Part shown: positions 1 through 64,000 of the stretch, in pieces
Layout: each line of letters starts with the position of its first letter
How positions within the stretch are numbered: position 1 is the first letter of the stretch
Assembly (NCBI GenBank): GCA_021081985.1
Contig: GCA_021081985.1_3639.1
Reading direction: 5' to 3' (one strand)
From: a phage
DNA length: 64,000 nt
Made by a program: the position numbers and the translations under genes
The notes under the pieces: generated by a model
What the model was told of the DNA's origin: nothing
What the model saw: only the letters and a program-made list of their open reading frames with translations
Database searches by the model: none

Positions 1-528
1 GTTAATGGGCTTATCAAATAATCTAAATCATGTATATGACCATACCCATTTGTATGCCATTCAGCTAATTCTTTTGGTAGAATTTGAGTTAGTGAGACGT
101 GCTTACTAAGGATACCAGCGAGAAGATCACGATGGCTACTAACCACTCCACTTGGTTTATTAGCGTTTTCTTTAGTAAACTCATCGGCAGTTTGTTCTAA
201 GAATCCCGTAATATCTGCAAACAGCTTCCCTTTACCTTCCCTAACGTTATCACGAGTTTTACGATATTCAATATAAGCCCGTGCAGCATTCTTGAGGTCA
301 AGATCCATTAGTGAATCTTCCACAATGCGGTGAATATCACAAACAGCCACTTTCTCTTGTGGTGGTTCTGATTTTTCCAGAGTTCCATAGACTTGCTCGC
401 CAACTGCACACGCCAGAGGATATGATTTCTCACCATAACCAGCAGCAATCAGAGCAGCTTCTGCCGCTCTAATAACTTTCACACCATCATAATCTTCTTC
501 ACGTCCATCACGTTTAACAACTTTCATT
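1..528 (-). CDS. nrdD: anaerobic ribonucleoside-triphosphate reductase NrdD, N-terminal part (gene runs off window start)
   Basis: Minus-strand translation from ATG at 528-526 reads MKVVKRDGREEDYDG...ARAYIEYRKTRD...ENANKPSG...HRDLLAGI...HDLDY with no stop before position 1; matches the class III RNR N-terminus pattern from memory. Not in ORF track because truncated. Confidence 0.8.
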
Positions 529-832
529 GTTTATTCCCCAGTTCAGTATTAATAAACGCAATAAATTCATCTGCCGTACCAACATACACAGTATCGACAC
601 CGCACTCATAGAAAATCCGTGGGACTGTTTTTGGGATAACAGGGGAGCATTTTAAGACCAATTCCTCTTTGGTGAAGTCTTCTCCTAATTTCTTATAGAT
701 AAAGTTAAGTCCTTTTTGTTTTGCAAACTCTTTTGCTCTTACACAATGAGGGCAATTATCTTTTCCATAAATTAAAAACGTGCATTCTTTAAAGTTCATC
801 TTAAAAATCCCAGATTTCTTCTTCTGCATCAT
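524..832 (-). CDS. glutaredoxin/NrdH-like redoxin
   Basis: 102 aa with CPHC active-site motif (GKDNCPHCVRAKEF); sits between nrdD and nrdB. True start may be the internal Met at 799 (MNFKECTF), 2 nt after the nrdB stop. Confidence 0.65.
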   Translation of the reverse strand: MMQKKKSGIFKMNFKECTFLIYGKDNCPHCVRAKEFAKQKGLNFIYKKLGEDFTKEELVLKCSPVIPKTVPRIFYECGVDTVYVGTADEFIAFINTELGNKQ

Positions 833-1889
833 TCACTGTGGTGTTAACACGATAATCTGTGTTAGACATTTCTTGGTTAGCCGTCTGCTGTAGCGCAGGA
901 TTCATCCATACTTGCATAAACGGCAAAGGGTCTTTGGAAGGAGGGTTGAAGTCTCTATCAAATCCAAAATGATCATAGATAGGAGAACAATTATAGTCAA
1001 CCCACTCTTTCAGCAATGGTTCGTTAAGGCCAATGATTGCTCTACCATCACTGAAGATATAGTGACTCCAACTATACTCTTTTAATCTAACTTCGTCAAG
1101 AATTTCTTTCAATTCATGTTTGATGGCATTAAAGCTGTTCAACCATACAGGGTCTTCTAACAGAATTTCAATAATTGCCAAGTCGTTCTTTGTGTGGAGA
1201 ATCTCATCAAGCATTATTTTTTGCACAAGTTGTGCCACTTGAACAAAGATCCCTTGTTCAGCCAGGGCAAATGTGCACGCAAAACTGGATATGAACTCTA
1301 TAGCTTCTAGGCCAAGCAGAGCAAACATAGCTCTCAGAATGCCTCTACGGGCTTCTTCTTTATCTATAGAAGCAGGATCCAGTCTGTATTTAGCACCAAG
1401 AACTTCTAGTTCACGCATATATTTGACAATGACACCAGATCTGTTTAAAACTTCTTGGTTGTTTTGTACTTCTTCAATAATTTCTCGTGCATTTGGCAAA
1501 CACTGTCTGACAATTTCTGAGTATGTCAAAGCATGAAGCACTTCGATTTCTGCCTGTTTCATCATCAAAGCGTATAATTCACTGTTTGTGATGAATGGGG
1601 CAAATAAACAGATAATTGATTGCGCTGCAACACTATCAGCTTCCCATTGCCACATCAAAGTTTGCACCATAACATCATAGGTTGATTTACTGCATGTGGC
1701 AAAATCTGAAATTGATTGTACTAAATCAACTTCGTCTTCTGACCAGTCTTGCTCTTTTTGTTTTTTATACAAATCGAAAAGTTTTGGGTATTTTTTATTA
1801 ATGGAGTCATACATCCCCATCTGCTGACCAAGAAACAGAGGGTAATCCCCAGTTTTATGTGCTGTGTTTTCTGTATTGAATAATGCCAT
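801..1889 (-). CDS. nrdB: ribonucleotide reductase small subunit NrdB (class Ia)
   Basis: 362 aa; di-iron/tyrosyl-radical R2 pattern; adjacent to nrdA; GAGG RBS upstream. Confidence 0.85.
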   Translation of the reverse strand: MALFNTENTAHKTGDYPLFLGQQMGMYDSINKKYPKLFDLYKKQKEQDWSEDEVDLVQSISDFATCSKSTYDVMVQTLMWQWEADSVAAQSIICLFAPFITNSELYALMMKQAEIEVLHALTYSEIVRQCLPNAREIIEEVQNNQEVLNRSGVIVKYMRELEVLGAKYRLDPASIDKEEARRGILRAMFALLGLEAIEFISSFACTFALAEQGIFVQVAQLVQKIMLDEILHTKNDLAIIEILLEDPVWLNSFNAIKHELKEILDEVRLKEYSWSHYIFSDGRAIIGLNEPLLKEWVDYNCSPIYDHFGFDRDFNPPSKDPLPFMQVWMNPALQQTANQEMSNTDYRVNTTVNDAEEEIWDF

Positions 1890-1902
1890 TTAAACCTCGA
1901 TG

Positions 1903-1921
1903 AAAAAGGGGCGAAAGCCCC
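1903..1921 (-). terminator. intrinsic terminator-like hairpin between nrdA and nrdB
   Basis: Plus strand aaaaaGGGGCgaaaGCCCC; on the minus strand this is a GC hairpin followed by a T-run. Confidence 0.45.
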
Positions 1922-1929
1922 TTAATAAA

Positions 1930-4653
1930 TTACAATGCACAACTCTCGCAGTACGGATCTTCAACTGAACTATCTGCAATCAAAGGATAGTTCTTTTTAG
2001 TTTCTTCCTCAGCTTGTTTCTTCGCGTGAAGTTCCGCTGTCAAGGAATCACCAGCACCAACCTTAGAATTTAGATAGTACCACGTTTTCATACCCACTTT
2101 TGTTGCTTTGATAAGATATCCTAACTGCTCTTTCATAGAAATCTTACCATCTTTTTGTTTGGTGTAATCAAGGTAGAGATCTGCACTGATCGCCTGCCCA
2201 GTAAATTTCTGGAACAGGGCATAAATATCTATCAGATCATTTGTTGGTGTATCCCAAGCAGATGTGTAGTAATCTTTTAATTTTTCATAATCAGGAACGA
2301 TAAAAAGAACCTGACCTTGAGGTGATTTTTTAAAGATTACATGATCACGAACAGGGTATATACCGTTTGTTGTGTTTGTTGCCAAAGACGAACTTTCGTT
2401 CGGCATGTAGGCTTCCAACACACTGTTTCTGATCCCGCCAAAATCAACAATCTCCTTGCGTAAGGACTCCCAATCCTGTTTGAGTGTAGGATCCTTCACC
2501 ACACTATCAATCGTTTTGTTGTAAGTATCAATCGGTAGCCAGCCAGATGGGTATTTTGTTTTACCAATCCACTCACAAACACCACGTTCTTTAGCTAACC
2601 GTAGACTTGCCTTATGAAGGCTGTAGCTGTGCAATTCAGCTAAATCATGTACCAACTGTTTGCTCTCAGGAGAACCATAAGGAACTCTATGTGTCGCAAT
2701 ATAATGCGCCACGTTTGTGATGCCAACACCAATAGACCTACGTTTTTTAACTGTACTCTCCATATTTTCATACGGATAGGTCATGATATCCATCACGTTG
2801 TCAATCATGAGTACGGTATAGTATGCCACATCTTCATACTCTTCTTGTTTAACTCTGCCAGCAACCAACGATGCTAGGAAGCATAAAGCAACTTCACCAT
2901 CTTCAGCATCATGCTCGAAAATGTTACGCATGTCTGAATAGCCTTTTGTTGGAAGAGATATTTCTTGGCACTGCCCAGTTAGCAAGCCATTAAACACTCC
3001 CATATGGCGTTTTGGCTCAGAAAAACAGTAGGTGTCGTCAATACGCCCATGGTCTCTGATCTCAACAACAACTTCTTTTTGTCTGGCTACCGTGTTTTGG
3101 TCTGGCAAGTTTAATTCAATAAGCTGATCCCCAACTTTTAAATCACAAGCCATTTTCTCCAACGGGTTATCTTGTAAATAAAACCTGTGATAGGGGGTAC
3201 AAGTAAGCTCTTTACCTGTACTCGTCACTACAGTAATGAGTTTCCTATTACTACCTGTTTTTCTGACAATAACCTCTGACCACTCTTCTCCATTCCACAC
3301 CTCAACAATACGATCTTTAAGGTCGGAAATGGTTTGATACCCATCCTTAGTGAGAATTTTCGTTTCTGGCGCAACACACAAATTGCTTGAATAAATAATT
3401 TCCTTAAATGGGGTGTGTCTATTCATCTCGTCAGTCCAGTAAACATAAAGTCTACCAGTTTCTGTACGCTGGGTAATTATCTCCATTGCCAAATCTCTTG
3501 CCTTAATCCAAGTTTTTGGAATAGAAGCATCCTTGGCAATCTTATCAACTTCAGAGTCAAACTCCTCCATTGTCATAGTGAACATCCCATCATGGAGTTG
3601 TGGGGCATCTTTATAAGATACCAGCATCCAATCTAGGTTTTTCGCAACACGATTGACAAAAGATTTGTTAATACCAACGGAATAATCCATTGTGTTAATT
3701 CGCTTAGATGTCACAGTCATAGGGTTACGTAAGCGAATTAATTCATCAATTTGTGGATCAAGAGCTAAGAAAGAAACTGTTGCTGAACCACCTCTGGACT
3801 GTTGCCTATTTTCTTTTACCCCAGCATCAATACCACGATAATAAGGTAGTTTACCCATATGCTTGATTGTGTTTCCTCTAACACCATCACCAATAGAGCG
3901 AGATGCTAGATAATAACCGATACCAGCTTGATTAACAGTCATCGTATATGCAACTTCTCGTGCAACACCGATGGACTTAGCTGTATCGTCTGCCTTAATT
4001 ACACAACACGAAGCATATCCTGTTTTCCCGGTACGAAGCCCGTTAAGGTATGGTGTCGGGGCGTTGATCTTAAGATCAGACAAATATGTGTACAATTTTG
4101 TCACATCTTTAATACGACGAGCCTTGGGCATATTCTTCATAACTGCCATTGCCATCCCCATAAACATCATCTGCGGGGATTCAAAAAGGATGTCATTAAC
4201 AGCGTCCTTAATACCGTACTTATCACGGAACTGTTTCAATACAGCATACCCATAAGACAGATCTTTACTATGGTCGATAACAGCTTCTAATGCTGTTAAC
4301 TCCAAGCCTGTGTATTTCATATCTTCCCAATAGCCTGAATCAACCATACGGTGATAGAAATTTGGCAAACTTGGGATTTTTGTGAACCCACCAAAGGCTT
4401 CTTTATAAATCTGCCCGACTAAAACTCTACCAGCCATCCGTGCATGTGCTTCATCTTTACGGCTAATACATGCATCTATAATAGCTTGGTTCACTTCTTT
4501 GGTTGTGCAACCATCATATAGTCTTTTATATGCGTCAAGAGCAATGTGTGACCAGTTGCCGTTGCCATCATCACCAAAAATGGCAGCTTTGTTAAGGCGT
4601 TCAGGGTCGAATACTACCTCTGACCCATCGCTTTTAATAACTTTAGTAATCAA
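1930..4653 (-). CDS. nrdA: ribonucleotide reductase large subunit NrdA, interrupted by a mini-intein
   Basis: 907 aa; active-site SSNL-C..QEISLPTK matches the E. coli SNLCLEIALPT region once residues 426-561 are removed; remaining extein about 770 aa. Confidence 0.85.
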   Translation of the reverse strand: MITKVIKSDGSEVVFDPERLNKAAIFGDDGNGNWSHIALDAYKRLYDGCTTKEVNQAIIDACISRKDEAHARMAGRVLVGQIYKEAFGGFTKIPSLPNFYHRMVDSGYWEDMKYTGLELTALEAVIDHSKDLSYGYAVLKQFRDKYGIKDAVNDILFESPQMMFMGMAMAVMKNMPKARRIKDVTKLYTYLSDLKINAPTPYLNGLRTGKTGYASCCVIKADDTAKSIGVAREVAYTMTVNQAGIGYYLASRSIGDGVRGNTIKHMGKLPYYRGIDAGVKENRQQSRGGSATVSFLALDPQIDELIRLRNPMTVTSKRINTMDYSVGINKSFVNRVAKNLDWMLVSYKDAPQLHDGMFTMTMEEFDSEVDKIAKDASIPKTWIKARDLAMEIITQRTETGRLYVYWTDEMNRHTPFKEIIYSSNLCVAPETKILTKDGYQTISDLKDRIVEVWNGEEWSEVIVRKTGSNRKLITVVTSTGKELTCTPYHRFYLQDNPLEKMACDLKVGDQLIELNLPDQNTVARQKEVVVEIRDHGRIDDTYCFSEPKRHMGVFNGLLTGQCQEISLPTKGYSDMRNIFEHDAEDGEVALCFLASLVAGRVKQEEYEDVAYYTVLMIDNVMDIMTYPYENMESTVKKRRSIGVGITNVAHYIATHRVPYGSPESKQLVHDLAELHSYSLHKASLRLAKERGVCEWIGKTKYPSGWLPIDTYNKTIDSVVKDPTLKQDWESLRKEIVDFGGIRNSVLEAYMPNESSSLATNTTNGIYPVRDHVIFKKSPQGQVLFIVPDYEKLKDYYTSAWDTPTNDLIDIYALFQKFTGQAISADLYLDYTKQKDGKISMKEQLGYLIKATKVGMKTWYYLNSKVGAGDSLTAELHAKKQAEEETKKNYPLIADSSVEDPYCESCAL
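2971..3378 (-). mobile_element. mini-intein in nrdA (about 136 aa, no endonuclease domain, C-terminal Gln)
   Basis: Insert starts CVAPETKILT (block A-like), has LTCTPYHRF (TxxH block B-like) and DTYCFSEPKRHMGVFNGLLTGQ followed by +1 Cys; Cys codon at 3378-3376 checked. Confidence 0.6.
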
Positions 4654-4928
4654 ACATTCTCCTTCTCTTCTACATCATATTTAGCCAAAAATAAAGCAGC
4701 TTCATCATTAAGATCCTCTTTTAAAGAGTCTCTATCATCTGCAAGGATATTAATTACTTTTCCTGTGTATGCGTCATAATAAACATCATCATACATCTTA
4801 CTATCATCTGTAAGATCATTAAAATATAACCACCCAGCATAATGATATTTATCATCAAAACCGCGATCTTTCCATTTGGTCTTTTCTCGCGCCATTATGC
4901 CCCCAGACCAAACATATCGCCAAGCCAT
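4650..4928 (-). CDS. hypothetical protein
   Basis: 92-aa ORF co-oriented with neighbours. Confidence 0.3.
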   Translation of the reverse strand: MAWRYVWSGGIMAREKTKWKDRGFDDKYHYAGWLYFNDLTDDSKMYDDVYYDAYTGKVINILADDRDSLKEDLNDEAALFLAKYDVEEKENV

Positions 4929-5371
4929 GATTCATCTTTAGAATCAAAGTTAATATCTAAACTTTGCTTTCTTTCTCCACGCTTTGTGTATTTTCTGACA
5001 TTGACTTTTTCTGCCACAGGAAGATCGTATGGAAGATCAATAACAAATTCCATATCCTTTTCTGAATACATCTCTACATCAAGAATATCTATACCATTAT
5101 AAATTCCTGCGTATGGATAATCATTCCGCATATCACCTACAAAAATTGTTGTTTTTCTATAGGTTGATGGGAAATTGGCACAACGAACATTCTTGTTGTG
5201 TAGCATTGTAATATGCTTAGGAAGTCCATCAGCATCACTGACTTGGAATCCAATAGCATACAACGCAGCACGAAGTTGATTTTCTTCTTTAATATTAAAA
5301 CCGGGGATTGTGCGAAGAAAGTCCAGCGTCACAGAAATATGCTGTGTAGGTTTACGTTTTGTTTTTTTCAT
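4895..5371 (-). CDS. hypothetical protein
   Basis: 158-aa ORF directly downstream of a strong minus-strand promoter-like element. Confidence 0.4.
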   Translation of the reverse strand: MKKTKRKPTQHISVTLDFLRTIPGFNIKEENQLRAALYAIGFQVSDADGLPKHITMLHNKNVRCANFPSTYRKTTIFVGDMRNDYPYAGIYNGIDILDVEMYSEKDMEFVIDLPYDLPVAEKVNVRKYTKRGERKQSLDINFDSKDESWLGDMFGLGA

Positions 5372-5430
5372 ATATTCTCCACCACATTTGCAAACTAGGG
5401 GACAAATAGCCCCCTATACATCATGCAAAC

Positions 5431-5459
5431 ATAATATGTATTTTTATTAAATTTGTCAA
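5431..5459 (-). promoter_or_regulatory. sigma70-like promoter (TTGACA-17-TATTAT) on minus strand
   Basis: Minus-strand reading TTGACAaatttaataaaaatacaTATTAT; -35 overlaps the stop of the upstream gene. Confidence 0.45.
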
Positions 5460-7342
5460 CCTGCCACAACATTGTTGGGAACTAGTTGGCGGTATTGTAC
5501 CCACCCACGTAGATTTCCTGACCACATATTTCCTTTTCTATCCATATGCGTCACACCGTCACTTGCCTGTCCATCCCACCACAATGAAGCCTCATTCTCC
5601 AACATAGGTGTTGCAACATGCTCAAAAGGAGATGCGTGTACCTTATCACCACTTGTTAGCTTTTTATAGATATCAAGGGCTTTATCCTTAGTGTTGTTAA
5701 GCACGCGATACGAGACTTGTGCACAACAAGACACAGAAATAGCAATTGCCTCATCAACACGTAGCATCACAGGCTCGTTGTTCTCATCTAAAACACAATA
5801 CCCATGAAATTCTCCAACATCCTCACCAACATCAACTGTGTAGAGGTGCTCTACATATGGGGTGTGCCACTGACCAGGTTCTAATAGCTCAGGTACAGAC
5901 TCATCCACAGCTTGTTTCATGAGAGATGCTAGTTTATGGATCGTCGGGTCTGCATCTCCATCTGCACGAAGATGGAAAAAATTATTCCAATCCGTAGCAG
6001 TAACAACAGTTTTCATCCTCTGGAACGGTTCCAGTAAGCGATTTGCCACCTGCTTGTGATAGCCAGCTTGTGAGTATGCTTCGGCAAAACGTGATGCACT
6101 TAAAGCCGCCAATTGCCACCAATCCTCTGGGGAATATCCAGCATCTATTTCAGCATTGTGATTACCATCATCTTGCATACCAGGTTTATTCTTACCAAAT
6201 TGAACAGGCATGGCAGGATTTTTTCGTACTTGCTCAATCATCTTAGAGATTGGAATTGCTCTGCTGCTCATAGCATTCCTGCTAAACAGTCTATGCGTCA
6301 TAAGTTCACAGTTCCCACTGATAAATACGACACCTTCCCTTCGAACAACCACGTAGGAGGTGTCTACACTTACACAATACACCTTCCCTACATAGTCCTC
6401 ATACTCGAAGATATCTTTATCCTGCCTTAGACTAATGTAGTTCGTAACTTTAAATGAGCATTTATACAGAGAGCCATACTTACGAATATTCACAGAGTCA
6501 CCATTCAGGTGAGCTAACACCTGAATTTGGTTAATCAGTGTTTTGGATGTGGTGTTATACTCCATGTTGTCAATATTGCCGTCTGAGAGTAGCAATGCTC
6601 TCTTAAATAAGCGGTACTGCTCCTTATTTAACCCTCTGATATATTTTGGTAATTTTTTCTCCCCTTCTCCAGTGTAACATGCTTCTGTTAATGGGTTTTT
6701 ATTAAAACTGATAACTATATCGTCCCCATATATAGAGGTGCTATATTCGTATCCACACTCTTCAAGGATACGTGTAACTTCCTGTACCTTCCGAGACTTT
6801 TTAAAATGGAAGTTTGCCTTATTCCCCTTTTCTGGGGTATGTCCATCAGCAGCAAACCAAACACAAAATTCAATCTCCGCATCAGAAAGGTCACACTTTG
6901 CATTCATTACCCCAGACTGCTCGATACGTAATGTTCCATAGTCTCCTACAAGTTCCTCAGCAAGAATCGTCTTACTTACAAATTTACCCCCAGTAGTCCT
7001 TTTTTTCGTAAGGACTCGATGCTTGTCTGTAACAAGCATGGGGAACTTCTTCTTGTTCAGAGATACCATCCGATGACGACCTTCGTTCTCTATGTGTGCG
7101 GATGGGGTTACAAAGCTAATAGCTCCTGTTGTATCATCATACTGTGCTACCTTAGCATTGAGTGCAAATACTTCCCTGAAAGATCTGAACTCTGGCAATT
7201 CCGAGTTAATCTGACTGAGTATTTCTGTCTTCTCGTCAAAGCAGTGAATAATGCGGGGGTATTCCAACTCAAAAGTGGTAATTCTGATACCTTGTGGGGA
7301 AATACTGTCAGCTACGATATGTACAGAGATCTGATTATTCAT
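5456..7342 (-). CDS. thyX: ThyX-like flavin-dependent thymidylate synthase interrupted by a LAGLIDADG-type intein
   Basis: Extein junction TTFELEYPRIIH/CELMTHRLFSRNAMSSRA resembles the ThyX motif region; ANRLLEPF..TVVTATDWNNFFHLRAD resembles the ThyX R..LP..T..N.R..HF.LRAD segment. N-extein is only 33 aa and there is a long C-terminal extension. Confidence 0.55.
   Translation of the reverse strand: MNNQISVHIVADSISPQGIRITTFELEYPRIIHCFDEKTEILSQINSELPEFRSFREVFALNAKVAQYDDTTGAISFVTPSAHIENEGRHRMVSLNKKKFPMLVTDKHRVLTKKRTTGGKFVSKTILAEELVGDYGTLRIEQSGVMNAKCDLSDAEIEFCVWFAADGHTPEKGNKANFHFKKSRKVQEVTRILEECGYEYSTSIYGDDIVISFNKNPLTEACYTGEGEKKLPKYIRGLNKEQYRLFKRALLLSDGNIDNMEYNTTSKTLINQIQVLAHLNGDSVNIRKYGSLYKCSFKVTNYISLRQDKDIFEYEDYVGKVYCVSVDTSYVVVRREGVVFISGNCELMTHRLFSRNAMSSRAIPISKMIEQVRKNPAMPVQFGKNKPGMQDDGNHNAEIDAGYSPEDWWQLAALSASRFAEAYSQAGYHKQVANRLLEPFQRMKTVVTATDWNNFFHLRADGDADPTIHKLASLMKQAVDESVPELLEPGQWHTPYVEHLYTVDVGEDVGEFHGYCVLDENNEPVMLRVDEAIAISVSCCAQVSYRVLNNTKDKALDIYKKLTSGDKVHASPFEHVATPMLENEASLWWDGQASDGVTHMDRKGNMWSGNLRGWVQYRQLVPNNVVAG
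6311..7243 (-). mobile_element. intein with LAGLIDADG-like endonuclease domain in the thyX-like gene (about 311 aa)
   Basis: Starts CFDEKTEILSQ, ends VYCVSVDTSYVVVRREGVVFISGN followed by +1 Cys; internal VWFAADGH and LLLSDGNID motifs; boundary codons checked at 7243-7241 and 6313-6311. Confidence 0.55.
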
Positions 7343-7662
7343 TATAAAGCCCCTTCCAGTTTCTTTAGAAAGTCATCTTTAAAACTATCTACCAGTTTCA
7401 TATATTCTTCTGCAATCATATCCTCAATAATCCCACGGCGTTCAGAATACTTTTTATCGAAGGAGATCATTTCTTCGATTTCTTCTGCGGTGAAGATTTT
7501 TAAGTGCATATCATTAATAATTTTAGTAACAAATTCCTCTGTGATACCCAGATCTTCAATTGTGATCCCTGTTCCTTCAAGGCCAAGGATAGGGATGATT
7601 TTCCCTGCACGAGCAATCATTTCATTCTTAAGGTATTCAAAAGATTCTTTTTTCAACATCAT
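7342..7662 (-). CDS. hypothetical protein
   Basis: 106-aa ORF; ATGA overlap with downstream gene. Confidence 0.35.
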   Translation of the reverse strand: MMLKKESFEYLKNEMIARAGKIIPILGLEGTGITIEDLGITEEFVTKIINDMHLKIFTAEEIEEMISFDKKYSERRGIIEDMIAEEYMKLVDSFKDDFLKKLEGAL

Positions 7663-7856
7663 CTTCCTCTCTTTTTTATCTTAAACTTTGTTTGCGGATC
7701 CACACCCGCTTTAAAAACAAGATATCTTGTAAGAATATCATTACACATATCACTGGTAGCTTTAAAAGAGATTAAGAAGTCCCCATCCTCTGTGAAAACT
7801 TCCACCCAATCTCCATATTTTACTACAAAATCACCTTTTGTGCATCGTCTAATCAT
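7659..7856 (-). CDS. hypothetical protein
   Basis: 65-aa ORF in operon context. Confidence 0.3.
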   Translation of the reverse strand: MIRRCTKGDFVVKYGDWVEVFTEDGDFLISFKATSDMCNDILTRYLVFKAGVDPQTKFKIKKRGR

Positions 7857-8458
7857 GCTATGTCTAAAACAAAATCACGTATTGTATACCAATCATCTGT
7901 TTCAAGGTCTAGGGATGTTTTTAATTCTTCAGACTGATCATAAGGTGTTTTAAATTTAATTTTAATAACCTCTGGACCAAACTGATTAAGGAACTCATTC
8001 CTATCATCAATAATAACATCAACATCTACCCCAGCTTTATGCTTTGTTGCATAGAAAGCATGACCGGAACCAGGCTCTAAGCTGAAAAACTCTTCTGTTT
8101 CTCTTTTTAGAAAGCGCACTTTAGATGAAAAATGACCTTTCATACAATAAGAAACAAAATGATTAAAATGACCAGCTTTAGCCCATGCAGCTACTGCTTC
8201 CACTGCACCGGGGAGAGGCTTCAACTTATCGTAAAGATAAGGATCCTCCCAAAACTCATAAGGACTAAGCTGATGCACCTTCGCAGGTGGAAAATACTTA
8301 GAAACATTGTAATACAGCATACCTTGCGGGTTTGGTGGTGGTAATGATAAATCCATTTTAACACCATAAACCTTTTCCAACCACTCAATCCAAGGTGTCC
8401 CAGAGTCAACAAATGTCAAATCTACATCGATTCCGATCTTAAGCCTGCTCATCCTCAC
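7853..8458 (-). CDS. HAD-superfamily 5'(3')-deoxyribonucleotidase-like protein
   Basis: N-terminal IGIDVDLTF (DxDxT motif) and later GVDVDVIIDDR aspartate motif. Confidence 0.55.
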   Translation of the reverse strand: MRMSRLKIGIDVDLTFVDSGTPWIEWLEKVYGVKMDLSLPPPNPQGMLYYNVSKYFPPAKVHQLSPYEFWEDPYLYDKLKPLPGAVEAVAAWAKAGHFNHFVSYCMKGHFSSKVRFLKRETEEFFSLEPGSGHAFYATKHKAGVDVDVIIDDRNEFLNQFGPEVIKIKFKTPYDQSEELKTSLDLETDDWYTIRDFVLDIA

Positions 8459-9063
8459 TTCACCTCACCAAGACCAGCTACTGAAAAAATAAACCACTTA
8501 TGGATTGACTTGGCACAGTCTTCCATTTTACCATCAATATTCTCGAAATCTTTTTCGTACCCTCGGATCCCATCTAAATAGAGCCAATTACGACTATCAT
8601 TGCCCCAGTCACAACCTTCTCTGTGAATACGTGCCAAGAAGAATTTACCACCAGTTTCATAGGCATAGTTGGAAAGCTCAAGAATCTCTTCCTTAAAACC
8701 ACCATCTGAAAAAACAACCAACCATGCCTCTTGATGGTTTTTCTTTAAATTCTCTACAGCAGCTTTGCCAAAAGCATTCTGTCCGAAAATTGGTTTGATC
8801 ACATTCTCCGAACAATGAATCATCCATTTTCGTGGGGAAACCTGTATTCCATCAATTTGCAGGTAAGGGCAAGGTTTTTCTTTGTATCTACGGTCATAAA
8901 GACTGTTCCACAAATCTTTTGAGACTCCAGCAGATCTGGTAGCAACTTCAAAAAGTAGTTTCTTCACTTCTTCATGAAACACACCAGAGATATTCTCACT
9001 CAAATAAGAACAAATAGCGTCTTTTCCAGCACCTGGTGGTGCATTTAAAACAAGAATATGCAT
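8455..9063 (-). CDS. P-loop nucleotide kinase (dNMP kinase-like)
   Basis: Walker A LNAPPGAGKD at N-terminus; nucleotide-metabolism context. Confidence 0.45.
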   Translation of the reverse strand: MHILVLNAPPGAGKDAICSYLSENISGVFHEEVKKLLFEVATRSAGVSKDLWNSLYDRRYKEKPCPYLQIDGIQVSPRKWMIHCSENVIKPIFGQNAFGKAAVENLKKNHQEAWLVVFSDGGFKEEILELSNYAYETGGKFFLARIHREGCDWGNDSRNWLYLDGIRGYEKDFENIDGKMEDCAKSIHKWFIFSVAGLGEVK

Positions 9064-9077
9064 TCAATCTCCCACAA

Positions 9078-10052
9078 TCAGATGATATTAACAAGGGTAT
9101 TAGCCATCTCTTCTTTGGTGCGGATATTACGTCTGTCACGCATAACAGATCCACAACATTCGCAACGGTAAGCCTGAAATTTTGATAGATATGTTGTTCC
9201 TACCTTACCATCCATAACTGACAAATTATCAGAATTGCATCTTACACAACGAAGTTCAACATTATCATCCGGCTCATTAAAAAGTGTAACGTTAGGATGT
9301 TTTTTCATGAAAGGTCTTACTTTAAGATAAATACCTTCCAGTGTTGGAATATCACCAATGTTATAATATTCCATTTCCTCAAATGCCTTAACATCTCCGT
9401 GGCAGCATCGTTTCCACAAAGAGATTCCTTCGTGGTGTCTTTTACGAGCCTCTAGTTGAAAGTAGTTACACGCAGCTTCTAAGGAGTTAGAAGGTAATGA
9501 AAAAGCATTCTTTAACTCTGCAAGAGTATCAATAACAATATATGGCGATGGGGGGTTCATACCATGAAAAGCAAATCTTTGGTTTGCCCATCCTTTATCA
9601 AATTTAGCATTGTGTGCAATGAAAATATCACACTCATCCAAAATGTGCCACAAATCTTCCACAAGCTCTCTGTCATCATGGATATCTGTTTTAAATGTTT
9701 CGTAGTCAGGTAATTTACTACTTAATATTGCTGGATTGTCTAACCACTTCCCTGCCCATGTCAACATATATGGCTCGCTCTCTACGTGAGACGGAGAGAT
9801 GTTTTCTTTAATTCTTCTAAATACCCAAGCCAACGTTGGTGCTACTTCCACATCACCCAGAAAAATCTTTGCCCCTGGCTTTTTAGTGAGGGTCTCCACA
9901 ATCTGTTTTGATGCCTCTGTATTCTGAGCGTGAGCTTTAAGAACTAACCTGATATGTGACTCTTTACTTTCTTTTCCCAGATACCGACGAGCTATTTCTC
10001 TGTTGCTCAAACCTTTAGACTTTAACTCTAGAATTTCTTCTGCACTAAGCAT
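9078..10052 (-). CDS. DEDDh (DnaQ-like) 3'-5' exonuclease with N-terminal HTH and C-terminal Zn-ribbon
   Basis: LSNREIARRY HTH-like; DVEVAP, IAHNAKFD and YNIGD exonuclease motifs; CVRCN..CECCGS at C-terminus. Confidence 0.5.
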   Translation of the reverse strand: MLSAEEILELKSKGLSNREIARRYLGKESKESHIRLVLKAHAQNTEASKQIVETLTKKPGAKIFLGDVEVAPTLAWVFRRIKENISPSHVESEPYMLTWAGKWLDNPAILSSKLPDYETFKTDIHDDRELVEDLWHILDECDIFIAHNAKFDKGWANQRFAFHGMNPPSPYIVIDTLAELKNAFSLPSNSLEAACNYFQLEARKRHHEGISLWKRCCHGDVKAFEEMEYYNIGDIPTLEGIYLKVRPFMKKHPNVTLFNEPDDNVELRCVRCNSDNLSVMDGKVGTTYLSKFQAYRCECCGSVMRDRRNIRTKEEMANTLVNII

Positions 10053-10264
10053 TACACCTCTCTAACAAACTCGATGATATCGTTAACAGCAAAATCACGG
10101 ACATCACCCTTGTCGATATCGTATGCCCTCATTAGCCATTGAGGTTTTTTGTGATAAGGGGTCGTTCCAAACCACATTTTTGGGTCTAAAACATTTCTGT
10201 AGCCACACTTACCTTTCCAGTTTTTATAATAAAAACGTAGAGGGTTATTCAAATCTCCAGCCAA
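10052..10264 (-). CDS. hypothetical protein
   Basis: 70-aa ORF. Confidence 0.3.
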   Translation of the reverse strand: MAGDLNNPLRFYYKNWKGKCGYRNVLDPKMWFGTTPYHKKPQWLMRAYDIDKGDVRDFAVNDIIEFVREV

Positions 10265-10544
10265 AATTATCCTCCGTCTGCCTCACAAATTCCTTCAAAT
10301 ACAAGATAATACTATCCTGTTTCTTAGTTGTTGAAGGAATGTCTAATCCAAGGTCTTGTTTTGCTCTTTCGATGATCTTTTCATTAGAGCATCTTCTTAA
10401 GAACTTTAGCATGTCATCCTTATATGAGGGATGTAAAGGGTAACTGCTAAAATCCCTCTCAAGATAATCTGCAAGGTTTCTTAATGCTGTAGACAAAGAT
10501 GTTTCTGTGTGAAGTGACACATACTTCATCCAAGCCTTCAACAC
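10245..10544 (-). CDS. hypothetical protein
   Basis: 99-aa ORF. Confidence 0.3.
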   Translation of the reverse strand: MLKAWMKYVSLHTETSLSTALRNLADYLERDFSSYPLHPSYKDDMLKFLRRCSNEKIIERAKQDLGLDIPSTTKKQDSIILYLKEFVRQTEDNFGWRFE

Positions 10545-10768
10545 GTACCCTTCGAAAGTGTTAACACACTGACTAAGGACTCCACGGCATTTCCCTTCAA
10601 AATGGTCATGATCAAGACAAGGGTTGCGAAGTGGCTCACCTAAAACAGGATCAAGACCATTCTGGTCTAAGATTAGATATTCTCTAAACTCAGCTATTTG
10701 CTTAGGATTTTTTAACCAGAGACTATCGTTGAGAGGGACGCTTACTGCTTTCTTCCTTGGCTTACGTT

Positions 10769-11398
10769 TTACTTTCTGTTGTTTTTGTCTCTTTCTTGGG
10801 ATAATTCCTCCAAGAATTTTTTACCTATTAAGTAAGCATCAGCATAATCTGATTTACCAGCAGCCAATGTAATACCATCTAACCAACCAGGACAAACACA
10901 ATCAACAGCCCGTATCATGTGTGATTTTTCCATCTTTACTTTACGAGATGAGTATACCTTTTTCCCAGTCTTTTTGTCAAGTCTTTCTTTAACTATTTCT
11001 CTATCTTTTTCTGGGAGTAAGTTTCTGGCAAAAGACTTTAGAGAAGTTGGTGGTATTTTATGTATATTATCAAGCCACTCAGGTGATTTATCACATAAGG
11101 CATAGACAATGCAATGGAACAAACCTGCCAAATCACGCGTCGCATTCCCTACAGATCCGAAACTCAAATCCTCCATCACATACTTATCTATCTTGTACTT
11201 ATCAACTAATTCCAAGATCTTTTGAACTATGTGTCTGATTTGTTCGTAGACTGTATCGTAATAAACAACATCTTTATTTTTCTTAGACCTGCTGGAGTTA
11301 GATCCTGTTCTAATCATCTCTCTATATATGGGAACACCATGCTCCCATATAACAACAGCGCAGTGGGAGATTGACTGGTCAACCGACATCAGTCGCAT
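10769..11398 (-). CDS. RuvC-like Holliday junction resolvase
   Basis: N-terminal MSVD, VMEDLSFG and SDYADAYLIG resemble RuvC catalytic D/E/D-x-x-D motifs. Confidence 0.5.
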   Translation of the reverse strand: MRLMSVDQSISHCAVVIWEHGVPIYREMIRTGSNSSRSKKNKDVVYYDTVYEQIRHIVQKILELVDKYKIDKYVMEDLSFGSVGNATRDLAGLFHCIVYALCDKSPEWLDNIHKIPPTSLKSFARNLLPEKDREIVKERLDKKTGKKVYSSRKVKMEKSHMIRAVDCVCPGWLDGITLAAGKSDYADAYLIGKKFLEELSQERDKNNRK

Positions 11399-11708
11399 CT
11401 AAACCCCCATCAAAACTTTCAACAGCCTGATCTTTAAATAAAACTAAACCACATTCTAAATCACCATGCAACACACTTGTCAGAAGAACTAGTCTTTCTC
11501 CTTCTACCAACTCACAATCTTCTAAAATCTGTGCAGCAAATATTTTATCCTTGTTTATAAAATCATCCTTAAAAAGGATATGATCACCATTCTCATCTTC
11601 TACTAATTTCCACTGCCCTGTACCAACCAAGAACTTCGGTTTCAAAGACGATACAGAAAGTGCTTGGGTGTCCCTCATCACAGCTTCTATAATCATCACA
11701 TCTATCAT
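11379..11708 (-). CDS. hypothetical protein
   Basis: 109-aa ORF. Confidence 0.3.
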   Translation of the reverse strand: MIDVMIIEAVMRDTQALSVSSLKPKFLVGTGQWKLVEDENGDHILFKDDFINKDKIFAAQILEDCELVEGERLVLLTSVLHGDLECGLVLFKDQAVESFDGGLDATDVG

Positions 11709-12838
11709 AGTACCCCTACCCTTTTCAATTCTGTTGCTAGTGTTGTTTTATCATTGGGGTGTCTTTTCATGTAAACCATCTGGAAAATTACAGATGCCCA
11801 TTGACCAGCACTCATCTTTTTAAGGCTTCCATCCCAAGATGTAAATTCAACCCCGTTTGGAAACCATGCCTTATACTGGTCAACAATTGCTTCCCACATC
11901 TCTTTTTCTGTTCCAAGATGCCCGATCAAATTGAATGCCGCAGTATCCCCAAATCTTCCGTTTATATCAAAACACTGGTATGGTTTAATATTGTCAGAAA
12001 TATCACCACAAAGCATCTGATAACCGAAGAACTTTTTGCCCCAGCCTTTAACCTTATTACCTTCCATCCATATTTCACCCATTGAGTCATCAATCAGCAT
12101 TGGGGTTGGATGTTTCCACTGCTTCTCTCCGTTATCGCGCATCGTATCAAATAGCAGACCTGGTGTTCCTTTCTGATCCTTATCGAAGGATGCTATCAGG
12201 AAATTAAACTTACCTGTCTTCTTATAATTTTCCCACCCTGTGTACATTAGTACGGATAAGTAATCATCTGCTTCAACACCATTGATGACTTTTGCATTGT
12301 ACTTCTTCTTAACGTAATCTCGCGTTTCCTGTAAAAGCAACGGCCTGAGTAGATCTTCCCTATTACCTTTATATCTTTCTGGGGCAGGAAGCATAAGACG
12401 GAAATTATTCTCGCCACCAAGAACACCAACACCTTGCTTGCTACTAATTTCAAGATGATCAAAAATAGCATTGATCTTCATTTTGAGAAGATGAAGGCAA
12501 TTCTCAACAGGCTCCGGTGTTTGGATATCCTCAACAAGGAAGTCTTCCCTCGTCCAAGGTGTAAATGATTTTCCTGCGGCCTTTGCTTTCATTTCCATAT
12601 TGGCATTTTGGTCTTTTAGCCAACCGCCTACAACTTTTTTGGTTGATCCCCAAAACTCTGTGCGATTACGAAACTCTTTAGATTTCCCAGATTTAATATG
12701 CGTCGCTCGGATGGTTCTTTTTTCAGAACCAGCAGCCGATACGTAACATGTTTGATCTAAATCTAAGACAATTACACAATCATTTGTGATTTTATCTTTC
12801 CAGTTTTTATCGTATGGATACCCCACAACACCTCTCAA
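11705..12838 (-). CDS. flap endonuclease / 5'-3' exonuclease (RNase H-like)
   Basis: GVEADDYLS and LCGDISDNIKPY motifs typical of phage FEN/RNase H enzymes. Confidence 0.65.
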   Translation of the reverse strand: MRGVVGYPYDKNWKDKITNDCVIVLDLDQTCYVSAAGSEKRTIRATHIKSGKSKEFRNRTEFWGSTKKVVGGWLKDQNANMEMKAKAAGKSFTPWTREDFLVEDIQTPEPVENCLHLLKMKINAIFDHLEISSKQGVGVLGGENNFRLMLPAPERYKGNREDLLRPLLLQETRDYVKKKYNAKVINGVEADDYLSVLMYTGWENYKKTGKFNFLIASFDKDQKGTPGLLFDTMRDNGEKQWKHPTPMLIDDSMGEIWMEGNKVKGWGKKFFGYQMLCGDISDNIKPYQCFDINGRFGDTAAFNLIGHLGTEKEMWEAIVDQYKAWFPNGVEFTSWDGSLKKMSAGQWASVIFQMVYMKRHPNDKTTLATELKRVGVL

Positions 12839-13272
12839 GTATTACCTAAATAATCTTTCAAATAGCTAACGTCAAGTTCCCATTCCTGACGCTTACTTCT
12901 CTCACGATACAGAGCAAACGCCTCTTCAACATATTTTTCGGCTACATGTTGAGGGATGTTGTTAACTTTCATGAAATGCTTCAAAGCTATATGCCCTCTA
13001 CCTCGTAAACTAGCCAAACCAATATGTTTAACTTCGTGACACGATGGGCATAGTGCAATAAGACCTTTCAGGGTGATCTTACCATCTTCAAAATCCCATA
13101 CCTCGTGGCATTCAACAGGGTGTTTATGTCCTTTGCCACCGCAGATTTCACATTTATAACCTGCTTCTGCATAACATTTCTTTCTTACCTTGTCCCATTC
13201 TGATTTTGATAAGTAAGAACGTAAATTGTTGAACCATGCCGTTTTAGGTACTAGTTCAATAGTTAATCTCAT
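12835..13272 (-). CDS. HNH-like zinc-binding nuclease family protein (putative)
   Basis: CEICGG...HPVECHEVW...CPSCHEVKH Cys/His pattern. Confidence 0.35.
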   Translation of the reverse strand: MRLTIELVPKTAWFNNLRSYLSKSEWDKVRKKCYAEAGYKCEICGGKGHKHPVECHEVWDFEDGKITLKGLIALCPSCHEVKHIGLASLRGRGHIALKHFMKVNNIPQHVAEKYVEEAFALYRERSKRQEWELDVSYLKDYLGNT

Positions 13273-13450
13273 TCCGATTTCTCCCGAAGTACATATGCAA
13301 AATTCTCATCCAACTGGGCATTGGTAAAAGAGCCAGCAGAGAACATATCATTAGTGCCTTCAAATCATAATCTTGACAAACAAGCCATCCAATGCTTACC
13401 AAACATAAAGACAGGATAAAACTTAACAACACTATTAGCATATTTTTCAT
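13256..13450 (-). CDS. small hydrophobic membrane protein
   Basis: 64 aa, two hydrophobic segments. Confidence 0.25.
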   Translation of the reverse strand: MKNMLIVLLSFILSLCLVSIGWLVCQDYDLKALMICSLLALLPMPSWMRILHMYFGRNRNEINY

Positions 13451-13470
13451 AACAATCTATGTTCTATGTT

Positions 13471-13704
13471 TTAATGAAATATTCTTTTTGATGGGCAGCT
13501 TCCAGCACCTTCTTTAACCACTGTTTCTGTCCTATGCCCATCGCTATAAATACAGACTTTGGAATCACCATCACGATATTCTGCCTCAAGGCTCAAGGTG
13601 TTTGTGGTAGAAATTGCTAGAGGACTAAACAGAAGTGAGGACAGGAGGATAATGTTTTTAAATTTCATTTTTACCACCTTTGAAAAAGCCCGATGAAAGC
13701 TCAT
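13471..13704 (-). CDS. small secreted protein (signal peptide; probable start at internal Met near 13668)
   Basis: MKFKNIILLSSLLFSPLAIST signal-peptide-like N-terminus. Confidence 0.3.
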   Translation of the reverse strand: MSFHRAFSKVVKMKFKNIILLSSLLFSPLAISTTNTLSLEAEYRDGDSKVCIYSDGHRTETVVKEGAGSCPSKRIFH

Positions 13705-13709
13705 CGGGC
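13683..13709 (-). terminator. intrinsic terminator (minus strand)
   Basis: Plus strand aaaaaGCCCGATGAaagcTCATCGGGC; on the minus strand a 9-bp GC stem followed by a T-run. Confidence 0.5.
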
Positions 13710-13719
13710 ATACGGTATA

Positions 13720-14610
13720 TTATTTACCTGTAGGTAATGTTACAAACGGGGCTTGTGCTCCACTAGTCATATACACAGGTGTTACACCATTCCATTTATT
13801 AATTGCTTCAAGCTGCATAATCTCTGGATTTTTACGCAGGGCAGCACCACGTAGTTCAATAGACTCTGCATCACCTTTGGCAATCAAGATTTTAGCATCT
13901 GCTTCGCCTTGTGCCTGTAGGCGTTTAGACTCAGCCTCACCACGAGCAGCCTCGATACGTTTCTGAGCTTCAGCTTTCACTTGCTGAATTTCGTTTTCAC
14001 GAAGCAGTGCTTTTTGTGTTGCTTCGATCTTAGCATTGATGGAAGCCGTTACCTGTGGAGGATACACCAGATCGTCAGTATAAGACAGCTTCACAAGCAC
14101 GATACCAACAGGATCAAGTTTTTGTTTCAGATGCTTGGTTACACGCTCAAGCAGTTGTGTTTTTCCATCACCAGCCAGTGTACCGATATCCATTGAACCA
14201 GCTTCTTTGATCAAAGCATCAGAGATATTCTGGCGAATGTTTACCTCTGTAATTTCTTGCACACCTTTACGGTACGTCTGGAAAATAGTCGTTACTTTAG
14301 AACGATCAACATAATACTCAACACCAATTTTCGCAGAAACTGTCATAGAGTCTTTTGTCTGGAAATTGAATGGTTGGTCATAGTTATGCAACTGGTTAAA
14401 AGTCGGGAACTGATAAATCTCTTCGTTCCAAGTCAGCCAGTACTTACCTACCCCAACCTCTTGTTGTTGGACACCTTTTTCATCACCGTACAGATCAACT
14501 TTAACGCCAACGTAACCTGCTGGGACTGTTGCACGTTCACAACCTGTCAGGCCAATTGCGGAGACAGCAAGAATACCTGCAAAAATAACTCGTTTAATAG
14601 ATTTAAACAT
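13720..14610 (-). CDS. SPFH/band-7 (prohibitin/HflK-like) lipoprotein
   Basis: Lipobox LTGC after a hydrophobic N-terminus; band-7-like core; C-terminal coiled coil AEAQKRIEAARGEAESKRLQAQGEADAK. Confidence 0.6.
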   Translation of the reverse strand: MFKSIKRVIFAGILAVSAIGLTGCERATVPAGYVGVKVDLYGDEKGVQQQEVGVGKYWLTWNEEIYQFPTFNQLHNYDQPFNFQTKDSMTVSAKIGVEYYVDRSKVTTIFQTYRKGVQEITEVNIRQNISDALIKEAGSMDIGTLAGDGKTQLLERVTKHLKQKLDPVGIVLVKLSYTDDLVYPPQVTASINAKIEATQKALLRENEIQQVKAEAQKRIEAARGEAESKRLQAQGEADAKILIAKGDAESIELRGAALRKNPEIMQLEAINKWNGVTPVYMTSGAQAPFVTLPTGK

Positions 14611-14623
14611 TAAAACAATCTCC

Positions 14624-14836
14624 TTACTTTTTAAGTTTCCCAGTCTTCTTCTTAGAAGACTGTCCTAAGAACACCTTACGCCCCCAGACAAAAACAATCA
14701 TCGGAGACACAAACACCATTGCAAAACCACACATTACCATCAGTGTGTCTTTTGCAGACAGCATTGTTGGTACTACAAATCCAATGATGACACAGATAAA
14801 AACAAGAATACCAACGCAATTTAAATACGTCTTCAC
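14624..14836 (-). CDS. small two-TM membrane protein with basic C-terminus (holin-like candidate)
   Basis: 70 aa, two hydrophobic helices, C-terminal KKKTGKLKK. Confidence 0.3.
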   Translation of the reverse strand: MKTYLNCVGILVFICVIIGFVVPTMLSAKDTLMVMCGFAMVFVSPMIVFVWGRKVFLGQSSKKKTGKLKK

Positions 14837-14838
14837 AA

Positions 14839-15156
14839 TTATCCCTCACGACCAAACAGAATATCCACCTCAGCCATTTGCTCAACCTTTTCCTCAAGGT
14901 CTTTTCGCTTCTTACCCGCTTGGTATTGTCGGTCAAATTCTGCATTTATCATTGCATTGATAAATTTAGGGTCGTATCCGTGGCTTTCTTTTTCTACGGA
15001 TACAATATCTTTAAGCATGTCACTTGCGTCTTTTTTCATGATGCGAGCTTCAACACCTTCCAAGATGACTTTTTTCAGTCGATCGCGCTCAACAGGATCA
15101 GAAGGTAAAGTATTTTTCAGTTCAATTTTTGTTTTAGGCATACGTGGCATTTTCAT
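14839..15156 (-). CDS. hypothetical protein
   Basis: 105-aa ORF downstream of a promoter-like element. Confidence 0.3.
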   Translation of the reverse strand: MKMPRMPKTKIELKNTLPSDPVERDRLKKVILEGVEARIMKKDASDMLKDIVSVEKESHGYDPKFINAMINAEFDRQYQAGKKRKDLEEKVEQMAEVDILFGREG

Positions 15157-15180
15157 CTCCTCTGTCTACGTATAAATTTA

Positions 15181-15208
15181 ATTATAAAAATTTTATATGG
15201 TTTGTCAA
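15181..15208 (-). promoter_or_regulatory. sigma70-like promoter (TTGACA-16-TATAAT) on minus strand
   Basis: Minus-strand reading TTGACAaaccatataaaattttTATAAT upstream of the gene starting at 15156. Confidence 0.4.
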
Positions 15209-15214
15209 GGGGTA

Positions 15215-15421
15215 TTAAATAAAATCTACACCAATTAAATCACCATCACAACGAGCAATATTATCTGCCACACTGCTAAGTTCATAGACATAGCAAGTAT
15301 GAGCATATTTCTTAGCGCCACCCCAACGGCGCTTTACAACAAAGCGTACAACACACTTCTGAAACAGTGTTTCTGTACCACCGCGTTGTTCGATCTTCTT
15401 GATAAGGTCTTCGATATTCAC
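15215..15421 (-). CDS. hypothetical protein
   Basis: 68-aa ORF. Confidence 0.3.
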   Translation of the reverse strand: MNIEDLIKKIEQRGGTETLFQKCVVRFVVKRRWGGAKKYAHTCYVYELSSVADNIARCDGDLIGVDFI

Positions 15422-15433
15422 TTTTTACCACAC

Positions 15434-15461
15434 TTCCAAAACAAGCCCCTTATAAGGGGCT
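15434..15461 (-). terminator. palindromic hairpin, terminator-like (minus strand)
   Basis: AGCCCCTtataAGGGGCT with T-rich tract on the minus strand. Confidence 0.4.
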
Positions 15462-15482
15462 ATTGTTATATATATATATTGA

Positions 15483-16172
15483 TTACACTTTAATAATCGG
15501 TTCAACAAAGGTAATTGGTTTCATAATTTTACCATTACCATCCATAAAGGCAACACGTTCACCGACCTGAACATGGATTACAGAATTATAACGTCCTTTT
15601 GAACGGCGTTCAATCTCTTTGCATTCAAACTCCAACATTTCTAGTTCTTTATCCTTGTAGTCAGGATATTTAACAAGCAGTTGTGTAATTGTTGGGAACT
15701 TAGAGTCGTTAGAATTAAGAACCTCTTCCATATTATACCCAAGATTGATATCCAATTTATAGCATAAAGCCACAACTTGTTTCAAAATCTCAGCATAATC
15801 AGAGATTTTCAACTTATCTTTATGTACCAAGTCAAGCAAACTACCGATTTGCAACTCAACCGTGTCTGAGGGAACCATGCATGACTCCCATTTTTCAGTG
15901 TCCCATTGCACCAAACGCAAAGCGTAAGAGCTTACGACAAAAAGATCACAGGCTGCATCAATAACCGCTGCCTTGTCGGATGATGATAAGGCTTCAATAA
16001 GCTCAGAAAGCTCCTCTTTAATAAGATTTGTTTGTAGTTTAATATCTGTTGACATTCCTCCACGACCAATCCTTGCTACCTCATTCCATTGGGCAACACG
16101 ATGACCATATGCAATCATGTTATCAGGCTTACTCATGGTTTCAAGTGTGGAATACATATTTTTTAAATTCAT
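15483..16172 (-). CDS. MazG-like nucleotide pyrophosphohydrolase (putative)
   Basis: IKEELSELIEALSSSDKAAVIDAACDL resembles the EExxE...D all-alpha NTP-PPase motif. Confidence 0.35.
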   Translation of the reverse strand: MNLKNMYSTLETMSKPDNMIAYGHRVAQWNEVARIGRGGMSTDIKLQTNLIKEELSELIEALSSSDKAAVIDAACDLFVVSSYALRLVQWDTEKWESCMVPSDTVELQIGSLLDLVHKDKLKISDYAEILKQVVALCYKLDINLGYNMEEVLNSNDSKFPTITQLLVKYPDYKDKELEMLEFECKEIERRSKGRYNSVIHVQVGERVAFMDGNGKIMKPITFVEPIIKV

Positions 16173-16181
16173 CTCTTCTCC

Positions 16182-16553
16182 TTAATTTACTGCATCTGGT
16201 ATATGATCACCATCTGGTTGATCACGAATTATTCTTAGAGGTAACAAAGCACCATTTTTTCCTGTGAACAGACATTTATCTGCATAGCTACCATTCTTGT
16301 ACCAAGAGTATGATGTATTAACTTTATAAGTCATACCATCAAACTGGCAAGCAACAGTGTTAATTATTGGCCTAATAAGACAAAATGTAAGGATACCAAT
16401 AACAACAAACCATGCGATAATAATCTTGCGAATATTTGGTTTTACCCAATCAATAAAATCATCTAATTTATCCCGTCTGAACCTATATGCCAGATACACA
16501 CATACAGAGAACAGTACAGTAGTCAGTAGAACGAACACCCAATACCAAATCAT
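16182..16553 (-). CDS. membrane protein
   Basis: 123 aa with two hydrophobic helices. Confidence 0.3.
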   Translation of the reverse strand: MIWYWVFVLLTTVLFSVCVYLAYRFRRDKLDDFIDWVKPNIRKIIIAWFVVIGILTFCLIRPIINTVACQFDGMTYKVNTSYSWYKNGSYADKCLFTGKNGALLPLRIIRDQPDGDHIPDAVN

Positions 16554-16565
16554 AATTATTAACCT

Positions 16566-17891
16566 TTAATATATAGGATCCCACGTCAAAGAATCTACCT
16601 CACGAACACATTTGCCAACAGGAAATTGCGGAACACCGTCATCGGTCCTTGCTTGGTATGTAAAAGTTATATACTTGCCGATAAGTTTTTTCATATTCTC
16701 TTGTGAGCGTTCTTCGTGTGTGCCTCTCATCTTACAGTTAAATTGTGTACCATCCTTCTCAGCACACAACAGGACACCTTCTCCATTCTTATCCTCAAAG
16801 GAATCAAGAACTCTGGCCTCACCATCCTGAAACAATTTCCACTTTTGAAGATCAGACGATCTTTGTCCAAACTCATACTTTCCGTGAAAGTTCCTTATTA
16901 CAACACCCTCATAACCTGCTTCCATAAACTCCTTGATGAGCATTTTAACACGATCCTCATCAGACACTATTGCTCCGTGCACTACTTTAATCAGGTTATA
17001 AGGCCATGTATACTCAGAGACTTTCTGTAAATTATTAAACCTACACTTGTCTGTGTCAGAAGACATCCATGGTGTGTCATCTTCCGAAGGTATATCGAAA
17101 ATATGATATTCTAAGTCTAAACTTGAATAACCACAATACTTATTAATATTTTTCTCTGGTTTCTTTGTGATAGGATGTTCTAACCCTTCGGAGTCTTTCC
17201 AAAACTCATCACCATTGTTAATTGCTTTTTCAAATCGCTTTATGTCTGATTGATAGTCTTTTTCTATCTCACATTCTATCTCTTCTGGTGTTCTCCATTT
17301 CTTAGCCAAAGAGACTATTTTCTGGAGACTTAACCCATGAATATACAACTCTCCATCAAACATTTTCAATCCTGTCTTTTTGGCTAGTTTAGACATCTGA
17401 TCAAGCAATTGGCCTTGTACAGGATATGTTTTATTGCCACGACTATTAAACACAGGCACGCCATCATCACCAACCAGAACAAGTGCTCTAACACCATCAA
17501 GTTTTGGTTGAACATGCAAAGGATACACTAAAGAACTTTTCCTTTTGATGGCATCATGTGCCAGCATTGGTGAGAAATCTTGGGTTTTTGTAAGATCATC
17601 CTTAGATACGCGATACCCAAGGCGTACTTGTTTTTCCCACTTAGATTTTGCCTCCAAAACAGCTTGTTCTGTATCAGTTGTCTCATTTTTCTTACCGATG
17701 TTTTTGGCAAAGCATTTTGTGCGTTTATACTGCATTTTACCGTTTTCTTTACCAAACTCAACAACAGTTTCTGATCCATCTGCCCACACATTCCACACTT
17801 GATATGTACCATCCCTGTTTAGGGCGTATAGTGTTGGAAGGTTATTTTCAAGCATTAAATACCTCGCTTGTGACAACAGGTTTTCCTTCAA
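16566..17891 (-). CDS. ATP-dependent DNA ligase
   Basis: Nucleotidyltransferase motif I KLDGVRAL (KxDGxR); 441 aa. Confidence 0.7.
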   Translation of the reverse strand: MKENLLSQARYLMLENNLPTLYALNRDGTYQVWNVWADGSETVVEFGKENGKMQYKRTKCFAKNIGKKNETTDTEQAVLEAKSKWEKQVRLGYRVSKDDLTKTQDFSPMLAHDAIKRKSSLVYPLHVQPKLDGVRALVLVGDDGVPVFNSRGNKTYPVQGQLLDQMSKLAKKTGLKMFDGELYIHGLSLQKIVSLAKKWRTPEEIECEIEKDYQSDIKRFEKAINNGDEFWKDSEGLEHPITKKPEKNINKYCGYSSLDLEYHIFDIPSEDDTPWMSSDTDKCRFNNLQKVSEYTWPYNLIKVVHGAIVSDEDRVKMLIKEFMEAGYEGVVIRNFHGKYEFGQRSSDLQKWKLFQDGEARVLDSFEDKNGEGVLLCAEKDGTQFNCKMRGTHEERSQENMKKLIGKYITFTYQARTDDGVPQFPVGKCVREVDSLTWDPIY

Positions 17892-18633
17892 GGTGATTTT
17901 CTACCAACTCAATAAGTTTTTGGTTGCTGAATGCTTCAACTGCTCCACAGCGCATTTGGTACACACCATATTTATCATACTGCTCTTGTTCAAAGTAATT
18001 GATCGCTGGGTTTATTACAACCAGTTTAATACCTCGTTTTGCGATTGCATGCAGCAATTCCCAGTTAAAGTCGATAACCTGATTAGAGCAGCCAACCAGA
18101 AGTACAAGATCTTGAGTATTCAAGTCATCAAGCATGGTAAACATGTCCTGATAAAGTGGTGCATTCTCACCGAAAAATACCACATTTGGCTTGCACCACC
18201 AGTAATCATCAGGGTCAACAACCGCATATCCGACATCAATCACACGTTTAGGAAACTCTTCACCATTCTGTACAACAAGCTCTTTGAGAAAACCATGTAC
18301 ATGGAGAATATCCTTCTTTTCAATGCCAGCACGTTCAAGCAGATCGTCAACGTTTGTTGTAAGATTACGTACTTGTCCAGGATAACGGTTATACCATTCT
18401 GCTACACGAAGATGTGCCATGTTGGGGTGCACAGTCTTCAATTCTTCACGGCGTTTGTTATAAAATTCGTGTGTTTTGTGGTAAAAATTACCACGAAATG
18501 CATGAATATTACATACTTCTTCAAGATCATATTCATCCCAAAGAGCTTTACCTGACGAAGTATCTGTACGGAATGTGCGAATACCGCTTTCTGTTGACAT
18601 ACCTGCACCACTAATCACAAGTAATCGACGCAT
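17848..18633 (-). CDS. Sir2-family (sirtuin-like) NAD-dependent protein
   Basis: GAGMSTESGIRTFR, TTNVDDL, HVHG, VVFFGE motifs; no CxxC...CxxC Zn ribbon seen. Confidence 0.65.
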   Translation of the reverse strand: MRRLLVISGAGMSTESGIRTFRTDTSSGKALWDEYDLEEVCNIHAFRGNFYHKTHEFYNKRREELKTVHPNMAHLRVAEWYNRYPGQVRNLTTNVDDLLERAGIEKKDILHVHGFLKELVVQNGEEFPKRVIDVGYAVVDPDDYWWCKPNVVFFGENAPLYQDMFTMLDDLNTQDLVLLVGCSNQVIDFNWELLHAIAKRGIKLVVINPAINYFEQEQYDKYGVYQMRCGAVEAFSNQKLIELVENHLEGKPVVTSEVFNA

Positions 18634-18641
18634 ATAACCAC

Positions 18642-19049
18642 CTATTGTAATTTTAAAGAGTTACGTAAACGTGCTTCTTGACGGTCACGAATAAACTGCG
18701 GGACATCATGAATGCTTTCGTTACCATGATAATTTTCCACAACTACAGATGTTACATCATAGCAGTAGTTTTCTGCTAAGTCAAGATAAGGTTTCAACTC
18801 TTTCGCAGAAGTTGTTGTGTTTGAAACAATAATCTTTTCAACTTCATTCTGCATGTGGAGTTCTACTTTGTCACGACACCATTGATGAGCTTTGTGGATA
18901 TTTTCTTCTTTCCACTCATACACACCGTCTTCGGTGTAATGAAATTGGTCAGCTTCACACACAGGCCAACGACCATCATCAGACAACTCTTTAGCAAGAG
19001 TTGATTTTCCTGACCCAGAGACACCACGTAAAATAAATAACTTTTTCAT
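18642..19049 (-). CDS. P-loop polynucleotide-kinase-like protein
   Basis: MKKLFILRGVSGSGKSTLA Walker A; 135 aa. Confidence 0.5.
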   Translation of the reverse strand: MKKLFILRGVSGSGKSTLAKELSDDGRWPVCEADQFHYTEDGVYEWKEENIHKAHQWCRDKVELHMQNEVEKIIVSNTTTSAKELKPYLDLAENYCYDVTSVVVENYHGNESIHDVPQFIRDRQEARLRNSLKLQ

Positions 19050-19059
19050 TAGTTTTCCT

Positions 19060-19392
19060 TTAGTATTGGTGACGATAAAACTTTATACCTAAAGTGTTTT
19101 CGAAATATTCTCTCGCCAACATAAACTTGTTCACGGCAGATGGGTTAGAGCTATGTACGTGAATCTCTTTAAGATTCGTAAACTTACCATCATGAAGCTC
19201 ACGTTCAATATAGATGAAAGCATCGTAACCTTCCTCATCACCACCCAAATCATTATCAAAATGGATGGAATCAATGTCGCTATCACTCATAAATTTTAGT
19301 AATGAGTAGAAGCTAGAGAGATTCTTACACCATAAGGCATTAGGGTATCCATAATCTACTGGATTTCGCAGATCATCCAACCACAGTTTCAA
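19060..19392 (-). CDS. conserved hypothetical protein (MKLWLDDLRNP...FDNDLGG motif)
   Basis: 110-aa ORF between the kinase-like and ligase-like genes; family not assigned. Confidence 0.3.
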   Translation of the reverse strand: MKLWLDDLRNPVDYGYPNALWCKNLSSFYSLLKFMSDSDIDSIHFDNDLGGDEEGYDAFIYIERELHDGKFTNLKEIHVHSSNPSAVNKFMLAREYFENTLGIKFYRHQY

Positions 19393-20321
19393 ATTGTACC
19401 TCCGAAAAAATCCTCAATAATTTCACGACGGAATTGTTCATGCAAACATTCCCAATGTTCTTTAGAATAGTTATCACGCAAATAGTTTAAAAGGTTATAA
19501 TACTCTTCGTCAACTTTCTTCTTAGCTTCTTCTGGGTTTCCCCAAATCATATCCCACTTGTTCTTACCGCCACGCATCAAAAATTTCTTCGCCAAATAGT
19601 GTGGTGATTTTATCTTCAAGAGAAGATCTTGCTGTCCTGTAGCAGCACGTACAACAAACCCTTCATGTTTGCATTCTTTAGACATTTTCAGGATGTCTGA
19701 AAAGTGCATATTTATGTAAGTCTCTGGTCGTTTAAAACCGAACTCTTTTGCGATAAGATCCAGAGCTTTTTCACTAAGCATAGAAGTTAATTTGTCTTTA
19801 TGAAATCGAACACCAATCAAATACACACCTGCCTTTTCTGGTACAATGTGTGGGTCTGAAGGAGCGCAAATCTCAAAGATAAATGTTGTCTTTGGTTCTT
19901 CCACACATGATAACAACATTGGCAAATTAGTACATTCTTCCATGATCATACCTTTTGCAAGTTTTGCAAAATCGGAATCTAGAGTTCCTGTTGTTGAAAC
20001 AATTAGCTCACCATTGTATGAGCTTACTGCTGCCATGAAGCCATTAACTTTACGTGCTGCATTCACAACCATATCTTTTGGAAGATCAGTACCGTTCTCT
20101 AAATGATTGAAAATCTTGGTAAAAGGCCACACAACGATGTTGTCATCACTGTCCACAACCATACCACGGCAATCAAGTAAGCGACTGTCTTGATCCCACA
20201 AGTTTTCCCAAAAAACTTTGTTACTGTATTTCAAAACAGACAAACCTTTAAACTCACCACTGGTATAAGTCTTCTTTTTGACAAGGCCTTTTGATACTAA
20301 ATCTTCAACATTGAATTTCAT
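19389..20321 (-). CDS. RNA ligase-like nucleotidyltransferase (putative)
   Basis: KVNGFM motif I-like lysine nucleotidyltransferase signature; 310 aa. Confidence 0.45.
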   Translation of the reverse strand: MKFNVEDLVSKGLVKKKTYTSGEFKGLSVLKYSNKVFWENLWDQDSRLLDCRGMVVDSDDNIVVWPFTKIFNHLENGTDLPKDMVVNAARKVNGFMAAVSSYNGELIVSTTGTLDSDFAKLAKGMIMEECTNLPMLLSCVEEPKTTFIFEICAPSDPHIVPEKAGVYLIGVRFHKDKLTSMLSEKALDLIAKEFGFKRPETYINMHFSDILKMSKECKHEGFVVRAATGQQDLLLKIKSPHYLAKKFLMRGGKNKWDMIWGNPEEAKKKVDEEYYNLLNYLRDNYSKEHWECLHEQFRREIIEDFFGGTI

Positions 20322-20518
20322 TTGTCTTCACCGTCACTATTGTATGATTGTTTATTAAATGACTCAATTATACATGTTGATCGTCTTGCGTCAACAGATT
20401 GGCTTGTTAAATCTTTAGCAACAACTAGTTTTTCCACATCATCTTTTTTGATGGATCCGTAAGCACCAGAATCCATCATGAAGAATATTTTATCTTCTGT
20501 TATCTTGTGTATTTTCAT
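20318..20518 (-). CDS. hypothetical protein
   Basis: 66-aa ORF. Confidence 0.25.
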   Translation of the reverse strand: MKIHKITEDKIFFMMDSGAYGSIKKDDVEKLVVAKDLTSQSVDARRSTCIIESFNKQSYNSDGEDK

Positions 20519-20539
20519 TCATAAAATCTCAATAATTAT

Positions 20540-21118
20540 TCAATGGCCATCAGCAGTGAAAACGTCTTTTTCCATACACATTTGGTATGCTTCTGGCAGA
20601 CCCAAAATTCTCCCATGTACATCCCAACCAACATCAAGAATCCGTCCTTTCGCACTGTAAGATCCGTGACTGTGCCCATGCAAGAACACAGACCCATAGT
20701 GAGATTTATTCCACGCGGCAAACGGGTAATGACTCATACAAATTTTTTGTTCATAATCGTTAAATTCGTAATAATCGCACACATCATGACCACGTTTTTT
20801 GAATGTTTTAATCGCATCAAAATTGTCATGATTACCTTTGACAAGGACGATATGCCCAACAAGTTCATCAAGAATTTCTTCAAGTCTTTTAATAACTTGC
20901 TTGCCACGACCAAAACAAAAATCACCAAGCACAAAAGTCACAGTATCGGCATCTGCGCCGTGGTTAAATTTCACTGTGAGGTCTTGGTTCATTTGTTCAA
21001 CGGTTTTGTACAAATCACCACGAAAACGTTTTGAACTCTCAAAGTTCAGGATGTTTTTATGCCAGTAATGTAAATCAGATGTTACACGGTATTTGGTTCC
21101 CATTTCTCTCTCCCTCAC
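20540..21118 (-). CDS. calcineurin-like metallophosphoesterase
   Basis: DLH, GDF, GNHD and GHSH metal-binding motifs in order. Confidence 0.7.
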   Translation of the reverse strand: MREREMGTKYRVTSDLHYWHKNILNFESSKRFRGDLYKTVEQMNQDLTVKFNHGADADTVTFVLGDFCFGRGKQVIKRLEEILDELVGHIVLVKGNHDNFDAIKTFKKRGHDVCDYYEFNDYEQKICMSHYPFAAWNKSHYGSVFLHGHSHGSYSAKGRILDVGWDVHGRILGLPEAYQMCMEKDVFTADGH

Positions 21119-21128
21119 ACAACAAAAA

Positions 21129-21566
21129 TCACTGTCGCTCTAACAAATCTTCTGCTGGATAAGCATACAGCATGTATTCCCAACCACGATGGTAATGTCT
21201 GTGTTGCCAGTTGATTAATTTTAGACACACAATGTTCACCACGTTCCTGTCCCCATGGATAAAAACACAAGTCTCAAGGATTGACTTTCCAAACTCAACA
21301 TGACTGTCAAGATACAGTTTTGTGTTGTATCTTTTTTCAGCATCCAGCATGATCTGTTTCAAGGCCAGAAATGCCTCGCAACACACAGATTTTTCATCAG
21401 AAATCATTTTGATATTCAAGCATTCACCCCCACACAGGCAACCACGCAAATCGTGTCTGATCACCACAACACAATCGGTTTGAAACAAACCTGTTTGACA
21501 CACAACAGGCATCGTCGTAGTGTCATGCCTAAACACAGACAGATATGATACGACGAAGATCCCCAC
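21129..21566 (-). CDS. Cys/His-rich hypothetical protein (first gene of the minus-strand block)
   Basis: 145-aa ORF; several Cys and an HRHYH stretch. Confidence 0.3.
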   Translation of the reverse strand: MGIFVVSYLSVFRHDTTTMPVVCQTGLFQTDCVVVIRHDLRGCLCGGECLNIKMISDEKSVCCEAFLALKQIMLDAEKRYNTKLYLDSHVEFGKSILETCVFIHGDRNVVNIVCLKLINWQHRHYHRGWEYMLYAYPAEDLLERQ

Positions 21567-22122
21567 ACAGAGTCACATAGTGACTTGTGACAACCCGAAT
21601 CCATGATTGAGATAAACACACAGAGACAAACCTGTAGGGTTTGTTGATGTGGGTTTATCTCAGAATGGCTCATGAGGGTTAGATGATCACAAGCTATCAG
21701 CGCAGTGAGCATCTTACACACTCACGTATTGCCTGAAGAGTCTCATCGACTCATGCTTTCAGGCAAAACACTATGAACTCTATGATTCGAAATCATCGAA
21801 CCATACGATTCGACTCAATCGAATCATATCAACAAAAATATTTAAAATCAAGTCTTGACATTCTTCAAGACTTAATGTATTTTAAATAAATTTTATATAA
21901 TATATTATTATATATAATACGTAGTATTATATTATATTAAATTATATTATATAATTTATATTATATTAGATCATATTAAATAGATCATAGTATTATAATA
22001 CGTAGTATTATATTTAATAGATCTTATAAGTTAGTTTAATTTGATCAGTTAGTATTGTGTCCCCAAAACGGGGACATACCCATGTCCCTGAAATGGGGAC
22101 ATATGGGAGGGGTTGACATTGT
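21567..22122. promoter_or_regulatory. divergent intergenic control region (AT-rich repeats, palindromes, promoter-like boxes)
   Basis: 556 bp non-coding between opposed gene blocks; IR gagataaac..gtttatctc (about 21610-21662), IR tgcctgaa..ttcaggca (about 21731-21766), gattcga/cgaatcat repeats, IR aagtcttga..tcaagactt with TTGACA (21850-21873), AT-rich attatat repeats (21880-22050), paired GTCCC..GGGAC hairpins (22058-22102), TTGACA at 22113-22118. Confidence 0.45.
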
Positions 22123-22548
22123 GTGGGGTTATGGGTAGCATTCTCGGTGTTGGATTACACACCGGAGTTTGCCTTGAAATCTAATGTTGGGGGTTTCCAT
22201 GTAAATCCGAAAGCTGGGTCATACATCGCTGTCCCGACAGAGTGGGTTTTTGATGAACGGTTATCACCAAGCGATCTGCAAAGATTGATACGCTTGTTGT
22301 GGAGATACGAGTATTTCAAGAATCTGAACCCTCTGGGTGGGGAACTGGTATTCTTTCCGTCACAACAATCCTTGTGTGGCCTGTTGGGGTGGAATGAAAA
22401 CTCACGAACCAAAGTGTCTGAATTTCTGTCTCGGATGGAGAGCTTTGGTTATATCAGGCGTGTTAGATCAGGATTTCAGGATTCTGATGGTAACGTGAAA
22501 CCAAGAAATTATATTATCGTCAATCGTATCAGAGGGGATAAATCATGA
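22123..22548 (+). CDS. putative winged-helix DNA-binding protein (start uncertain)
   Basis: 141-aa ORF from GTG; LIRLLWRYEYF...GYIRRVR helix-rich segment; track start lies inside promoter-like sequence so a downstream TTG near 22174 may be the real start. Confidence 0.3.
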   Translation: MGLWVAFSVLDYTPEFALKSNVGGFHVNPKAGSYIAVPTEWVFDERLSPSDLQRLIRLLWRYEYFKNLNPLGGELVFFPSQQSLCGLLGWNENSRTKVSEFLSRMESFGYIRRVRSGFQDSDGNVKPRNYIIVNRIRGDKS

Positions 22549-23354
22549 ATATTCGTTTGAGTTTGAACAAGCTACATGTGCCAGTTGACCATTTCACATT
22601 TAGTGGTGGTGAGGAGCAGATTAAGATCGATATGCGTCATGTTCCGCATGGTTCGATAGGTTTTGTTGATATCTTCGCTAGACTCAAGAACTCACAGGAT
22701 GTGATGTGTTTGGCACTGCTTGTTGATGCAGTTAATCGTCTTGGCAATTTGGATGTTGGTGTGGAAAAGGTTTTACACCTGCCGTACATTCCGTATGCTC
22801 GACAAGACCGAGTTATGAACCCTGGAGAATCTCTGTCGGTGAAAGTCTTTGCCACAATGATTAACTCGCTTGGTTTCCACAAAGTCATCGTCGATGATCC
22901 ACACAGTGACGTATCCGCAGCACTGATTGATAACGTGAAAATTCGTTCTCAGACTGATTTGTTCTTGAACATGAATTTTGATTTTGATCTGCTTACGGAC
23001 GAATCGCTTGTGTTGGTTGCTCCAGATGCAGGTGCACGCAAGAAGACCCAGAAGGTTGCTGATACCTTGGAACTATCTGTGGTTGAAGCAGGTAAAATCC
23101 GTGATGTGGGAACAGGGGCAATCACAGGCACAACAGTGTTTGGTGATGTTGGTGGGAAGACATGCCTGATTGTCGATGATATCTGCGATGGTGGGTTTAC
23201 GTTTACAAACTTAGCTCAAGCCTTGAAAGCTGCTGGTGCAAAACGTGTTATTTTGTATGTTACGCATGGAATTTTCTCTCGTGGGAAAGAATTTATTCTC
23301 GACGGTGGTGTTGACGAAATTTATGCATACTACGACTGGACAGAAAATTTTTAA
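22545..23354 (+). CDS. ribose-phosphate pyrophosphokinase (PRPP synthetase) family protein
   Basis: LPYIPYARQDR, VLVAPDAGA and LIVDDICDGGFT motifs. Confidence 0.8.
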   Translation: MNIRLSLNKLHVPVDHFTFSGGEEQIKIDMRHVPHGSIGFVDIFARLKNSQDVMCLALLVDAVNRLGNLDVGVEKVLHLPYIPYARQDRVMNPGESLSVKVFATMINSLGFHKVIVDDPHSDVSAALIDNVKIRSQTDLFLNMNFDFDLLTDESLVLVAPDAGARKKTQKVADTLELSVVEAGKIRDVGTGAITGTTVFGDVGGKTCLIVDDICDGGFTFTNLAQALKAAGAKRVILYVTHGIFSRGKEFILDGGVDEIYAYYDWTENF

Positions 23355-23418
23355 GTTGGTATTGACAAAGATACGTTTTAGTGAAAAAATACGTTTTTAG
23401 GATTGGAGGGTTGAGATC

Positions 23419-25134
23419 ATGCTTCACAAAGAAAGTCCATTGCTGTTTGCAGATTTTTATAAACCAAGTCACATCTCGATGTACGACAAACGTTCACAGT
23501 TTGTTCAAGACAACATGACACCACGCAATGCGAAACACTTTGTACACTTTGCAGATGATGACCATCGTGTAATGTTTGCTGGTCTTCAGGGATTTATCAA
23601 GTGGTTCCTGATTGACATGTTTAATAATAATTTCTTTGCTTTACCGAAAGAAAAGGCGATTCAGGATTACAAAGAGATTTGTGATTTGAGCATTGGGAAG
23701 GATGCTGTTGAAACTTGGGGTTTTGAGAGATTGCATGATCTTGGATATCTCCCAATTGAAATTAGAGCTTTGCCTGAAGGAACTCTTGTTCCTGTTCAGG
23801 TTCCTATGTTCACGATTCAGAACACGCACCCTGATTTTTACTGGCTGCCAAACTTCCTTGAGAGCGTGATCTCCTCGGAGACTTGGAAGACAATTACCAC
23901 GGCAACGACTTTCTGGCAATATCGTAAACTATCAGAACTGTGGGCAAAGAAAACATGTGATAACAACGATCACGTTCCTTTCCAGAACCATTGTTTTGCA
24001 TACCGTGGTGAAGCTGGAACACATGACGCAGCACAGAGCGAATTTGGGCAACTGATTAGCTCAATGGGCACAGATACAATTCCAGCGATTGTTTACGCAA
24101 ATCGCTATTACAACATGAAAGGTCGCTTTGTTGCTGGGTCTATTCCCGCATCTGAGCATAGCGTAGCGACAACGAACATTGGTTTTATTGTTGAGCGTAT
24201 CCAGCAGGAAAATCCTGACATGTCGCTTGCTGAAGCACGTTTTCGTGCTGAAGTTGAGTTCTTAAAGCGTTATGCAACAGAGATTTTTCCGTCAGGCTAT
24301 GCTTCATACGTCGCAGACAGCTATGATTTTTGGGCAATCATTACACAAGCAGCCAAAATCCTGAAAGATGAGATTATGTCTCGTGATGGCAAGCTGGTCT
24401 TCCGACCGGACAGTGGGATCCCAGAGCACATCATTGCTGGCTATCGTGTGTGCTCTCAGGAAGAATGGGCAACGGGACAGTGCTGTGATATGGATGCTGT
24501 GCTGTTTAAAAATGGCAAATATGTCACTCTGTACGAGATGTCCAGAGACACTTCTTGGATGCGAGATTCGGAAGGCAACCTCGTAGATTGGAAATCTTTG
24601 ACAGGTGATGAATTTACAAATTATCTTACCAAAGAGGAGGTTAAGGGTGCTGTACAATGCTTGTGGGAAATCTTTGGTGGTAGTGTAAACTCTTTGGGTT
24701 ACAAAGTTCTTGATAGCCATGTTGGTTTAATCTACGGAGACTCTATCACAATCTCTCGTGCTAAAGAGATCTTTGAGCGCCTTGAAGAACGAGGCTTTGC
24801 TTCCAGCAACATTGTGTTTGGTGTAGGATCTTATACAACGCAATATACAACCCGTGATTCTCTTGGGATGGCTGTAAAAGCTACTGGTGCTGTGATTGAT
24901 GGCAGACAAGTAATGGTTGTAAAAGAGCCTAAGACTGATCTTGGGAAGAAATCTGCGAAAGGTTTTGTTAAAGTTATTCGTGGTGATGATGGTGAGTTGA
25001 AGCTGGTAGATAATCTTGGTATTAATCAGGTATCTGACCCTGACAACGAGCTTAGAACAGTTTTTGTTAATGGTAAGCTGCTTGTGGATGAGGATCTTGA
25101 AGAAATTCGTCAAAGAGCTTTGTCACAGCTTTAG
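23419..25134 (+). CDS. nicotinamide phosphoribosyltransferase (NAMPT/NadV) family protein
   Basis: 571 aa; N-terminal LLFADFYKPSHISMY and overall NAMPT-like pattern; GGAGGG RBS. Confidence 0.8.
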   Translation: MLHKESPLLFADFYKPSHISMYDKRSQFVQDNMTPRNAKHFVHFADDDHRVMFAGLQGFIKWFLIDMFNNNFFALPKEKAIQDYKEICDLSIGKDAVETWGFERLHDLGYLPIEIRALPEGTLVPVQVPMFTIQNTHPDFYWLPNFLESVISSETWKTITTATTFWQYRKLSELWAKKTCDNNDHVPFQNHCFAYRGEAGTHDAAQSEFGQLISSMGTDTIPAIVYANRYYNMKGRFVAGSIPASEHSVATTNIGFIVERIQQENPDMSLAEARFRAEVEFLKRYATEIFPSGYASYVADSYDFWAIITQAAKILKDEIMSRDGKLVFRPDSGIPEHIIAGYRVCSQEEWATGQCCDMDAVLFKNGKYVTLYEMSRDTSWMRDSEGNLVDWKSLTGDEFTNYLTKEEVKGAVQCLWEIFGGSVNSLGYKVLDSHVGLIYGDSITISRAKEIFERLEERGFASSNIVFGVGSYTTQYTTRDSLGMAVKATGAVIDGRQVMVVKEPKTDLGKKSAKGFVKVIRGDDGELKLVDNLGINQVSDPDNELRTVFVNGKLLVDEDLEEIRQRALSQL

Positions 25135-25146
25135 CAGCATAATCAT

Positions 25147-25172
25147 TCCCCTCCGCACGGAGGGGTTTTTCA
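25147..25172 (+). terminator. intrinsic terminator after the NAMPT-like gene
   Basis: CCCCTCCGcacGGAGGGG followed by TTTTT. Confidence 0.55.
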
Positions 25173-25188
25173 TTCCTAGGAGAGCGTT

Positions 25189-25395
25189 TTGAGAAATTTC
25201 GTAGTCAAGCACGACAGAAACCGTGCATCAGTCCACACAGACATGAAAAAAGCGTGGGAGCCAGATATCCTTGACGGACTAGAAGAACATTACATCGAAG
25301 TCGGTCTTTGCAAGGATGCCTCATGTGACCTTTCCCCTCATGAGATTGCAGTAGCAGAATACGAACGTGGTGTCAAGGCTTCTGGAATAGTTTAA
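25189..25395 (+). CDS. hypothetical protein
   Basis: 68-aa ORF. Confidence 0.3.
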   Translation: MRNFVVKHDRNRASVHTDMKKAWEPDILDGLEEHYIEVGLCKDASCDLSPHEIAVAEYERGVKASGIV

Positions 25396-25463
25396 TTGAC
25401 AAAAATAAACACCACTGATAAGATCTAATAACAAGATAAAAATAAAGTTAGTGGTGATTTGTT

Positions 25464-25712
25464 ATGTTTAAATTAAAAATGGTTCTTAAGTCTGATAACG
25501 GGGAGTACGTAGAACATGAGTCTTTTCATAAAACACATGATGATGCGCTTGAAGAAGCGGATGATGTCGCTTTTTCTACAACTGGTTTTGGAATTGAATC
25601 CTGGAAATATATTGCATCGTTCGGTGAAGAAGGCGGGTTATATTATTTCTACCCCATCGAAGGGATTAGTACAACAAAGTACGTTATCAGGATCCTTAGA
25701 ACAACCGTATAA
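25464..25712 (+). CDS. hypothetical protein
   Basis: 82-aa ORF; promoter-like TTGACA-17-TAAGAT at 25396-25424 upstream. Confidence 0.3.
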   Translation: MFKLKMVLKSDNGEYVEHESFHKTHDDALEEADDVAFSTTGFGIESWKYIASFGEEGGLYYFYPIEGISTTKYVIRILRTTV

Positions 25713-25995
25713 AAATCGTAAACAAAGACGTGCAGAAGCTGCAATGAAAAGATCACGGAGAAAAGTAAGATGACCAAAACGTATACTGAAGAGACGCATA
25801 AACAAGTTGAGTTGTTGCTTTGTAGGTTACAACAGTGTATTGACAGAGTTCGTATTTTACGTTTTGAGTTTGAAAATAATATCTCTTAATGTGAGGAATG
25901 TATGAGAAAAGGTATTGATTTTGAAAAAGAAGTTGGTTTCGGGGAAGGGTGTCATCAAGAAGAAAATTGGGATGTTTAAAATTTTAAAATATCTC

Positions 25996-26024
25996 TTGAC
26001 AATGTAGATCATACAGGATAACAT
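25996..26024 (+). promoter_or_regulatory. sigma70-like promoter (TTGACA-17-TAACAT) upstream of first tRNA
   Basis: cTTGACAatgtagatcatacaggaTAACAT about 22 nt before the tRNA 5' end. Confidence 0.4.
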
Positions 26025-26045
26025 CATCTCATACCAAAGAGATAC

Positions 26046-26121
26046 GGCCCCTTAGCTCAGTGGTTAGAGCAGGTGACTCATAATCGCTTGGTCGCTGGTT
26101 AAAGTCCAGCAGGGGCCACCA
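26046..26121 (+). tRNA. tRNA-Met (anticodon CAT; could also be Ile2 or initiator)
   Basis: Manual cloverleaf: acceptor GGCCCCT/AGGGGCC, D-arm GCTC..GAGC, anticodon loop cTCATaa, T-arm GCTGG..CCAGC, encoded CCA. Confidence 0.75.
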
Positions 26122-26173
26122 AATGTGGCACACGAAATAAACTAGGTTTATTGTTTTCGGAGGAGAAAACTTA

Positions 26174-26497
26174 ATGGCTAAGAAACAGTCTGCTAAAAAG
26201 GTATCAGCTATCGAGGCGATCAAGCAACCTTTTCAGTTTGAATCAAAATCCACGCAGACACATTCTGCACCGCACGATGTGCGTCTTGGTGGCAAAACGC
26301 AAACTGTAGCAGTTCTGAAAAAACGCAAAGATGAAGACGGTAATACTGAAATGTATTATGAATCTGTGTCTCGTGTCATTGGTGGTGAAGTGATTTCTGC
26401 TTCCTATCGTATCCGTACTGGGAAAACAAAGCGTGAACGAGAAGTGAAACAGAAAACAAGCACTCCTGTAGGAAACGTTAAGAAAACTAAAAAATAA
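26174..26497 (+). CDS. hypothetical basic protein
   Basis: 107 aa, Lys-rich; GGAGGAG RBS. Confidence 0.35.
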   Translation: MAKKQSAKKVSAIEAIKQPFQFESKSTQTHSAPHDVRLGGKTQTVAVLKKRKDEDGNTEMYYESVSRVIGGEVISASYRIRTGKTKREREVKQKTSTPVGNVKKTKK

Positions 26498-26573
26498 TTT
26501 ACTGACGAGAGTGCCACCGTGAGCCAGCGTCATTAAACAAAGGGAATCACGGACATTCAGGAGGGTTGAGATT

Positions 26574-26765
26574 ATGATAGGATCTTTGCTTAAGATTGCA
26601 AGCGATGTAACAACAACGGCTGTTGAAGTGACTGCTGCGGTAACAACTCCGTTTGTTGATTTAGCATCAGATGCTATAGCAGCAGCAGACGAGATGATTT
26701 TGTCACCGACATCTGATCTTGTCCAAGATCTTTGTGATTCTATAAAAGATGCTGTAAAAGATTAA
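26574..26765 (+). CDS. hypothetical small acidic protein
   Basis: 63 aa; AGGAGGG RBS. Confidence 0.3.
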   Translation: MIGSLLKIASDVTTTAVEVTAAVTTPFVDLASDAIAAADEMILSPTSDLVQDLCDSIKDAVKD

Positions 26766-26773
26766 AATTTTTC

Positions 26774-26802
26774 TTGACATAGTTTTTGTTTTTCTGTATA
26801 GT
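26774..26802 (+). promoter_or_regulatory. sigma70-like promoter (TTGACA-17-TATAGT)
   Basis: TTGACAtagtttttgtttttctgTATAGT upstream of the ORF at 26839. Confidence 0.5.
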
Positions 26803-26838
26803 TACTTTATCAAAGCTAATTTACATAGGAGAGATTGA

Positions 26839-27486
26839 ATGTCTACTAAGATTTCCGTAACTCGTGCACTTGCTTCTATCTCTAAGATTGAAGATAAGAT
26901 CAATAAGCGCATTTATAACCTTGAATGTATTAAGATTGCAAAAGGAACTGAGAATAATTGTAAGATTCCTGGTTATATCGGCTCTGTTGATGATTTTAAG
27001 AAATCTGCGATCAACGACTATCAAAGTCTGCAAGACCTCTTGGCAGTTCGCGATGAACTGAAGGCAAAAATTGTCAAGTCTAATGCTGAGACAATTGTCA
27101 AAATTGGTAAGGTGTCTATGACAGTTGCTGAGGCAATCGAACGCAAACGGACGATTTGCTTTAAACAAGAGTTGTTAAACAAACTTTGTGCACAGCGTGC
27201 TTCTGCACAGCTTCTTCTGGCAAAAGAAGAAAAATCTCTGGAAGATAAACTTGAAAATGCCAGAGCGCCATATATCCAACGTGATAAAGCGCCAGATGCA
27301 GAGCAGATTAAGACTGTGGAAGCTCCCATTCGAATGATGAACACACCATCGGTTGTGGATCCTCTTGAACTGGCTTCTAAGATTCGTTCTCTTGAAGAAG
27401 AGATTGAAGATTTCTTGTCTAACGTTGATTTTGCGTTGTCTGAGTCAAACGCTAAGACAGAAATTGAGATTGAGCACTCTCTCTAA
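26839..27486 (+). CDS. hypothetical coiled-coil protein
   Basis: 215 aa; heptad-like charged stretches; AGGAGAG RBS. Confidence 0.4.
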   Translation: MSTKISVTRALASISKIEDKINKRIYNLECIKIAKGTENNCKIPGYIGSVDDFKKSAINDYQSLQDLLAVRDELKAKIVKSNAETIVKIGKVSMTVAEAIERKRTICFKQELLNKLCAQRASAQLLLAKEEKSLEDKLENARAPYIQRDKAPDAEQIKTVEAPIRMMNTPSVVDPLELASKIRSLEEEIEDFLSNVDFALSESNAKTEIEIEHSL

Positions 27487-27520
27487 AAGGCTCTGATAAT
27501 ATCATTATCGTTCCTTTGTT

Positions 27521-27733
27521 TTGAAATTTAAAACATTGCTTTTGATTAACGAAGTTTACATCATCTTGCCTCCTGGGGATTGGAGGTTAAATATTCCCCA
27601 CCATGTATCGTATATGTATGAGGATAATACAGAACATAGATGCAGCGAGGCACACGAAGATGCTTTGTTGTTTCCACTAAGTAAAAGTTCATACAATAAA
27701 GGTCAATGGTTAAATGTGAAAGATGAAACTTGA
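27521..27733 (+). CDS. hypothetical protein
   Basis: 70-aa ORF. Confidence 0.25.
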   Translation: MKFKTLLLINEVYIILPPGDWRLNIPHHVSYMYEDNTEHRCSEAHEDALLFPLSKSSYNKGQWLNVKDET

Positions 27734-27851
27734 AAGTTGACTCTTGAAAGATAAAATTTCGTTTATCATCTGAAATCCTTGACACAGGTTATGGCTCACA
27801 AGATATGGTCTGTAAAGCCTCAAGGCTGTTAATCGGAAGCAATGTCTTATT

Positions 27852-27926
27852 GCTCGTATAGCTCAACGGTAGAGCACCTGCCTTGTAAGCAGGGGGTTGC
27901 AGGTTCGAAACCTGCTGCGAGCACCA
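27852..27926 (+). tRNA. tRNA-Thr (anticodon TGT)
   Basis: Acceptor GCTCGTA/TGCGAGC, D-arm GCTC..GAGC, loop cTTGTaa, T-arm GCAGG-TTCGAAA-CCTGC, CCA encoded. Confidence 0.75.
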
Positions 27927-27928
27927 AT

Positions 27929-28025
27929 GCTGGGTAAGCCCTTTGGCAAGGGCGAGGATTTATAATCCTGAAAATAGACGGGCTAGCCGTTGAATACATA
28001 GGTGGTTCGATTCCATCACCCAGCC
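27929..28025 (+). ncRNA. atypical tRNA-like element (97 nt; intact acceptor, D- and T-arms, aberrant anticodon region)
   Basis: Acceptor GCTGGGT/ACCCAGC, D-arm GCCC..GGGC, T-arm GGTGG-TTCGATT-CCATC, but about 46 nt between D- and T-arms with two hairpins and no encoded CCA. Confidence 0.3.
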
Positions 28026-28226
28026 ACAAGTTTGTTTTATAGTGTATTAGCTTATATTATTCGATATAAATGCCTGATCAGCATTTGTTGTGAATGAGGC
28101 ATACAATGCGTGAGAAAGCTATCGGTGCGCAACGTTGATTTCAAACGTAGTCATGCTCGTAGAGCACCAACTGTGGAAGTTGGAGGGTGGTTGAGTAACC
28201 ATACACTATAAAGCATTCTTTAAAAT

Positions 28227-28311
28227 GGGCGGTGTCCCCACACAAGTCTTCTAAACTTGTACTTAAAAAGTGGGAAGGAAGTGAGAGGTTCGATTCCTCC
28301 ACCGTCTACCA
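28227..28311 (+). ncRNA. atypical tRNA-like element (T-arm, acceptor and CTTCTAA anticodon-like hairpin but no D-arm)
   Basis: GGTTCGATTCC T-loop, acceptor GGGCGGT/ACCGTCT plus ACCA, hairpin CAAGT-cttctaa-ACTTG; does not fold as a canonical cloverleaf by hand. Confidence 0.3.
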
Positions 28312-28387
28312 GATTAACCCCAACTTGAGAATCGTCAGCGCGGCTCGTAAGACCCACTCTATAGGTTCTCTACCTGGGGTGCTTATT

Positions 28388-28464
28388 GCACGGTTGCCGG
28401 AATTTGGTTACGGGTCTGTCTGCAAAACGGATATATGTCGGTTCAAGTCCGACACCGTGCTCCA
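28388..28464 (+). tRNA. tRNA-Cys (anticodon GCA)
   Basis: Acceptor GCACGGT/ACCGTGC, loop cTGCAaa, T-arm GTCGG-TTCAAGT-CCGAC, CCA encoded. Confidence 0.7.
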
Positions 28465-28501
28465 AACTTTCAATTTCTTGGCAAATATGTTAAAATACCA
28501 C

Positions 28502-28530
28502 TTGACAGATATGTTTTTATTTGATAATAT
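28502..28530 (+). promoter_or_regulatory. sigma70-like promoter (TTGACA-17-TAATAT)
   Basis: TTGACAgatatgtttttatttgaTAATAT upstream of ATG 28551. Confidence 0.45.
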
Positions 28531-28550
28531 CATTAAGTGGGGTTTTTAAA

Positions 28551-28898
28551 ATGGCTACTAAGCAGCTTACAAAACGTAGAAGAGGAAAAGGTCGTCCTCT
28601 GAAAGAGGAATCTAATGCAATTCAGTTAGAGAAAAATATCCTAGATTTGAAAACGAATCTGATTGCAATGATTCCTGAAGCTCATCAGGTTCTTAGGGAT
28701 TTGATGAAGAATGTGAATACAAAAGACAATATCAGAGAAAATATCGCTCGTTATGTTATTGAGAAAGGTGAGCAGATGCTTTCTGATTACTTTGATGAGG
28801 AAAACGAAGAGTTACTCGAAAAAGATAACTCAGAAAAAGCGCCTATTAAGGCAGCCAAACCATTCTCGACGGATATTGTTCAATTCAAACAAGGTTAA
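28551..28898 (+). CDS. hypothetical protein (start at internal ATG of track ORF 28521..28898)
   Basis: MATKQLTKRRRGKGRP...; promoter-like element immediately upstream. Confidence 0.35.
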   Translation: MATKQLTKRRRGKGRPLKEESNAIQLEKNILDLKTNLIAMIPEAHQVLRDLMKNVNTKDNIRENIARYVIEKGEQMLSDYFDEENEELLEKDNSEKAPIKAAKPFSTDIVQFKQG

Positions 28899-28899
28899 T

Positions 28900-28989
28900 G
28901 TGTCGTTAGACCGTAGGGGTAGCGGGGGAGACTGTAAATCTCCTGTCTCGAAAGGGACTCGGGTAGTTCGACTCTATCACGGCACACCA
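28900..28989 (+). tRNA. tRNA-Tyr (anticodon GTA), long variable arm
   Basis: Acceptor GTGTCGT/ACGGCAC, loop cTGTAaa, variable-arm hairpin GTCTC-gaaa-GGGAC, T-arm GGTAG-TTCGACT-CTATC, CCA encoded. Confidence 0.7.
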
Positions 28990-29057
28990 ACTAAATCTGT
29001 ACTGGCTTTGATGTGTGACGATACCCTCCAATCGTGGTTGTTGGGTCAGTACAGTTT

Positions 29058-29133
29058 GGGAGTGTAGATCAGTTAGTAGATCGCTCGACCGATAATCGAG
29101 AGGACGTAGGGGCAGAGCCTACCACTCCCACCA
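29058..29133 (+). tRNA. tRNA-Ile-like (anticodon GAT) with non-canonical T-loop and C33; possibly degenerate
   Basis: Acceptor GGGAGTG/CACTCCC, D-arm GATC..GATC, loop ccGATaa, T-arm GTAGG-GGCAGAG-CCTAC. Confidence 0.4.
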
Positions 29134-29138
29134 AATAT

Positions 29139-29213
29139 GCATCCATAGTTTAATTGGGAAAACTACAGCCTTCCAAGCTGAAGTCGAGGGTTCGATGCCC
29201 TCTGGATGCTCCA
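29139..29213 (+). tRNA. tRNA-Gly (anticodon TCC)
   Basis: Acceptor GCATCCA/TGGATGC, D-arm GTTT..AAAC, loop cTTCCaa, T-arm GAGGG-TTCGATG-CCCTC, CCA encoded. Confidence 0.65.
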
Positions 29214-29338
29214 GTTAAAAGATGTCAATGAAATCCGCTTGGGTCAACTGAAGACCGTAACAAATTCCATGGGGTTGTGTTTGCGGTCCAACCCTAGACA
29301 TCTTCTATCTTTAGTAGAAGGCTTTAATACGGACGAGT

Positions 29339-29569
29339 ATGATGGTTTCTAAATTAATCATAACAAGGCATCATAATGCTAAAGAAATAGAGATTGTGAA
29401 TGCTGCTGGCACTCTTGTGCTAAAAGTTGGTAAAGACTGTCCTTTTGAATTGTGCCAGAAGGAACTTTTAAGTTTGTGCGGTTTCAGGTTTAAACAGATT
29501 ATCTTTGAAAATGCTTTTCAATATTCAGACTTAAACCAGTACATTATATCTAGGCTTGATCCTGCATGA
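29339..29569 (+). CDS. hypothetical protein embedded in tRNA array
   Basis: 76-aa ORF. Confidence 0.3.
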   Translation: MMVSKLIITRHHNAKEIEIVNAAGTLVLKVGKDCPFELCQKELLSLCGFRFKQIIFENAFQYSDLNQYIISRLDPA

Positions 29570-30123
29570 GATACTTGAAATATTTATCTTGGATCCTGTT
29601 AGCACCTCTTGATCCAATTATGTCGGCTCTCTGTGTTATTCTGGCTCCTTTTGTTGTTCCGTTCTATAATGAGAAGACAGGGCATCTACCCTATATTTTC
29701 AGGTGGATGGAAACATATGATAATCCTATAGACGGTGACAGAGGACACATAGAGAGATGGGAAGAAGTCCGTAAAATAGGAAGTTTTGGTGTTTACCTAC
29801 AACGAGTTGCTTGGTTGTGGAGAAATAAAGCCTACAATTTTTCCTATCACGTACTTGGACGTGAAATCGCATCTGTGACAAAGTGGAAAGGAAACATCCA
29901 TGTAAGCTCTGATGTGGAGGATAATCAACAAGGCTATTTGTTGATGTGGAATGACAATGCGTGGGGTGTATTCGCGTTTGTCCCGTCTTTTAGATTGTTT
30001 GGAAAACAATTTTACTGGCGAATTTATGTCGGTTGGAAACTGAAGAGTGTGGTTCCTGAAGACAGAGCTTTTTCAAGAGAGAGGGTGATGTTGGCATTTT
30101 TCATAAGTCCTTTCCGAAAATAG
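29566..30123 (+). CDS. hypothetical protein (hydrophobic N-terminus, Trp-rich) embedded in tRNA array
   Basis: 185-aa ORF, ATGA overlap with upstream ORF. Confidence 0.4.
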   Translation: MRYLKYLSWILLAPLDPIMSALCVILAPFVVPFYNEKTGHLPYIFRWMETYDNPIDGDRGHIERWEEVRKIGSFGVYLQRVAWLWRNKAYNFSYHVLGREIASVTKWKGNIHVSSDVEDNQQGYLLMWNDNAWGVFAFVPSFRLFGKQFYWRIYVGWKLKSVVPEDRAFSRERVMLAFFISPFRK

Positions 30124-30129
30124 TTTTTA

Positions 30130-30211
30130 ATGAGAGTAGCGTAACTTCACTGGGTGAAGGCTGGCCTCCAAAACCAGTGACTAAGAGGTTCGATTCCTCA
30201 CTCTCGTGCCA
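30130..30211 (+). tRNA. tRNA-like gene, possible tRNA-Trp (anticodon CCA), irregular D-region
   Basis: Acceptor ATGAGAG/CTCTCGT, loop cTCCAaa, T-loop TTCGATT, CCA encoded; D-region forms a tight 6-bp hairpin instead of a normal D-arm. Confidence 0.35.
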
Positions 30212-30212
30212 A

Positions 30213-30288
30213 AGGGGATTAGCATAGTGGCCTAATGCAACGGGCTTTGACCCCGTGATCGGTTGTTCGAATCAACCATCCCCTGCCA
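30213..30288 (+). tRNA. tRNA-Gln (anticodon TTG)
   Basis: Acceptor AGGGGAT/ATCCCCT, D-arm GCAT..ATGC, loop cTTTGac, T-arm GGTTG-TTCGAAT-CAACC, CCA. Confidence 0.75.
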
Positions 30289-30297
30289 AGTTAAAAC

Positions 30298-30387
30298 GGA
30301 GAAGCAAATCGATTGGCGACGAAACCACATTGGAAATGTGCTGACTGGTAAAACGGCTTGAGAGTTCGATTCTCTCCTTCTCCACCA
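30298..30387 (+). tRNA. tRNA-Ser (anticodon GGA), type II
   Basis: Acceptor GGAGAAG/CTTCTCC, loop tTGGAaa, T-arm GAGAG-TTCGATT-CTCTC, CCA; variable arm pairs weakly. Confidence 0.5.
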
Positions 30388-30401
30388 GTTTTTAAGGATT
30401 T

Positions 30402-31145
30402 ATGTATGCACTCTCCCCAAGAAAAAAAAATGGAAAACAGATATTTAATTTGTTGAAAAGCGGAAAAGGCTTCTCAAACCCGCTTCAATCAGGTCTTTCT
30501 CTGGTTGGTGGTAAAGTAAGTAGTCTATCTTCTTTATCTTCCTCTATTTCTTCGGTAACTAACCCAGCTATAAAGGCTCAATTAGCTGCCGCAGGTTTGA
30601 CAACTGGCGTTTTATCAAATTTTACTTCGTCTCTTGGTTCTGTTACAAGCACGACAAAAACGCTTGTTGATTATGGTCAGAAATCTGTTGAAGAGTTCTC
30701 CCAAAGAATGCACGCAGCGAGTAATTATATGAGTACTCTGAGCAGAATGGGAGAAAAGACAAGTTGTTCAATATTTAGTGACGTTATGTCTGTAGCCACT
30801 GATTTAGGTAAGAAAGCTATGGATGCCGTTAATTCCGCGATGGATGCGGTGAACGATGTTATGTCTCAATTGCAAGATGCAATAAATAAGGGTTTGAATA
30901 CAATATCTAGTTTGGCGAGTAAAGCTGTCTCAGCGATAAACAAAGGGATCCAGAAAATGTCTGAGTATGCTAGCCAAGTGACAAAGATGATTGAAGATGA
31001 AGCAAAGAAGTTGGCAGACTACTTAAAGACAAGTGCTGAAGGATTTCTCGCAGATATCCTACCTGATTGGTTTAACGATTCTTGTAAATCTGGTATAGTT
31101 GACCAGATTGCTACACCAGAGATGAAAGAAGTTCTTAAAAAGTAA
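30402..31145 (+). CDS. hypothetical Ser/Thr-rich helical protein embedded in tRNA array
   Basis: 247-aa ORF between tRNA genes; start may be internal. Confidence 0.4.
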   Translation: MYALSPRKKNGKQIFNLLKSGKGFSNPLQSGLSLVGGKVSSLSSLSSSISSVTNPAIKAQLAAAGLTTGVLSNFTSSLGSVTSTTKTLVDYGQKSVEEFSQRMHAASNYMSTLSRMGEKTSCSIFSDVMSVATDLGKKAMDAVNSAMDAVNDVMSQLQDAINKGLNTISSLASKAVSAINKGIQKMSEYASQVTKMIEDEAKKLADYLKTSAEGFLADILPDWFNDSCKSGIVDQIATPEMKEVLKK

Positions 31146-31147
31146 TT

Positions 31148-31241
31148 GGAAGATTAACCCTAATTTGGTAAGGGGTCTCCCTGCTAAGGAGATAGTAACC
31201 CAGAAATGGGTGTGCCAGTTCAAGTCTGGCATCTTCCTCCA
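31148..31241 (+). tRNA. tRNA-Ser (anticodon GCT), type II
   Basis: Acceptor GGAAGAT/ATCTTCC, loop cTGCTaa, variable-arm hairpin ACCCA-gaaa-TGGGT, T-arm GCCAG-TTCAAGT-CTGGC, CCA. Confidence 0.65.
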
Positions 31242-31320
31242 CTGTATGTCAAGGCTCAGATTTCTTCGGACCTGGGCGTTCGCCTTTGTTGGGTGTATAT
31301 TCTCGGCAGAGGCTATCTTT

Positions 31321-31409
31321 GGAGGCTGGGGTGCATGGTGCACAAGCTGGTTTGAACCCAGTCCCGCTGTAGAGATATGGTGACAGTTCGATTCTGTCAG
31401 CCTCCTCCA
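31321..31409 (+). tRNA. tRNA-Ser (anticodon TGA), type II
   Basis: Acceptor GGAGGCT/AGCCTCC, loop tTTGAac, T-arm GACAG-TTCGATT-CTGTC, CCA. Confidence 0.6.
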
Positions 31410-31632
31410 AGTTATCTTTAATGTAGCTTGTTTAGTTGCTTGGTGTGATTTTTCGGTGGATGGCTGCAACCATCTTATCGATACCCCAGAGCAGTCCGCT
31501 CTTTACTGGCGTAAGCCAAACACTTATGATGGTCATGTAATCGTAATCTATCATTAGTGTGCTCTCCCTGGAGAGCTGTTGCGTATAGCTAATTATTGTG
31601 TGAGTAATTAGCTATTTTAAAGATAATTTGAC

Positions 31633-31709
31633 GGATCTGTAGCCAAATGGTTTAAGGCACTCGACTTTTAATCGAGAGATTGTTGGTTCGAATCCAACCA
31701 GATCCACCA
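31633..31709 (+). tRNA. tRNA-Lys (anticodon TTT)
   Basis: Acceptor GGATCTG/CAGATCC, D-arm GCC..GGC, loop cTTTTaa, T-arm GTTGG-TTCGAAT-CCAAC, CCA. Confidence 0.8.
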
Positions 31710-31718
31710 AAATATTCA

Positions 31719-31809
31719 GGTTCTTTGACCGAGTGGTCGATGGTGACGGCCTGTTAAGCCGTTGGGAGGAATCTCCCCACCGAAGGTTCGAATCCTTCAG
31801 GAACCGCCA
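31719..31809 (+). tRNA. tRNA with anticodon GTT (Asn codons) but type-II body and G73 discriminator
   Basis: Acceptor GGTTCTT/AGGAACC, D-arm ACCG..TGGT, anticodon stem ACGGC/GCCGT with loop cTGTTaa, variable-arm hairpin GGGAG-gaat-CTCCC, T-arm GAAGG-TTCGAAT-CCTTC, disc G, CCA. Confidence 0.5.
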
Positions 31810-31893
31810 ATTCTTGACTTAATCAAGTCACAGATATCACCTAGCCAGCGATACCAGTTAGTAGATTCTGGGACAATTAAAATCTACATTTCT

Positions 31894-31971
31894 CTGTCCG
31901 TAGCGCAGCTTGGGTAGCGCGGGTCACTTGGGATGATCAGGTCGTTGGTTCAAATCCAACCGGACAGACCA
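31894..31971 (+). tRNA. tRNA-Pro (anticodon TGG)
   Basis: Acceptor CTGTCCG/CGGACAG, D-arm GCGC..GCGC, loop cTTGGga, T-arm GTTGG-TTCAAAT-CCAAC, CCA. Confidence 0.75.
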
Positions 31972-32013
31972 ATAAACATATACATATCAAAGCAGAAATG
32001 TACAGAGGATACC

Positions 32014-32205
32014 ATGTTAACAGTTAAAGTCGTATCTCCAAATGATGAACAAATTTTTTGTGGGAAAATTGTTGGGTATTGTGCTCATCAAAAGTCTATA
32101 GCTATTTCAGGTATTGACCAAAAAGTGTTTTTGTCTGAGGATCAGACCGCTTATGTGATCAATGCCAATGGAAAAACTATTTCTGTGTATCGTGGAAAAC
32201 CGTAA
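32014..32205 (+). CDS. hypothetical small protein (internal ATG of track ORF 31933..32205, which overlaps tRNA-Pro)
   Basis: MLTVKVVSPNDEQ...; AGGA RBS 5 nt upstream. Confidence 0.3.
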   Translation: MLTVKVVSPNDEQIFCGKIVGYCAHQKSIAISGIDQKVFLSEDQTAYVINANGKTISVYRGKP

Positions 32206-32219
32206 CTCTTAATATAAAT

Positions 32220-32296
32220 GGGCGATTGATGGAATTGGTATACATGTCAGGCTTAGAACCTGAATTTTGGGGGTTCGAGTCCCTCATCGCCTACCA
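32220..32296 (+). tRNA. tRNA with anticodon TAG (Leu codon CUA) but short variable arm (type-I body)
   Basis: Acceptor GGGCGAT/ATCGCCT, anticodon stem TCAGG/CCTGA with loop cTTAGaa, 5-nt variable loop, T-arm GGGGG-TTCGAGT-CCCTC, A73, CCA. Confidence 0.5.
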
Positions 32297-32301
32297 ATTA
32301 T

Positions 32302-32377
32302 GTGACGGTAACTCAGTTGGTAGAGTGCCTTGCTGAAGACTAGGTGGTCACAGGTTCGAATCCTGTCCGTCACACCA
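32302..32377 (+). tRNA. tRNA-Phe (anticodon GAA)
   Basis: Acceptor GTGACGG/CCGTCAC, D-arm ACTC..GAGT, loop cTGAAga, T-arm ACAGG-TTCGAAT-CCTGT, CCA. Confidence 0.7.
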
Positions 32378-32392
32378 AACAGGAAATAGATT

Positions 32393-32623
32393 ATGCGAAG
32401 AAAATTGAAGAGTGCATATATCCAAAAAATAGAGACAGTTAGAAAATTTTGTGCTGGGTGGCCTCTTATTCTACTTATTGCCGATTCTAGGTATACTACT
32501 CAAGATGTGAAGAACTACAAGAAAGTAGATAAGTATTGTCGGACAAAGAAAGGAAGACTTGATGGTACTTATGAGATCCATTTTGGTCATCCACCTAGAA
32601 GGATTTCTCTTGGTAATAAATGA
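32393..32623 (+). CDS. hypothetical basic protein
   Basis: 76-aa ORF between tRNA genes; AGGA RBS. Confidence 0.35.
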   Translation: MRRKLKSAYIQKIETVRKFCAGWPLILLIADSRYTTQDVKNYKKVDKYCRTKKGRLDGTYEIHFGHPPRRISLGNK

Positions 32624-32627
32624 ACAT

Positions 32628-32703
32628 TGCGAGTTTGAAGTCTGGTGACTTCGCTGGTCTCATAAGCCAGTCCAGATTGGTTCGATCCCAATACTCGCAA
32701 CCA
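32628..32703 (+). tRNA. tRNA-Met/Ile2 (anticodon CAT), second CAT tRNA
   Basis: Acceptor TGCGAGT/ACTCGCA, D-arm GAAG..CTTC, loop cTCATaa, T-arm ATTGG-TTCGATC-CCAAT, CCA. Confidence 0.65.
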
Positions 32704-32834
32704 GAATTAAAGTGGACACTAAGGAAGGTCGTGGCTGAGTAAACGGTAAGACACTCTCGACATGTAAAGGTTCCTTCGCCACTTTTCTCAAATAACTATA
32801 ATAATAATCCAATCAATCTCCTCTCCTATGCCTA

Positions 32835-32860
32835 ACCCCGCCTCTTGCGGGGTTTTTCTT
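32835..32860 (+). terminator. intrinsic terminator closing the tRNA array
   Basis: AACCCCGCctcttGCGGGGTT followed by TTTTTCTTT. Confidence 0.6.
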
Positions 32861-32906
32861 TATGTGCTAGTCTTTACGCATCTTGTTTTGTACTTAAGGA
32901 TAGCTA

Positions 32907-34267
32907 AGATGTTGCATGTTTTCAAAAAAGAAGATTTTCAAAGAGAGTATGACATTTTGTGCTCTTTTATACCAAAAGGTGTTTATGATTTATTGTCAAA
33001 GCTGGATGTTAAGATAGCTGGCGGTGCAATAACCTCTTTGTTCTCTAATAGTAAAGTCAACGATCTTGATTTGTATTTCCCATCTTGGGAAAGCCTTGAG
33101 ATATTCATTGCGTACATGATGGATAAAAGACTCTTGTCAGGGAAATATGATTTGTCTAAGAAAACAAATGGCTGGGCGTCAGATCAAAAAATAGCATTTA
33201 GGCATTTCTATAAACTTGATCACGGTGATCCAGCATTTTCAAATTTTACAGATCCTCTTTCTATAGGTAGAGAATATGACAATGAATACGATTATTTATG
33301 TGATGAAGATGATAATTTGCCAACCATGAAAAAGGTTGGTGTGACAGATAAGAGTGTGATGTTTTACTTTGGACAAGAGCCTGTCTTTCAATGTGTGGCT
33401 GTGGATGTGTTCAAAACAACAGAAGACATCTTTAGCAAATTTGATTTTACAATAAATATGGGTGCTTTTAACTTCAAAGATGGTGTGTGGGAATTTAATA
33501 GCAATTTCTTAAAACATATTGCTCAAAGAGTTTTGGTTGTAAATCATAAAACTGAATACCCGATTATGTCACTTTTGAGATCTGAAAAATACAAATCTCG
33601 TGGCTATACAATTTCGAAAAAAGAGACAATGAAACTGGCTATGACCATTGCTAACCTTCAGATAGAAGGTTGGGAATCGGCAAAGTCACATCTTAGCGGG
33701 ATGTACGGAATGAAACTGTCAGATATTTTTGATGAGACAAAACAGTTTTCACTTGATTCTTTGGTTGAGTGCCTAGACAGATTAGAATCTTGTTGCCAGC
33801 AGGTAGACAAAAATGTTACCCCTGTGCAACCGTTGCCGTTTAATGATGTATCTAAAGTTAATATGTTTAATATTTTTCAAAGATTAAGAAAAGCAACAGG
33901 CAGGAAATACTTTACAAAACTATATGGGGTTTGTCCTGCTGAAGTTTTCTATCTTATGATGCCAACAAAAGATACACATTATGTTGGGCTTTACAAAGAA
34001 GATATAGCAAATAATTTTCCCACTCTCAGACTTTATGTTGATGAGAAGAAGGCAAGAGAATATTACGAATACCTGTGTGAGTGTGGTAAGACAGATGGTT
34101 ATGGATGCCTAATGTATAAACCTGGGGCAGTTCTCTTAGATGTCTCAATAAGTGATCCATCTAAGATGCAATACGATATCATAACTGATGAGATTAATAT
34201 TTATGAAAACAGAAAAACAACATTGAAAATTGAAAACATTATTGTGTGTGATGGGGATATATCATGA
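32907..34267 (+). CDS. class II nucleotidyltransferase, CCA-adding enzyme / poly(A) polymerase-like (start at internal ATG; track ORF 32828 spans the terminator)
   Basis: KIAGGAITSLFSNSKVNDLDLYF (GG..x10..DxD pol-beta NTase motif) and FDFTINMGA (DxTIN-like motif) resemble tRNA nucleotidyltransferase head-domain motifs; follows the tRNA array. Confidence 0.5.
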
Positions 34268-34665
34268 TATGGTTTAAAACGCTGTTAACTTTCTTTTCTA
34301 GGAACATAAAACAGATAGGTGTTGTTTTGTGTTGTGTGGTTCTCGTCTGTGGTATCTTGGGGATAAAACATTGGTATAATGACCAGTTAACATCGTCCTA
34401 CAACGCAGGTGTCAGCGACACGGATCTTAAATGGGAGAGGATTAACCAGCAAGTTAGAGATCACAACAACGCTTTTAAAAAACAACAGCAGGATAAGATC
34501 GATGAGTTGTCAACCATGTTGGTGAAAGAGAGAGAAATTAATAACCAACTGAAAGAAGACCTTGATAAAAAGGTTAAAAGTTATAGCAAAACACAAGCAG
34601 GAAAACAGGTTTGCCTCGATAACCAGTTTGTTGATATCTATAACGACAGTTTGGGGTCTAAATGA
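34264..34665 (+). CDS. i-spanin (Rz-like inner-membrane spanin)
   Basis: N-terminal TM helix (IGVVLCCVVLVCGILGI) then charged coiled-coil; ATGA-coupled to downstream lipoprotein. Confidence 0.55.
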   Translation: MIWFKTLLTFFSRNIKQIGVVLCCVVLVCGILGIKHWYNDQLTSSYNAGVSDTDLKWERINQQVRDHNNAFKKQQQDKIDELSTMLVKEREINNQLKEDLDKKVKSYSKTQAGKQVCLDNQFVDIYNDSLGSK

Positions 34666-34955
34666 AAAAGTATGTTATCATGGTTCCTTTTCTATTGTTT
34701 ATGTTAACAGGGTGCACTTCACCACCTGAGAGAGTTGTTCCTGTTGCAAAAGAGATCATAATAAGCGATATCCTAGCAAGACCACCCGCTGAAGCTATGA
34801 TACCACCGAAAGAACCTGAAAAATTGCCAGGTGGTCTTAGTAATGCAGATGCTATCGAGGTGATTAAGAAAAACAACATTAAGGCTGCTGAAGATCGTAT
34901 GAAATTAAGAACGTTACAGCAGTATGTAAAGACAATATTTTCTTCAGACAAATAG
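34662..34955 (+). CDS. o-spanin (Rz1-like outer-membrane lipoprotein)
   Basis: Signal peptide with lipobox LTGC, Pro-rich mature part, 97 aa. Confidence 0.6.
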   Translation: MKKYVIMVPFLLFMLTGCTSPPERVVPVAKEIIISDILARPPAEAMIPPKEPEKLPGGLSNADAIEVIKKNNIKAAEDRMKLRTLQQYVKTIFSSDK

Positions 34956-34963
34956 TTGACAAT

Positions 34964-34995
34964 GCCCTTATTTAATGATAAGGGCTTTATTTTTA
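34964..34995 (+). terminator. intrinsic terminator after spanin genes
   Basis: GCCCTTAtttaatgaTAAGGGC followed by TTTATTTTTAT. Confidence 0.55.
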
Positions 34996-35050
34996 TCGTG
35001 ATTCGTGGTAAACTACCTCCTATGGTAGGAATAGAAAATATGGAGGTCTT

Positions 35051-36397
35051 TTGAGTAAAGTATTTGGACCTGCCAGTCCTAAACAAAAAATGATTTTGGA
35101 GAGTAAAGCCCAAATTCTAATAATTGGCGGGGCCGCCGGGTGTTTGTCTAAAGACCACGAGGTGTTGACACCATCTGGCTGGATTAAGATATCAGAATGG
35201 TCAGGACAGGACATTCTGCAATATGATAAAGCCACTGGGGAGGCTAAATTTATCCCTCCTTTAGAGTTTGTTAAACTCCCTTGTGAAAAACTTACAAGAA
35301 TAGAAGGTAATGGTATTTGTCAAGAGCTATCTGACGAACATACTGTGATTTATAAACCAGACTATAAATCACAGCCAAGAACACTTTCTTTTTCTGAAGT
35401 GGCAGAAAGACATAACAACTCTGTTAAAAAAGGTTGGACAGGTAAGTTCATAACTACATTTAACTATGATGGGCCTGGGATAGACATGACAGAAGGGGAA
35501 TTAAGGCTTCAGGTTGCTGTCATGGCTGATGGGAGAGTTGTTAAAGAAGGGAAAGATAATTATACACAGATGCGCTTTGCTAAAAAGCGTAAATATGACC
35601 GCTTAATCGAACTTTGTAAAAAGTTTGGATTAAGATATGAAGATAGAGGATCAAAACCCAGTGAAAGATATACCACTGGGGAACAGTACGAGGTCATTGT
35701 ATGGCCTAAATATCCTGATAAAAAATTTACAGAGAAATACTATCAGTGTTCAAATGAACAACTGGAGATAATACTTGATGAGATTTTTCATTGGGATGGT
35801 TCTTTTTGTAAGCCATATGGCGGTAAAACACATAATAGCTTTACAGGTAGATATTTTACTGCTCATAAGACGAACGCTGATTTTGTTCAGTTTATAGGAT
35901 CTTCTCTTGGTTATAATACCACCATAAGCCATGATACAAGAAGTGGAAAGGACAGTTATACTGTTAATATTATGGCTAGAGGAAAAGGATTAAGGTCACT
36001 GGCTAATAAAGACAGAAAAGCTGAGTTTAAAGAGTTTATACCTACGGATGGGTTTAAATACTGCTTTGTAACACAAACAGGTTTCTTTGTTACCAGACTA
36101 GAAGATTGTGTGGTTGTCACTGGGAATAGTGGAAAATCATATCTCCTACAATTGATGCCGCTTGCTTATGTCGATGACCCGCAGACAGCATGTATAATGT
36201 TTCGTAGGACAACACCTCAATTGACAGGTGCAGGTGGACTTTTTGATACAGCGAAAAGTATTTATTTGCAACTCGATAAGGAATGGAAGCCGAAGTTCAG
36301 GGAGAAAGCTCTGGAAGCAATTTTCCCATCTGGGGCAAAGGTGTTGTGGAGACACATGGAGTATGAGAATAACAAATTAGATCATCAGGGTGAATAG
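35051..36397 (+). CDS. terL: terminase large subunit, 5' exon (ATPase N-terminal part) containing an intein in the Walker A loop
   Basis: TTG start with GGAGG RBS; IIGGAAG/[intein]/SGKSYLLQ reconstitutes a GxxGSGKS P-loop; ORF reaches a stop at 36395-36397, probably intron-derived. Confidence 0.65.
   Translation: MSKVFGPASPKQKMILESKAQILIIGGAAGCLSKDHEVLTPSGWIKISEWSGQDILQYDKATGEAKFIPPLEFVKLPCEKLTRIEGNGICQELSDEHTVIYKPDYKSQPRTLSFSEVAERHNNSVKKGWTGKFITTFNYDGPGIDMTEGELRLQVAVMADGRVVKEGKDNYTQMRFAKKRKYDRLIELCKKFGLRYEDRGSKPSERYTTGEQYEVIVWPKYPDKKFTEKYYQCSNEQLEIILDEIFHWDGSFCKPYGGKTHNSFTGRYFTAHKTNADFVQFIGSSLGYNTTISHDTRSGKDSYTVNIMARGKGLRSLANKDRKAEFKEFIPTDGFKYCFVTQTGFFVTRLEDCVVVTGNSGKSYLLQLMPLAYVDDPQTACIMFRRTTPQLTGAGGLFDTAKSIYLQLDKEWKPKFREKALEAIFPSGAKVLWRHMEYENNKLDHQGE
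35141..36127 (+). mobile_element. intein with LAGLIDADG-like endonuclease domain in terL P-loop (about 329 aa)
   Basis: Starts CLSKDHEVLT (block A-like), ends CVVVTGN followed by +1 Ser; internal LQVAVMADGRVV and ILDEIFHWDGS motifs; boundary codons TGT 35141 and AAT 36125 checked. Confidence 0.6.
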
Positions 36398-37659
36398 CTT
36401 GCCCTTCGTGCCTATAACGGTGGAACTCCCTATGGGAAAATACCGTGCCACAGAATATGGAAATATAAAATCTGGGTGTAACGACTATCTCCGATGAGTG
36501 TAGGAGAGTAGAATCACAAGCGATTGGTGATCCAAACGGCACGCCAAGGATGGAAGATATAGTCTGTTCCACATGGAAACATGTGGCGGGTGTTTTAGCA
36601 CACCGCCTCAGTGTAGCGAACTGAGGGGACAATAAGTTGCAGTATACCTTTATAGGTTTTGATGAGGGTTGGTATTAGCTCTCTTTAAACCTCCCTAATT
36701 GTCGGGGAAACCTTTATTGTTTACATAACCAAGCAAATGTGGTAACATGTTTGTGGCCTACACTAACTATGTAGGGTATGGTAATATCATGTAAAATTAG
36801 GTAATCCGCAGCGAAGCATCCCTATGGGATGAACGTTCAACGACTATCGCTTACGGGCGTTAGGGCCAAGCGGTGAGGGAAACCTCCAGTCTTTCAGACT
36901 GCCGAAATGGGAGGATATTTGCGTAATAATATTAAAAAATGTGTTGACTGCCATAGAGAACTTCCTCTTGATAAATTTTTTCTTTCATCAAAAAGTAGTG
37001 ATGGATATTCTGGAGCTTGTAAAGAATGCTACATGTATTATAGACTTAACAACTCCAGAAAGAATAAGGATATGATTAAGAAAGAGGATGCTGCCATGTT
37101 TATACAAGATTTGGTATCATCTGGTGAACTTTTCGAATGCAAAACTTGCCGTAAGAAGTTTTTAGCTGATAATTTTTATACTAAGAGAGATTATGGTAAA
37201 GTGTATCTTGCAACAAATAGATGTAAAAGATGTGAAAAGTTTTACCAAATAGAGAGAAAGTTTGGCATCTCTGAGGAATATTACTTTTCAATGTTGGAAA
37301 GGCAGGGGTTTAAGTGCGAGATATGTAAAATACCTTTGGAAGATTATAAAAATCAAGGGTATAGAGATTTTTTCTCCGTAGATCATGACCATAAGACAGG
37401 GAAGATTAGAGGTTTGTTATGCGATAAGTGTAACAGGGCTTTGGGATTTTTCGGAGAAAATGAGGAAACACTTTTAAATGCCGCAGAATATATACGCAAA
37501 TATAAGATATAGTCTGGTCTGCATGGTGACATGCAGCAGCACGTAGTGGTGCGGGATAAGAGTAGCGATCTTATCTGAACAAAAACGACACAATTCACAT
37601 GGTCACAGATAGATTATCTGATATCTCGTCTACGTTCAAACTCTAAATATCCGAGCAGG
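36398..37659 (+). mobile_element. putative group I intron in terL carrying an HNH homing-endonuclease ORF (boundaries approximate)
   Basis: 1.26-kb interruption between two terL reading frames; contains aattgtcggggaaacc (P-like, 36667-36682), gggtatggtaata (36774-36786), aatccgcagcg (Q-like, 36803-36813), gttcaacgactat (R-like, 36835-36847) resembling conserved group I core elements recalled from the Tetrahymena and T4 introns. Confidence 0.55.
36907..37512 (+). CDS. HNH (His-Me finger, Endo VII-like) homing endonuclease encoded within the terL intron
   Basis: 201 aa; several CxxC pairs and VDHDHKTGKIRGLLCDKCNRALGFF matching the DHDH...RGLLC..CN motif of T4 endonuclease VII-type nucleases. 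Confidence 0.65.
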   Translation: MGGYLRNNIKKCVDCHRELPLDKFFLSSKSSDGYSGACKECYMYYRLNNSRKNKDMIKKEDAAMFIQDLVSSGELFECKTCRKKFLADNFYTKRDYGKVYLATNRCKRCEKFYQIERKFGISEEYYFSMLERQGFKCEICKIPLEDYKNQGYRDFFSVDHDHKTGKIRGLLCDKCNRALGFFGENEETLLNAAEYIRKYKI

Positions 37660-38700
37660 ATGGTTATCTCTTGTAACCCTGATCCAGATCATAAGATTAA
37701 AGAGTTGATTTCTTGGTATTTAGACGATGAGGGGTATCCTATACCTGAACGTGACGGGGTGATTAGATGGTTTATAAGACGTGACGGGGAGTTTATCTGG
37801 GGTGAATCAGAGCAAGAATTAATTGAAAAGTATTGGGATGGCAAGGATGAGAAAAGAAAGCCTAAACCACTTTCATTTTCCTTCATTTCCGCAACAATAT
37901 TCGATAATCCTCCCATGCTGGAGAATAACCCAGATTATCTAGCATTCCTTGAAGGTCTTCCAGAGGTAGAAAAAGCCCAGTTATTGCATGGAAACTGGAA
38001 CGCAAGACCTGAAGGGGCAAACTATTTCCAGAGATCTTATTTAAAAGAGGTTCCCTGCTTACCTCTCGGTGTTGTATCTGTTCGTCCGTATGATAAAGCA
38101 GGTACAGAAAGAACATCTGGAAACAGATATCCTGACTTTACAGCATCTGTTAAGGTAAGTAAAGACAATGATGGTTTTTACTACTTGTCTGGTGATTATT
38201 GTCCTGAATTTTTTGATGATGGTAGATATTCGACTCAAACGCAGGGAAGATTCTGTAAAAAAGCTGGGGAACGTGATGTTATCATTAAGAAACAGGCTTA
38301 TTTTGATGGTGATGATGTCACCATAATTTTCAGTGTTGACCCAGGACAAGCAGGAATAAGTGAATTTTTAACAAGCTCCCGTGAACTAATAGCGGAAGGG
38401 TTTACAGTAGAAAAAGATCCTACACCAAGCAATAAATCAAAATTAACACGATTCACACCGTTTGCAAAACTTGCTCAAGCAGGTATGGTGAGAATAGTTC
38501 GTGATAGTTTTGATCCTAAAACTTATGAAGCCCTTATGACAGAGCTTGAAAAGTTCAATGGGGAAAGGAGTACTACGACAAGAAAAGACGATTGGGTCGA
38601 CGCCATTTCTTCTGGGATAAATTATCTTGAAAAAGAAGAAATAGTCAAACCTGTTGTTATTCCAAAAATTGTAGCTCCTACCTTGTATAAAAGAATATAA
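37660..38700 (+). CDS. terL: terminase large subunit, 3' exon (Walker B and nuclease domain); true exon start may lie slightly upstream
   Basis: ELISWYLDDEG Walker-B-like (hhhhDDE) soon after start; acidic residues consistent with RNase H-like nuclease domain; track coordinates used. Confidence 0.65.
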   Translation: MVISCNPDPDHKIKELISWYLDDEGYPIPERDGVIRWFIRRDGEFIWGESEQELIEKYWDGKDEKRKPKPLSFSFISATIFDNPPMLENNPDYLAFLEGLPEVEKAQLLHGNWNARPEGANYFQRSYLKEVPCLPLGVVSVRPYDKAGTERTSGNRYPDFTASVKVSKDNDGFYYLSGDYCPEFFDDGRYSTQTQGRFCKKAGERDVIIKKQAYFDGDDVTIIFSVDPGQAGISEFLTSSRELIAEGFTVEKDPTPSNKSKLTRFTPFAKLAQAGMVRIVRDSFDPKTYEALMTELEKFNGERSTTTRKDDWVDAISSGINYLEKEEIVKPVVIPKIVAPTLYKRI

Positions 38701-38715
38701 CAGAGGGGATAATTC

Positions 38716-40257
38716 GTGTCAACAAGATTTGCACAACAAGAAGAGATTTCTAAAGCAGGTAATGAGAGACTTGCTGTTAGTCGTCTTCGCACCGGAGAGT
38801 TAGGCTCTGGTGCTCTTTCTCAACTTAGGGCTGAATCAGAAATTATGAAAGTTAAGGAGTTGAGATGGCCTAATTTCATCGCCACTGTTGAAGCCATGAA
38901 GCAAGACCATACAGTTTCCACAGCCCTTGATACAAAGTATGTCTTTGTAACCAAAGCATTCAATGACTTTAAAATCTTGTACAACAGAGATAGCAGAAAA
39001 TCTAAGAAAGCTGCTGAGTTTGTGGAGTATGCACTGAAGAATCTTGCTAATCAACAAACTCTGCGTGATATAGCCCGAAGCGCAGCAACGTTCAATGAGT
39101 ATGGGTTTTCGATATTTGAAAAAGTTTATCGTACTGAGCCAGAGACTTCAAGGTATGCTGGGTATATTACGATTGATAAAATTGCATTCAGGCCACAGTG
39201 CAGTCTTTCTAGATCAAAGCCTTGGGTATTTGATGCCGATGGCAAGACGCTGAAGGGCATTAACCAAAGCAGTTTGGCTTTCTCTAATTTACAAAACGGA
39301 ATGCTAGGTGACACTTTAAGCATTATACGTAAATTAACTAATGGTGATGATGTTTTTATTCCAGTTAATAAGTTGATGATAATGAGTTTGGGAGGTACAG
39401 AATCAAACCCGGCTGGGGTATCACCATTAGTGGGTTGTTATAGGGCATTCCGAGAGAAGATCCTTATAGAAAATTTGGAGACTATTGGGGCATCTAAAGA
39501 CCTTGGTGGTATCATAGAACTTAAAATACCTTCCCAGATCCTTAATAAAGCAGCAATAGACCCAACATCACCAGAAGCTGCTATGGTGCAAGGATTAATG
39601 GCAGATGCTGCTAACGCACATGCTGGAGAACAAGCCTACTTTATTTTACCATCTGATCTCAATAACCAAGGTGGTAAACAATATGAAATGTCTCTCAAAG
39701 GGATAGATGGGGCAGGTAAACAATACAGCACTCAAGAGCTTGTTAATTCTCGCAAGAAGGCCATTCTTGATCGCTTTGGTGCTGGGTTTATTAACTTAGG
39801 TAACGACGGGCAGGGATCTTATAATCTTTCAGAATCAAAACAGACTATTCATGGTCATTTTGTCCAGAGAGATATTGATATTATTACCGAGGCGTTCAAT
39901 AAGAACTTAATACCCCAACTTCTTGCTTTGAATGATATAAGATTATCTGACGAAGATATGCCTAGATTAAAACCTGGACTTATTCAAGAAGTTGATATGG
40001 AAGGGTTCTCTAAATTTGTTCAGCGTATTGGTGCTGTTGGGTACTTGCCTAAGACACCTACAGTTATTAATAAAATTCTTGAGGTTGGTGGTTTTGACGA
40101 AGAAATCCCAGAAGATATGGACCTTGAAGAGTTGTTGCAAATTCTTGGTCAGGATGTAAGTCGTTCTGGTGATGGGATGACTCCAGGGTCAACAGGTAAC
40201 GGAACATCAAAAATATCAACAGTGAGGGATAATTCTGTTTCTAATTTAGAGAATTAA
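38716..40257 (+). CDS. portal protein
   Basis: 513 aa immediately after terL; size and position typical of portal; GTG start with GAGGGG RBS. Confidence 0.55.
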   Translation: MSTRFAQQEEISKAGNERLAVSRLRTGELGSGALSQLRAESEIMKVKELRWPNFIATVEAMKQDHTVSTALDTKYVFVTKAFNDFKILYNRDSRKSKKAAEFVEYALKNLANQQTLRDIARSAATFNEYGFSIFEKVYRTEPETSRYAGYITIDKIAFRPQCSLSRSKPWVFDADGKTLKGINQSSLAFSNLQNGMLGDTLSIIRKLTNGDDVFIPVNKLMIMSLGGTESNPAGVSPLVGCYRAFREKILIENLETIGASKDLGGIIELKIPSQILNKAAIDPTSPEAAMVQGLMADAANAHAGEQAYFILPSDLNNQGGKQYEMSLKGIDGAGKQYSTQELVNSRKKAILDRFGAGFINLGNDGQGSYNLSESKQTIHGHFVQRDIDIITEAFNKNLIPQLLALNDIRLSDEDMPRLKPGLIQEVDMEGFSKFVQRIGAVGYLPKTPTVINKILEVGGFDEEIPEDMDLEELLQILGQDVSRSGDGMTPGSTGNGTSKISTVRDNSVSNLEN

Positions 40258-40278
40258 CACCCAACCTTCTGAAATAAC

Positions 40279-40968
40279 TTGCAAAAGAAAAAGAACGATG
40301 TTAAAATAACTGTTAATGGGGAAATAATGAAATTTAAAAGCATTAAAGACCTTCCTTCATCAGTATCTGATCTGTCTCTTGTTCAAAAGAGCAAGATACT
40401 GAATATCGCTAATGGCCTGATTGCTTCAGGCCATTCTCCAGAAATTTCTGTAGAAAAGGCTTCCGAGAGAGTTTTATCTCTAAATCTTAAAAAGAGTCTT
40501 AATAAAGAAACATCTGTAGTTAATATTCAAAAAGATGCGGAACAAATGATCTCTTATGAGGTTATTTATGAGCCAAACACTAAGGATGCCCATGGAGAGT
40601 GGATGTCTCCTGAAACGATAGTAAAGGCAAAAGAATCCTACGATAAGGCACTCGCTGCTGGTTTGGTGAAAGAAAATTTATTCCATCTTAGTGAGACTGA
40701 TGCATTCACTATTGAAAAAACTTGGATTCAAGAAGAACTGGATGTTGTGGTCATTGGGACGGAACAGATAATTAAAGCAGGAACATGGGTAGCCAAGGTT
40801 AAGTATAATGATCCTGATTTGTGGAATTTGAAAAAAGCAAATGTTGTTGGTGGTTTAAGCATCCAGTGCTCTGGGCGTGTGGACACAGCAACAGGAGAAA
40901 TAACAGATGTTGATTTCGGTATCGAATGTCTGGGTTATCTAGATGAAACAGAGGAAGAGGACGAATGA
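40279..40968 (+). CDS. head morphogenesis protein (possible prohead protease); start probably internal ATG near 40327
   Basis: Position between portal and scaffold-like gene; acidic C-terminus. Confidence 0.3.
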   Translation: MQKKKNDVKITVNGEIMKFKSIKDLPSSVSDLSLVQKSKILNIANGLIASGHSPEISVEKASERVLSLNLKKSLNKETSVVNIQKDAEQMISYEVIYEPNTKDAHGEWMSPETIVKAKESYDKALAAGLVKENLFHLSETDAFTIEKTWIQEELDVVVIGTEQIIKAGTWVAKVKYNDPDLWNLKKANVVGGLSIQCSGRVDTATGEITDVDFGIECLGYLDETEEEDE

Positions 40969-41966
40969 CAATTGTAAAGGCCAAAGCCATTAAGGAGAAG
41001 GGTATTGCACTGTGTCATGAGCTTCAAGGGTATTCTGCTAATTTAAGACCAGTATCACTTCTTATGAAGTCTGATCTTAAACCCGAGCAGCTTACTAAAG
41101 ACGTTATCAAAGCCCTCCAGCAAGTAACTGTTACAATGAGCTTTGAAGAATTTCTGCGTAGATTCTTCTACATGTGGCATGATGATGCAGAACTGCTGGC
41201 AAAACTTCTTGGTTTTGAAACTGAACTTGAATACGATGCGGCGCAAAACCCTGATGATGAATTTATTGTGGCGTGGAATGCACAACATCAAGAATTTCTT
41301 GAAGAACGCGTGCAAGCAATAACAATTGCTAAAGCTGCTCACGAAGGTAAAGAATTAGATCTCACTAAACAATATGAGTTGTTAAAATTACAACAATTGT
41401 TTGAAAAAGGTGTTGCAGAATTAGGAGTCACTTTCGTAGAGGGTGATGATAAAGATCTCCAGGTGACTGGGGTCGTCAAAGAAGCAGGTTCAAATCCTGT
41501 AGTTGATAAATCCAAGAAAAAAGAGGAGACCTCAGTGTCTAATAATGTTGATGTTACCAAATCTCAGGAATATCTGGATCTGGTTAAAAAATTAGAAGAA
41601 GCTGAAGCCAAAGCTGCTAAAGCTGATGAAATTATCAAAGCTGCTGTTGAAGTGGAAAAGAAAGAAGCTCTGAATAAAGCAAAAACTTTCACTTTCGCTG
41701 CTGACTCTGATCATGAAGCACTGGCTAACTTTATTATCGAGAAAGCTAATGCTCCTGTGGTGGCTATTCTGGAAAAAGCACAGGCTCGTATTCAGGAGCT
41801 TGAAGAAGAAGTTAAGACTGTGAAAAAAGAATTTGCTACCGCTGAACATGGCTCCGGTGCTGAAGCTACTACAGACGACATTAATAAGTCTGCTGAAGAT
41901 ATTCTGAAAGCCAACGTAGAAAAAGCTCGCGCCCGTGCACGCGAAGCGGCTGCAATGAACGCGTAA
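40965..41966 (+). CDS. scaffolding-like coiled-coil protein
   Basis: 333 aa, Ala/Glu/Lys-rich helices (EEAEAKAAKADEIIKAAVEVEKKE...), upstream of decoration and capsid genes. Confidence 0.4.
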   Translation: MTIVKAKAIKEKGIALCHELQGYSANLRPVSLLMKSDLKPEQLTKDVIKALQQVTVTMSFEEFLRRFFYMWHDDAELLAKLLGFETELEYDAAQNPDDEFIVAWNAQHQEFLEERVQAITIAKAAHEGKELDLTKQYELLKLQQLFEKGVAELGVTFVEGDDKDLQVTGVVKEAGSNPVVDKSKKKEETSVSNNVDVTKSQEYLDLVKKLEEAEAKAAKADEIIKAAVEVEKKEALNKAKTFTFAADSDHEALANFIIEKANAPVVAILEKAQARIQELEEEVKTVKKEFATAEHGSGAEATTDDINKSAEDILKANVEKARARAREAAAMNA

Positions 41967-41984
41967 TTCGAGGAGATTAAATAA

Positions 41985-42407
41985 ATGGCTAATCCAATTC
42001 AAGGTTTCTACTCTGACATTGTACTGGGTAAAGTTGATTCTTCTGACCAAGGCTATAGCTTCAAGGAAATGGAGATTCAGTACGCAGCAGGTATGAAAGC
42101 AGGTATGATCGTTAAAGAAGACGGTACTCTGGTCGCTTCTGGAAGTGGTACAGATGCTTATGGTGTTCTTGTTGACCATGATCTTGTGCCTGCTTACGAG
42201 CCAGTTACCCCGTACAAAGTAGGAACCAAATATAATTTTGTTGTTGCTGTTCGTGGCGTTACTCTGAATAAGTCCAAGATTGTGTTCTCCGACGGTTCCA
42301 CTGGAATTGACGAGACTGCTATTAAAGCTCTTGAGGCAAGAGGTCTGAAAATCACCGATAAATATTACGATGGTTCTGAAGATATTAAAGTAACGGCTAT
42401 CAGCTAA
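41985..42407 (+). CDS. head decoration protein (lambda gpD-like position)
   Basis: 140 aa directly upstream of the major capsid gene; GAGGAG RBS. Confidence 0.4.
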   Translation: MANPIQGFYSDIVLGKVDSSDQGYSFKEMEIQYAAGMKAGMIVKEDGTLVASGSGTDAYGVLVDHDLVPAYEPVTPYKVGTKYNFVVAVRGVTLNKSKIVFSDGSTGIDETAIKALEARGLKITDKYYDGSEDIKVTAIS

Positions 42408-42430
42408 TTTGCATCAAGGAGAATTTATAA

Positions 42431-43444
42431 ATGGCAGCAGTACAGACTAACGACTTTCAAATCGTAAACCTTGGCGCAGCACTGGAACTTGTTCCACGTC
42501 AGTATCGCCTGATTACCAACATGGATCTGTTCACCGCTTACCATGGTGAAACCACAATTGCTCGTGTTGAGCGTGTTGACGAAATTGTTGCGGATATTCC
42601 TGCACGTCGTCGTGGTGGAGAACGTAACTATGTGGGTAGTGAAAAAGCTCAAATCAAGAACTTCAACATTCCGTTCTTCCCTCTGGATCGTCAGATCACT
42701 GCGGCAGATGTTCAGAACTTCCGTAAATATTTCACTACGGACGCTCCGAGAACTGTTGAAGACGTAGTTGCTCGCGTAGTTAAGCGTATTCGCGTTTCTC
42801 ATGAACAACTGAAAGAAAAAGCAATGGTTCAGGCAATCATGGGTAAATCATGGTCTCCACAAGATCCGACCGCACAGTACAACTACTTTACCGAGTGGGG
42901 AGTTACCCAGCATACTGCCAATATCGACTTCACAGATGTCGCTGTTGACCCGTCTGATCTGATTGAAAAAGACGCTCGTGCATACATCATCGACAATGCA
43001 GGTGATAACGGCAATAACTACAATATCATTGTTCTGGCTTCTCGTAAATGGTTCTCTGCTCTGATCGCCCATCCGCTGATCATGAATGCATACCAGTATT
43101 ATTCTTCTACCCAAGAGCCGCTGCGTCGTCGTCTGGGTATGGGTTCTGAGAATGCCAACAACCGTATGTTTGTTCATAAGAACGTAACCTACATTGAAGA
43201 CATCTCTGGATATATCCCAGATGGTGAAGCATACATCCTGCCGCAAGGTATTGATGATATGTTCCAGATCCACTATGCTCCGGCAGATGATGTTCGTGAA
43301 GCAAACACTGTAGCTGAAGAACTGTATCTGTGGTACAAATCTTCTGCATATCTGCGTGAAGAGAAAGTTGAATCTGAAACTTCCTTCTTGACGGTTAACA
43401 CCCGTCCTGAACTGGTTGTGCGTTCTACTGGTACTTTCGCATAA
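42431..43444 (+). CDS. major capsid protein (lambda gpE-like)
   Basis: 337 aa, strong RBS AAGGAGA, codon usage biased toward highly-expressed codons (CGT, CTG, GGT), followed by strong terminator. Confidence 0.7.
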   Translation: MAAVQTNDFQIVNLGAALELVPRQYRLITNMDLFTAYHGETTIARVERVDEIVADIPARRRGGERNYVGSEKAQIKNFNIPFFPLDRQITAADVQNFRKYFTTDAPRTVEDVVARVVKRIRVSHEQLKEKAMVQAIMGKSWSPQDPTAQYNYFTEWGVTQHTANIDFTDVAVDPSDLIEKDARAYIIDNAGDNGNNYNIIVLASRKWFSALIAHPLIMNAYQYYSSTQEPLRRRLGMGSENANNRMFVHKNVTYIEDISGYIPDGEAYILPQGIDDMFQIHYAPADDVREANTVAEELYLWYKSSAYLREEKVESETSFLTVNTRPELVVRSTGTFA

Positions 43445-43470
43445 GATAGCTTAAATGCTACCTCTAATGA

Positions 43471-43500
43471 GGGGAGGTGAATTATCACCTCCCCTTTTTT
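43471..43500 (+). terminator. intrinsic terminator after major capsid gene
   Basis: GGGGAGGTGaattaTCACCTCCCC followed by TTTTTT. Confidence 0.6.
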
Positions 43501-43575
43501 CACATTCTGACCTTAATAATAGCCACTTATCCTGTGTTGTCAAGTGGTTTTTACTAAGGAATAAAAGGAGATTTT

Positions 43576-44085
43576 ATGGCAAATCAAAATTATCGTATTT
43601 TCCCTAATAAAGTGGAACTGTTTAAGTTTTTCGGAGCATATGCACCACAATTGAATGCAGCGGTATCTGCAAGACTGCCTTTGAATGGTTTATGTGTGGG
43701 AACACAACACAAAGCATTCAGAAACACTGTTGAGTTTTTCACTGCTCTTGCTGAGATGTCTGGTCTTGATGTTGATGCACAGCACTCTACTATTCGTATG
43801 GGATCTTATATCGTGTTCTTCAACAAAGATATCCCTAGCCCAAATAGTATGGGTAAGGTAGTTGATGCCAAGATTGTAGAAGTGCAAGATAAAAAGGATG
43901 ATAAAGAAAATCTATCTATTGACCTGATTTTAGAGGAAGCAATGTCTCTGAATGATGAAGCTGATAAAAAAGGTAGTAAAGATAGATTAGTTGAGTTTGC
44001 ACTTTCTAAAGGTGTTACACTGACTAAGAACAAATCCTTTGAAAAGATGATTGCTGATCTTAAATCTGAATTAGAAGCATTTTAA
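43576..44085 (+). CDS. hypothetical structural protein
   Basis: 169-aa ORF with AAGGAG RBS. Confidence 0.3.
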   Translation: MANQNYRIFPNKVELFKFFGAYAPQLNAAVSARLPLNGLCVGTQHKAFRNTVEFFTALAEMSGLDVDAQHSTIRMGSYIVFFNKDIPSPNSMGKVVDAKIVEVQDKKDDKENLSIDLILEEAMSLNDEADKKGSKDRLVEFALSKGVTLTKNKSFEKMIADLKSELEAF

Positions 44086-44112
44086 AATGTTTTTTTTTCA
44101 AGGAGTTAAGCA

Positions 44113-45366
44113 ATGACAGCAACAACAGGTGTTGGTGGTTTAATTTATGGTCGTGCATTGGTTGACCAGAAGACAGGAAAGAAAATAAATTTTGATGAAC
44201 TGGGTGGCGGGAATATTCCAGAAGATATAACAGATCTTATTGCATCTAAAGCCCCAATAGAAAGCCCTTCATTTACAGGGAACCCTCAAGCACCAACACC
44301 GTTGGATGATGCTATTGGAAAGGAAATAGCTAATGTAGAATATGTGAGGGGTTTAATTGCAAAATTGGCTGACTCAGCGCCTGAAACATTGGATACTCTC
44401 AATGAATTAGCGAAGGCATTAGGTGATGACCCTAACTTTGCGACAACCATAACTAACGCTCTTGCTGGTAAACAACCATTGAGTGAAATACTGACATCTT
44501 TGTCAGGATTGATTACTGCTGGAAATAAACTAGCTTATTTCAGTGATAAAAACGTAATGGCTTTGGCAAATCTCTCCGCTGTTGGTCGAGTTATCATAGG
44601 GCAAGACTCAAAAACTGGTGTTCTCGATTATCTGGGGATAAAAACCGCTGCCGCAAAAGATGTACAAAGGGATATCTACGATACCACAGAAGGGGTGGTA
44701 TCTTTACCAGGGGCATTTGGTTTTGGTGCGTTTTTTCCTACGGAGAAAGAAGTTGTTTTTCAAGAGAAGAATGGGCCAGAGGAATGGGTTTCTTGGTTGA
44801 GAAGTGCACAACCTGGTCGCTACCTTGTTCGCCAAGATTTACCTTCAGGTGGCACACCTATTATTAAAGGGATTACTGCTTTCAAAGGTATGGTTGAGGT
44901 ATTGTCACCATATCCAGCAGAGAATGCAGAGCAGGCAGCAAAAAATAGTAAACATGCCTATTTTTATGGCATAAATGGGGAGTTGTACCATTATCGCTTA
45001 CTGACTATTTTTGCCAATGGTGACTGGGTGAATATAAAAGGGCAATTCTCTTCTTTGCAGTCTACGGTAGGCAATTCTTGGGGGAGTCCTGATGTTGGAG
45101 GAATAATGTTAGGAGTGTATCTTGGCGCTTCAGACACTGATTCAAACAGAAAACTTGTTCGTGGTCAGACTATCCCAGGATCCCGCATAGGGTGTATAAC
45201 TCTTTACAGCAAAGTTTCCGCAACAGGTGCATATCAAAGTACACCAGTTTCTGTTACACACAGTACTGAAACACAGAGAGGTACGTTTATAGCCTTATCC
45301 GGTTCACCAAGCAATAGTAATGGTACTGATACAGGTTATATTGGCCTTTTTATGAGGATTGCATGA
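44113..45366 (+). CDS. tail fibre protein
   Basis: N-terminal ESPSFTGNPQAPTP motif typical of phage tail-fibre N-termini; contains one copy of the PGAFG..PGRY repeat domain. Confidence 0.55.
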   Translation: MTATTGVGGLIYGRALVDQKTGKKINFDELGGGNIPEDITDLIASKAPIESPSFTGNPQAPTPLDDAIGKEIANVEYVRGLIAKLADSAPETLDTLNELAKALGDDPNFATTITNALAGKQPLSEILTSLSGLITAGNKLAYFSDKNVMALANLSAVGRVIIGQDSKTGVLDYLGIKTAAAKDVQRDIYDTTEGVVSLPGAFGFGAFFPTEKEVVFQEKNGPEEWVSWLRSAQPGRYLVRQDLPSGGTPIIKGITAFKGMVEVLSPYPAENAEQAAKNSKHAYFYGINGELYHYRLLTIFANGDWVNIKGQFSSLQSTVGNSWGSPDVGGIMLGVYLGASDTDSNRKLVRGQTIPGSRIGCITLYSKVSATGAYQSTPVSVTHSTETQRGTFIALSGSPSNSNGTDTGYIGLFMRIA

Positions 45367-45935
45367 TGCTAGATATTAAAGATATCAAGTCTCCACAGTA
45401 TCTTCTTAATGGCGACGTTGATTGTCTGGTACTTTTTGATGGTTTTTCTGATTATCTTCCATACACCGCTTCCAGCAACGACTATAGTGAAACTGGGAAA
45501 GCAGTTTGGGATTCCTTACAGTCTGGTAATTTTGGGGAGATTGCCCCGTATGTAGTAAACCCTCAATTTATCGAGGCATTAAAGCAACAGATGTTATCAG
45601 AAATAAAAGAGTGGAGAAAACTGGAAGAAAGCTCTACAGCTATTGTTTCTTATAATGGTGCAAGGTATGATGTCAATAATGCAACCCTTGGTCGTATTTA
45701 TCCAGTATTATTAGCACAAAAAGCATCCTCGGCTAGACAAGCTGTGGTTTGGAGAGATGTTGATAACAAACCTGTAGAGATGAGTAGCTCTGAATTTGAA
45801 AATCTTGTTGTAGCTATGTCTTCCGAGTTGGCAACTAAGAATGATTCAATATACATCAAGCAACGAGAAATGAAAGATCAAGTGCTTTCAGCCTCTACGG
45901 TTGAGGAATTACAAAGGATAAAAATTGGGTGGTAG
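45363..45935 (+). CDS. tail fibre assembly protein (putative)
   Basis: 190 aa, ATGA-coupled directly after a tail fibre gene. Confidence 0.4.
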   Translation: MMLDIKDIKSPQYLLNGDVDCLVLFDGFSDYLPYTASSNDYSETGKAVWDSLQSGNFGEIAPYVVNPQFIEALKQQMLSEIKEWRKLEESSTAIVSYNGARYDVNNATLGRIYPVLLAQKASSARQAVVWRDVDNKPVEMSSSEFENLVVAMSSELATKNDSIYIKQREMKDQVLSASTVEELQRIKIGW

Positions 45936-47716
45936 CTATGGATTATAAGGATAAAGTTGTCAATGCTGAAGTCATACTTCCAGATGGGCATAGTATTGGA
46001 GGATCAGGACTCCCAAGCCAATCTTTTAAATTATACACAGAAGACACCGCGACCATAAAACTTTCAGGTAATGGTGAAAAAGCAACACCACTTAAAGGTG
46101 TTGTTGTGGTGGCAGAAGATGAAAATAATGCTCTCCAAGCTGGAGATAATGGGTTAGCTGTTAAGGTTAGCCCTGCTGCAAATAACCTGTTGGAGTTGAA
46201 ACAAGGGGCATTATATGTAACAGCGCCCGAAATAAATATCCCTATATCTCCTAAAGAAGGAAATGCTTTAACAAATCTGACTTCTGAAGGTGAAGAGGGG
46301 TTGTATGTTGCACCTACCAAAGTACAAGGATGGCTTTATGATCCTGCGCCTGGTGTTGCAGCTTTGCCTGGAGCTTTCGGCTACGGAATGACAAATCCTG
46401 GAGCAATTTCACTTATTGCTTACAGTCTTGGCGATGTTGCACGTTCTGCCCATAACCTACACCCAGGTAGGTATTATACTTTCACCACACGATCTGAGGA
46501 AATGACCGGAATAACAGAAATTATCTGGCTGGATAATGGCTGGGGCGACAAAACCAGCCAGACAGCAACAAAGCTGGTTCTGTTTTTTGGAAAAGACGGT
46601 CGTATGAAGTATACAATCCGTGGCGACAATCCAAGGGAGCCAGCAGTGTGGTATGATTTGTTAACTGCCAAACAAGCGAATATTCATGATCGCACGGCTG
46701 GTGTTGCAGCCATACCGGGAAGTTTTGGGTACGGTATGGCAGCGAGCGATGGTGTCACCTTATCGTTGCTAAACATTGATGAGATCGCTTCTCTTGCTAA
46801 TCAGACCATGCCGGGGAGGTATTATGCCCATATACAATTCCCAGCAAACTCTGGCGTATTTGAAATAATATGGCTAGATAATTGGCAAAATGATAAAACT
46901 TCAGCAACGGCAAGTAAATTGATCTTGTTTTATGGCGCGGATGGTAGTGTTAAGTATACAATTAGAGGCTCAGACCCTAGTACCCCTGTTTCCTGGGTAG
47001 ACCTTGGAGGAAGTTCTGCCACCTATTCACTATCTATCGGCACAGTTTCCTCTTTGGAAAGTGGGCAACAGGCAACCGCATCAATAACTGGTGATTCTCC
47101 TTCACAAGTTCTTAACTTAGGTATCCCTAAGGGTGCTGATGGACAAACAATAAAATCTGTTAATGCTGTTGTTAAAGAAATAGACAGTGCACAACAGGTA
47201 ACACTGACTTTTACAATGACAGATGATTTAAGTCAACAGGCGAGCTTTAATATCCCATTTTCTCCTCAGCCGACTATGAAGTTGTCAGCAACATCTGGGA
47301 ATTTCTCTTTCAATTATAGCGATACACCTTCAGCGAAAAAAGCAGCGGGGAGATCTGGGTCTTCTATATATTTGAAAACAACAGTTGATCTGAACAGATC
47401 AACTGCTGGCAGTACAGATGTTATGGTGGATGTTCGTTTGACAGAGATACCTTGTACGGAAGACGGTACGTATCTTGATTATGATATCTATGCAGAATAC
47501 CCAAGTGTTGTCGGGTCAGGGCAACCCACAGTGGCTGTATGGCTTATTCTACCAACAGTTCCCACGCATACCATTGATCCCAAGACGAAGACAATAACTA
47601 AACTTCTTCGTGGTGATGGTTTATCAGGACTTAATGGAATCATTCCTATTGCAGGTGCAGACGAACAAGTCCACGAATTTAAATATTTCTTGCAATATTC
47701 TTATCTGAACAACTAA
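45929..47716 (+). CDS. tail fibre / receptor-binding protein with tandem internal domain duplication
   Basis: Two about 110-aa repeats (ALPGAFGYGM..PGRYYTFT..EIIWLDNGWGDKTSQTATKLVLFFGKDGRMKYTIRGDNP and AIPGSFGYGM..PGRYYAHI..EIIWLDNWQNDKTSATASKLILFYGADGSVKYTIRGSDP). Confidence 0.55.
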   Translation: MVAMDYKDKVVNAEVILPDGHSIGGSGLPSQSFKLYTEDTATIKLSGNGEKATPLKGVVVVAEDENNALQAGDNGLAVKVSPAANNLLELKQGALYVTAPEINIPISPKEGNALTNLTSEGEEGLYVAPTKVQGWLYDPAPGVAALPGAFGYGMTNPGAISLIAYSLGDVARSAHNLHPGRYYTFTTRSEEMTGITEIIWLDNGWGDKTSQTATKLVLFFGKDGRMKYTIRGDNPREPAVWYDLLTAKQANIHDRTAGVAAIPGSFGYGMAASDGVTLSLLNIDEIASLANQTMPGRYYAHIQFPANSGVFEIIWLDNWQNDKTSATASKLILFYGADGSVKYTIRGSDPSTPVSWVDLGGSSATYSLSIGTVSSLESGQQATASITGDSPSQVLNLGIPKGADGQTIKSVNAVVKEIDSAQQVTLTFTMTDDLSQQASFNIPFSPQPTMKLSATSGNFSFNYSDTPSAKKAAGRSGSSIYLKTTVDLNRSTAGSTDVMVDVRLTEIPCTEDGTYLDYDIYAEYPSVVGSGQPTVAVWLILPTVPTHTIDPKTKTITKLLRGDGLSGLNGIIPIAGADEQVHEFKYFLQYSYLNN

Positions 47717-47726
47717 GGGGATAATT

Positions 47727-47984
47727 ATGGCAACAACAGGTGTGGCTGGTAAAGTATATGCATCAAGCCTTGTTGATATAAAAACTGGAAAATCTGTGAA
47801 AATCGAAGATATTATTGCTGGAGGCTCAGATAGCTATGTTCTTCCAGCGGCTACGGAATCAGTATTAGGAGGTGTTAAGAAAGCACAAACACAAGCAGAT
47901 TCTGTGGCTTCAGATGTCTCTACGTTGGTCAACGATTTTAATGCTTTGCTTGCCAAGTTGAAAGCCGCTGGTATTATGTCGTGA
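47727..47984 (+). CDS. short paralogue of tail-fibre N-terminal domain
   Basis: MATTGVAGKVYASSLVDIKTGKSVKIEDIIAGG parallels MTATTGVGGLIYGRALVDQKTGKKINFDELGGG of the fibre at 44113. Confidence 0.35.
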   Translation: MATTGVAGKVYASSLVDIKTGKSVKIEDIIAGGSDSYVLPAATESVLGGVKKAQTQADSVASDVSTLVNDFNALLAKLKAAGIMS

Positions 47985-48015
47985 TAAAAAAGACCCTTCG
48001 GGGTCTTTTTATTTT
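47985..48015. terminator. bidirectional intrinsic terminator
   Basis: aaaaaAGACCCttcgGGGTCTttttatttt; A-run on one side and T-run on the other; convergent genes on both sides. Confidence 0.6.
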
Positions 48016-48413
48016 AGGAGTTCCTGTACTCCTTTATTCAAATTTGCATTAATATACGGTTCACGCCCATTCTTATAGAAAGTACAGATGTATTTCCCAG
48101 TGTAAGATTTTTTTCCTGAGATAATTGCGACATCATCAAAATATTGATATGCTTCTGCTTGCTCTGCAATTCTGCCTTCAAAGCCTGATGACACAACAAT
48201 CACGTCTGGTTTAAATGCTTCTCTGAATCTCTTATCGCAAGATAATTGTACAATACGGCTAATTGCCTCATCTTTTTCTTCTGGTGACAACCAACTTGCC
48301 TCGACAGATTTATAATCATTAATGTCTGGGTTATTTTTCACATATTGGAGAGTCCCCGCTGCAATAACAGCACAGACGCACAGACCAATTGTAATTTTTA
48401 AAATATTTTTCAT
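48009..48413 (-). CDS. reverse-oriented secreted/lipoprotein-like protein (moron candidate)
   Basis: 134 aa on minus strand inside plus-strand structural module; N-terminal KITIGLCVCAVIAAG signal/lipobox-like sequence. Confidence 0.45.
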   Translation of the reverse strand: MKNILKITIGLCVCAVIAAGTLQYVKNNPDINDYKSVEASWLSPEEKDEAISRIVQLSCDKRFREAFKPDVIVVSSGFEGRIAEQAEAYQYFDDVAIISGKKSYTGKYICTFYKNGREPYINANLNKGVQELLK

Positions 48414-48477
48414 AAATCCTCCATAGCAGTTGTTGTGTTTATCTTACCTACGGAATTTTTCGTGTCAAGCGTTTTTA

Positions 48478-48506
48478 ATGACAAAAATTGTATTTTGTGA
48501 TAATAT
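48478..48506 (+). promoter_or_regulatory. sigma70-like promoter (ATGACA-17-TAATAT, with upstream TG)
   Basis: ATGACAaaaattgtattttgtgaTAATAT upstream of the ORF at 48541. Confidence 0.45.
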
Positions 48507-48540
48507 AGTTACTAACAAGTAACATAAAATGGAGAGTTAG

Positions 48541-49059
48541 ATGACAGACCAAGAAATTGTTGATTACATCAGGCTCCTGCTTGGGTCAATATCCCCAGAG
48601 GCACTACCTGATGAAGTTATCATGGCATTCCTTGAGATGGAGAAAAAAAGAGCAAACTGGCCTAACCCATCATCCACGCCTTGCGACATGTGGAGAGTGG
48701 TCTATAACACAATGGTGGCTGTATTAAGATGGTTAATTCTTCAAGAGATAAATTCTGGCGAGGCATCCATCACAGAAAGATTGGAAAAGATAGGTGATGA
48801 GACAATACAGGTGAAAGGCGGATCGTCATACCAGAACTGGAAAGATTTTCTGGACTGGCTACTGCAAAACCCTGATTACGTCAATAGCTGCCTGAATGGT
48901 GTCTCTGGTTTGGTTATTGTGGGCGGTGTGCGACAGGATGAGTTTTGGCGTGTTAAGAGTAATCCTAACTCAAGAAGCCCGTTTGATGTTTCCGGTATAG
49001 TTCCTCAAACAGGAGTTCCCGGTATTCCTCGGAGATACCCAAAACACAGGTATTATTGA
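48541..49059 (+). CDS. hypothetical head-tail joining region protein
   Basis: 172-aa ORF, GGAGAG RBS. Confidence 0.3.
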   Translation: MTDQEIVDYIRLLLGSISPEALPDEVIMAFLEMEKKRANWPNPSSTPCDMWRVVYNTMVAVLRWLILQEINSGEASITERLEKIGDETIQVKGGSSYQNWKDFLDWLLQNPDYVNSCLNGVSGLVIVGGVRQDEFWRVKSNPNSRSPFDVSGIVPQTGVPGIPRRYPKHRYY

Positions 49060-49124
49060 CAATCGTATTCCTAATTATTGATTTTGCTTGGATAATGTGG
49101 TAAAATACCTTAACGGGAGTTCTT

Positions 49125-49601
49125 ATGAGAACAAAATTTAAATCTCATCAAGATTTAAGTGCTTTGGAGAATTTTTATAACTCTGTACAGCAACTTGATA
49201 AAAAACAAGTCTCCTATGGTTATTATGATGACCCACACTATTCAGGACTAAATACTGCAACTCTGGCAGCTATCCATGAACAAGGCTGGAATAATCTTCC
49301 AGCCCGTACATTCATAACTAGCGCGGCTGTGTCCTTTCAAAAGGATTTGGAGAAATTACAGAAGGAGTTATTCGGCACGTTAGCATCTGGAAGTAATAAT
49401 CCAACCCCAATGCTGAAAAAAATTGGTAAAGCAGGTGCTGAAAAAATTAAGTTTGTAATAGACTCTGGGCTTTTCCCTCATAATACTGTATCAGATGCAT
49501 GGGCAGATGTCAAAGGTTTTAGTGCAGCTATGTATCATTATGGGGATTTAAGAGATTCCACAACTTATAAGATTTCGAACAGAAGAGGTTCAGGGGCGTA
49601 A
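49125..49601 (+). CDS. hypothetical structural protein
   Basis: 158-aa ORF; promoter-like TTGATT-17-TAAAAT upstream. Confidence 0.3.
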   Translation: MRTKFKSHQDLSALENFYNSVQQLDKKQVSYGYYDDPHYSGLNTATLAAIHEQGWNNLPARTFITSAAVSFQKDLEKLQKELFGTLASGSNNPTPMLKKIGKAGAEKIKFVIDSGLFPHNTVSDAWADVKGFSAAMYHYGDLRDSTTYKISNRRGSGA

Positions 49602-49604
49602 ATT

Positions 49605-50039
49605 ATGGCGGGATACAAACTTATAGGCAAGAACAAATTGATACCCAGAGTTACCATGAAAGGTAGACACAGGCAGTTCAAAAAGACAGACTTAGATAAT
49701 CCATTTGAAAATGGTGGGTTGGATATTGAGTATGTTGAATTTGATGTACCTGAATGTGTCGTTCAACCTATTAGTGGTAAAGCAGCTAGGGATTACACGT
49801 CCCAATTAGTTCCTGAAGGTGGTAGGCAGTATGATTCCTTTACTGTGTATTCATCTGTGATGTTAAAAGGCCCAGTTGAAGGATCTGATAACATGGCTGA
49901 TCAGATTCTATTAATGAACTCTCGTGGTGAGATGGAGTGGTTCACAGTTATTAAATCTGATTTGTATCAGACCACAGGTGTCTCTAGGTTCAGAGCTTAT
50001 GTGGTGGCAATACCAGAAGGGACAAACGGAGGTATTTAA
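49605..50039 (+). CDS. hypothetical structural protein
   Basis: 144-aa ORF tightly packed. Confidence 0.3.
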   Translation: MAGYKLIGKNKLIPRVTMKGRHRQFKKTDLDNPFENGGLDIEYVEFDVPECVVQPISGKAARDYTSQLVPEGGRQYDSFTVYSSVMLKGPVEGSDNMADQILLMNSRGEMEWFTVIKSDLYQTTGVSRFRAYVVAIPEGTNGGI

Positions 50040-50569
50040 TGACTGATTTTATCAGTGCAGATGAAATCTTCGATGCTTTGACGAAAACAATAGGTTCTTT
50101 TTGTAAAGAAGTTACTGGTAGGAAAGTCGTGCTGGCAGGGGAAGATGAAATACCTAAAGTTGATGGTGAGTTTATTCTAGTGGATCTTACTGCTGTAGAT
50201 CAGCTTGACTGGCAATCAGACGATGGATTTACTGATGATGGTCGAGCGATGACAGTCCATAACTATGAAATTGTATATACATTGACTGCTTATCGTGGTA
50301 AAGCACCAAATGCCCTAAGTCGTATTTTACAAGCTATGAACTTACCTTTTATATACGATAAGTATTTCCCAACTAATTCACCTTTTGCATATTCCTCCTC
50401 TTCAACAATATCTCGGTTGAGAGTTCCTTTGAATGTCCAAAAATATGAAACTCGGGCTGTAGTGCTGATAACTTTTAATGTTTGCTTTGCAGAAACAGAC
50501 ACTGGAGTTTTCGAAGATTTGGAAACCCTCAATGCGCAACTTTCATATCATTTTCCGAAAGAGGATTAA
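50039..50569 (+). CDS. hypothetical structural protein
   Basis: 176-aa ORF, ATGA-coupled. Confidence 0.3.
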   Translation: MTDFISADEIFDALTKTIGSFCKEVTGRKVVLAGEDEIPKVDGEFILVDLTAVDQLDWQSDDGFTDDGRAMTVHNYEIVYTLTAYRGKAPNALSRILQAMNLPFIYDKYFPTNSPFAYSSSSTISRLRVPLNVQKYETRAVVLITFNVCFAETDTGVFEDLETLNAQLSYHFPKED

Positions 50570-50695
50570 AAGAAATATTTTGGTTATTGATAAGCACTGG
50601 CTTATTGGTGATCACGATGTGGAGAAATAACCCACAACACAGCACAAATAAGTGCTGGTCAATAACTGTACGTACAGAAATAAAAGAGGAAATCG

Positions 50696-52108
50696 ATGGC
50701 TTATAATGACAAGGTGGTTGATGTAACAGTCACACTTGGTACTCAACCAATCGACACAAAAGGGTTTGAAACCCCACTGTTCCTTGCGATCCATAATGTC
50801 TTCCCAGAAAGAGTTCGTGCTTATACCGAACTTAGTCAATTAGTTGATGATGGATTTGCTGTTGGAACACCTGCATATAATTATGCATCTAAGGCATTTT
50901 CTGGAACATTCCGTCCACAATATCTGATGATTGGTCGCCAAGGCTTCACCAATACGGTTGTGGATTTTACAGACCAGACAAACACAGACCCAGAAACACC
51001 TGTAGCTCTAAACTTTGTGACAGGGGCTTATCAAAAGAGCATACTTGTCAATGTAAATGCATCTTCAGAGCCTTCTACAATTGCTACATCTCTGGCTGAC
51101 GCTATTAATGCGGATACAACGCTGAAGACTGTACTTACGGCAACAGCAAGCGAGGCTAAAGTAACAATTGCCCCAAAAGATAGTGGCAAGTTTAGTGTTG
51201 GTAAAGACAGCGGAAATATGGTCATCACCAATACCTCCGATGAGACAGTTTCTTCTGTTCTTCCGCAGGTTATGACCGCAAATGAGAACTGGTATTTTGT
51301 CAGCACTGAGTCACACACAAAAACATCTATCTTAAGTGCCGCCGCATTCGCCGCTGCAAATTACAAGATGCATGTCTACTCAACTGCGGATGAAAAATCT
51401 AAAACTGCTGATAGTGATTCCATCGCAGATGAACTGAAAGCTCTGCAATACGACACCTCTATTGGTATGTACGATCCGCTGGCAGACAGTGCCTATCCAG
51501 AAGGAGGAATTATCGGGGCGATGGCCTCAAATGATCCTTCCTATGGGGATTCTATCCACCTGAAGACTATGGACGGGGTTGTTGCTCCAACCTTGAGTGC
51601 AACGGAACGTATGACTATCTGGGGTAAGAATCTGAACTTCTACCGCATGATTAATGGTGTAGGATCCTTCTATGAAGGCAAATGCGCTTCCGGCAATTAT
51701 GTAGATGTTGTGAGATTTGGTCACTGGCTTAAGTTCCGCACCGAAGAAAGTGTTTTCGGATATATGTCCCGCAGATCCAACATGGGCCTGTCTGTTAAAA
51801 TGAGTGATGATGACCTCCCTAACCTGAAGTCTGTCATCATGAATAACCCTATCAACGTAGGTATTTCTAACGGAGCTATTTTAACAGGTTATGATGAGGT
51901 TAACAAGGTCTTCTTCGACCCTGTAATCACAATCCCTCTGCGTGGAAGCATACCTACTAACGATCTGGCAGCACGTACACTTAACAACGTGAAAGTGGAA
52001 CTGGTATACAACACACCACTACATTTTGTCAAGATCCGTATGACTGTCATGCTGGACAAAACAGGTTCAAATTCTGGTAACGCACAGACAGTAACAGCAG
52101 GAGTGTAA
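50696..52108 (+). CDS. tail sheath protein (putative)
   Basis: 470 aa immediately upstream of a 157-aa tube-sized gene, chaperone pair and tape measure gene; canonical contractile-tail order. Confidence 0.5.
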   Translation: MAYNDKVVDVTVTLGTQPIDTKGFETPLFLAIHNVFPERVRAYTELSQLVDDGFAVGTPAYNYASKAFSGTFRPQYLMIGRQGFTNTVVDFTDQTNTDPETPVALNFVTGAYQKSILVNVNASSEPSTIATSLADAINADTTLKTVLTATASEAKVTIAPKDSGKFSVGKDSGNMVITNTSDETVSSVLPQVMTANENWYFVSTESHTKTSILSAAAFAAANYKMHVYSTADEKSKTADSDSIADELKALQYDTSIGMYDPLADSAYPEGGIIGAMASNDPSYGDSIHLKTMDGVVAPTLSATERMTIWGKNLNFYRMINGVGSFYEGKCASGNYVDVVRFGHWLKFRTEESVFGYMSRRSNMGLSVKMSDDDLPNLKSVIMNNPINVGISNGAILTGYDEVNKVFFDPVITIPLRGSIPTNDLAARTLNNVKVELVYNTPLHFVKIRMTVMLDKTGSNSGNAQTVTAGV

Positions 52109-52111
52109 TAA

Positions 52112-52585
52112 ATGAATACAGCTATTCTAACGCCGTATGCATATGACCCTAAAAAAGTAAAACTGTATCTGATGACTCAAAGAGTAACAGGATTCGCAGC
52201 GGACACGAAAATTGTTGTGTCCCGTAATGAAGACAATATCATCCCCCACATGGGGGTTGATGGTGAGCTATCTGCTGCACTGTCCCGTAACCAATCTGGT
52301 GTTATGACGGTTTCTCTTCAGAATACAGCATCATGGAATGGTAATTTAGCAAACTGGCAAAAACAAGCATCCGTAACTGGCCTTATTTTCTTCCCTGTTC
52401 TTCTGGAAGGTTCTCAAGGTATGGGCTTGAGTACAATTGGATGGATTCAGAAACAGCCTGACCTTACTTACGGAACGGAAGTTGGTCAGATGGACTGGGA
52501 AATTGGTATTCTGGATGCTTGGTTGAGTCCTGATACTCTGTCCTCTGTTGGCTTCGGCCTCGCTGGACTTTCCGGTATTATTTAA
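52112..52585 (+). CDS. tail tube protein (putative)
   Basis: 157 aa between sheath-like and chaperone genes. Confidence 0.5.
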   Translation: MNTAILTPYAYDPKKVKLYLMTQRVTGFAADTKIVVSRNEDNIIPHMGVDGELSAALSRNQSGVMTVSLQNTASWNGNLANWQKQASVTGLIFFPVLLEGSQGMGLSTIGWIQKQPDLTYGTEVGQMDWEIGILDAWLSPDTLSSVGFGLAGLSGII

Positions 52586-52660
52586 TAATTTCGTGTGCCA
52601 CATGGATGTGGCCTTTATACACGTAAGGATAGTTCAACTTCTAAAGACGCAGGAGCGTGC

Positions 52661-53128
52661 ATGAAAATCAGACAAACAACTGAAATTGACCTAGCGGGTC
52701 ACAACTTTGTTATTACACATTGGTCCCCAACAAAAGCATTTAAAAATATTCCTAAGATAGGACGTTATATTGCTGTTCCAATGGCATCCATTTCTGGAGC
52801 ACTTATGTCTGGTGGGCAGAATCTTTCTGATGCTATTCCAACAGCAGTATTATACCTATTTGACCAGATGGAGCAAGATAATATTGAAGAACTTTTTGCC
52901 TTAATTCTGGACGATGTATCTGTTGATGGTATGGCAGGTAAGGTAGACATTGATGATATTTTCCAAGGGAAGATGATGGACCTTATCAAACTCGTGGCGA
53001 AAGTGCTGGAGGTTAACTACGGCTGTTTTTTCACGAAAGACGGTTTCGCAAGCCTTCAGGATCTTCTGGGACGCCTGGGTCAGACCCATCAACTGAACAC
53101 GATGGATCAGGCAGAGGAAGCGGAGTAA
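52661..53128 (+). CDS. tail assembly chaperone (start at internal ATG with AGGAG RBS)
   Basis: Position upstream of tape measure gene; contains a slippery heptamer near its 3' end. Confidence 0.5.
   Translation: MKIRQTTEIDLAGHNFVITHWSPTKAFKNIPKIGRYIAVPMASISGALMSGGQNLSDAIPTAVLYLFDQMEQDNIEELFALILDDVSVDGMAGKVDIDDIFQGKMMDLIKLVAKVLEVNYGCFFTKDGFASLQDLLGRLGQTHQLNTMDQAEEAE
53026..53032 (+). other. candidate programmed -1 ribosomal frameshift site (T TTT TTC)
   Basis: Heptamer in zero frame tgT TTT TTC acg; the -1 frame is open from 53017 to 53406, giving a chaperone fusion product. Confidence 0.5.
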
Positions 53129-53163
53129 CACCGTCTAATATTTCGAAAGTTGTCCTGAGAGCT

Positions 53164-53406
53164 ATGAACTATGCAAGAAAAAATAGCTCATTGACTTGGT
53201 TCGATTATTTGTGGTGTCGTGCTCTGAAGAGTTTTAAAGGTGAGTCTTATTCCTCACTTGAGTCTGCTGACATGGCCTACCTGCTTAAACTGAACGAATA
53301 TCTTGATATCGAAGAGTTTATCCAAGACGTACAGGAGAGAGAGGAACAAAGTGCAGCCAATGCTGCCGCCGCTGCAAATAGGTCGCGCCGAGGTAGAAGA
53401 GGTTAA
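53164..53406 (+). CDS. tail assembly chaperone -1 frame extension (track ORF)
   Basis: Open in -1 frame relative to the upstream chaperone ORF; ends RSRRGRRG. Confidence 0.4.
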   Translation: MNYARKNSSLTWFDYLWCRALKSFKGESYSSLESADMAYLLKLNEYLDIEEFIQDVQEREEQSAANAAAAANRSRRGRRG

Positions 53407-53410
53407 TCTC

Positions 53411-53446
53411 AAGCCAGGTTCCTTCTCGGAACCTGGCTTTTTTATT
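53411..53446 (+). terminator. strong stem-loop, terminator-like, before tape measure gene
   Basis: AGCCAGGTTCCttctcGGAACCTGGCT followed by TTTTTTATT. Confidence 0.55.
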
Positions 53447-53457
53447 GAGGAAAATCT

Positions 53458-55830
53458 ATGGCGAATATCATAGTAACTAAAACCGTAAATGCTGTCGAGT
53501 GGTCTGTAGATCGCACCAGTTACGGTCGTGCAATGAAAGCTATAAAATCCCTGAAGAAGGAATGGGAAAAGACTAACAGAGCTTTCACTTCTAATAAAAG
53601 TAATCCGGCAGCAATTTATAAACGTTCTGCGCAAGAGGCTCGTCTTGTAGCTAAAAGATTACACCAAACTGAACGTGCAGAGCAAGCAAAATCTACGGCA
53701 CATGCTATTGCAATGGCAAAAAAGGAAGCTCGTGCTCGTGAACAAATAGCCAAAGTTGAGAGCGCGAGAAGAAAGCAAGCAGTAGCCAGACTAACAAACA
53801 GAAGAACACCTGAAGAACAAAAAGAATATAATGCATTAAAATCAAAGTTGAAGCAGATGGAAAAAACAGGTTCTGGATATGTAACAAATCCAGAAATATC
53901 TGCTGCCCGTCAAGCAAGATTGCAGCAAGAACTTGCAGCAAGAAAGTCTTCAGGGTCTGCCTCTGGTATTGTTGGGGATCCTAATAGTCGTCACGATCCA
54001 AGTCTTGTGGCTGCCCAGAACTCTGCTATGGAACGCTATCATAAATCTATTCCGAAAGAAAAAACAGCGGATGAGATTAAGGCAGAAAAAGATGCTAATA
54101 AGAAGAAAGAAAGAGAAGCGTTAAGAGCAGAAAGGATAAAGGCTGCAAAACAATCAACAATTGCTAATGCTGCTGTAAGACTTCGTGCTAAGTATGGTGA
54201 TGATTTCAGGTCTAAAATTAAAGGTTATGATGATCTGGAAAAGAGATTTATGCAAAGCCAGACTATGAGAGCTTCTAATTTCCGTGCTGAATTGGCAGCA
54301 ATGGAAACAGGACTCCGCAAAGCTAAGGCAAATACACTATCTCTTGATCAAGGATTGAAAAACCTTCGTAGCACATTAATTAGTGTTTCTGCTGCATACG
54401 GAGCTTTTAATGCTGCCGCAAGTGTTGTGAAAACAGGACAATTCTTTCAAGGCATGGAAGCTACCATGTTAATGGTTTCTGATGACTCAGAAGAAGCAGC
54501 GAAAAGAATACAGTTTGTTCGGGAGCAATCTTACAGATTGGGTTTGAATTTAAAAACCGCCGCCCAAGGTTATACCCAAATGTCCATATCTGCCAAAGGT
54601 GTTTTGAGCAAGGCGCAAAATGACGAACTGTTCAAAGGTTTCTCAGAATATGCTACTGCACTTCAGGTTGATCCTGTAAAATACCAGCGTGGTATTACCG
54701 CTATCCAACAAATGATGGGTAAAGGTCAGATCATGGCTGAAGAATTAAAACAGCAGTTAGCCGAGGGTATTCCTGGTTCTCTTGATGTATTCCTTAAAGC
54801 CACACAAGAAGCATTCAATGATTCATCTATAGACATTGCAAAATTAATGGATATGATGAAGAATGGAGAGCTAAAGGCTTCAAAAATTCTTCCTTTGGTC
54901 GCTAAGTATTATGCCGAGGCTGCAAGAAAAGGTGGTGCACTTACCAAGGCACAACAAAGCAACCGTGTTGCTATGCAGCGTTTACAACAAACATGGATGA
55001 ACTTTCAAAATAAGATATTTGAAAGTGGATTTGGGGATGAATTAACTAAAACGTTTAATGATTTGTCTCACATGTTGGATGCTAAAGGACCGTTAGCTGA
55101 GAAAGTTGGACAATTTACTTCTGGATTCATAAAGGGCTTTATGGATATCGCACATACGATATCTAATGTCTGCATTTTTATAAATGCAGAATTAAACATG
55201 TATATCCCACAATGGATAAAGAAAAGTGAGACATTCCAAAAAGCGACTAACTGGGTAGGTTGGGGTCTCGGTGCTCTATTCTTCGCGACTTCCTTGGTTA
55301 GAGTATTCAGAATCTTGGCTAAAATTGCTGGAATAACGGGAACATTGAAAGTATTGAAGGATATCTTTGGTGATGGTGACGATAAACCTAAAAATCCAAG
55401 AAAACCAAGAATACCAAAATTCCTGAGACGCGGTAAAGGTTGGCTCGGTTTAATAGCAACAGCCGCTATAGCAGCAACAGGTTTGGATGTTGATGACTCC
55501 GAAGAACCAAGTTCTGACCAAATACCTACAAAATCAATGCAGGAAGATTTTGTTAAGAACAGGAGTATTTCAGGCGGCCTTTCTCAATGGTGGGATAGTT
55601 TATGGGCTGGGCATATGCAGGATAAAGCCAACTATCTTCAATCCCATAATCTAATGCCTGGCGGATCTGCTACAGGTCAAACTGTAGCTCCTATGGTTAT
55701 TCCTACCGAGCCTGTCAGTGGTGAAATAACAATTAAAATAGATGCTGGAGAATTACGGAATATGATTGACCAGCAAATAGAGACAGCTAATATGGATAAC
55801 ATTAATCTTATTCTTGCTGTCCCTCAATAA
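53458..55830 (+). CDS. tail tape measure protein
   Basis: 790 aa, extended Ala/Lys/Glu-rich helical N-half and hydrophobic segment, located after the chaperone pair. Confidence 0.7.
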   Translation: MANIIVTKTVNAVEWSVDRTSYGRAMKAIKSLKKEWEKTNRAFTSNKSNPAAIYKRSAQEARLVAKRLHQTERAEQAKSTAHAIAMAKKEARAREQIAKVESARRKQAVARLTNRRTPEEQKEYNALKSKLKQMEKTGSGYVTNPEISAARQARLQQELAARKSSGSASGIVGDPNSRHDPSLVAAQNSAMERYHKSIPKEKTADEIKAEKDANKKKEREALRAERIKAAKQSTIANAAVRLRAKYGDDFRSKIKGYDDLEKRFMQSQTMRASNFRAELAAMETGLRKAKANTLSLDQGLKNLRSTLISVSAAYGAFNAAASVVKTGQFFQGMEATMLMVSDDSEEAAKRIQFVREQSYRLGLNLKTAAQGYTQMSISAKGVLSKAQNDELFKGFSEYATALQVDPVKYQRGITAIQQMMGKGQIMAEELKQQLAEGIPGSLDVFLKATQEAFNDSSIDIAKLMDMMKNGELKASKILPLVAKYYAEAARKGGALTKAQQSNRVAMQRLQQTWMNFQNKIFESGFGDELTKTFNDLSHMLDAKGPLAEKVGQFTSGFIKGFMDIAHTISNVCIFINAELNMYIPQWIKKSETFQKATNWVGWGLGALFFATSLVRVFRILAKIAGITGTLKVLKDIFGDGDDKPKNPRKPRIPKFLRRGKGWLGLIATAAIAATGLDVDDSEEPSSDQIPTKSMQEDFVKNRSISGGLSQWWDSLWAGHMQDKANYLQSHNLMPGGSATGQTVAPMVIPTEPVSGEITIKIDAGELRNMIDQQIETANMDNINLILAVPQ

Positions 55831-55834
55831 TTTG

Positions 55835-55862
55835 AAGGGGCTTTTGCCCCTTTTTGTTGTTT
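55835..55862 (+). terminator. intrinsic terminator after tape measure gene
   Basis: AGGGGCttttGCCCCT followed by TTTTGTTGTTTT. Confidence 0.55.
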
Positions 55863-55909
55863 TAATAAAAGATTTATGATAAAATCATACAATAACAAGT
55901 GAGGTTCTT

Positions 55910-56776
55910 ATGGCTTCAGTTTCCAATAACCAGTCAAAACCGCAGCAAGGTAAAGCTACAGCAAATGTCGAAAGAAAGGTAAGTAATGCACAAGAAACAA
56001 GCTCTGGTGTTAAGTATACACTTTTTGCCAGCGGTTTGAATTATGGTGGTCGTAATATTGAACTGAAAGATAAAAATTATACAGACGATTTAGCTATAAT
56101 TTTTGATGTTGTTGAAGAACACTCCTATACGAGAACTGTGGATAAGACTTCTTATGCAGTTGAAGATAGGGTTAAGTTTAGTGATCACGGTGTAATAGAA
56201 GATGGGAAATTCTCTTTTAGTGCAAGGGTTAGCTCATCACCACTTTCAATTATTCAGTTTAATTACATAGATAAAGATACCGATAATCAGAACCCCGCTG
56301 CTTCAAAAAGACCAGAAAAAGCTCTGGAAGTGCTTGAGCGCCTCATAGACCAAAGACAAATTGTAACTCTTGTGACAGAGGATAGAATCTTAGATAATTA
56401 TATCCTTACTTCAATGGAGGCATCTCGTAGCAATTCAGATGGTGCGGCATTAGTTTTTCAATTAGAGTTTACAGAGTTCCGTACATTCACATTAGGAAAG
56501 ACTGTTTTAGCCACCATCTACACAGATCCTAAGAAGTCAGGGAAAACAAAACAGAAAGGTTCTGTTCAATCATCCGCTACCCAACAAGAAGTTGATATTA
56601 TGGCTAGAAAAACATTATACTCTGGAGACCAAGCTGATTTCTGGAAAAACTGGTCAGAGAGCAGACACCATAATTTAGATGATGTTACTTCTCTACAGAA
56701 AGTTGGGTCATATACACTTACTCCGTCTGGGGAATTTAAAGATCTGGATGGGAACCCTATGAAGTTTGGTAAGTAA
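55910..56776 (+). CDS. hypothetical tail/baseplate protein
   Basis: 288-aa ORF in baseplate region. Confidence 0.3.
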   Translation: MASVSNNQSKPQQGKATANVERKVSNAQETSSGVKYTLFASGLNYGGRNIELKDKNYTDDLAIIFDVVEEHSYTRTVDKTSYAVEDRVKFSDHGVIEDGKFSFSARVSSSPLSIIQFNYIDKDTDNQNPAASKRPEKALEVLERLIDQRQIVTLVTEDRILDNYILTSMEASRSNSDGAALVFQLEFTEFRTFTLGKTVLATIYTDPKKSGKTKQKGSVQSSATQQEVDIMARKTLYSGDQADFWKNWSESRHHNLDDVTSLQKVGSYTLTPSGEFKDLDGNPMKFGK

Positions 56777-56786
56777 GGAACTATAG

Positions 56787-57137
56787 ATGTCTAAAATAAC
56801 TTTTGTCTGGGATATAGATGGGTTTGCTGATCAAACAATGAGAGTTGTCTTGGACAGTAAAACATACGAGATGAGATTTCAATGGAATGAAAGGGATGAA
56901 TCTTGGCTTGTGTATTTTGGGGATGTTGGCTCCACACCCACGATATCTTTTAAATTAACAACAATATTTGATATCTTTGAGCCGTTCAAATACCTTGAGA
57001 ATATACCATCTGGTCAATTGTCTGTTTTTTCTTTTAAACAGTCTACAAAACGTGTCGGAAGATACAATATCGGATTTCTTGCAGATCTCCAACTTCTTTA
57101 TTCATCTCCTGACGAGGAGTTAACAGGTGAGGAGTAA
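56787..57137 (+). CDS. hypothetical tail/baseplate protein
   Basis: 116-aa ORF. Confidence 0.3.
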   Translation: MSKITFVWDIDGFADQTMRVVLDSKTYEMRFQWNERDESWLVYFGDVGSTPTISFKLTTIFDIFEPFKYLENIPSGQLSVFSFKQSTKRVGRYNIGFLADLQLLYSSPDEELTGEE

Positions 57138-57142
57138 TAATT

Positions 57143-58141
57143 ATGCCATCTTACAGAACAAGAACATATAAACTAACAATAGGTAAACCAGTATACATTG
57201 GAGAGAAGCCAACGAATATTTCAGATTATACAAATCAGAATAATAAGGATGCTTATGTTGTAAGTAACGAGTACGGTTCTGCAAATATAGAATTTGAAGT
57301 TAAAAAAGACAACTCAAAAGACCCTAACAAAGGTTACGTAACAATTTACAATTTAAGTGATGAGACCGTTAGCTATCTAGATGCTAATCAGAGAGAATCT
57401 CTAGCCATAGTGTTGGAGGCTGGGTTTGATGGTGAAAACCAAATGTTATTCTCTGGGACAGTAGAGTTTGTTCAGGATAAATGGGATGGAAATACTCGCC
57501 AAACAAAAATGATCCTTGGTGATGCAACCACAAATATTATGACTGCTAAAACAGCAAGATCATATAAAAAAGGAACACCTTTAGATACTGTTCTTAATGA
57601 TTTAATTTCTGATTTAAAATTACCTATCGGAAAAGTTGTTAAATTCGGGAATAAGACTCTTCAACAATCAATGGCATTCACAGGGAATGCTGCTAATAAT
57701 CTTGAGAGGTTAGCTAGAAATACAGGTTCCACATTTAGTGTCCAAGACGGTGCTGTGTACTGGACAACCCAAGGTAAAAGATTTAAGAACGCTGTTTTTG
57801 AAATAAGCGCAGAATCTGGGATGCATGATTCTCCAACCCCACAGAATCCAGAACCTGCTAAAAGAAGACTTGAGAAAGAAAGCAAAAAGAAAAAAAGGAA
57901 ACCTAAACCCGGTACGGATACAAGACCAAGTAGAGCAAGAATAAAAGAAGACGCTGGGTTGGTTGTAACCACAGAGCTTAATGGGGCAATTATTCCTGAG
58001 AGCACAATTTATTTGAAGAGTCATAAATATACAGGTTTTTATAAAGTAGTATATTTGACACACAAAGGGCAACTTGAAGGTGGAGATTGGATTTCCGAAA
58101 TTGGCCTTGCTGAAGCCCGTGGTGGTGTTGTGGAGGAATAA
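57143..58141 (+). CDS. hypothetical tail/baseplate protein with Lys-rich linker
   Basis: 332-aa ORF; KRRLEKESKKKKRKPKP low-complexity segment. Confidence 0.3.
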   Translation: MPSYRTRTYKLTIGKPVYIGEKPTNISDYTNQNNKDAYVVSNEYGSANIEFEVKKDNSKDPNKGYVTIYNLSDETVSYLDANQRESLAIVLEAGFDGENQMLFSGTVEFVQDKWDGNTRQTKMILGDATTNIMTAKTARSYKKGTPLDTVLNDLISDLKLPIGKVVKFGNKTLQQSMAFTGNAANNLERLARNTGSTFSVQDGAVYWTTQGKRFKNAVFEISAESGMHDSPTPQNPEPAKRRLEKESKKKKRKPKPGTDTRPSRARIKEDAGLVVTTELNGAIIPESTIYLKSHKYTGFYKVVYLTHKGQLEGGDWISEIGLAEARGGVVEE

Positions 58142-58842
58142 TGGCAGCAATTCAAAGAATGGACGCAGCATTGAATCAGTGGTTTGCGAGACAAGCCAGA
58201 GACATCCATACAGGATTAAGGGCGAAGGTTGTTGAGGTTGATTATAGCATACCCTCAGCAACTGTACAACCTTTGGCATCCACCAATTTCGACGACGGAA
58301 CAGTAGATGCATATCCTGCTGTTTTCGACGTGCCACTTTCGATGCCAAGCGCAAACGGCGGTAAGGCAAGACTTACATTGCCTGTTAAACCAGGTGATAT
58401 TGTCGGGTTATCTTTTTCAGAGAGAAATGAGTCAGATGCTAATGACTTAACGACACACGGTTTATTTCCTGGGTGGTCAATCATTGGTGTTCACAGTGAT
58501 GGGAATGCAATGGTTATCGACCCAAACAATGTGGAATTATGGAACGACCAAGTTCATTTCTCTCTTGCCCCTGAAGGAGATTTTGTATTAAAAGGCCCAG
58601 TGGGAACATTTACTGTTGATAAAGATGGCAAAATGTCTTTTACCAACGGGTCTGCGACATTGACAGCGAAGCCTGATGGGAATATAGAGATGAATGGGGC
58701 GAAGGTGACACCAGATGGGAATATTGTGACAGCTAGAGGTGTAAGTCTAAATGATTTCTACGACTGGTTTACAAGACACACACATCACTATATTTGGACA
58801 GACCCATCTGGTGAAAGTGACACAAATGTCCCTAACAAATAA
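58141..58842 (+). CDS. baseplate spike / gpV-like protein (putative)
   Basis: 233 aa, Gly/Thr-rich beta-type C-terminus, position before wedge-like genes. Confidence 0.4.
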   Translation: MAAIQRMDAALNQWFARQARDIHTGLRAKVVEVDYSIPSATVQPLASTNFDDGTVDAYPAVFDVPLSMPSANGGKARLTLPVKPGDIVGLSFSERNESDANDLTTHGLFPGWSIIGVHSDGNAMVIDPNNVELWNDQVHFSLAPEGDFVLKGPVGTFTVDKDGKMSFTNGSATLTAKPDGNIEMNGAKVTPDGNIVTARGVSLNDFYDWFTRHTHHYIWTDPSGESDTNVPNK

Positions 58843-58851
58843 GGAGTGTAA

Positions 58852-59379
58852 ATGGCAACTCTCTATTCTGATTTATTAATGGATCCTGTTACTGGGGATC
58901 TCGATGTCTCAGAAGGTCTTAAACTGATAGAATCAAACCAAGTTAGTCTTCGTCAACGTTTGTGGCTAAGGTTTAATGTCTGGCAAGGAGACTGGTATTT
59001 CGATGAGACATTCGGATTTCCATATCGAACATATATTAGCAAGAAGGTTATGAAGACTGTACTTGATAATAAGATAAAAGAGGTAACAAGGCAGGAACCG
59101 GACGTTTTGGAAATAACTTATTTTCATTCCACAATGGATTCAGGGACAAGAAGCTATCAAGCATATTTTGAAGTGACAACCAAAGAACAAGAGGTTGTTA
59201 GGATTGCCTTTATAGGGCAGGATGAGTATTATTATCCAGAAGCTGATGCAGGGACAACAATCCTTTGCGATGATGATGGCTGGATACTTTGGGCTAACAA
59301 ACTCTATTACCTCATCAATTTCCGTTTACCTCGTACAGGTGACGCAACTTGGTGGAATAAGTGGGCAACTAATGAATAA
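58852..59379 (+). CDS. baseplate wedge protein (gp25/GPW-like, putative)
   Basis: 175 aa; N-terminal YSDLLMDPVTGDLDV resembles the GPW/gp25 family start. Confidence 0.4.
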   Translation: MATLYSDLLMDPVTGDLDVSEGLKLIESNQVSLRQRLWLRFNVWQGDWYFDETFGFPYRTYISKKVMKTVLDNKIKEVTRQEPDVLEITYFHSTMDSGTRSYQAYFEVTTKEQEVVRIAFIGQDEYYYPEADAGTTILCDDDGWILWANKLYYLINFRLPRTGDATWWNKWATNE

Positions 59380-59383
59380 TGGA

Positions 59384-59412
59384 AAGGGGCTTATGCCCCT
59401 TTATTTGTGTTT
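59384..59412 (+). terminator. intrinsic terminator
   Basis: AGGGGCttatGCCCCT followed by TTATTTGTGTTT. Confidence 0.55.
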
Positions 59413-59433
59413 ACTATTTATAATTAAGACATA

Positions 59434-59461
59434 TTGTGGTAAAATAACCACATCTTATAAT
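59434..59461 (+). promoter_or_regulatory. sigma70-like promoter (TTGTGG-16-TATAAT)
   Basis: Perfect TATAAT -10 at 59456-59461 downstream of terminator; inverted repeat GTGGTaaaataACCAC in spacer. Confidence 0.45.
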
Positions 59462-59484
59462 AATTTACAAGAGGAGGCATAATC

Positions 59485-60978
59485 GTGGCTGCTCAATTTG
59501 GATTAAATGACTACGGTTTTTCAATTCCGTCCCTTGATGACTTGATAACAGACACTAAGCAATCCCTTATTAGAGCTTTTGGTGAAAACTTTAACACCCA
59601 AACTAACTCTGTTGTTGATAAGATCACTACTATTTTCAACGAAAGGGAATATCAATTAATTCTTTTGGCTGCATCTATTTATGCAGCACAAACGCTAGCA
59701 GGGGCAGAAGGTATATATCTTGACGAGATTCTTGGTCGTCGTGGCATATTCCGTAGAGGAAAAACCAAAGGGTCCGGTACTGTTCAAATGGTAATTAATA
59801 ACACAGTGCCGTATAACATGATTTATGATGCCGCAACATACAGTATTGACGGTGGAAATTTTGTGTTAACAGAAGATACCGCCGTTGCTGGCAATATCAT
59901 AGCGCAGCAAATAACCAATCAAGATTGGGTTCTTGGTAACTACACCATCCAGATAGTTAACCAGAATGATGGGACAACAAAGACACTGAACCTATCTCTG
60001 AAAAACAAAACTCCAAACAGTACCGAATTAAACTCTTTTATGATGGCTATGAAAGAGTTTATAGTCGATAATACAACTTATCTGAATGAAGATAAGATCT
60101 TTATCGAATCTTCTTCAGGAAGTATGTTTATAGGTTATGATCAAAATAAGAAAATGATTGGTCTGAATGCCCCTGTGGACTTTAGAACATCACCCCTACT
60201 TGGTCAAAGAACAATAACCATGGATGTTATTGCTGTTGAAGCAGGAGAAATATCTAGAGAAGCAGAGACAGTTACTAACATAAGCCCAACACCAAGTGGT
60301 TTTGTTAGCTTGACGAACAGGGAAGCATTCAGTGATGGTACAGATGTCGAGACAGATACAGAATATAAGCTGAGAGCCTCAAATACAACATCCGCAGGTG
60401 CAGCCGCAACACGACCTGCTATTGTTTCTGCTGTTTTAAATGTGCCTGGTGTAAGTAAGGTTAAAATTTTCTCCAACAATACTGGTGTGACAAACGAGTA
60501 CGGTGTTCCAGCGTATAAGTTTGAGACAGTAGTCTATGGTGGGGCCACAGAAGATATCAGTAAGGCACTTTATAATACTATAGCACTCTCTAATGCTACT
60601 TATGGTGATGTATTCTATGATGTGACTACAGAAGATGACCAAGTAGAAAGAATTTATCATAGCAAGGCAAAAGTAAGGCAACTTGAAATTCGTGTCAGAT
60701 ATAAAGGTAAATTACTATCCCTTACAGAACAGAACACGATCAGGGATTCCCTTAAAGCTGTTGTTGATCCTCTTAACATTGCAGATACGTTGTACAATAT
60801 TCAACTTGTTTCTGCTGTGGGGTCATCCATCTCATCAGGCAGATTTACTCAACTTTTAGTAGATGTCAAAAACAAAGGTGAGCCAGACAGTACGTACACT
60901 AATGATGATATTGTTGCTACTATGACAGAAGTTTTCGCTGTAGAGTTAAATGACATAACTTTCCAGCAAGTTCTTTAA
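59485..60978 (+). CDS. baseplate J-like protein (putative)
   Basis: 497 aa, GTG start with GAGGAGG RBS, in baseplate gene order. Confidence 0.45.
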   Translation: MAAQFGLNDYGFSIPSLDDLITDTKQSLIRAFGENFNTQTNSVVDKITTIFNEREYQLILLAASIYAAQTLAGAEGIYLDEILGRRGIFRRGKTKGSGTVQMVINNTVPYNMIYDAATYSIDGGNFVLTEDTAVAGNIIAQQITNQDWVLGNYTIQIVNQNDGTTKTLNLSLKNKTPNSTELNSFMMAMKEFIVDNTTYLNEDKIFIESSSGSMFIGYDQNKKMIGLNAPVDFRTSPLLGQRTITMDVIAVEAGEISREAETVTNISPTPSGFVSLTNREAFSDGTDVETDTEYKLRASNTTSAGAAATRPAIVSAVLNVPGVSKVKIFSNNTGVTNEYGVPAYKFETVVYGGATEDISKALYNTIALSNATYGDVFYDVTTEDDQVERIYHSKAKVRQLEIRVRYKGKLLSLTEQNTIRDSLKAVVDPLNIADTLYNIQLVSAVGSSISSGRFTQLLVDVKNKGEPDSTYTNDDIVATMTEVFAVELNDITFQQVL

Positions 60979-60988
60979 GGATGTTATT

Positions 60989-61666
60989 ATGGCAGACTAT
61001 TTAAAAGATGTAAATCATATACACACACTGCCAGATTTCGTTGAGGGAGGTATTGATTATCTCCCTGGTGATTTTCTGAAAGAGAAAAAGAATCTTGTAA
61101 AATTTCTGACAATATACCTTGAAAGATTGAAAGCTATTGATGAGATGCTTGTAAAGCTATCAGAAGGTAGATTATTAAGGAATGCCGCAGGGCTGAATCT
61201 TGATGAGATAGGTAATCAGGTTGGTATTGAGAGGAACGGGCTTGATGATGCCACCTATAGGGCAATAATAATGATCTTGGCTGCTGGATCTGCAAGACAC
61301 GGTACAAGACCAGAGTTTATTGAAACATTAGATCAACTGTTTGGTGTTGGAAATTTTACAACTTACAAAGGGGATAATTACCGTTTTGACGTAAACGTAT
61401 CGAAAAGCTGTTTCGACTTAGCAGCAGCGATAGATGAGATACTTGACCTATTACCGTTACCAACTCACCTTAGACTAACAGAGTCTGTGGGTTTGGCGTT
61501 TGGCTTTAAGAATGACAAACATGCACTTGGATTCGGATCTGTGGCAGAGAAATCAAGAACTGGGGATGGCGGTTTAGCCCATCTAGTTTACGTACCGGAT
61601 CCACCAAGAACATCGGATGACATCCTTATTTATGTTGACAATATCTCTGTAGATGCAACAGAGTAG
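60989..61666 (+). CDS. baseplate/tail protein (putative)
   Basis: 225-aa ORF between J-like and fibre-like genes. Confidence 0.35.
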   Translation: MADYLKDVNHIHTLPDFVEGGIDYLPGDFLKEKKNLVKFLTIYLERLKAIDEMLVKLSEGRLLRNAAGLNLDEIGNQVGIERNGLDDATYRAIIMILAAGSARHGTRPEFIETLDQLFGVGNFTTYKGDNYRFDVNVSKSCFDLAAAIDEILDLLPLPTHLRLTESVGLAFGFKNDKHALGFGSVAEKSRTGDGGLAHLVYVPDPPRTSDDILIYVDNISVDATE

Positions 61667-61678
61667 AGGAGACCACAT

Positions 61679-63742
61679 ATGGCAGAGGCTATTTTCACAG
61701 CCAGAAGAGAAGATGACTCTGTAGCTGTCAGCTTTGACTATGAAACAATACCAAACACAGCTATTGCTGGAAGAGATTATACACCCAAGGTAGGTACGGC
61801 AACAATTCCTAAAGGGGAAAAGTCTGTACAGATACCTGTGGAGATAAAACAACATCCTAAAAACTCATTACCAAGAGAATTTACCTTAAAAATGAGTAAT
61901 CCGTCTTTTGGTGCAAGGCTAGACAGGCTGGCTTCCAGATGTGTTATTAGCACCAAGGAGGATATGTCTGAGTTGGGGTGGGGAACAAAAGAAGAGAAAA
62001 TGTTTCTACCTAAATATTGGACAATTGATTCTCAACCCACAGAAAGTTGCTCTATAATATCTAATGGTAATATACTTACAGCTTATATGACTAATAGAAC
62101 TGTAAGCGGTTTAGCAGGGGTTATTTGGAGCACAAAAGATAAGTATGATCATAAAGGGATCTCTTTTCAAGATCACACAGATCTTCGAAACGCTAAGCTG
62201 TGGTTCGATATAGAGTTGGGCGACGGAATGCCTGATTTCAATAATGAGAAATTGACCCCGACATTAACCCTTAAACTTTTAGATGGGGCGACCCATTATA
62301 TCCCTCTGTACGCTTATGCTGAAAATATCAGCGAGGATTATAAAAGAGCCACAATCAAACTTGATTTTTCAAATTTAAAATCTGGCCCTGATGTGAACGT
62401 GCCAGTGGATACCTCTCAAGTGGATCAGTTTTTCTTTTCTATGATATCTGAGAAGTATGCAGAAGGAGAAGATGTTGTCCCTAAAGAAAATCAGAACCTT
62501 ATGTTGAAAATAACTCTTAAAGAGCCTGATACAGGCTATACAATGATGAGAGTTAATAATTTGACAATTCCTGCACATGATGTGCGTATGTGTACATCCT
62601 ATGATGACATGTATAACCTGACACCTGAACGAGTGGTGGACAACTGCTTGAAACTTGGGTACAGGGATATGATAAACCACTATAATGGTATGTCGCATTA
62701 TTACGAGTTCTCTTGGGAAAGCTCCGCATGGAAACTGAACAAAGATGTCCCTGTCAATAATGCAACCCTACAATGGATGAATAACTATTTCGCACTGACA
62801 CGAGCAAATGGTTATAAGGTTATCAATTCTATTAGTTTTGAGTTGATGAGCACTGTATGTCCGGCAGAATGGGTGCAGCATGATTGGAATGATGCATTGG
62901 CTGAAACAGGCTATACACCTCCTAGTTGGGTATTATCACCTAATATTAATGAGGGTATGCAATATATCCAAAGTGTGATAAATAAAATAGCAGCTACGTG
63001 CGAACAAGTTAACCAAGTTGTTATCATTCAGATAGGAGAACCTTGGTGGTGGTATAATACAGCTACTAACTTACCTTGTGTCTATGATTATACTACAAAA
63101 GTTCGTTTTAATGAAGAGACTGGATTGTATGCTCAAGACATGGGAACAATTTATGACTTTAAGACCGGAACACCCTATGATGAGTATGTAGATTTTCTAA
63201 GACAGTGCTTAGGGGAGCGAGTGGTAAAATTCGGTGCTGATCTTAAAAAATCTTATCCTAATGCAAAAATAACACTTTTACCGTTTTTACCATCCATTAT
63301 TGGTAATGGTATTATGGAAAAGATAAATTTCCCTAGTGGTAGTTATACACCTGAGAATTTTGATTTCTATTGCTCCGAGTGCTATGACTGGTTACTTCAA
63401 GGAAAAATGGAAAAATCATTTCAGGCTATCACCATTCCGCGAGATGTCTTAAAATTTGAAGAAGATAAGATACATTATCTGGCAGGATTTGTTCCAGATG
63501 AAGGGCTAGCACCATTATACGGATTTGACCCTAATTCTAATTATAGAGAATATCTTTGGAAAATGATTATAGGGAACATCGTTCTTAATGAGTTTAAGTT
63601 TCCAGGTATTTATCAATACATATGGGCGTATCCACAAGTAATGCATGATTCTATAACAGTGCACAACTCTCAATCCGCAGTCTTTCATATGGGGCATACA
63701 GCATTGAAAGGGTATTTAAAAGATACCCCACCAGAAGTTTAA
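61679..63742 (+). CDS. tail fibre / receptor-binding protein with Calx-beta-like N-terminal segment (putative)
   Basis: 687 aa; AGRDYTPKVGTATIPKGEKSVQIPVEIKQ...EFTL resembles a Calx-beta-type motif; distal position in tail module. Confidence 0.4.
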   Translation: MAEAIFTARREDDSVAVSFDYETIPNTAIAGRDYTPKVGTATIPKGEKSVQIPVEIKQHPKNSLPREFTLKMSNPSFGARLDRLASRCVISTKEDMSELGWGTKEEKMFLPKYWTIDSQPTESCSIISNGNILTAYMTNRTVSGLAGVIWSTKDKYDHKGISFQDHTDLRNAKLWFDIELGDGMPDFNNEKLTPTLTLKLLDGATHYIPLYAYAENISEDYKRATIKLDFSNLKSGPDVNVPVDTSQVDQFFFSMISEKYAEGEDVVPKENQNLMLKITLKEPDTGYTMMRVNNLTIPAHDVRMCTSYDDMYNLTPERVVDNCLKLGYRDMINHYNGMSHYYEFSWESSAWKLNKDVPVNNATLQWMNNYFALTRANGYKVINSISFELMSTVCPAEWVQHDWNDALAETGYTPPSWVLSPNINEGMQYIQSVINKIAATCEQVNQVVIIQIGEPWWWYNTATNLPCVYDYTTKVRFNEETGLYAQDMGTIYDFKTGTPYDEYVDFLRQCLGERVVKFGADLKKSYPNAKITLLPFLPSIIGNGIMEKINFPSGSYTPENFDFYCSECYDWLLQGKMEKSFQAITIPRDVLKFEEDKIHYLAGFVPDEGLAPLYGFDPNSNYREYLWKMIIGNIVLNEFKFPGIYQYIWAYPQVMHDSITVHNSQSAVFHMGHTALKGYLKDTPPEV

Positions 63743-63757
63743 GAAGGAGATACTTTT

Positions 63758-64000
63758 ATGGCTACACCAAGTATACCAATCGAGATTTGGGCAGCGGGGG
63801 ATGTAATTCTCCCTAATACTCACGGGGAGAATAAAATAAGACCTATTGACGACCTTTGGTTAAAAGGTTGGGATATGGGAGAAAAACCAGCTTGTGAAGA
63901 ATTTAACTATGTTCTTCATATGATGACAAGTTGGATAAAATATGTTACAGGGGATCAAATTCCTGAATTAGATACAAGATTTTTAAGAAGAAGTGAAAAT
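63758..64000 (+). CDS. hypothetical tail protein, 5' part (runs off window end)
   Basis: ATG with AAGGAGA RBS; open to window end (MATPSIPIEIWAAGDVILPNTHGENK...). Confidence 0.3.
   Translation, partial: MATPSIPIEIWAAGDVILPNTHGENKIRPIDDLWLKGWDMGEKPACEEFNYVLHMMTSWIKYVTGDQIPELDTRFLRRSEN

Follow-up and report, generated by a model that had tools for sequence, protein, structure and literature searches.

The nrdA gene in the phage DNA analysed here (the window, a stretch of 64,000 nt) contains an in-frame insert of 408 nt encoding 136 aa. This insert is very probably a class 1 mini-intein of the ribonucleotide reductase (RNR) family, located directly N-terminal to the thiyl-radical cysteine; that it splices we infer by homology. 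Earlier work already covers inteins at the RNR radical cysteine, their mini-intein derivatives and Gln termini, and has demonstrated the chemistry in relatives. What is new here is an unannotated, ordinary member of a large known intein family. The nrdA product, intein included, is 907 aa long with a TTG start. It contains Pfam Ribonuc_red_lgC (4.3e-96) as well as Ribonuc_red_lgN and ATP-cone, and a phmmer search against PDB matches it with E. coli R1 (E = 1.8e-128) in two stretches, which correspond to R1 residues 7-440 and 438-741. An identical 907-aa protein is already public as MCD4172522.1, under the name "hypothetical protein [Escherichia coli]".

Table 1. Features of the nrdA locus in the window, with the evidence for each.
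Feature	Position	Strand	Basis
nrdA precursor gene, class Ia RNR alpha subunit	1930..4653	minus	ORF list, Pfam, match to E. coli R1
Coding part of the N-extein (aa 1-425), up to …IIYSSNL	3379..4653	minus	aligns with E. coli R1 7-440
Predicted mini-intein, HINT splicing domain only, Cys1…Gly135-Gln136	2971..3378	minus	comparison with TH18, AF2, Foldseek, family search
Block B T61-P-Y-H64 (TxxH), preceded by near-invariant Cys60	3187..3198	minus	codons read; family conservation
Short linker D93-QNTVARQ-K101	3076..3102	minus	alignment with ICP1, PhAER-4, P0006, P0007, P0012 and P0014 inteins
Blocks F and G, D114-DTYC118FSEPKRH125MGVFNGLLTG-Q136	2971..3039	minus	residue conservation in the family
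Cys+1, first C-extein residue	2968..2970	minus	TGC read directly; aligns with C439 of PDB 4r1r
Coding part of the C-extein (aa 562-907 and stop), starting CQEISLPTK	1930..2970	minus	aligns with E. coli R1 438-741
Region of higher divergence relative to the intein-less allele, directly 3' of the insertion site	2840..2970	minus	substitution counts

In translation, the insert and its junctions read SSNL/CVAPETKILT…FNGLLTGQ/CQEISLPTK (a slash marks a junction), with Cys1 encoded by TGT (3376..3378) and Gln136 by CAG (2971..2973). The first-pass annotation had described an NrdA about 136 aa longer than standard, with an extra segment between SSNL and CQEISLPTK that starts with CVAPETKILT, carries a TxxH block and ends in GLLTGQ. 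All of these elements are present in the sequence where it had placed them, and the excess length is exact (907 aa versus 771 aa in the phages vB_EcoM_TH18 and FV3). Its placement of the segment at the catalytic cysteine also holds, since the +1 Cys aligns with Cys439 of E. coli R1. Cys+1 is the thiyl-radical cysteine of the RNR and is predicted to act as the splicing nucleophile as well; in the same alignment, N424, C562 and E564 of the window NrdA correspond to N437, C439 and E441 of R1. Compared with the canonical form of block G, the +1 Cys is present, but Gln replaces the terminal Asn and Gly replaces the penultimate His. Each of these replacements is known from functional inteins (PMC4031507) and is usual in the family, but the motif departs from its canonical form. 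At the penultimate position (G:6) and at block F:13, a His usually aids C-terminal cleavage of inteins. In the window copy, the residues of blocks F and G are Cys at F:4 (Cys118), His at F:13 (His125), Thr at G:5, Gly at G:6 and Gln at G:7.

The insert is polymorphic among closely related phages. In the phages nearest to the window, the vB_EcoM_TH18 group, nrdA is 2,316 nt long, which is the window gene minus exactly 408 nt, at 96.4-96.6% nucleotide identity; the N-extein is collinear with the intein-less TH18 NrdA, and the FV3 NrdA likewise lacks the insert. Over these 2,316 nt the window and TH18 genes differ by 83 substitutions (3.6 per 100 nt), and 20 substitutions fall in the span from -3 to +131 nt relative to the junction. 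Bins of 100 nt outside this divergent stretch mostly hold 0-6 substitutions, with one further bin holding 10. The stretch looks like a recombination or co-conversion tract. When FV3 serves as the outgroup, it shares the window's base at 8 sites of the tract, that of TH18 at 9 and neither base at 3. On these counts the tract does not tell gain of the intein in the window lineage from loss in the TH18 lineage. With the endonuclease absent, the route by which the element entered or left this lineage is something we only infer. The intein DNA gave no match in complete E. coli genomes. Neighbouring ORFs were inspected for a free-standing homing endonuclease; the two small ones upstream of nrdA (4650..4928 and 4895..5371) are each matched by an ORF of equal size in the corresponding place beside the intein-less TH18 gene.

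The fold of the insert is that of a HINT domain. An AF2 model built with a 42-sequence alignment has a pLDDT of 94.4 and a pTM of 0.87 (single-sequence AlphaFold gave a pLDDT of 37 and was unusable). In a Foldseek search against PDB, the 50 top hits are all HINT proteins (inteins, BIL or Hedgehog domains), and the TM scores to solved mini-inteins range from 0.75 to 0.84. The hits include Ssp and Npu DnaB, Mtu RecA, NrdJ-1 and gp41-1, and also the Pab and Pho Pol II intein structures. By sequence, the insert matches solved inteins weakly. Moreover, Pfam Intein_splicing gives it 26 bits, below the curated cut-off of 35.8, and Pfam alone would miss the intein. The 136-aa insert has no Pfam hit to an endonuclease domain and is modelled as a single HINT domain, in agreement with the earlier remark that the endonuclease is lacking.

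Used alone as the query in an exhaustive HMMER scan of 1.84 billion representatives, the insert has 1,785 protein matches at E≤0.001, of which 1,155 reach E≤1e-10 (a word-indexed protein search gave just 4 relatives). With 1,785 matches to the insert alone, it is not a chance feature. In tblastn, 323 phage records match, including the annotated ICP1 intein (E=5e-24), and the N-terminal half of the annotated phiCbK intein matches the window intein as well (E=3e-14). Among the delimitable relatives, SNL is found at positions -3..-1 in 122 of 143 and Cys+1 in all 143. Across 144 sequences, window included, four residues never vary (Cys1, Thr B:7, His B:10, Cys F:4; 144/144 each), and Cys B:6 (135/144), G:6 Gly (135/144), G:5 Thr (127/144) and F:13 His (92/144) come next; at B:12, 123 of the 144 have Phe, as does the window copy, and 20 have Trp. 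Assignment to class 3 inteins, which bear the WCT triplet, was rejected on definition: Cys1 is invariant, B:12 is Phe, and only Cys F:4 and Thr G:5 fit. The mini-intein reading proposed in the first-pass annotation is supported by the precise absence of the insert from TH18, more than 1,000 homologous inserts at SNL/C, the HINT model and the intact catalytic blocks.

According to PMC2677866, inteins in class I/II RNRs occur most often at the site of the radical cysteine. An allelic set labelled "RIR1-l" in InBase groups bacterial and phage inteins with the iridovirus RIR1 intein (PMC1635734), and the phiCbK genome paper ties the phiCbK intein to that of Chilo iridescent virus (CIV, IIV-6; PMC3556154). 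Our use of the RIR1-l label for this exact site rests on the former together with this phiCbK/IIV-6 link.

The Gly-Gln end had been called atypical. This is correct for inteins in general, but it does not hold within the family, where most of the 144 sequences (85) have Gln as the terminal residue (G:7) and the other 59 have Asn. The TGQ/C ending is common to Vibrio phage ICP1, Aeromonas phage PhAER-4, Curvibacter phage P26059A and the mini-intein of Ralstonia phage RSF1. For phiCbK, our translation of JX100813 reads …LTGN/C whereas the paper says "Gly-Gln" (PMC3556154), and phiCbK is not counted as a Gln example. On a neighbour-joining tree the terminus switches between Gln and Asn at least 34 times, versus 45.7 with shuffled tips; with short sequences and a noisy tree, this is to be read only as many switches. 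Gln-terminated inteins, including one from an RNR, splice experimentally (PMC4031507). The RIR1 intein of CIV is, like that of the window, a large-subunit RNR intein with a C-terminal Gln, and in the account that PMC4031507 gives, citing Amitai et al. 2004, it splices with its native Gln and does so better than with Asn. It differs in being a full-length intein from a eukaryotic virus, and for its homology to the window intein we rely on statements in two papers (PMC1635734, PMC3556154); two other insect iridoviruses have mini-inteins allelic to it. Pol II of Pyrococcus abyssi, P. horikoshii and Methanoculleus marisnigri also contains natural mini-inteins that end in Gln, and measurements show Gln-dependent splicing for them (PMC4031507, PMC8229266). 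However, these are archaeal, sit in another host protein and retain a His before the terminal residue (His165-Gln166 in Pho Pol II), and they splice slowly with Gln and better with Asn, contrary to what is described for the CIV RNR intein.

The inteins of ICP1, PhAER-4 and P26059A share with the window copy the NrdA host, the SSNL/C site, the CVAPET start, the G[IL]LTGQ/C end and the F:4 Cys, with 55-59% identity across the splicing domain. Only that of ICP1 is annotated (an "intein" mat_peptide in HQ641347), whereas its PhAER-4 and P26059A equivalents are unannotated. They are longer than the window intein (325-332 aa) and contain a central LAGLIDADG endonuclease domain (Pfam LAGLIDADG_3, E = 3e-17 to 2e-10), in whose place the window intein has a linker of 9-10 aa. 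Full-length LAGLIDADG inteins of this kind are the nearest relatives, and their alignment with the window copy shows a clean gap of ~190 aa, with the linker D93-K101 at the spot of the endonuclease domain. Ralstonia phage RSF1 and Burkholderia phage FLC6 have endonuclease-less NrdA mini-inteins of ~139 aa at the same site, also in GenBank without intein annotation. The RSF1 copy reads SSNL/CVAPGT…FNGVVTGQ/CLEV and is Gln-terminated like that of the window; nevertheless, these two are only 44-46% identical to the window intein. Because the window intein is closer to full-length members than to other minis on a distance tree, these sequences suggest that its endonuclease was lost independently. 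The ancestor was probably an intein of ~325 aa with a LAGLIDADG homing endonuclease, a domain since lost, and owing to this loss the intein would now spread only via ordinary recombination between co-infecting phages.

Both the intein and its exteins are under purifying selection. Between the exteins and those of TH18 the dN/dS is 0.058, with 64 synonymous and 14 non-synonymous codon changes. Between the intein and a variant of 88% identity it is 0.23, and the changes are concentrated in the linker (7 amino-acid differences at residues 93-99), with none in blocks A, B, F and G. In a 27-member public 90% cluster, the 15 sequence variants examined are all 907 aa long and identical in frame and at both junctions. 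The purifying selection on intein and exteins and the retention of both junctions in the 15 variants suggest that the intein is active.

These data bear on three other explanations of the insert. It might be a splicing-dead relic, in which case nrdA would effectively be a pseudogene and the phage would depend on the host RNR or its own anaerobic NrdD. The missing canonical His-Asn at the terminus, the Intein_splicing score under threshold and a homing endonuclease already gone, which is the stage preceding decay in the homing cycle, are all in keeping with such a relic. Yet all nucleophiles and the block B Thr and His are intact, GQ is the majority ending in the family and occurs in widespread phage lineages such as ICP1, and the strong purifying selection on the exteins, the dN/dS of the intein, its unchanged conserved blocks and the frame and junctions kept in 15 variants also argue against decay. 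We therefore consider a dead intein quite improbable. That the insert is instead a lineage-specific surface loop or accessory domain retained in mature, active NrdA has nothing in its favor but the open reading frame, and can hardly be credited at all: the insert sits in the finger loop between the equivalents of N437 and C439/E441, has a HINT fold in the model, is homologous to annotated inteins and is absent from a functional-looking allele of 96.6% identity. The loop had been named as the alternative that alignment could reveal, and the alignments do not show such a segment kept in unspliced NrdA proteins.

A different question is whether the intein, if it splices, might follow a class 3-like route, in which Cys118 of block F rather than Cys1 takes the N-extein first. 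The family does carry a near-copy of the "WCT" triplet, in that F:4 is always Cys, G:5 is mostly Thr and B:12 is nearly always Phe or Trp, and in the class 3 MP-Be DnaB intein, partial splicing persisted after Trp at B:12 was changed to Phe (PMC2807308). However, the class is defined by absence of an N-terminal Cys or Ser nucleophile and mostly has Ser or Thr at +1 (PMC2807308), whereas Cys1 and Cys+1 are invariant here (144/144 and 143/143); Cys at F:4 is itself ordinary, being the second commonest residue there in class 1 inteins (PMC4031507). Such a route thus seems very unlikely.

By homology to the relatives, a class 1 mini-intein at this site would act as follows. NrdA would be translated as a 907-aa precursor, in which the 136-aa HINT domain parts N424 (the Asn437 equivalent) from C562 and E564 (the Cys439 and Glu441 equivalents), and because the active-site residues are split in this way, the precursor would not be catalytically competent. 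Cys1 would undergo an N-S acyl shift, helped by Thr61 and His64 of block B, and the thioester would then be handed to Cys+1. Gln136 would cyclise instead of the usual Asn to release the intein, and an S-N shift would restore a normal peptide bond, giving a 771-aa NrdA that reads …SSNL-CQEISLPTK….

A phage glutaredoxin is encoded two genes downstream of nrdA (524..832). Splicing could in principle be redox-gated, with a reversible disulfide among Cys1, Cys60, Cys118 and Cys+1, four cysteines that would lie close together at the splicing centre, which holds the precursor unspliced until it is reduced by the cell or by this glutaredoxin, and with slow Gly-Gln cleavage as the rate-limiting step. 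We regard this as unlikely; if true, the intein would be a switch on phage dNTP synthesis and not a neutral parasite.

A correct annotation of this locus would list a mature NrdA of 771 aa and an intein of 136 aa, on a contig flagged as phage. As a compact mesophilic mini-intein from an E. coli phage, with Cys1, Cys+1 and a Gly-Gln end, it is a candidate tool and a model for Gln cyclisation without a penultimate His. The alleles with and without the intein (~96.5% identity) are also a natural pair, from which one could learn how recombination in phage populations adds or removes an intein that lacks an endonuclease.

Pfam recognised Ribonuc_red_lgC (E=4.3e-96), Ribonuc_red_lgN and ATP-cone domains in the NrdA protein of the window, whose insert lies between …IIYSSNL and CQEISLPTK…. 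The first-pass annotation had read 2971-3378 as a mini-intein with a TxxH block and a GQ terminus, and translation of the window confirms these coordinates, the block (T61-P-Y-H64) and the ending (GLLTGQ). In a phmmer search against the PDB, NrdA residues 5-427 correspond to residues 7-440 of E. coli R1 and residues 561-870 to 438-741. In E. coli R1, C439 carries the thiyl radical, and its loop also bears the active-site residues N437 and E441. Because N424, C562 and E564 of the window protein align with N437, C439 and E441, the catalytic loop is split by the insert one residue before the radical cysteine.

Features of the nucleotide-metabolism cluster and the tRNA genes in the window
Feature	Coordinates	Strand	Evidence or remark
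nrdA, class Ia ribonucleotide reductase alpha subunit, 907 aa	1930..4653	minus	ORF and Pfam
Intein, 136 aa, CVAPETKILT…FNGLLTGQ	2971..3378	minus	translation
nrdB	801..1889		after nrdA
Glutaredoxin-like gene	524..832		after nrdA
thyX, flavin-dependent thymidylate synthase ThyX, 628 aa, with a second intein	5456..7342	minus	ORF
ThyX intein, 311 aa, LAGLIDADG motifs	6311..7243	minus	junctions RIIH/CFDEKTEIL…VVFISGN/CELMTHR
14 tRNA genes	26046..32377	plus	Met, Thr, Cys, Tyr, Gly, Gln, Ser x3, Lys, Asn, Pro, Leu, Phe

The source of the window is an E. coli phage of Vequintavirinae type. In its four nearest records (vB_EcoM_TH18, 24-2-1, 18-1-2 and 19-1-2), nrdA aligns at 96.6% identity as two segments that together cover 2,316 nt, exactly 2,724 minus 408. 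TH18 NrdA has 771 aa and the junction SSNL-CCEISLPTK; with the 408 nt removed, the window gene is collinear with it and differs at 83 positions, with 64 codons changed synonymously and 14 non-synonymously. NrdA of the outgroup phage FV3 is likewise 771 aa long. A loop shared by NrdA across the lineage is therefore rejected, since the segment is an insertion absent from TH18-group nrdA and FV3 NrdA. It is also evident that 20 substitutions between the window and TH18 crowd into the stretch from -3 to +131 nt, immediately 3' of the junction, against a mean of 3.6 per 100 nt over nrdA and 0-6 in most bins outside this stretch. The +2 residue is Gln in the window, in the closest intein relative (88% identity) and in Vibrio phage ICP1, whereas it is Cys in TH18. 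The divergent stretch resembles a tract that came along with the intein by recombination or co-conversion; in the nrdA comparison, FV3 as outgroup does not separate gain of the intein from loss.

Using the insert alone as query, we searched 1.84 billion cluster representatives and found 1,785 proteins at E≤0.001, of which 1,155 reach E≤1e-10. Element boundaries were delimited in 143 of the best 150 matches, all with Cys at position 1 and at +1 and 122 with SNL at -3 to -1; 41 are minis of ≤160 aa, 20 have 161-300 aa and 82 exceed 300 aa. Among 144 sequences (these 143 and the window intein), A:1 Cys, B:7 Thr, B:10 His and F:4 Cys are invariant; B:6 is Cys in 135, B:12 Phe in 123 or Trp in 20, F:13 His in 92 and G:5 Thr in 127. 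The GQ terminus, previously called atypical, is not so within the family: Gly-Gln is the commoner end, because G:7 is Gln in 85 and Asn in 59 of the 144 and G:6 is Gly in 135. On a rough tree, Gln and Asn interchange at least 34 times, compared with 45.7 with shuffled tips.

In sequenced phages, tblastn found the element in 323 records. The versions in ICP1 (328 aa, with an intein annotation in its GenBank record), Aeromonas PhAER-4 and Curvibacter P26059A (325-332 aa) all begin CVAPET, end G-I-L-T-G-Q/C and carry a LAGLIDADG domain, which the window copy lacks. The mini-intein of Ralstonia phage RSF1 (139 aa) ends TGQ/C, whereas the annotated phiCbK intein (JX100813, 1201..2121) translates to …VFNGYLTGN/CSEIML, a Gly-Asn end; the phiCbK genome paper (PMC3556154) gives this end as Gly-Gln. 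The ICP1 mat_peptide (HQ641347, 2507..3490) lies 6 nt (2 aa) away from the boundaries of the family; by alignment the intein is 2501..3484, CVAPET…ILTGQ, followed by CQEIFLPTK. After the 88% variant, the window intein is closest to full-length, Gln-ending inteins, and alignment with them leaves a single clean gap of ~190 aa, the missing LAGLIDADG domain, from just past L91-P92 to just before V103-V-E-I. The remaining linker, DQNTVARQK, is the most variable segment between both known variants of the mini-intein.

AlphaFold on the single sequence was unusable (pLDDT 37), but a rerun with a 42-sequence mini-intein alignment gave an all-beta domain (pLDDT 94.4, pTM 0.87) with lower confidence only in the linker region, residues ~91-100. 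The top-50 Foldseek matches in the PDB are all HINT-domain proteins (E-values down to 1.9e-8), including the Ssp DnaB, Npu DnaB, Mtu RecA, NrdJ-1, gp41-1, Npu DnaE and Pab/Pho Pol II inteins as well as BIL and Hedgehog domains, with TM of 0.75-0.84 for the mini-inteins. By sequence, Pfam Intein_splicing scores 26 bits, below its cut-off of 35.8, and matches to solved inteins are weak (TvoVMA, E = 3e-4; PhoCDC21-1, E = 3e-3). The mini-intein reading is thus supported by insertion polymorphism, family homology and the HINT fold.

The nucleophiles and the block B pair are all intact. The extein dN/dS against TH18 is 0.058; that of the intein against the 88% variant is 0.23, with blocks A, B, F and G unchanged. 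The identical 907-aa sequence has been deposited from an 80-kb contig as MCD4172522.1, under the name "hypothetical protein [Escherichia coli]". It falls in a 90% cluster of 27 proteins; the 15 listed are uniformly 907 aa long, their junctions do not differ, and all changes within the intein are conservative. Unspliced NrdA should be inactive, with the insert standing between N437 and the pair C439 and E441; as nrdA is maintained, the window intein probably splices. It would most likely proceed as class 1 inteins normally do, with Gln undergoing cyclisation at step 3. According to a review (PMC4031507), a terminal Gln leaves the mechanism unchanged; it reports slow splicing with Gln for the Pab and Mma Pol II inteins, and better splicing with the native Gln than with Asn for the Chilo iridescent virus RNR intein. 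The Gln end is typical of the family and already explained. A class 3 mechanism, raised by the F/W-C-T pattern, is rejected as membership, given the invariant Cys1. At residues 60, 66, 118 and 134 of the window intein, the family shows a nearly invariant Cys beside the block B Thr (Cys60, 135/144), B:12 Phe/Trp, the invariant F:4 Cys and G:5 Thr; this set partly mimics the class 3 "WCT" signature, yet Cys1 and Cys+1 are kept. That four active-site cysteines would make splicing conditional on redox state is very improbable.

The ThyX intein lies just before the RHR motif, and its penultimate residue is likewise Gly. FV3 ThyX (327 aa, RIIH-SELMTHR) has no insert, and TH18 thyX, at 1,890 nt, is of the long form. 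In TH18 (9720..12367) the annotation divides nrdD, the anaerobic RNR gene, into three separate pieces, and in FV3 (4942..6036) an HNH endonuclease gene comes after nrdD; the window equivalent would fall beyond coordinate 1. This state of nrdD suggests that mobile elements have interrupted the nucleotide-metabolism cluster of related phages at other points too.

Among class I/II RNRs, the position before the radical cysteine is described as the one where inteins occur most often (PMC2677866). "RIR1-l" allelic inteins are known from bacteria, phages and iridescent viruses, with allelic mini-inteins in two iridoviruses (PMC1635734), and the phiCbK intein has been linked to that of IIV-6 (PMC3556154). 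This intein copy is in no record of a 50,697-genome phage collection, where the best tblastn identity is 59%. The window element shares host protein, site, fold, terminus and signature residues with the described family and is new only in detail: it lacks an endonuclease, it occurs in an E. coli phage of the Vequintavirinae, and its public copy is unannotated.

What the first reader, a model, noticed from the sequence alone, without database searches (positions are those of the whole stretch)
6311..7243. ThyX-like thymidylate synthase interrupted by a LAGLIDADG intein at its active-site motif
The 628-aa ORF is far longer than a ThyX. A 311-aa segment beginning CFDEKTEI and ending VFISGN/C sits inside the region aligning to the ThyX RHR motif, and the flanking sequence RIIH/CELMTHRLFSRNAMSSR plus ANRLLEPF..FFHLRAD look ThyX-like. 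The extein is itself unusual, with a 33-aa N-extein and a long C-terminal extension.
Basis: partly seen in the sequence, partly recalled or inferred. Interest (0 to 1): 0.65.

Follow-up and report, generated by a model that had tools for sequence, protein, structure and literature searches.

The report
Homing-endonuclease intein inside phage ThyX gene
A phage gene for a ThyX-type thymidylate synthase is interrupted by a self-splicing protein element (an intein) that carries its own DNA-cutting enzyme; this is a real but ordinary kind of selfish element, and the host enzyme belongs to a large phage family whose ThyX domain order is circularly permuted.

Summary
ORF 5456-7342 (- strand, 628 aa) carries a 311-aa in-frame insert at exactly 6311-7243. 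The insert is absent from over 1000 phage homologues.

The extein's "short N-extein and long C-terminal extension" is the norm for this phage family. The family is a circularly permuted ThyX: the canonical N-terminal segment, including HxSPFEH, lies near the C-terminus.

Inteins in ThyX are already known from cyanobacteria, actinobacteria and actinobacteriophages. A 98% identical gene is deposited for phage vB_EcoM_TH18 with no intein annotated. So this is a new member, at a new insertion site, of a known kind.

The family holds at least three intein sites. One of them is shared with canonical-order ThyX.

The parts
5456..7342 (-). Precursor ORF, 628 aa plus stop codon (5456-5458): ThyX-like protein with intein
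   Evidence: It is 98.2% identical at the DNA level to the 'putative thymidylate synthase' of Escherichia phage vB_EcoM_TH18.
7244..7342 (-). N-extein, aa 1-33 (MNNQ...YPRIIH). It corresponds to strand beta3 and the start of the ThyX-motif helix of canonical ThyX.
   Evidence: Alignments. hhalign places extein 21-173 against T. maritima ThyX 61-199.
6311..7243 (-). Intein, aa 34-344 (311 aa): splicing (HINT) domain split by a LAGLIDADG homing-endonuclease domain
7220..7243 (-). Intein block A, CFDEKTEI, with nucleophile Cys1 (aa 34)
   Evidence: Cys1 is present in 56/56 alleles.
7013..7036 (-). Intein block B, LVTDKHRV (Thr105 and His108, the T-x-x-H motif)
   Evidence: Thr and His are each present in 56/56 alleles.
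6836..6868 (-). First LAGLIDADG motif, FCVWFAADGHT (catalytic Asp166)
   Evidence: Asp166 and Gly167 are present in 56/56 alleles. The helix is modelled at 154-166.
6788..6811 (-). Endonuclease block D, FHFKKSRK (conserved Lys/Arg)
   Evidence: K182 is present in 55/56 alleles, and R184 and K185 in 56/56.
6572..6607 (-). Second LAGLIDADG motif, FKRALLLSDGNI (catalytic Asp254)
   Evidence: Asp254 is present in 54/56 alleles and Gly255 in 56/56. Pfam LAGLIDADG_3 matches aa 241-288.
6311..6382 (-). Intein blocks F and G, VYCVSVDTSYVVVRREGVVFISGN. The F:4 position is Cys323. The intein ends Gly343-Asn344, with no penultimate His.
   Evidence: C323, G343 and N344 are each present in 56/56 alleles.
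5459..6310 (-). C-extein, aa 345-628. It begins with the +1 Cys345, followed by the ThyX motif ELMTHRLFSRNAMSSR.
   Evidence: The +1 residue is Cys in 54 and Ser in 2 of the 56 interrupted alleles. It is S, G, A or Q in the 40 empty alleles. Pfam Thy1 matches 346-485.
5618..5743 (-). Permuted segment, AISVSCCAQVSYR...HASPFEH (aa 534-575). It is homologous to the N-terminal helices and HxSPFEH motif of canonical ThyX.
   Evidence: Profile against PDB. hhalign places extein 223-269 against T. maritima ThyX 20-64, E 3.8e-4. Re-permutation tests.

Best explanation
The gene encodes the precursor of a phage flavin-dependent thymidylate-synthase-like enzyme. The enzyme belongs to the ThyX/Thy1 superfamily, in the circularly permuted phage subfamily (PHROG 85).

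The precursor carries a 311-aa class-1-type intein between His33 and the residue that aligns with T. maritima ThyX Arg74. That is four residues before the (T)HR of the ThyX motif.

Inferred mechanism, from established intein chemistry:
- After translation, Cys34 attacks the preceding peptide bond.
- The N-extein is transferred to the +1 Cys345.
- Asn344 cyclises to release the intein.
- A native peptide bond forms, giving a 317-aa enzyme with Cys where intein-less alleles have Ser, Ala, Gly or Gln.
- The excised intein, or the precursor, acts through its two-motif LAGLIDADG domain as a homing endonuclease. It cuts intein-less thyX alleles of co-infecting related phages at the YPRIIH|SELMTHR coding site. 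Repair from the intein-bearing copy then spreads the element.

What is shown: the clean insertion, the invariant splicing and endonuclease residues, the HINT plus LAGLIDADG fold, the ThyX fold of the extein, and a patchy distribution that disagrees with extein relatedness.

What is inferred: actual splicing, actual DNA cleavage and homing, and dTMP synthesis by the extein.
For: (1) Clean insertion. Over 1000 phage records encode an uninterrupted homologue covering the whole 317-aa spliced extein in one piece, for example SSE121 at 69%. The gap is exact in the alignments.

(2) Conserved alleles. 56 alleles at the same site keep C1, T/H of block B, both LAGLIDADG Asp-Gly pairs, Gly-Asn at the end, and +1 Cys or Ser. 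These are 54-56 of 56 at each position.

(5) Mobility.
- The 16 closest exteins all lack the intein (58-68% identity).
- The closest inteins (65% identity) sit in exteins that are only 54-57% identical.
- Intein and extein identities correlate weakly (Spearman 0.24).
- Against TH18 the intein has 5 substitutions in 933 nt and the exteins 26 in 954 nt (Fisher p 1.8e-4).

(6) Wider relatives. Homologous inteins occur in many other exteins.
Against: - No experiment exists for splicing, cleavage or thymidylate synthesis.
- The penultimate residue is Gly rather than the usual His, and the block F position 4 is Cys rather than Asp. The splicing chemistry is therefore not fully canonical.
- Pfam LAGLIDADG_3 is marginally below its gathering score for this protein (22.1 against 22.5 bits). 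Pfam Intein_splicing does not hit.
- The extein fails the TIGR02170 equivalog cutoff (43.6 against 87.9 bits).
- The extein has Thr where canonical ThyX has the first Arg of RHR, and Ser/Cys where T. maritima ThyX has R74.
- No near-isogenic intein-less allele was found to demonstrate recent homing.
Confidence: 0.9

Rival explanations
1. The insert is intein-derived but no longer splices. It would be a decayed or domesticated insertion that leaves the ThyX-like protein permanently interrupted and probably inactive, or serving another role.
For: The penultimate His is missing (Gly343) and block F position 4 is Cys. Pfam intein models do not reach threshold.
Against: Every residue needed for the four splicing steps is invariant across 56 alleles that have diverged to about 45% intein identity. 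The extein catalytic residues are equally conserved in interrupted and uninterrupted alleles. That is expected only if the extein is restored by splicing. The Gly-Asn ending is itself invariant, so it is a lineage trait and not decay. Splicing without a penultimate His is documented (Chen, Benner and Perler 2000, cited as ref. 51 in PMC5050341).
Confidence: 0.06
2. The intein reading is right, but the extein is not a dUMP-to-dTMP synthase. It would be a permuted ThyX-fold flavoenzyme with a different substrate or product, for example another nucleotide methylation or a step towards a modified pyrimidine.
Against: The remaining dUMP- and flavin-contacting positions are invariant (equivalents of H53, H79, R80, S88, R90, R147 and R174). 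The gene sits in a nucleotide-metabolism cluster next to nrdA, nrdB and nrdD. That is the usual setting of a phage thymidylate synthase, and all deposited homologues are annotated so.
Confidence: 0.2
3. The long ORF is an artefact. Candidates are an assembly or frameshift fusion, or an RNA-level intervening sequence (a group I intron with an in-frame endonuclease ORF), rather than a protein-level element.
For: Related phages carry many introns and free-standing endonuclease genes (PMC7344957). TH18 has split nrdD and DNA polymerase genes.
Against: The reading frame is continuous through both junctions. The endonuclease domain is flanked on both sides by HINT-domain sequence that folds as a complete intein. 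The same architecture recurs independently in four deposited phage records and in more than 50 metagenomic proteins.
Confidence: 0.01

Closest known systems
Endonuclease-bearing class 1 inteins: PI-SceI (yeast VMA1), PI-PfuI, PI-PkoII/PI-TkoII, and the Pho/Tli VMA inteins
   Different: Sequence identity is only 10-16%. This intein has a penultimate Gly instead of His and Cys at block F position 4. The host protein and insertion site differ. At 311 aa it is compact.
Known ThyX inteins: Ter ThyX of Trichodesmium erythraeum; 21 TSase (COG1351) inteins in actinobacteria and cyanobacteria; ThyX inteins of cluster C1 mycobacteriophages and other actinobacteriophages
   Same: They are inteins in a flavin-dependent thymidylate synthase, in or next to the active centre (PMC3620165; PMC4760082; PMC5050341; bioRxiv 10.1101/2025.01.02.630785).
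   Different: Those hosts are canonical-order ThyX proteins of cells or actinobacteriophages. Here the host is the permuted ThyX family of phages of Gram-negative bacteria. I could not determine the insertion sites of the published examples. The canonical ThyX proteins I did recover with a related intein (P0147, P0148) carry it at H|SSPFE, which is site c, not at this site.
Site-c inteins of the same permuted family (P0077, P0081, P0087, P0120) and of canonical ThyX (P0147, P0148)
   Same: They are homologous to this intein end to end (23-27% identity, E to 2e-26 for the permuted-family ones). They share a C[FY]DxxTE[IV]L start and an SGN ending, both follow a His, and they have the same LAGLIDADG type.
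   Different: They are inserted inside the HxSPFEH motif (H569|A570 in this protein's numbering), not before the THR motif. P0123 carries both inteins at once.
vB_EcoM_TH18 'putative thymidylate synthase' UOX40189.1; Acinetobacter phage vB_AbaM_B9 thymidylate synthase (P0030); Candidatus Macondimonas diazotrophica WP_135282613.1 (P0049)
   Same: They carry the same intein at the same site. TH18 is 98.2% identical at the DNA level. P0030 and P0049 align over the full length at 44-47%.
   Different: None is annotated as containing an intein in the records seen. UniRef labels P0049 only as 'DOD-type homing endonuclease domain-containing protein'. TH18 has one extra Lys codon in the intein.

Membership tests
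Intein (class 1) | In-frame insertion at a conserved site of a host protein, absent from orthologues | tested here: met
   There is a clean 311-aa gap against 40 intein-less homologues and over 1000 phage records.
Intein (class 1) | Cys, Ser or Thr as first residue, and block B T-x-x-H | tested here: met
   Cys34, Thr105 and His108 are each present in 56/56 alleles.
Intein (class 1) | C-terminal Asn followed by Cys, Ser or Thr at +1 | tested here: met
   Asn344 is present in 56/56 alleles. The +1 residue is Cys in 54 and Ser in 2.
Intein (class 1) | Penultimate His (block G); common but not obligatory | tested here: not met
   Gly343 is present in 56/56 alleles. A His lies three residues before Gly343 in many alleles but not in this one, which has Phe340.
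Intein (class 1) | HINT fold | tested here: met
Intein (class 1) | Protein splicing observed | not testable with these tools
   This needs expression with SDS-PAGE and mass spectrometry.
Class 3 intein | No N-terminal nucleophile; Trp (B:12), Cys (F:4), Thr (G:5) triplet | tested here: not met
   Cys at F:4 is present (C323, 56/56). However, Cys1 is invariant, B:12 is Val, and G:5 is Ser. Motif numbering is from my own knowledge of the intein block nomenclature.
LAGLIDADG homing endonuclease (two-motif, monomeric) | Two LAGLIDADG helices, each ending in an acidic residue followed by Gly | tested here: met
   The motifs are VWFAADG (Asp166) and ALLLSDG (Asp254), conserved in 56/56 and 54/56 alleles.
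LAGLIDADG homing endonuclease (two-motif, monomeric) | Profile match above the curated threshold | tested here: inconclusive
   PF14528 scores 22.1 bits against a 22.5 cutoff on the insert. 19 of 96 family members match at E<=0.01, with the best at 3.9e-6.
LAGLIDADG homing endonuclease (two-motif, monomeric) | Fold | tested here: met
LAGLIDADG homing endonuclease (two-motif, monomeric) | Site-specific cleavage of the intein-less allele | not testable with these tools
   The candidate target is reconstructed as TTTGAGTTGGAATACCCCCGCATTATTCAC|TGTGAACTTATGACGCATAGACTGTTTAGC. The real empty alleles of SSE121 and rV5 match it at 45/60 and 47/60 positions.
ThyX / flavin-dependent thymidylate synthase (Pfam Thy1, TIGR02170) | Pfam Thy1 gathering score | tested here: met
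   39.7 bits spliced and 27.5 bits unspliced, against a cutoff of 24.8. Only profile positions 59-191 are matched.
ThyX / flavin-dependent thymidylate synthase (Pfam Thy1, TIGR02170) | NCBIfam thyX equivalog cutoff | tested here: not met
   43.6 bits against 87.9. After in-silico re-permutation the score is 56.9 bits.
ThyX / flavin-dependent thymidylate synthase (Pfam Thy1, TIGR02170) | ThyX motif RHRx7S(x)R | tested here: inconclusive
   The motif reads THRLFSRNAMSSR. His, the second Arg, Ser and the last Arg are conserved. The first Arg is Thr in 95 of 96 members.
ThyX / flavin-dependent thymidylate synthase (Pfam Thy1, TIGR02170) | ThyX fold | tested here: met
ThyX / flavin-dependent thymidylate synthase (Pfam Thy1, TIGR02170) | Canonical segment order (N-terminal helices plus HxSPFEH before the RHR helix) | tested here: not met
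   The order is permuted. Extein 223-269 aligns to T. maritima ThyX 20-64, and extein 21-173 aligns to 61-199. Re-permuting raises the Thy1 score by 16-18 bits in 6 of 6 members.
ThyX / flavin-dependent thymidylate synthase (Pfam Thy1, TIGR02170) | dTMP synthesis or thyA complementation | not testable with these tools
   No experimental report for this phage family was found in the searched literature.

The most novel reading that the evidence does not exclude
The host protein represents a very large phage family (over 1000 phage records, including rV5-like, ICP1, PAK_P1-like and N4-like phages) that is a circular permutant of ThyX. The break lies between the HxSPFEH motif and the following strand. 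I found no description of this in the searched literature.

One LAGLIDADG intein lineage occupies the HxSPFEH site in both canonical and permuted ThyX. It has also colonised a second site, the one in this window, on the other side of the permutation break. Some genes carry both copies.

This would make the family a natural system for two questions:
- how a homing endonuclease retargets within one gene;
- how a tetrameric flavoenzyme tolerates permutation.
Probability: 0.4. Interest if true: 0.5.

Novelty: new member of a known kind. Interest (0 to 1): 0.3.

Why it matters
For annotation: the deposited relatives (TH18 and its sister records, and Acinetobacter phage B9) list a roughly 630-650-aa 'thymidylate synthase' with no mention of the intein. 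Trees or structure predictions built from the unspliced sequence will be distorted.

For biology: this is one more case of an intein sitting in the catalytic helix of a nucleotide-metabolism enzyme of a virulent phage. A second, polymorphic intein lies in the neighbouring nrdA. Together they fit the view that phage DNA-precursor genes are the main playground of homing elements.

The intein is compact (311 aa) and has an invariant Gly-Asn ending and a Cys at block F position 4. It could interest intein engineers.

The permuted architecture of the extein family is the more interesting by-product. If confirmed structurally, it would explain why the family scores poorly with ThyX models and why its function is still only 'putative'.

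Tried and rejected
- Single-sequence AlphaFold of the insert gave pLDDT 34 and was unusable. It was replaced by a 96-sequence alignment of the full precursor.
- phmmer of the spliced extein against PDB sequences found nothing at E<=1. Only the family profile reached ThyX chains.
- The word-indexed search with the intein alone returned only 3 proteins. The exhaustive phmmer search was needed.
- A tandem-duplicated extein alignment did not let hhalign chain the two ThyX segments into one alignment. About 70 residues separate them. The permutation therefore rests on the two separate alignments and on the re-permutation tests.
- I looked for a near-identical intein-less allele as direct evidence of recent homing. 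None exists in the phage collection. Av-05, the next closest phage in the structural region, has no match to this locus.
- Literature searches for a permuted ThyX returned only papers about circularly permuted genomes or unrelated uses of the word.
- A class 3 intein was considered because of the Cys at F:4 and the top mini-intein structural hit. It was rejected because Cys1 is invariant and there is no Trp at B:12.
- GC content does not mark the intein as foreign: 40.6% against 39.4% for the N-extein and 44.1% for the C-extein.
Full report
**1. The observation**

The - strand ORF 5456-7342 encodes 628 aa. Positions 6311-7243 translate to a 311-aa segment, CFDEKTEI...VFISGN, which is aa 34-344 of that ORF. 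It is preceded by ...EYPRIIH and followed by CELMTHRLFSRNAMSSR.

**2. Where the window comes from**

The gene is 98.2% identical at the DNA level to 'putative thymidylate synthase' UOX40189.1 of Escherichia phage vB_EcoM_TH18 (Vequintavirinae), and to three partial sister records. No intein is annotated there.

The gene lies in a nucleotide-metabolism block, with nrdA, nrdB and nrdD downstream and an exonuclease upstream. Salmonella phage SSE121 has the same gene order with an uninterrupted thyX.

**3. The insert is an insertion, not a family domain**

tblastn of the in-silico spliced 317-aa extein finds 1036 phage records. Of these, 1018 cover at least 80% of it, typically in one uninterrupted piece. 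They include SSE121 (69%), Klebsiella and Escherichia myoviruses (about 60%), rV5 (55%), ICP1 (55%), PAK_P1-like and N4-like phages.

In protein alignments the 40 uninterrupted homologues show one clean gap with the junction YPRxxH|[S/A/G/Q]E[LF]MTHR. The 56 interrupted homologues, of 590-670 aa, carry H|CFDxxTE...SGN|[C/S]E at the same column.

**4. The insert is an intein with a LAGLIDADG endonuclease**

Sequence blocks conserved in the 56 alleles:

| Feature | Residues | Conservation |
|---|---|---|
| First residue | Cys1 | 56/56 |
| Block B (VTDxHR) | Thr and His | 56/56 each |
| First LAGLIDADG motif | WFxxDG | Asp 56/56 |
| Block D | FHFxKxRK | conserved |
| Second LAGLIDADG motif | ALLxSDG | Asp 54/56 |
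| Block F (VYCVxVP) | Cys at F:4 | 56/56 |
| Block G (ISGN) | Gly and Asn | 56/56 each |
| +1 residue | Cys 54, Ser 2 | 56/56 nucleophilic |

Profile evidence is as follows. Pfam LAGLIDADG_3 scores 22.1 bits on the insert, just under the 22.5 cutoff, and matches 19 of 96 family members. PHROG profiles of intein-bearing RNR and PhoH proteins also match the insert.

A first single-sequence structure prediction failed (pLDDT 34). A model of the whole precursor built from a 96-sequence alignment has pLDDT 91.6.

- Foldseek against the PDB ranks the PhoVMA and TliVMA inteins first (E 1.7e-13), followed by PI-PfuI, PI-SceI, PI-TkoII, I-Tsp061I and I-DmoI.

The penultimate residue is Gly, not His, and this is invariant. 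Splicing without a penultimate His is documented (Chen, Benner and Perler 2000, listed as ref. 51 of PMC5050341). Because Cys1 is invariant and there is no Trp at B:12, I assign it to class 1 and not class 3, despite the Cys at F:4. The motif nomenclature is from my own knowledge.

**5. The extein is a ThyX-superfamily protein, and the intein sits in the ThyX-motif helix**

- Pfam Thy1 rises from 27.5 to 39.7 bits on removal of the insert (cutoff 24.8).
- TIGR02170 gives E 2e-11 but stays below the equivalog cutoff.
- PHROG 85 'thymidylate synthase' gives E 5e-108.

hhalign against T. maritima ThyX aligns ITTFELEYPRIIH-C-ELMTHRLFSRNAMSSRA with [31 protein letters not shown]. Its segments 20-67 and 160-201 agree with the PDB chains printed.

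The intein therefore lies between the equivalents of A73 and R74, four residues before RHR, which is THR in this family. The equivalents of H53, H79, R80, S88, R90, R147 and R174 are invariant or nearly so in both interrupted and uninterrupted members. That is what one expects if splicing restores a working enzyme.

Catalytic function itself is inferred. The family is only annotated as thymidylate synthase, and R78 and R74 are replaced.

**6. The 'unusual extein' is a circularly permuted ThyX**

The family profile matched T. maritima ThyX chains in two pieces in swapped order. Profile 447-488 matched chain 172-213, and profile 530-579 (SasccAqvSYr...vHaSpfeHqatp) matched chain 32-79.

Local hhalign gave the same result. 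Extein 21-173 aligns to T. maritima 61-199 (E 1.5e-4). Extein 223-269 aligns to T. maritima 20-64 (E 3.8e-4).

As a controlled test I moved the C-terminal segment (WHTPYV...HASPFEH) in front of the N-terminal strand.

| Sequence | Pfam Thy1 | Profile span | TIGR02170 |
|---|---|---|---|
| Re-permuted extein | 50.7 bits | 13-191 of 191 | 56.9 bits |
| Core segment alone | 34.7 bits | 60-191 of 191 | 38.9 bits |
| Moved segment shuffled | 35.0 bits | 53-191 of 191 | 39.6 bits |

The same test on SSE121, rV5 and three metagenomic members raised the Thy1 score from 34-39 to 52-56 bits in all five.

I found no description of this in the searched literature. That is a limited search, so the claim of novelty for the permutation is tentative.

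**7. The intein behaves as a mobile element**

- The 16 exteins closest to this one (58-68% identity) all lack the intein.
- The closest inteins (P0001 and P0002, about 65%) sit in exteins that are only 54-57% identical.
- Intein and extein identities correlate weakly (Spearman 0.24).
- Against TH18 the intein has 5 substitutions and one Lys-codon indel in 933 nt. The exteins have 26 substitutions in 954 nt (Fisher p 1.8e-4). This is compatible with recent exchange of the intein, though other explanations such as mosaic recombination are possible.
- The exhaustive phmmer search finds 2283 representative clusters with E<=1e-3. The 16 best (E<=1e-30) are the same ThyX site. Weaker full-length matches lie in glycosyltransferase, metallophosphoesterase, NAPRTase, primase and GTP cyclohydrolase I hosts.

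**8. The family is an intein hotspot**

There are at least three insertion sites.

- **Site a** (this finding): H33|S34.
- **Site b**: directly after THR. Example: ...MTHR|CLVGGTEL...VVHN|CFSRNA, carrying an HNH-type endonuclease (P0075, P0090, P0107, P0111).
- **Site c**: inside HxSPFEH. Example: ...H|CYDxxTEVLT...SGN|[S/C]SPFEH (P0077, P0081, P0087, P0120).

Site-c inteins are homologous end to end to the site-a intein (E to 2e-26). P0123 (930 aa, 12 cluster members) carries both.

Two canonical-order ThyX proteins, P0147 and P0148 (Thy1 162-178 bits), carry the same kind of intein at ...H|CYD...SGN|SSP[FL]E, which is site c. This independently supports the homology of the permuted segment.

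**9. What is known already**

Inteins in ThyX are established in several hosts:
- Ter ThyX, which splices in model constructs (PMC3620165);
- 21 TSase (COG1351) inteins in actinobacteria and cyanobacteria (PMC4760082);
- cluster C1 mycobacteriophages (PMC5050341);
- actinobacteriophages generally (bioRxiv 10.1101/2025.01.02.630785).

Vequintavirinae relatives are known to be rich in inteins and homing endonucleases (PMC7344957). A site-a homologue from Candidatus Macondimonas is labelled 'DOD-type homing endonuclease domain-containing protein' in UniRef.

**10. Verdict**

It is a new member, probably at a previously undescribed insertion site, of a well-known kind of element. Interest is modest. 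The permuted ThyX architecture and the two-site intein lineage are the parts worth following up.

Noticed in passing
window 2971-3378 (- strand), inside nrdA ORF 1930-4653: The class Ia RNR alpha subunit (907 aa) carries a 136-aa mini-intein, CVAPETKILT...VFNGLLTGQ. It sits directly before the catalytic Cys of the NLC-x-E motif and ends in Gly-Gln instead of His-Asn. TH18 NrdA (771 aa, NLCCEI) lacks it, although the flanks are nearly identical, so the intein is polymorphic between very close phages. Pfam Intein_splicing scores 26 bits, below its cutoff.
   Followed up: partly
window 5459-6310 and 7244-7342 (extein); also L004 1501-2478 and L005 486-1469: The whole phage ThyX-like family (PHROG 85, over 1000 phage records) appears to be a circular permutant of canonical ThyX. 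The N-terminal helices plus the HxSPFEH motif are relocated behind the core. About 45 conserved extra C-terminal residues are present (WSGN.RGW.QYRQL).
   Followed up: yes
proteins P0075/P0090/P0107/P0111; P0077/P0081/P0087/P0120; P0123; P0147/P0148: There are two further intein insertion sites in the same family. One lies after THR and carries an HNH endonuclease. The other lies inside HxSPFEH and carries a LAGLIDADG intein homologous to the one in the window. One protein cluster carries two inteins. Canonical-order ThyX proteins carry the HxSPFEH-site intein.
   Followed up: partly
L004 2465-2896 (Salmonella phage SSE121): In the syntenic, intein-less thyX locus of SSE121, a free-standing HNH endonuclease gene overlaps the 3' end of thyX. 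A different selfish element is therefore targeting the same gene neighbourhood.
   Followed up: no
window 21678 onward, against ON075799.1: The window is collinear with TH18 112.6-133.9 kb up to window position 21677, which is the end of the TH18 record. It then continues into sequence that in TH18 lies at 79819 to 57476 in reverse orientation. Window 54475-64000 matches TH18 48000 to 38466 in reverse. The sister phages are deposited as separate 54-kb and 79-kb records, so the TH18 record may join two contigs in an arbitrary order or orientation. The GC skew of the window flips at about 22 kb.
   Followed up: partly
TH18 loci L002 2496-5143 and L003 21354-24484; window 21600-45000: In TH18, nrdD is annotated in three pieces, the DNA polymerase in two pieces with an ORF between them, and the terminase large subunit in three. 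These are probably further introns, inteins or endonuclease insertions in this phage group. I did not examine them in the window.
   Followed up: no
protein P0121 (512 aa): A related LAGLIDADG intein (26% identity over the full query) interrupts a GTP cyclohydrolase I.
   Followed up: no

Follow-up and report, generated by a model that had tools for sequence, protein, structure and literature searches.

The product of a minus-strand gene (13720-14610) in a 64-kb phage window, meaning the whole stretch of DNA that was analyzed, belongs to the SPFH/Band_7 superfamily, and its fold and N-terminal membrane anchor fit this assignment. The small hairpin protein encoded directly upstream, with two transmembrane (TM) helices, is a genuine conserved partner, and hairpin and SPFH protein together make up the core of an accessory early 'host-takeover' module that is neither structural nor a replication enzyme. 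On balance, and largely by analogy with known SPFH assemblies, we lean toward a model in which an HflK/C-like SPFH ring and its hairpins would form early on the periplasmic face of the inner membrane and, less certainly, remodel or insulate that membrane. The features discussed below are as follows.

15181..15208, minus strand: sigma-70 promoter, TTGACA-16 nt-TATAAT, matching the consensus at 12/12 positions
14839..15156, minus strand: first operon gene, a 105-aa ORF with a match to phrog_639 'transcriptional regulator'
14624..14836, minus strand: two-TM hairpin protein (phrog_1130), 70 aa, GTG start, SD GAGGG 6 nt upstream
13720..14610, minus strand: SPFH/Band_7 lipoprotein gene (phrog_200), 296 aa, assigned by Pfam, phrog, AlphaFold2 (AF2), and Foldseek
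14539..14610, minus strand: lipoprotein signal peptide with lipobox LTG/C, residues 1-24, from direct reading and homologue statistics
13966..14529, minus strand: SPFH1 and SPFH2 domains, residues 28-215, from the Band_7 match and AF2 model
13831..14058, minus strand: long Ala/Glu-rich helix, the coiled-coil 'wall' segment, residues 185-260 (76 residues), from AF2
13688..13709, minus strand: intrinsic terminator GCCCGATGA-GCTT-TCATCGGGC then TTTTTC, 10 nt past the SPFH stop codon
13471..13668, minus strand: secreted small protein (phrog_4641), 65 aa, with a signal peptide and two Cys
13256..13450, minus strand: hydrophobic 64-aa ORF of doubtful coding status

Pfam Band_7 (PF01145) matched the 296-aa protein with E=2.4e-20 and 73.7 bits (cut-off 23.6), in an alignment that covered residues 28-215 of the protein and positions 2-176 of the 176-position profile, and a profile search matched residues 2-294 to phrog_200 'lipoprotein' with E=2.4e-87. 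The AF2 model (pLDDT 79) contained a beta-rich SPFH1 domain, an alpha/beta SPFH2 domain, and a single long helix (residues 185-260), C-terminal to which lies the invariant motif KW.G..P...PF; 23 of the 54 invariant columns among SPFH homologues fell within residues 26-100. Foldseek searches with this model returned HflC, prohibitin, stomatin, and erlin protomers at E about 1e-15, and the top structural neighbors were all protomers of rings or cages (HflK/C, prohibitin, stomatin, erlin, flotillin, and QmcA). An earlier note on this DNA, made from the letters alone, had described a Band-7 lipoprotein with a C-terminal coiled coil and had named the lack of a Band_7 match as what would refute it; the match above cut-off, the lipobox, and the modeled helix bear that description out. 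Many phage records label such proteins 'serine protease', an identity that we rejected because Band_7 was the sole family detected and no protease family was found. A role as a defense-system component was likewise discarded, PADLOC having yielded only a 15.9-bit match to an SspF fragment.

The closer kinship to HflK/C proposed in the earlier note fared less well. The SPFH protein scored 43.7 bits against the HflK equivalog TIGR01933 (cut-off 159.4) and 22.6 bits against the HflC equivalog TIGR01932 (cut-off 134.4), failing both by far, and the window operon and all related loci carry one SPFH gene only, without an hflK-hflC paralogue pair. Like the E. coli HflK/HflC-FtsH complex (PDB 7VHP, 7WI3, 9CZ1), the phage protein has an SPFH1-SPFH2-long helix-C-terminal segment architecture and, by prediction, a periplasmic SPFH domain; unlike it, the phage system has one gene, a lipid anchor in place of an N-terminal TM helix, a dedicated two-TM hairpin, and ~20% identity. 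These comparisons bear on the idea, which goes back to the earlier note, that the module mimics HflK/C, its periplasmic cage trapping FtsH hexamers and thereby altering the degradation of phage or host proteins, much as in lambda cII/cIII control. HflC proteins were indeed the best PDB sequence matches (E=3.6e-4 with the single sequence, 6.5e-5 with a profile), HflK and HflC were weak NCBIfam matches, and the periplasmic topology is that of HflK/C. In the lambda map, cIII is located in the cI-side early operon, and a lambdoid prophage carries the module within its cI-side early operon, where lambda keeps cIII. Such mimicry nevertheless seems unlikely, given scores far under the equivalog cut-offs, identity of only about 20%, equally good matches to prohibitin, stomatin, and erlin, a single gene instead of a heteromeric pair, and relatives in Gram-positive phages and haloarchaeal viruses.

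On direct reading, the N-terminus of the SPFH protein, MFKSIKRVIFAGILAVSAIGLTG/CERAT, has a basic n-region followed by a hydrophobic core and then the lipobox L-T-G-C at residues 21-24 (Cys24 codon, 14539-14541). It thus conforms to the signal peptidase II substrate pattern, which places a lipobox [LVI][ASTG][GA]C among roughly the first 35 residues. Most close homologues share the lipobox, and an uncleaved TM anchor replaces it in 39 of 120. Positive-inside charges, the TM-anchored homologues, and the architecture of fusion proteins described below would place the SPFH domain and the hairpin turn on the periplasmic side of the inner membrane, and the TM-anchored and hairpin-fused homologues favor the inner membrane in particular. 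The periplasmic face of the inner membrane is consequently the best reading of where the SPFH domain probably resides, with the +2 residue of the lipoprotein counting against it. This residue is Glu in the window and varies among homologues (E 36, G 15, D 8, S 6). Under the E. coli Lol rule, Asp at +2 is the canonical inner-membrane retention signal; having Glu and not Asp, the window lipoprotein could go to the outer membrane.

An outer-membrane lipoprotein might act independently of the hairpin: it could contribute to lysogenic conversion or virulence, or it could mask a receptor in the manner of T5 Llp and phi80 Cor. The +2 Glu, which leaves the protein without a Lol-avoidance signal, is in keeping with this possibility, as is PM0222, an HflK/C-like protein of a Pasteurella multocida prophage that was found in outer-membrane vesicles and was reported as a virulence factor in a lysogen (PMC9872710); PM0222, which a prophage encodes and which is located in the envelope, is comparable to the window protein as a candidate relative by description. 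We nonetheless regard an outer-membrane role as very unlikely: 39 of 120 close homologues are TM-anchored, at least 15 of the best 150 cluster representatives are fused to an inner-membrane hairpin, only 4 residues separate the lipid-bearing Cys from the first SPFH strand, and the source phage of the window is a virulent-type myovirus.

The hairpin protein has two hydrophobic helices joined by a loop without net charge (0); its N-terminus carries +1 and its C-terminal tail +8, confirming the earlier description of a two-TM protein with a basic tail. A charge-based topology put the turn, VPTMLSAKDT, in the periplasm and the basic tail in the cytoplasm; homologues conserve a turn motif, P-x-L-x-S-S/A. 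In profile searches, residues 1-64 matched phrog_1130 'membrane protein' with E=2.5e-21. A word-indexed homology search with the 70-aa sequence returned just 5 near-identical proteins, and the family was therefore traced through gene neighborhoods.

Three sets of observations tie the hairpin to the SPFH protein. First, the gap between the two window genes is 13 nt, and the hairpin stop codon overlaps the SPFH SD. Second, in 79 of 80 IMG/VR viral contigs the gene directly 5' of SPFH encoded a hairpin homologue, often with a 4-nt ATGA overlap, counts in which many loci are related to each other and which are hence of non-independent events. The same placement occurs in SSU5, phi1026b, P88, a lambdoid prophage, and a Salmonella prophage, the gene order being shared by P2-like, lambdoid, SSU5, and Burkholderia phages. 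Third, at least 15 of the best 150 cluster representatives (50%-identity clusters) were hairpin-linker-SPFH fusions, which a hairpin HMM matched with E-values between 2.7e-14 and 0.011. One fusion, modeled confidently with AF2 (pLDDT 87, pTM 0.71), had hairpin helices at residues 3-30 and 35-58, and the lipobox is retained in the fusion proteins.

Natural fusions of a partner to an SPFH protein also exist in SPFH-NfeD systems. The phage module resembles SPFH-NfeD operons (QmcA-YbbJ, PDB 8Z5G; YqiK-YqiJ) in having such fusions and in having a small membrane-protein gene that adjoins, and is co-expressed with, the SPFH gene; it differs in that the phage partner lacks the NfeD OB-fold and in that phage SPFH is predicted to be periplasmic whereas NfeD-type SPFH is cytoplasmic. 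Pfam yielded no NfeD match for the hairpin, a PDB search did not recover YbbJ even with a limit of E<=10, and we rejected an NfeD identity for this partner, which consists of two TM helices only, without an OB-fold domain. A second cellular parallel is Bacillus subtilis YdjG/YdjH-YdjI (SamGHI)-PspA, in which, according to PMC8581546 and bioRxiv 10.64898/2026.02.06.704340, small membrane proteins recruit an SPFH protein that functions in membrane protection and stress signaling. As in the phage module, small membrane proteins are paired with an SPFH protein in these accounts; unlike phage SPFH, YdjI is cellular and cytosolic-facing, and the two are related at the superfamily level only.

The operon runs from the promoter through a 103-aa gene, the hairpin gene, and the SPFH gene to the intrinsic terminator. 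Its promoter is the one perfect sigma-70 consensus in the 64-kb window, where 0.10 sites are expected by chance, and a promoter is annotated at the corresponding position in PVP-SE1. The first gene likely starts at the second ATG (15150; 103 aa), with SD GGAG at 15157-15160; TH18 is annotated with this 103-aa form, and the gene is kept alongside the module in Vequintavirinae only. Terminator-like hairpins occurred 3' of SPFH at 23 of 65 distinct loci (35%) compared with 71 of 431 control ORFs (16%). A terminator at this position was rejected as a general rule, the enrichment being moderate and PVP-SE1-like relatives having none.

The earlier note had clustered the lipoprotein with three small hydrophobic proteins. 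Linkage across phages upheld the upstream hairpin as a member of this cluster; the other two dropped out, and the three do not form one unit, because the 65-aa protein lies past the terminator and is lineage-specific and the 64-aa ORF is doubtful. The most likely start of the 77-aa ORF at 13471-13704 is the ATG at 13668, giving a 65-aa protein with the signal peptide MKFKNIILLSSLLFSPLAIS; this start was preferred because the upstream ATG falls inside the terminator stem and because TH18, the closest relative, is annotated with the short form. Encoded 3' of the terminator and conserved in Vequintavirinae only, the 65-aa secreted protein is outside the core module. The 64-aa ORF has no clear SD, overlaps the start of an HNH gene, and is conserved in the nearest relative only.

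SPFH genes of this family were present in 565 of 50,697 sequenced phage genome records (about 1%) and in 532 IMG/VR contigs, and comprised 476 protein clusters at E<=1e-30, with related genes also in Gram-positive phages and haloarchaeal viruses. Among 5,426 complete E. coli genomes, a DNA search gave two short plasmid matches only, and the module is thus not a host core gene. As judged from this sequence distribution, the module is an accessory one that has spread horizontally among unrelated phages, the pair recurring in hundreds of them. Across Vequintavirinae, identity was 80-90% for SPFH (90% between the window protein and PVP-SE1 gp117), whereas the hairpin and the 65-aa protein reached 36-64% and the 103-aa protein 41-77%, a comparison indicating that the SPFH gene is under strong purifying selection. 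Even across unrelated phages, SPFH identity was at least 54%.

The window operon is located inside the replication block, and genes neighboring the module in other phages encode DNA polymerase, SSB, RecA, clamp, primase, methylases, Tad2, Tad3, NADAR, and Acb2-like proteins. In the P2-like phage P88, the module sits in an early operon between cox and a replication gene, and temperate phages carry it in early lytic operons, away from the moron positions that are expressed in lysogens. No holin, endolysin, or spanin gene was present among 104 sampled neighbors from 26 phage lineages. The module therefore lies outside the lysis cassette, and control of lysis timing, which the earlier note had suggested, is disfavored by this absence together with the early sigma-70 promoter and the replication-block location. 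As part of a lysis device, the hairpin would serve as a class II holin or pinholin, and lysis time would be set by the lipoprotein, either as a regulator or in a spanin-like partnership. The hairpin does resemble holins in its small size, its two TM helices with a predicted N-in/C-in topology, and its strongly basic C-terminal tail, and the pairing of genes for an inner-membrane protein and a lipoprotein superficially recalls Rz/Rz1. Gene context largely refutes such a lysis device, however, and other properties add to making it extremely improbable: searches, Pfam and phrog among them, matched the hairpin to phrog_1130 only and to neither a holin nor a spanin family, the lipoprotein, an SPFH protein of 296 aa, is no small proline-rich o-spanin, the hairpin has no periplasmic domain, and TM-anchored SPFH variants would be unable to reach the outer membrane.

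Exclusion and control of host proteolysis, also raised in the earlier note, are both possible roles for the module. Exclusion is known to be the work of small early membrane proteins or lipoproteins. An early envelope complex could similarly act against later phages, by superinfection exclusion or by protection from 'lysis from without', keeping out their DNA or preventing the envelope damage they cause, as do T4 Imm/Sp and HK97 gp15. Immediate expression from a host-type promoter, action at the envelope, and horizontal transfer as an accessory module among unrelated phages would all suit this role. We judge it improbable all the same, in that exclusion proteins usually evolve fast and are confined to particular lineages whereas the SPFH protein, with identity of at least 54%, is conserved to an unusual degree, temperate-phage copies occupy early lytic operons and not moron positions, and the literature searched gives no experimental hint of exclusion.

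Some neighbors of the module may hint at counter-defense. Among the 104 neighbors, adjoining anti-defense genes were Tad2-like (twice), Tad3, and NADAR, and an Acb2/Tad1-like gene lies two genes upstream of one fused hairpin-SPFH copy. The module might accordingly be a scaffold that neutralizes membrane-disrupting abortive-infection effectors (CBASS, Thoeris, and Pycsar TM effectors or RexB-like channels) or repairs the damage they cause. Early expression would fit this role, as would the tie that B. subtilis SPFH protein YdjI makes between the PspA membrane-repair protein and the membrane, as described in PMC8581546. We consider a counter-defense function distinctly unlikely, since the cases are few, the argument is guilt by association in early accessory regions that hold many unrelated genes, and PADLOC and other libraries gave no informative match.

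The window protein is a member of phrog_200, whose genes are annotated 'SPFH domain-containing lipoprotein' in phages and include PVP-SE1 gp117, SSU5_062, phi1026b gp48, and Vi01-like gp200. Genes of this type are listed without function (PMC13239085, PMC10892097, PMC10269572). In the literature searched, we found no demonstrated function for the phage SPFH family, the record consisting of annotation mentions and the PM0222 study as the one experimental paper; 'band 7' matches in a phiCbK paper referred to gel bands and not to the protein domain. No paper found mentions the conserved hairpin partner or the fusions. The SPFH family was thus already annotated in phages, and its hairpin linkage and fusions were found here.

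In the model that we favor, host RNA polymerase would transcribe the module right after infection from the consensus sigma-70 promoter and stop at the intrinsic terminator. The hairpin, an inner-membrane protein of about 60-70 aa, would be translationally coupled to the SPFH protein, or supplied by fusion in some phages, and the SPFH domain would face the periplasm, held there by the lipid anchor in the window protein or by an uncleaved N-terminal helix in homologues. The long helix and conserved C-terminus would drive SPFH oligomerization into a ring or dome, as expected because every solved full-length SPFH protein of the same architecture oligomerizes in this way. With one hairpin per subunit, the assembly may be surrounded by a transmembrane palisade that fences off a patch of membrane. 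Less certainly, the result could be early remodeling or insulation of the host inner membrane, with the energized membrane stabilized or host membrane proteins sequestered.

A bolder proposal, which we think rather unlikely, is that this widespread, self-contained hairpin-SPFH device builds a nearly closed fence round an inner-membrane patch within minutes of infection and so defeats membrane-targeting abortive-infection effectors or incoming rival phages, serving as a general counter-defense or exclusion organelle and not as a regulator of proteolysis. Each subunit would contribute two or three TM helices and an SPFH wall to this fence. In fusions, the retained lipobox would allow signal peptidase II to cut the polytopic precursor and release the subunits 1:1.

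Cages of SPFH proteins are a current structural topic, with HflK/C, prohibitin, stomatin, flotillin, and erlin structures reported from 2022 to 2026, and their physiological logic is poorly understood. Our analysis corrects a widespread 'serine protease' or 'transposase' misannotation, unannotated hairpin genes, and a wrong-strand ORF. Phages have acquired one compact SPFH version and kept it under strong selection. Having two parts, a hairpin of 60-70 aa and an SPFH protein of roughly 280 aa, and being early and dispensable for virion structure, the module would offer a tractable minimal SPFH corral system. If a role in exclusion or counter-defense proved true, it would represent a new mechanistic class in phage-host conflict.

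The SPFH lipoprotein gene and the two-TM hairpin gene upstream of it form a minimal phage-borne pair, of which the SPFH domain itself was already known and annotated. By its identity to Escherichia phage vB_EcoM_TH18 (95% over the region) and to PVP-SE1-type phages (~81%, SPFH gene only), the window comes from a Vequintavirinae myovirus. The pair sits within an early/replication block of minus-strand genes that extends from 1 to ~21.6 kb and carries replication and nucleotide-metabolism functions (exonuclease, HNH, MazG-like, ligase, Sir2); plus-strand genes follow from ~22 kb onward. Strand and GC-skew sign both flip at ~21600-22100, which, because the minus- and plus-strand blocks meet there, is probably a divergent promoter region. 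Promoter, Shine-Dalgarno (SD), start/stop and terminator features of the module and its surroundings were read straight from the sequence.

15181-15208, minus strand: sigma-70 consensus promoter TTGACA-16-TATAAT, 12/12 match
14839-15156, minus strand: 103/105-aa gene (phrog_639), first after the promoter; likely start 15150, SD GGAG
14624-14836, minus strand: two-TM hairpin gene (phrog_1130), 70 aa, second after the promoter; start GTG 14836, SD GAGGG
13720-14610, minus strand: SPFH lipoprotein gene, 296 aa; ATG start at 14610
13688-13709, minus strand: terminator-like hairpin and T-run, 9-bp G+C-rich stem, 10 nt past the SPFH stop
12835-13272, minus strand: HNH endonuclease gene (phrog_5200, E=4.6e-72), directly 3' of the module

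The 296-aa protein is a bona fide SPFH protein. The domain search proposed in the earlier note matched Pfam Band_7 over the whole profile (E=2.4e-20; 73.7 bits, gathering score 23.6), phrog_200 'lipoprotein' matched at E=2.4e-87, and the N-terminus, MFKSIKRVIFAGILAVSAIGLTG|CERAT, reads as a textbook lipoprotein signal. In an AlphaFold2 model (pLDDT 79), a beta-rich SPFH1 and an alpha/beta SPFH2 subdomain were accompanied by one unbroken helix (residues 185-260) and a low-confidence C-terminus. Foldseek neighbors were protomers of HflC/HflK, prohibitin, stomatin, erlin, QmcA, and flotillin (E 6e-15 to 1e-8). The protein is, however, not an HflK or HflC orthologue, as it scored below both NCBIfam cut-offs (43.7 vs 159.4 bits for HflK; 22.6 vs 134.4 bits for HflC) and resembled solved structures only weakly in sequence (HflC, E=3.6e-4 for the single sequence, 6.5e-5 for a family profile). 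In many phages, the family is labeled 'SPFH domain-containing lipoprotein', 'band 7 protein', or, wrongly given the Band_7 match, 'serine protease'; 'transposase' is another mislabel in public records. In Pseudomonas phage WRAIR_EPa83 (Bruynoghevirus), an opposite-strand 1314-nt ORF is annotated in place of the SPFH gene (2450-3274, plus strand, of the retrieved locus), and the hairpin gene of the lambdoid prophage record Stx2a_14744 (~3810-4000, plus strand) carries no annotation.

Multiple observations establish hairpin plus SPFH as the conserved unit. First, tblastn found the SPFH protein in 565 of 50,697 phage genomes, spanning many host genera and phage types, and a profile search of IMG/VR with SPFH homologues found 532 contigs. 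Second, a 55-75-aa ORF with two hydrophobic helices linked by a P-x-[LIM]-x-S-[SA] turn lay directly upstream of the SPFH gene, often with a 4-nt overlap, in 79 of 80 retrieved loci, the sole exception being a truncated SPFH copy. The arrangement recurs in SSU5, Burkholderia phi1026b, P2-like P88, a lambdoid prophage, and a Salmonella Enc34-like prophage; in Gram-positive phages, another small membrane protein occupies the hairpin position. Third, an exhaustive profile search over 1.84 billion cluster representatives gave 476 clusters at E<=1e-30, and at least 15 of the best 150 were single polypeptides, ordered as hairpin, basic linker, third hydrophobic segment ending in the lipobox Cys, and SPFH. 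A hairpin HMM matched these fusions at E=2.7e-14 to 0.011, and one, encoded on a phage-like contig, was modeled confidently (pLDDT 87, pTM 0.71; helices at residues 3-30 and 35-58). In the window phage, the hairpin gene's stop codon and the SPFH SD (AAGGAG) overlap. Together, these Rosetta-stone fusions and this translational coupling argue that hairpin and SPFH form a 1:1 physical complex. Several fusions (cluster representatives P0132, P0135, P0136, P0141, P0144, P0147, and others) retain a complete lipoprotein signal in mid-polypeptide, consisting of basic linker, hydrophobic segment, and lipobox Cys, a hint that signal peptidase II may cleave them internally. One representative, P0140, has the reverse order, with SPFH first and hairpin second.

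The two-TM protein with a basic tail described at 14624-14836 was borne out: the N-terminus carries a net charge of +1, the loop 0, and the tail +8, a pattern that predicts cytoplasmic N- and C-ends and a periplasmic turn (VPTMLSAKDT), the most conserved stretch of the hairpin. In 39 of 120 close homologues (~1/3), an uncleaved N-terminal hydrophobic anchor replaces the lipobox and runs directly into the first SPFH strand. For the fusions, the positive-inside rule forces a predicted topology of N-in, turn out, linker in, third helix out, and SPFH out. Membrane-proximal SPFH1 (residues 26-100) is the best-conserved SPFH part, with 23 of 54 invariant columns. From the TM-anchored homologues, fusion topology, and conserved turn and SPFH1, the predicted complex, like HflK/C, probably sits on the periplasmic side of the inner membrane. 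Against this, the +2 residue of the window protein is Glu, not Asp; under the enterobacterial Lol rule, Glu at this position would not hold a lipoprotein in the inner membrane.

The promoter at 15181-15208 is the sole perfect sigma-70 consensus in the 64-kb window (chance expectation 0.10), suggesting that few immediate-early units are transcribed by the host more strongly than the 103-aa/hairpin/SPFH operon. Of 65 distinct loci, 23 also had a terminator-like hairpin behind SPFH, compared with 71 of 431 control ORFs. Upstream, at 15444-15461 on both strands, AGCCCCTTATAAGGGGCT is a perfectly palindromic terminator-like hairpin between a MazG-like gene (15483-16172) and a 68-aa ORF (15215-15421), and could act bidirectionally. 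The cluster noted earlier is real and is now more sharply defined. Of its three small hydrophobic proteins, only the upstream hairpin accompanies SPFH across phages. The '77-aa' ORF (13471-13704, minus strand) starts within the terminator stem; a plausible start is instead ATG 13668 (SD GGTGG), past the terminator; the resulting 65-aa protein, which has a predicted cleavable signal peptide, is the form annotated in TH18. The 64-aa ORF (13256-13450, minus strand) is doubtful, having no ribosome-binding site, overlapping the HNH start, and being conserved in TH18 only. Within Vequintavirinae, the order 103-aa, hairpin, SPFH, 65-aa, HNH is kept, with identities of 80-90% for SPFH in most phages compared (50% in the most distant, locus L085), 72-78% for HNH, 41-77% for the 103-aa protein, 36-58% for the hairpin, and 43-64% for the 65-aa protein. 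PVP-SE1-type relatives have an extra ~54-aa ORF between hairpin and SPFH (PVP-SE1 gp116, 6884-7048 of locus L001; same place in L006-L013); the window phage lacks it and has just 13 nt between the two genes.

The earlier note named control of lysis timing as one possible role. Pfam and PHROG scans of 104 neighboring genes in 26 distinct loci found no holin, endolysin, or spanin. These neighbors included DNA polymerase A, Enc34-type and gp2.5-type SSBs, PD-(D/E)XK nuclease, RecA, clamp, primase, methyltransferases, nucleotide kinases, RusA, Tad2-like (twice), Tad3, and NADAR. Other contexts fit in with these: a neighborhood with RtcB, primase, and SNF2; a T4-like stretch of small early ORFs; the P88 early operon, between cox and the replication gene; and, in a lambdoid prophage, the cI-side early operon, ahead of xis and int. 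The unique consensus promoter, terminator-like hairpins, and non-lysis context argue against a lysis-cassette role and point to an accessory host-directed function, probably expressed early by host polymerase. Anti-defense genes recur a few genes from the module in unrelated phages, including, besides the Tad2-like, Tad3, and NADAR genes, an Acb2/Tad1-like gene near a fused copy (218-520 of locus L094).

How might the pair act? Every solved full-length protein of this architecture is a cage protomer, and by analogy SPFH subunits would assemble into a ring or cage; the monomer model leaves the invariant C-terminal motif disordered, as an inter-subunit cap would be. The hairpin would join this ring 1:1 as a transmembrane palisade. 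Like the SPFH-NfeD and YdjGH-YdjI operons, the module pairs SPFH with a partner, although the hairpin fails the membership test for NfeD partnership; HflK/C shares its predicted topology, but the module fails the HflK/C membership tests. Of the candidate roles, generic membrane insulation or client sequestration ranks highest; FtsH capture, superinfection exclusion, and counter-defense come below it, and an outer-membrane or virulence function and control of lysis lie far behind. Previous papers call the role of the phage family unclear or speculate on it without data (PMC13239085, PMC10269572, PMC10892097, PMC1524935), and a single experimental study was found, on a Pasteurella prophage protein, HflK/C-like by description, in outer-membrane vesicles (PMC9872710). 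With its near-universal partner, natural fusions, strong conservation, and probable early expression, a gene so far annotated without explanation becomes a two-gene system open to direct testing.
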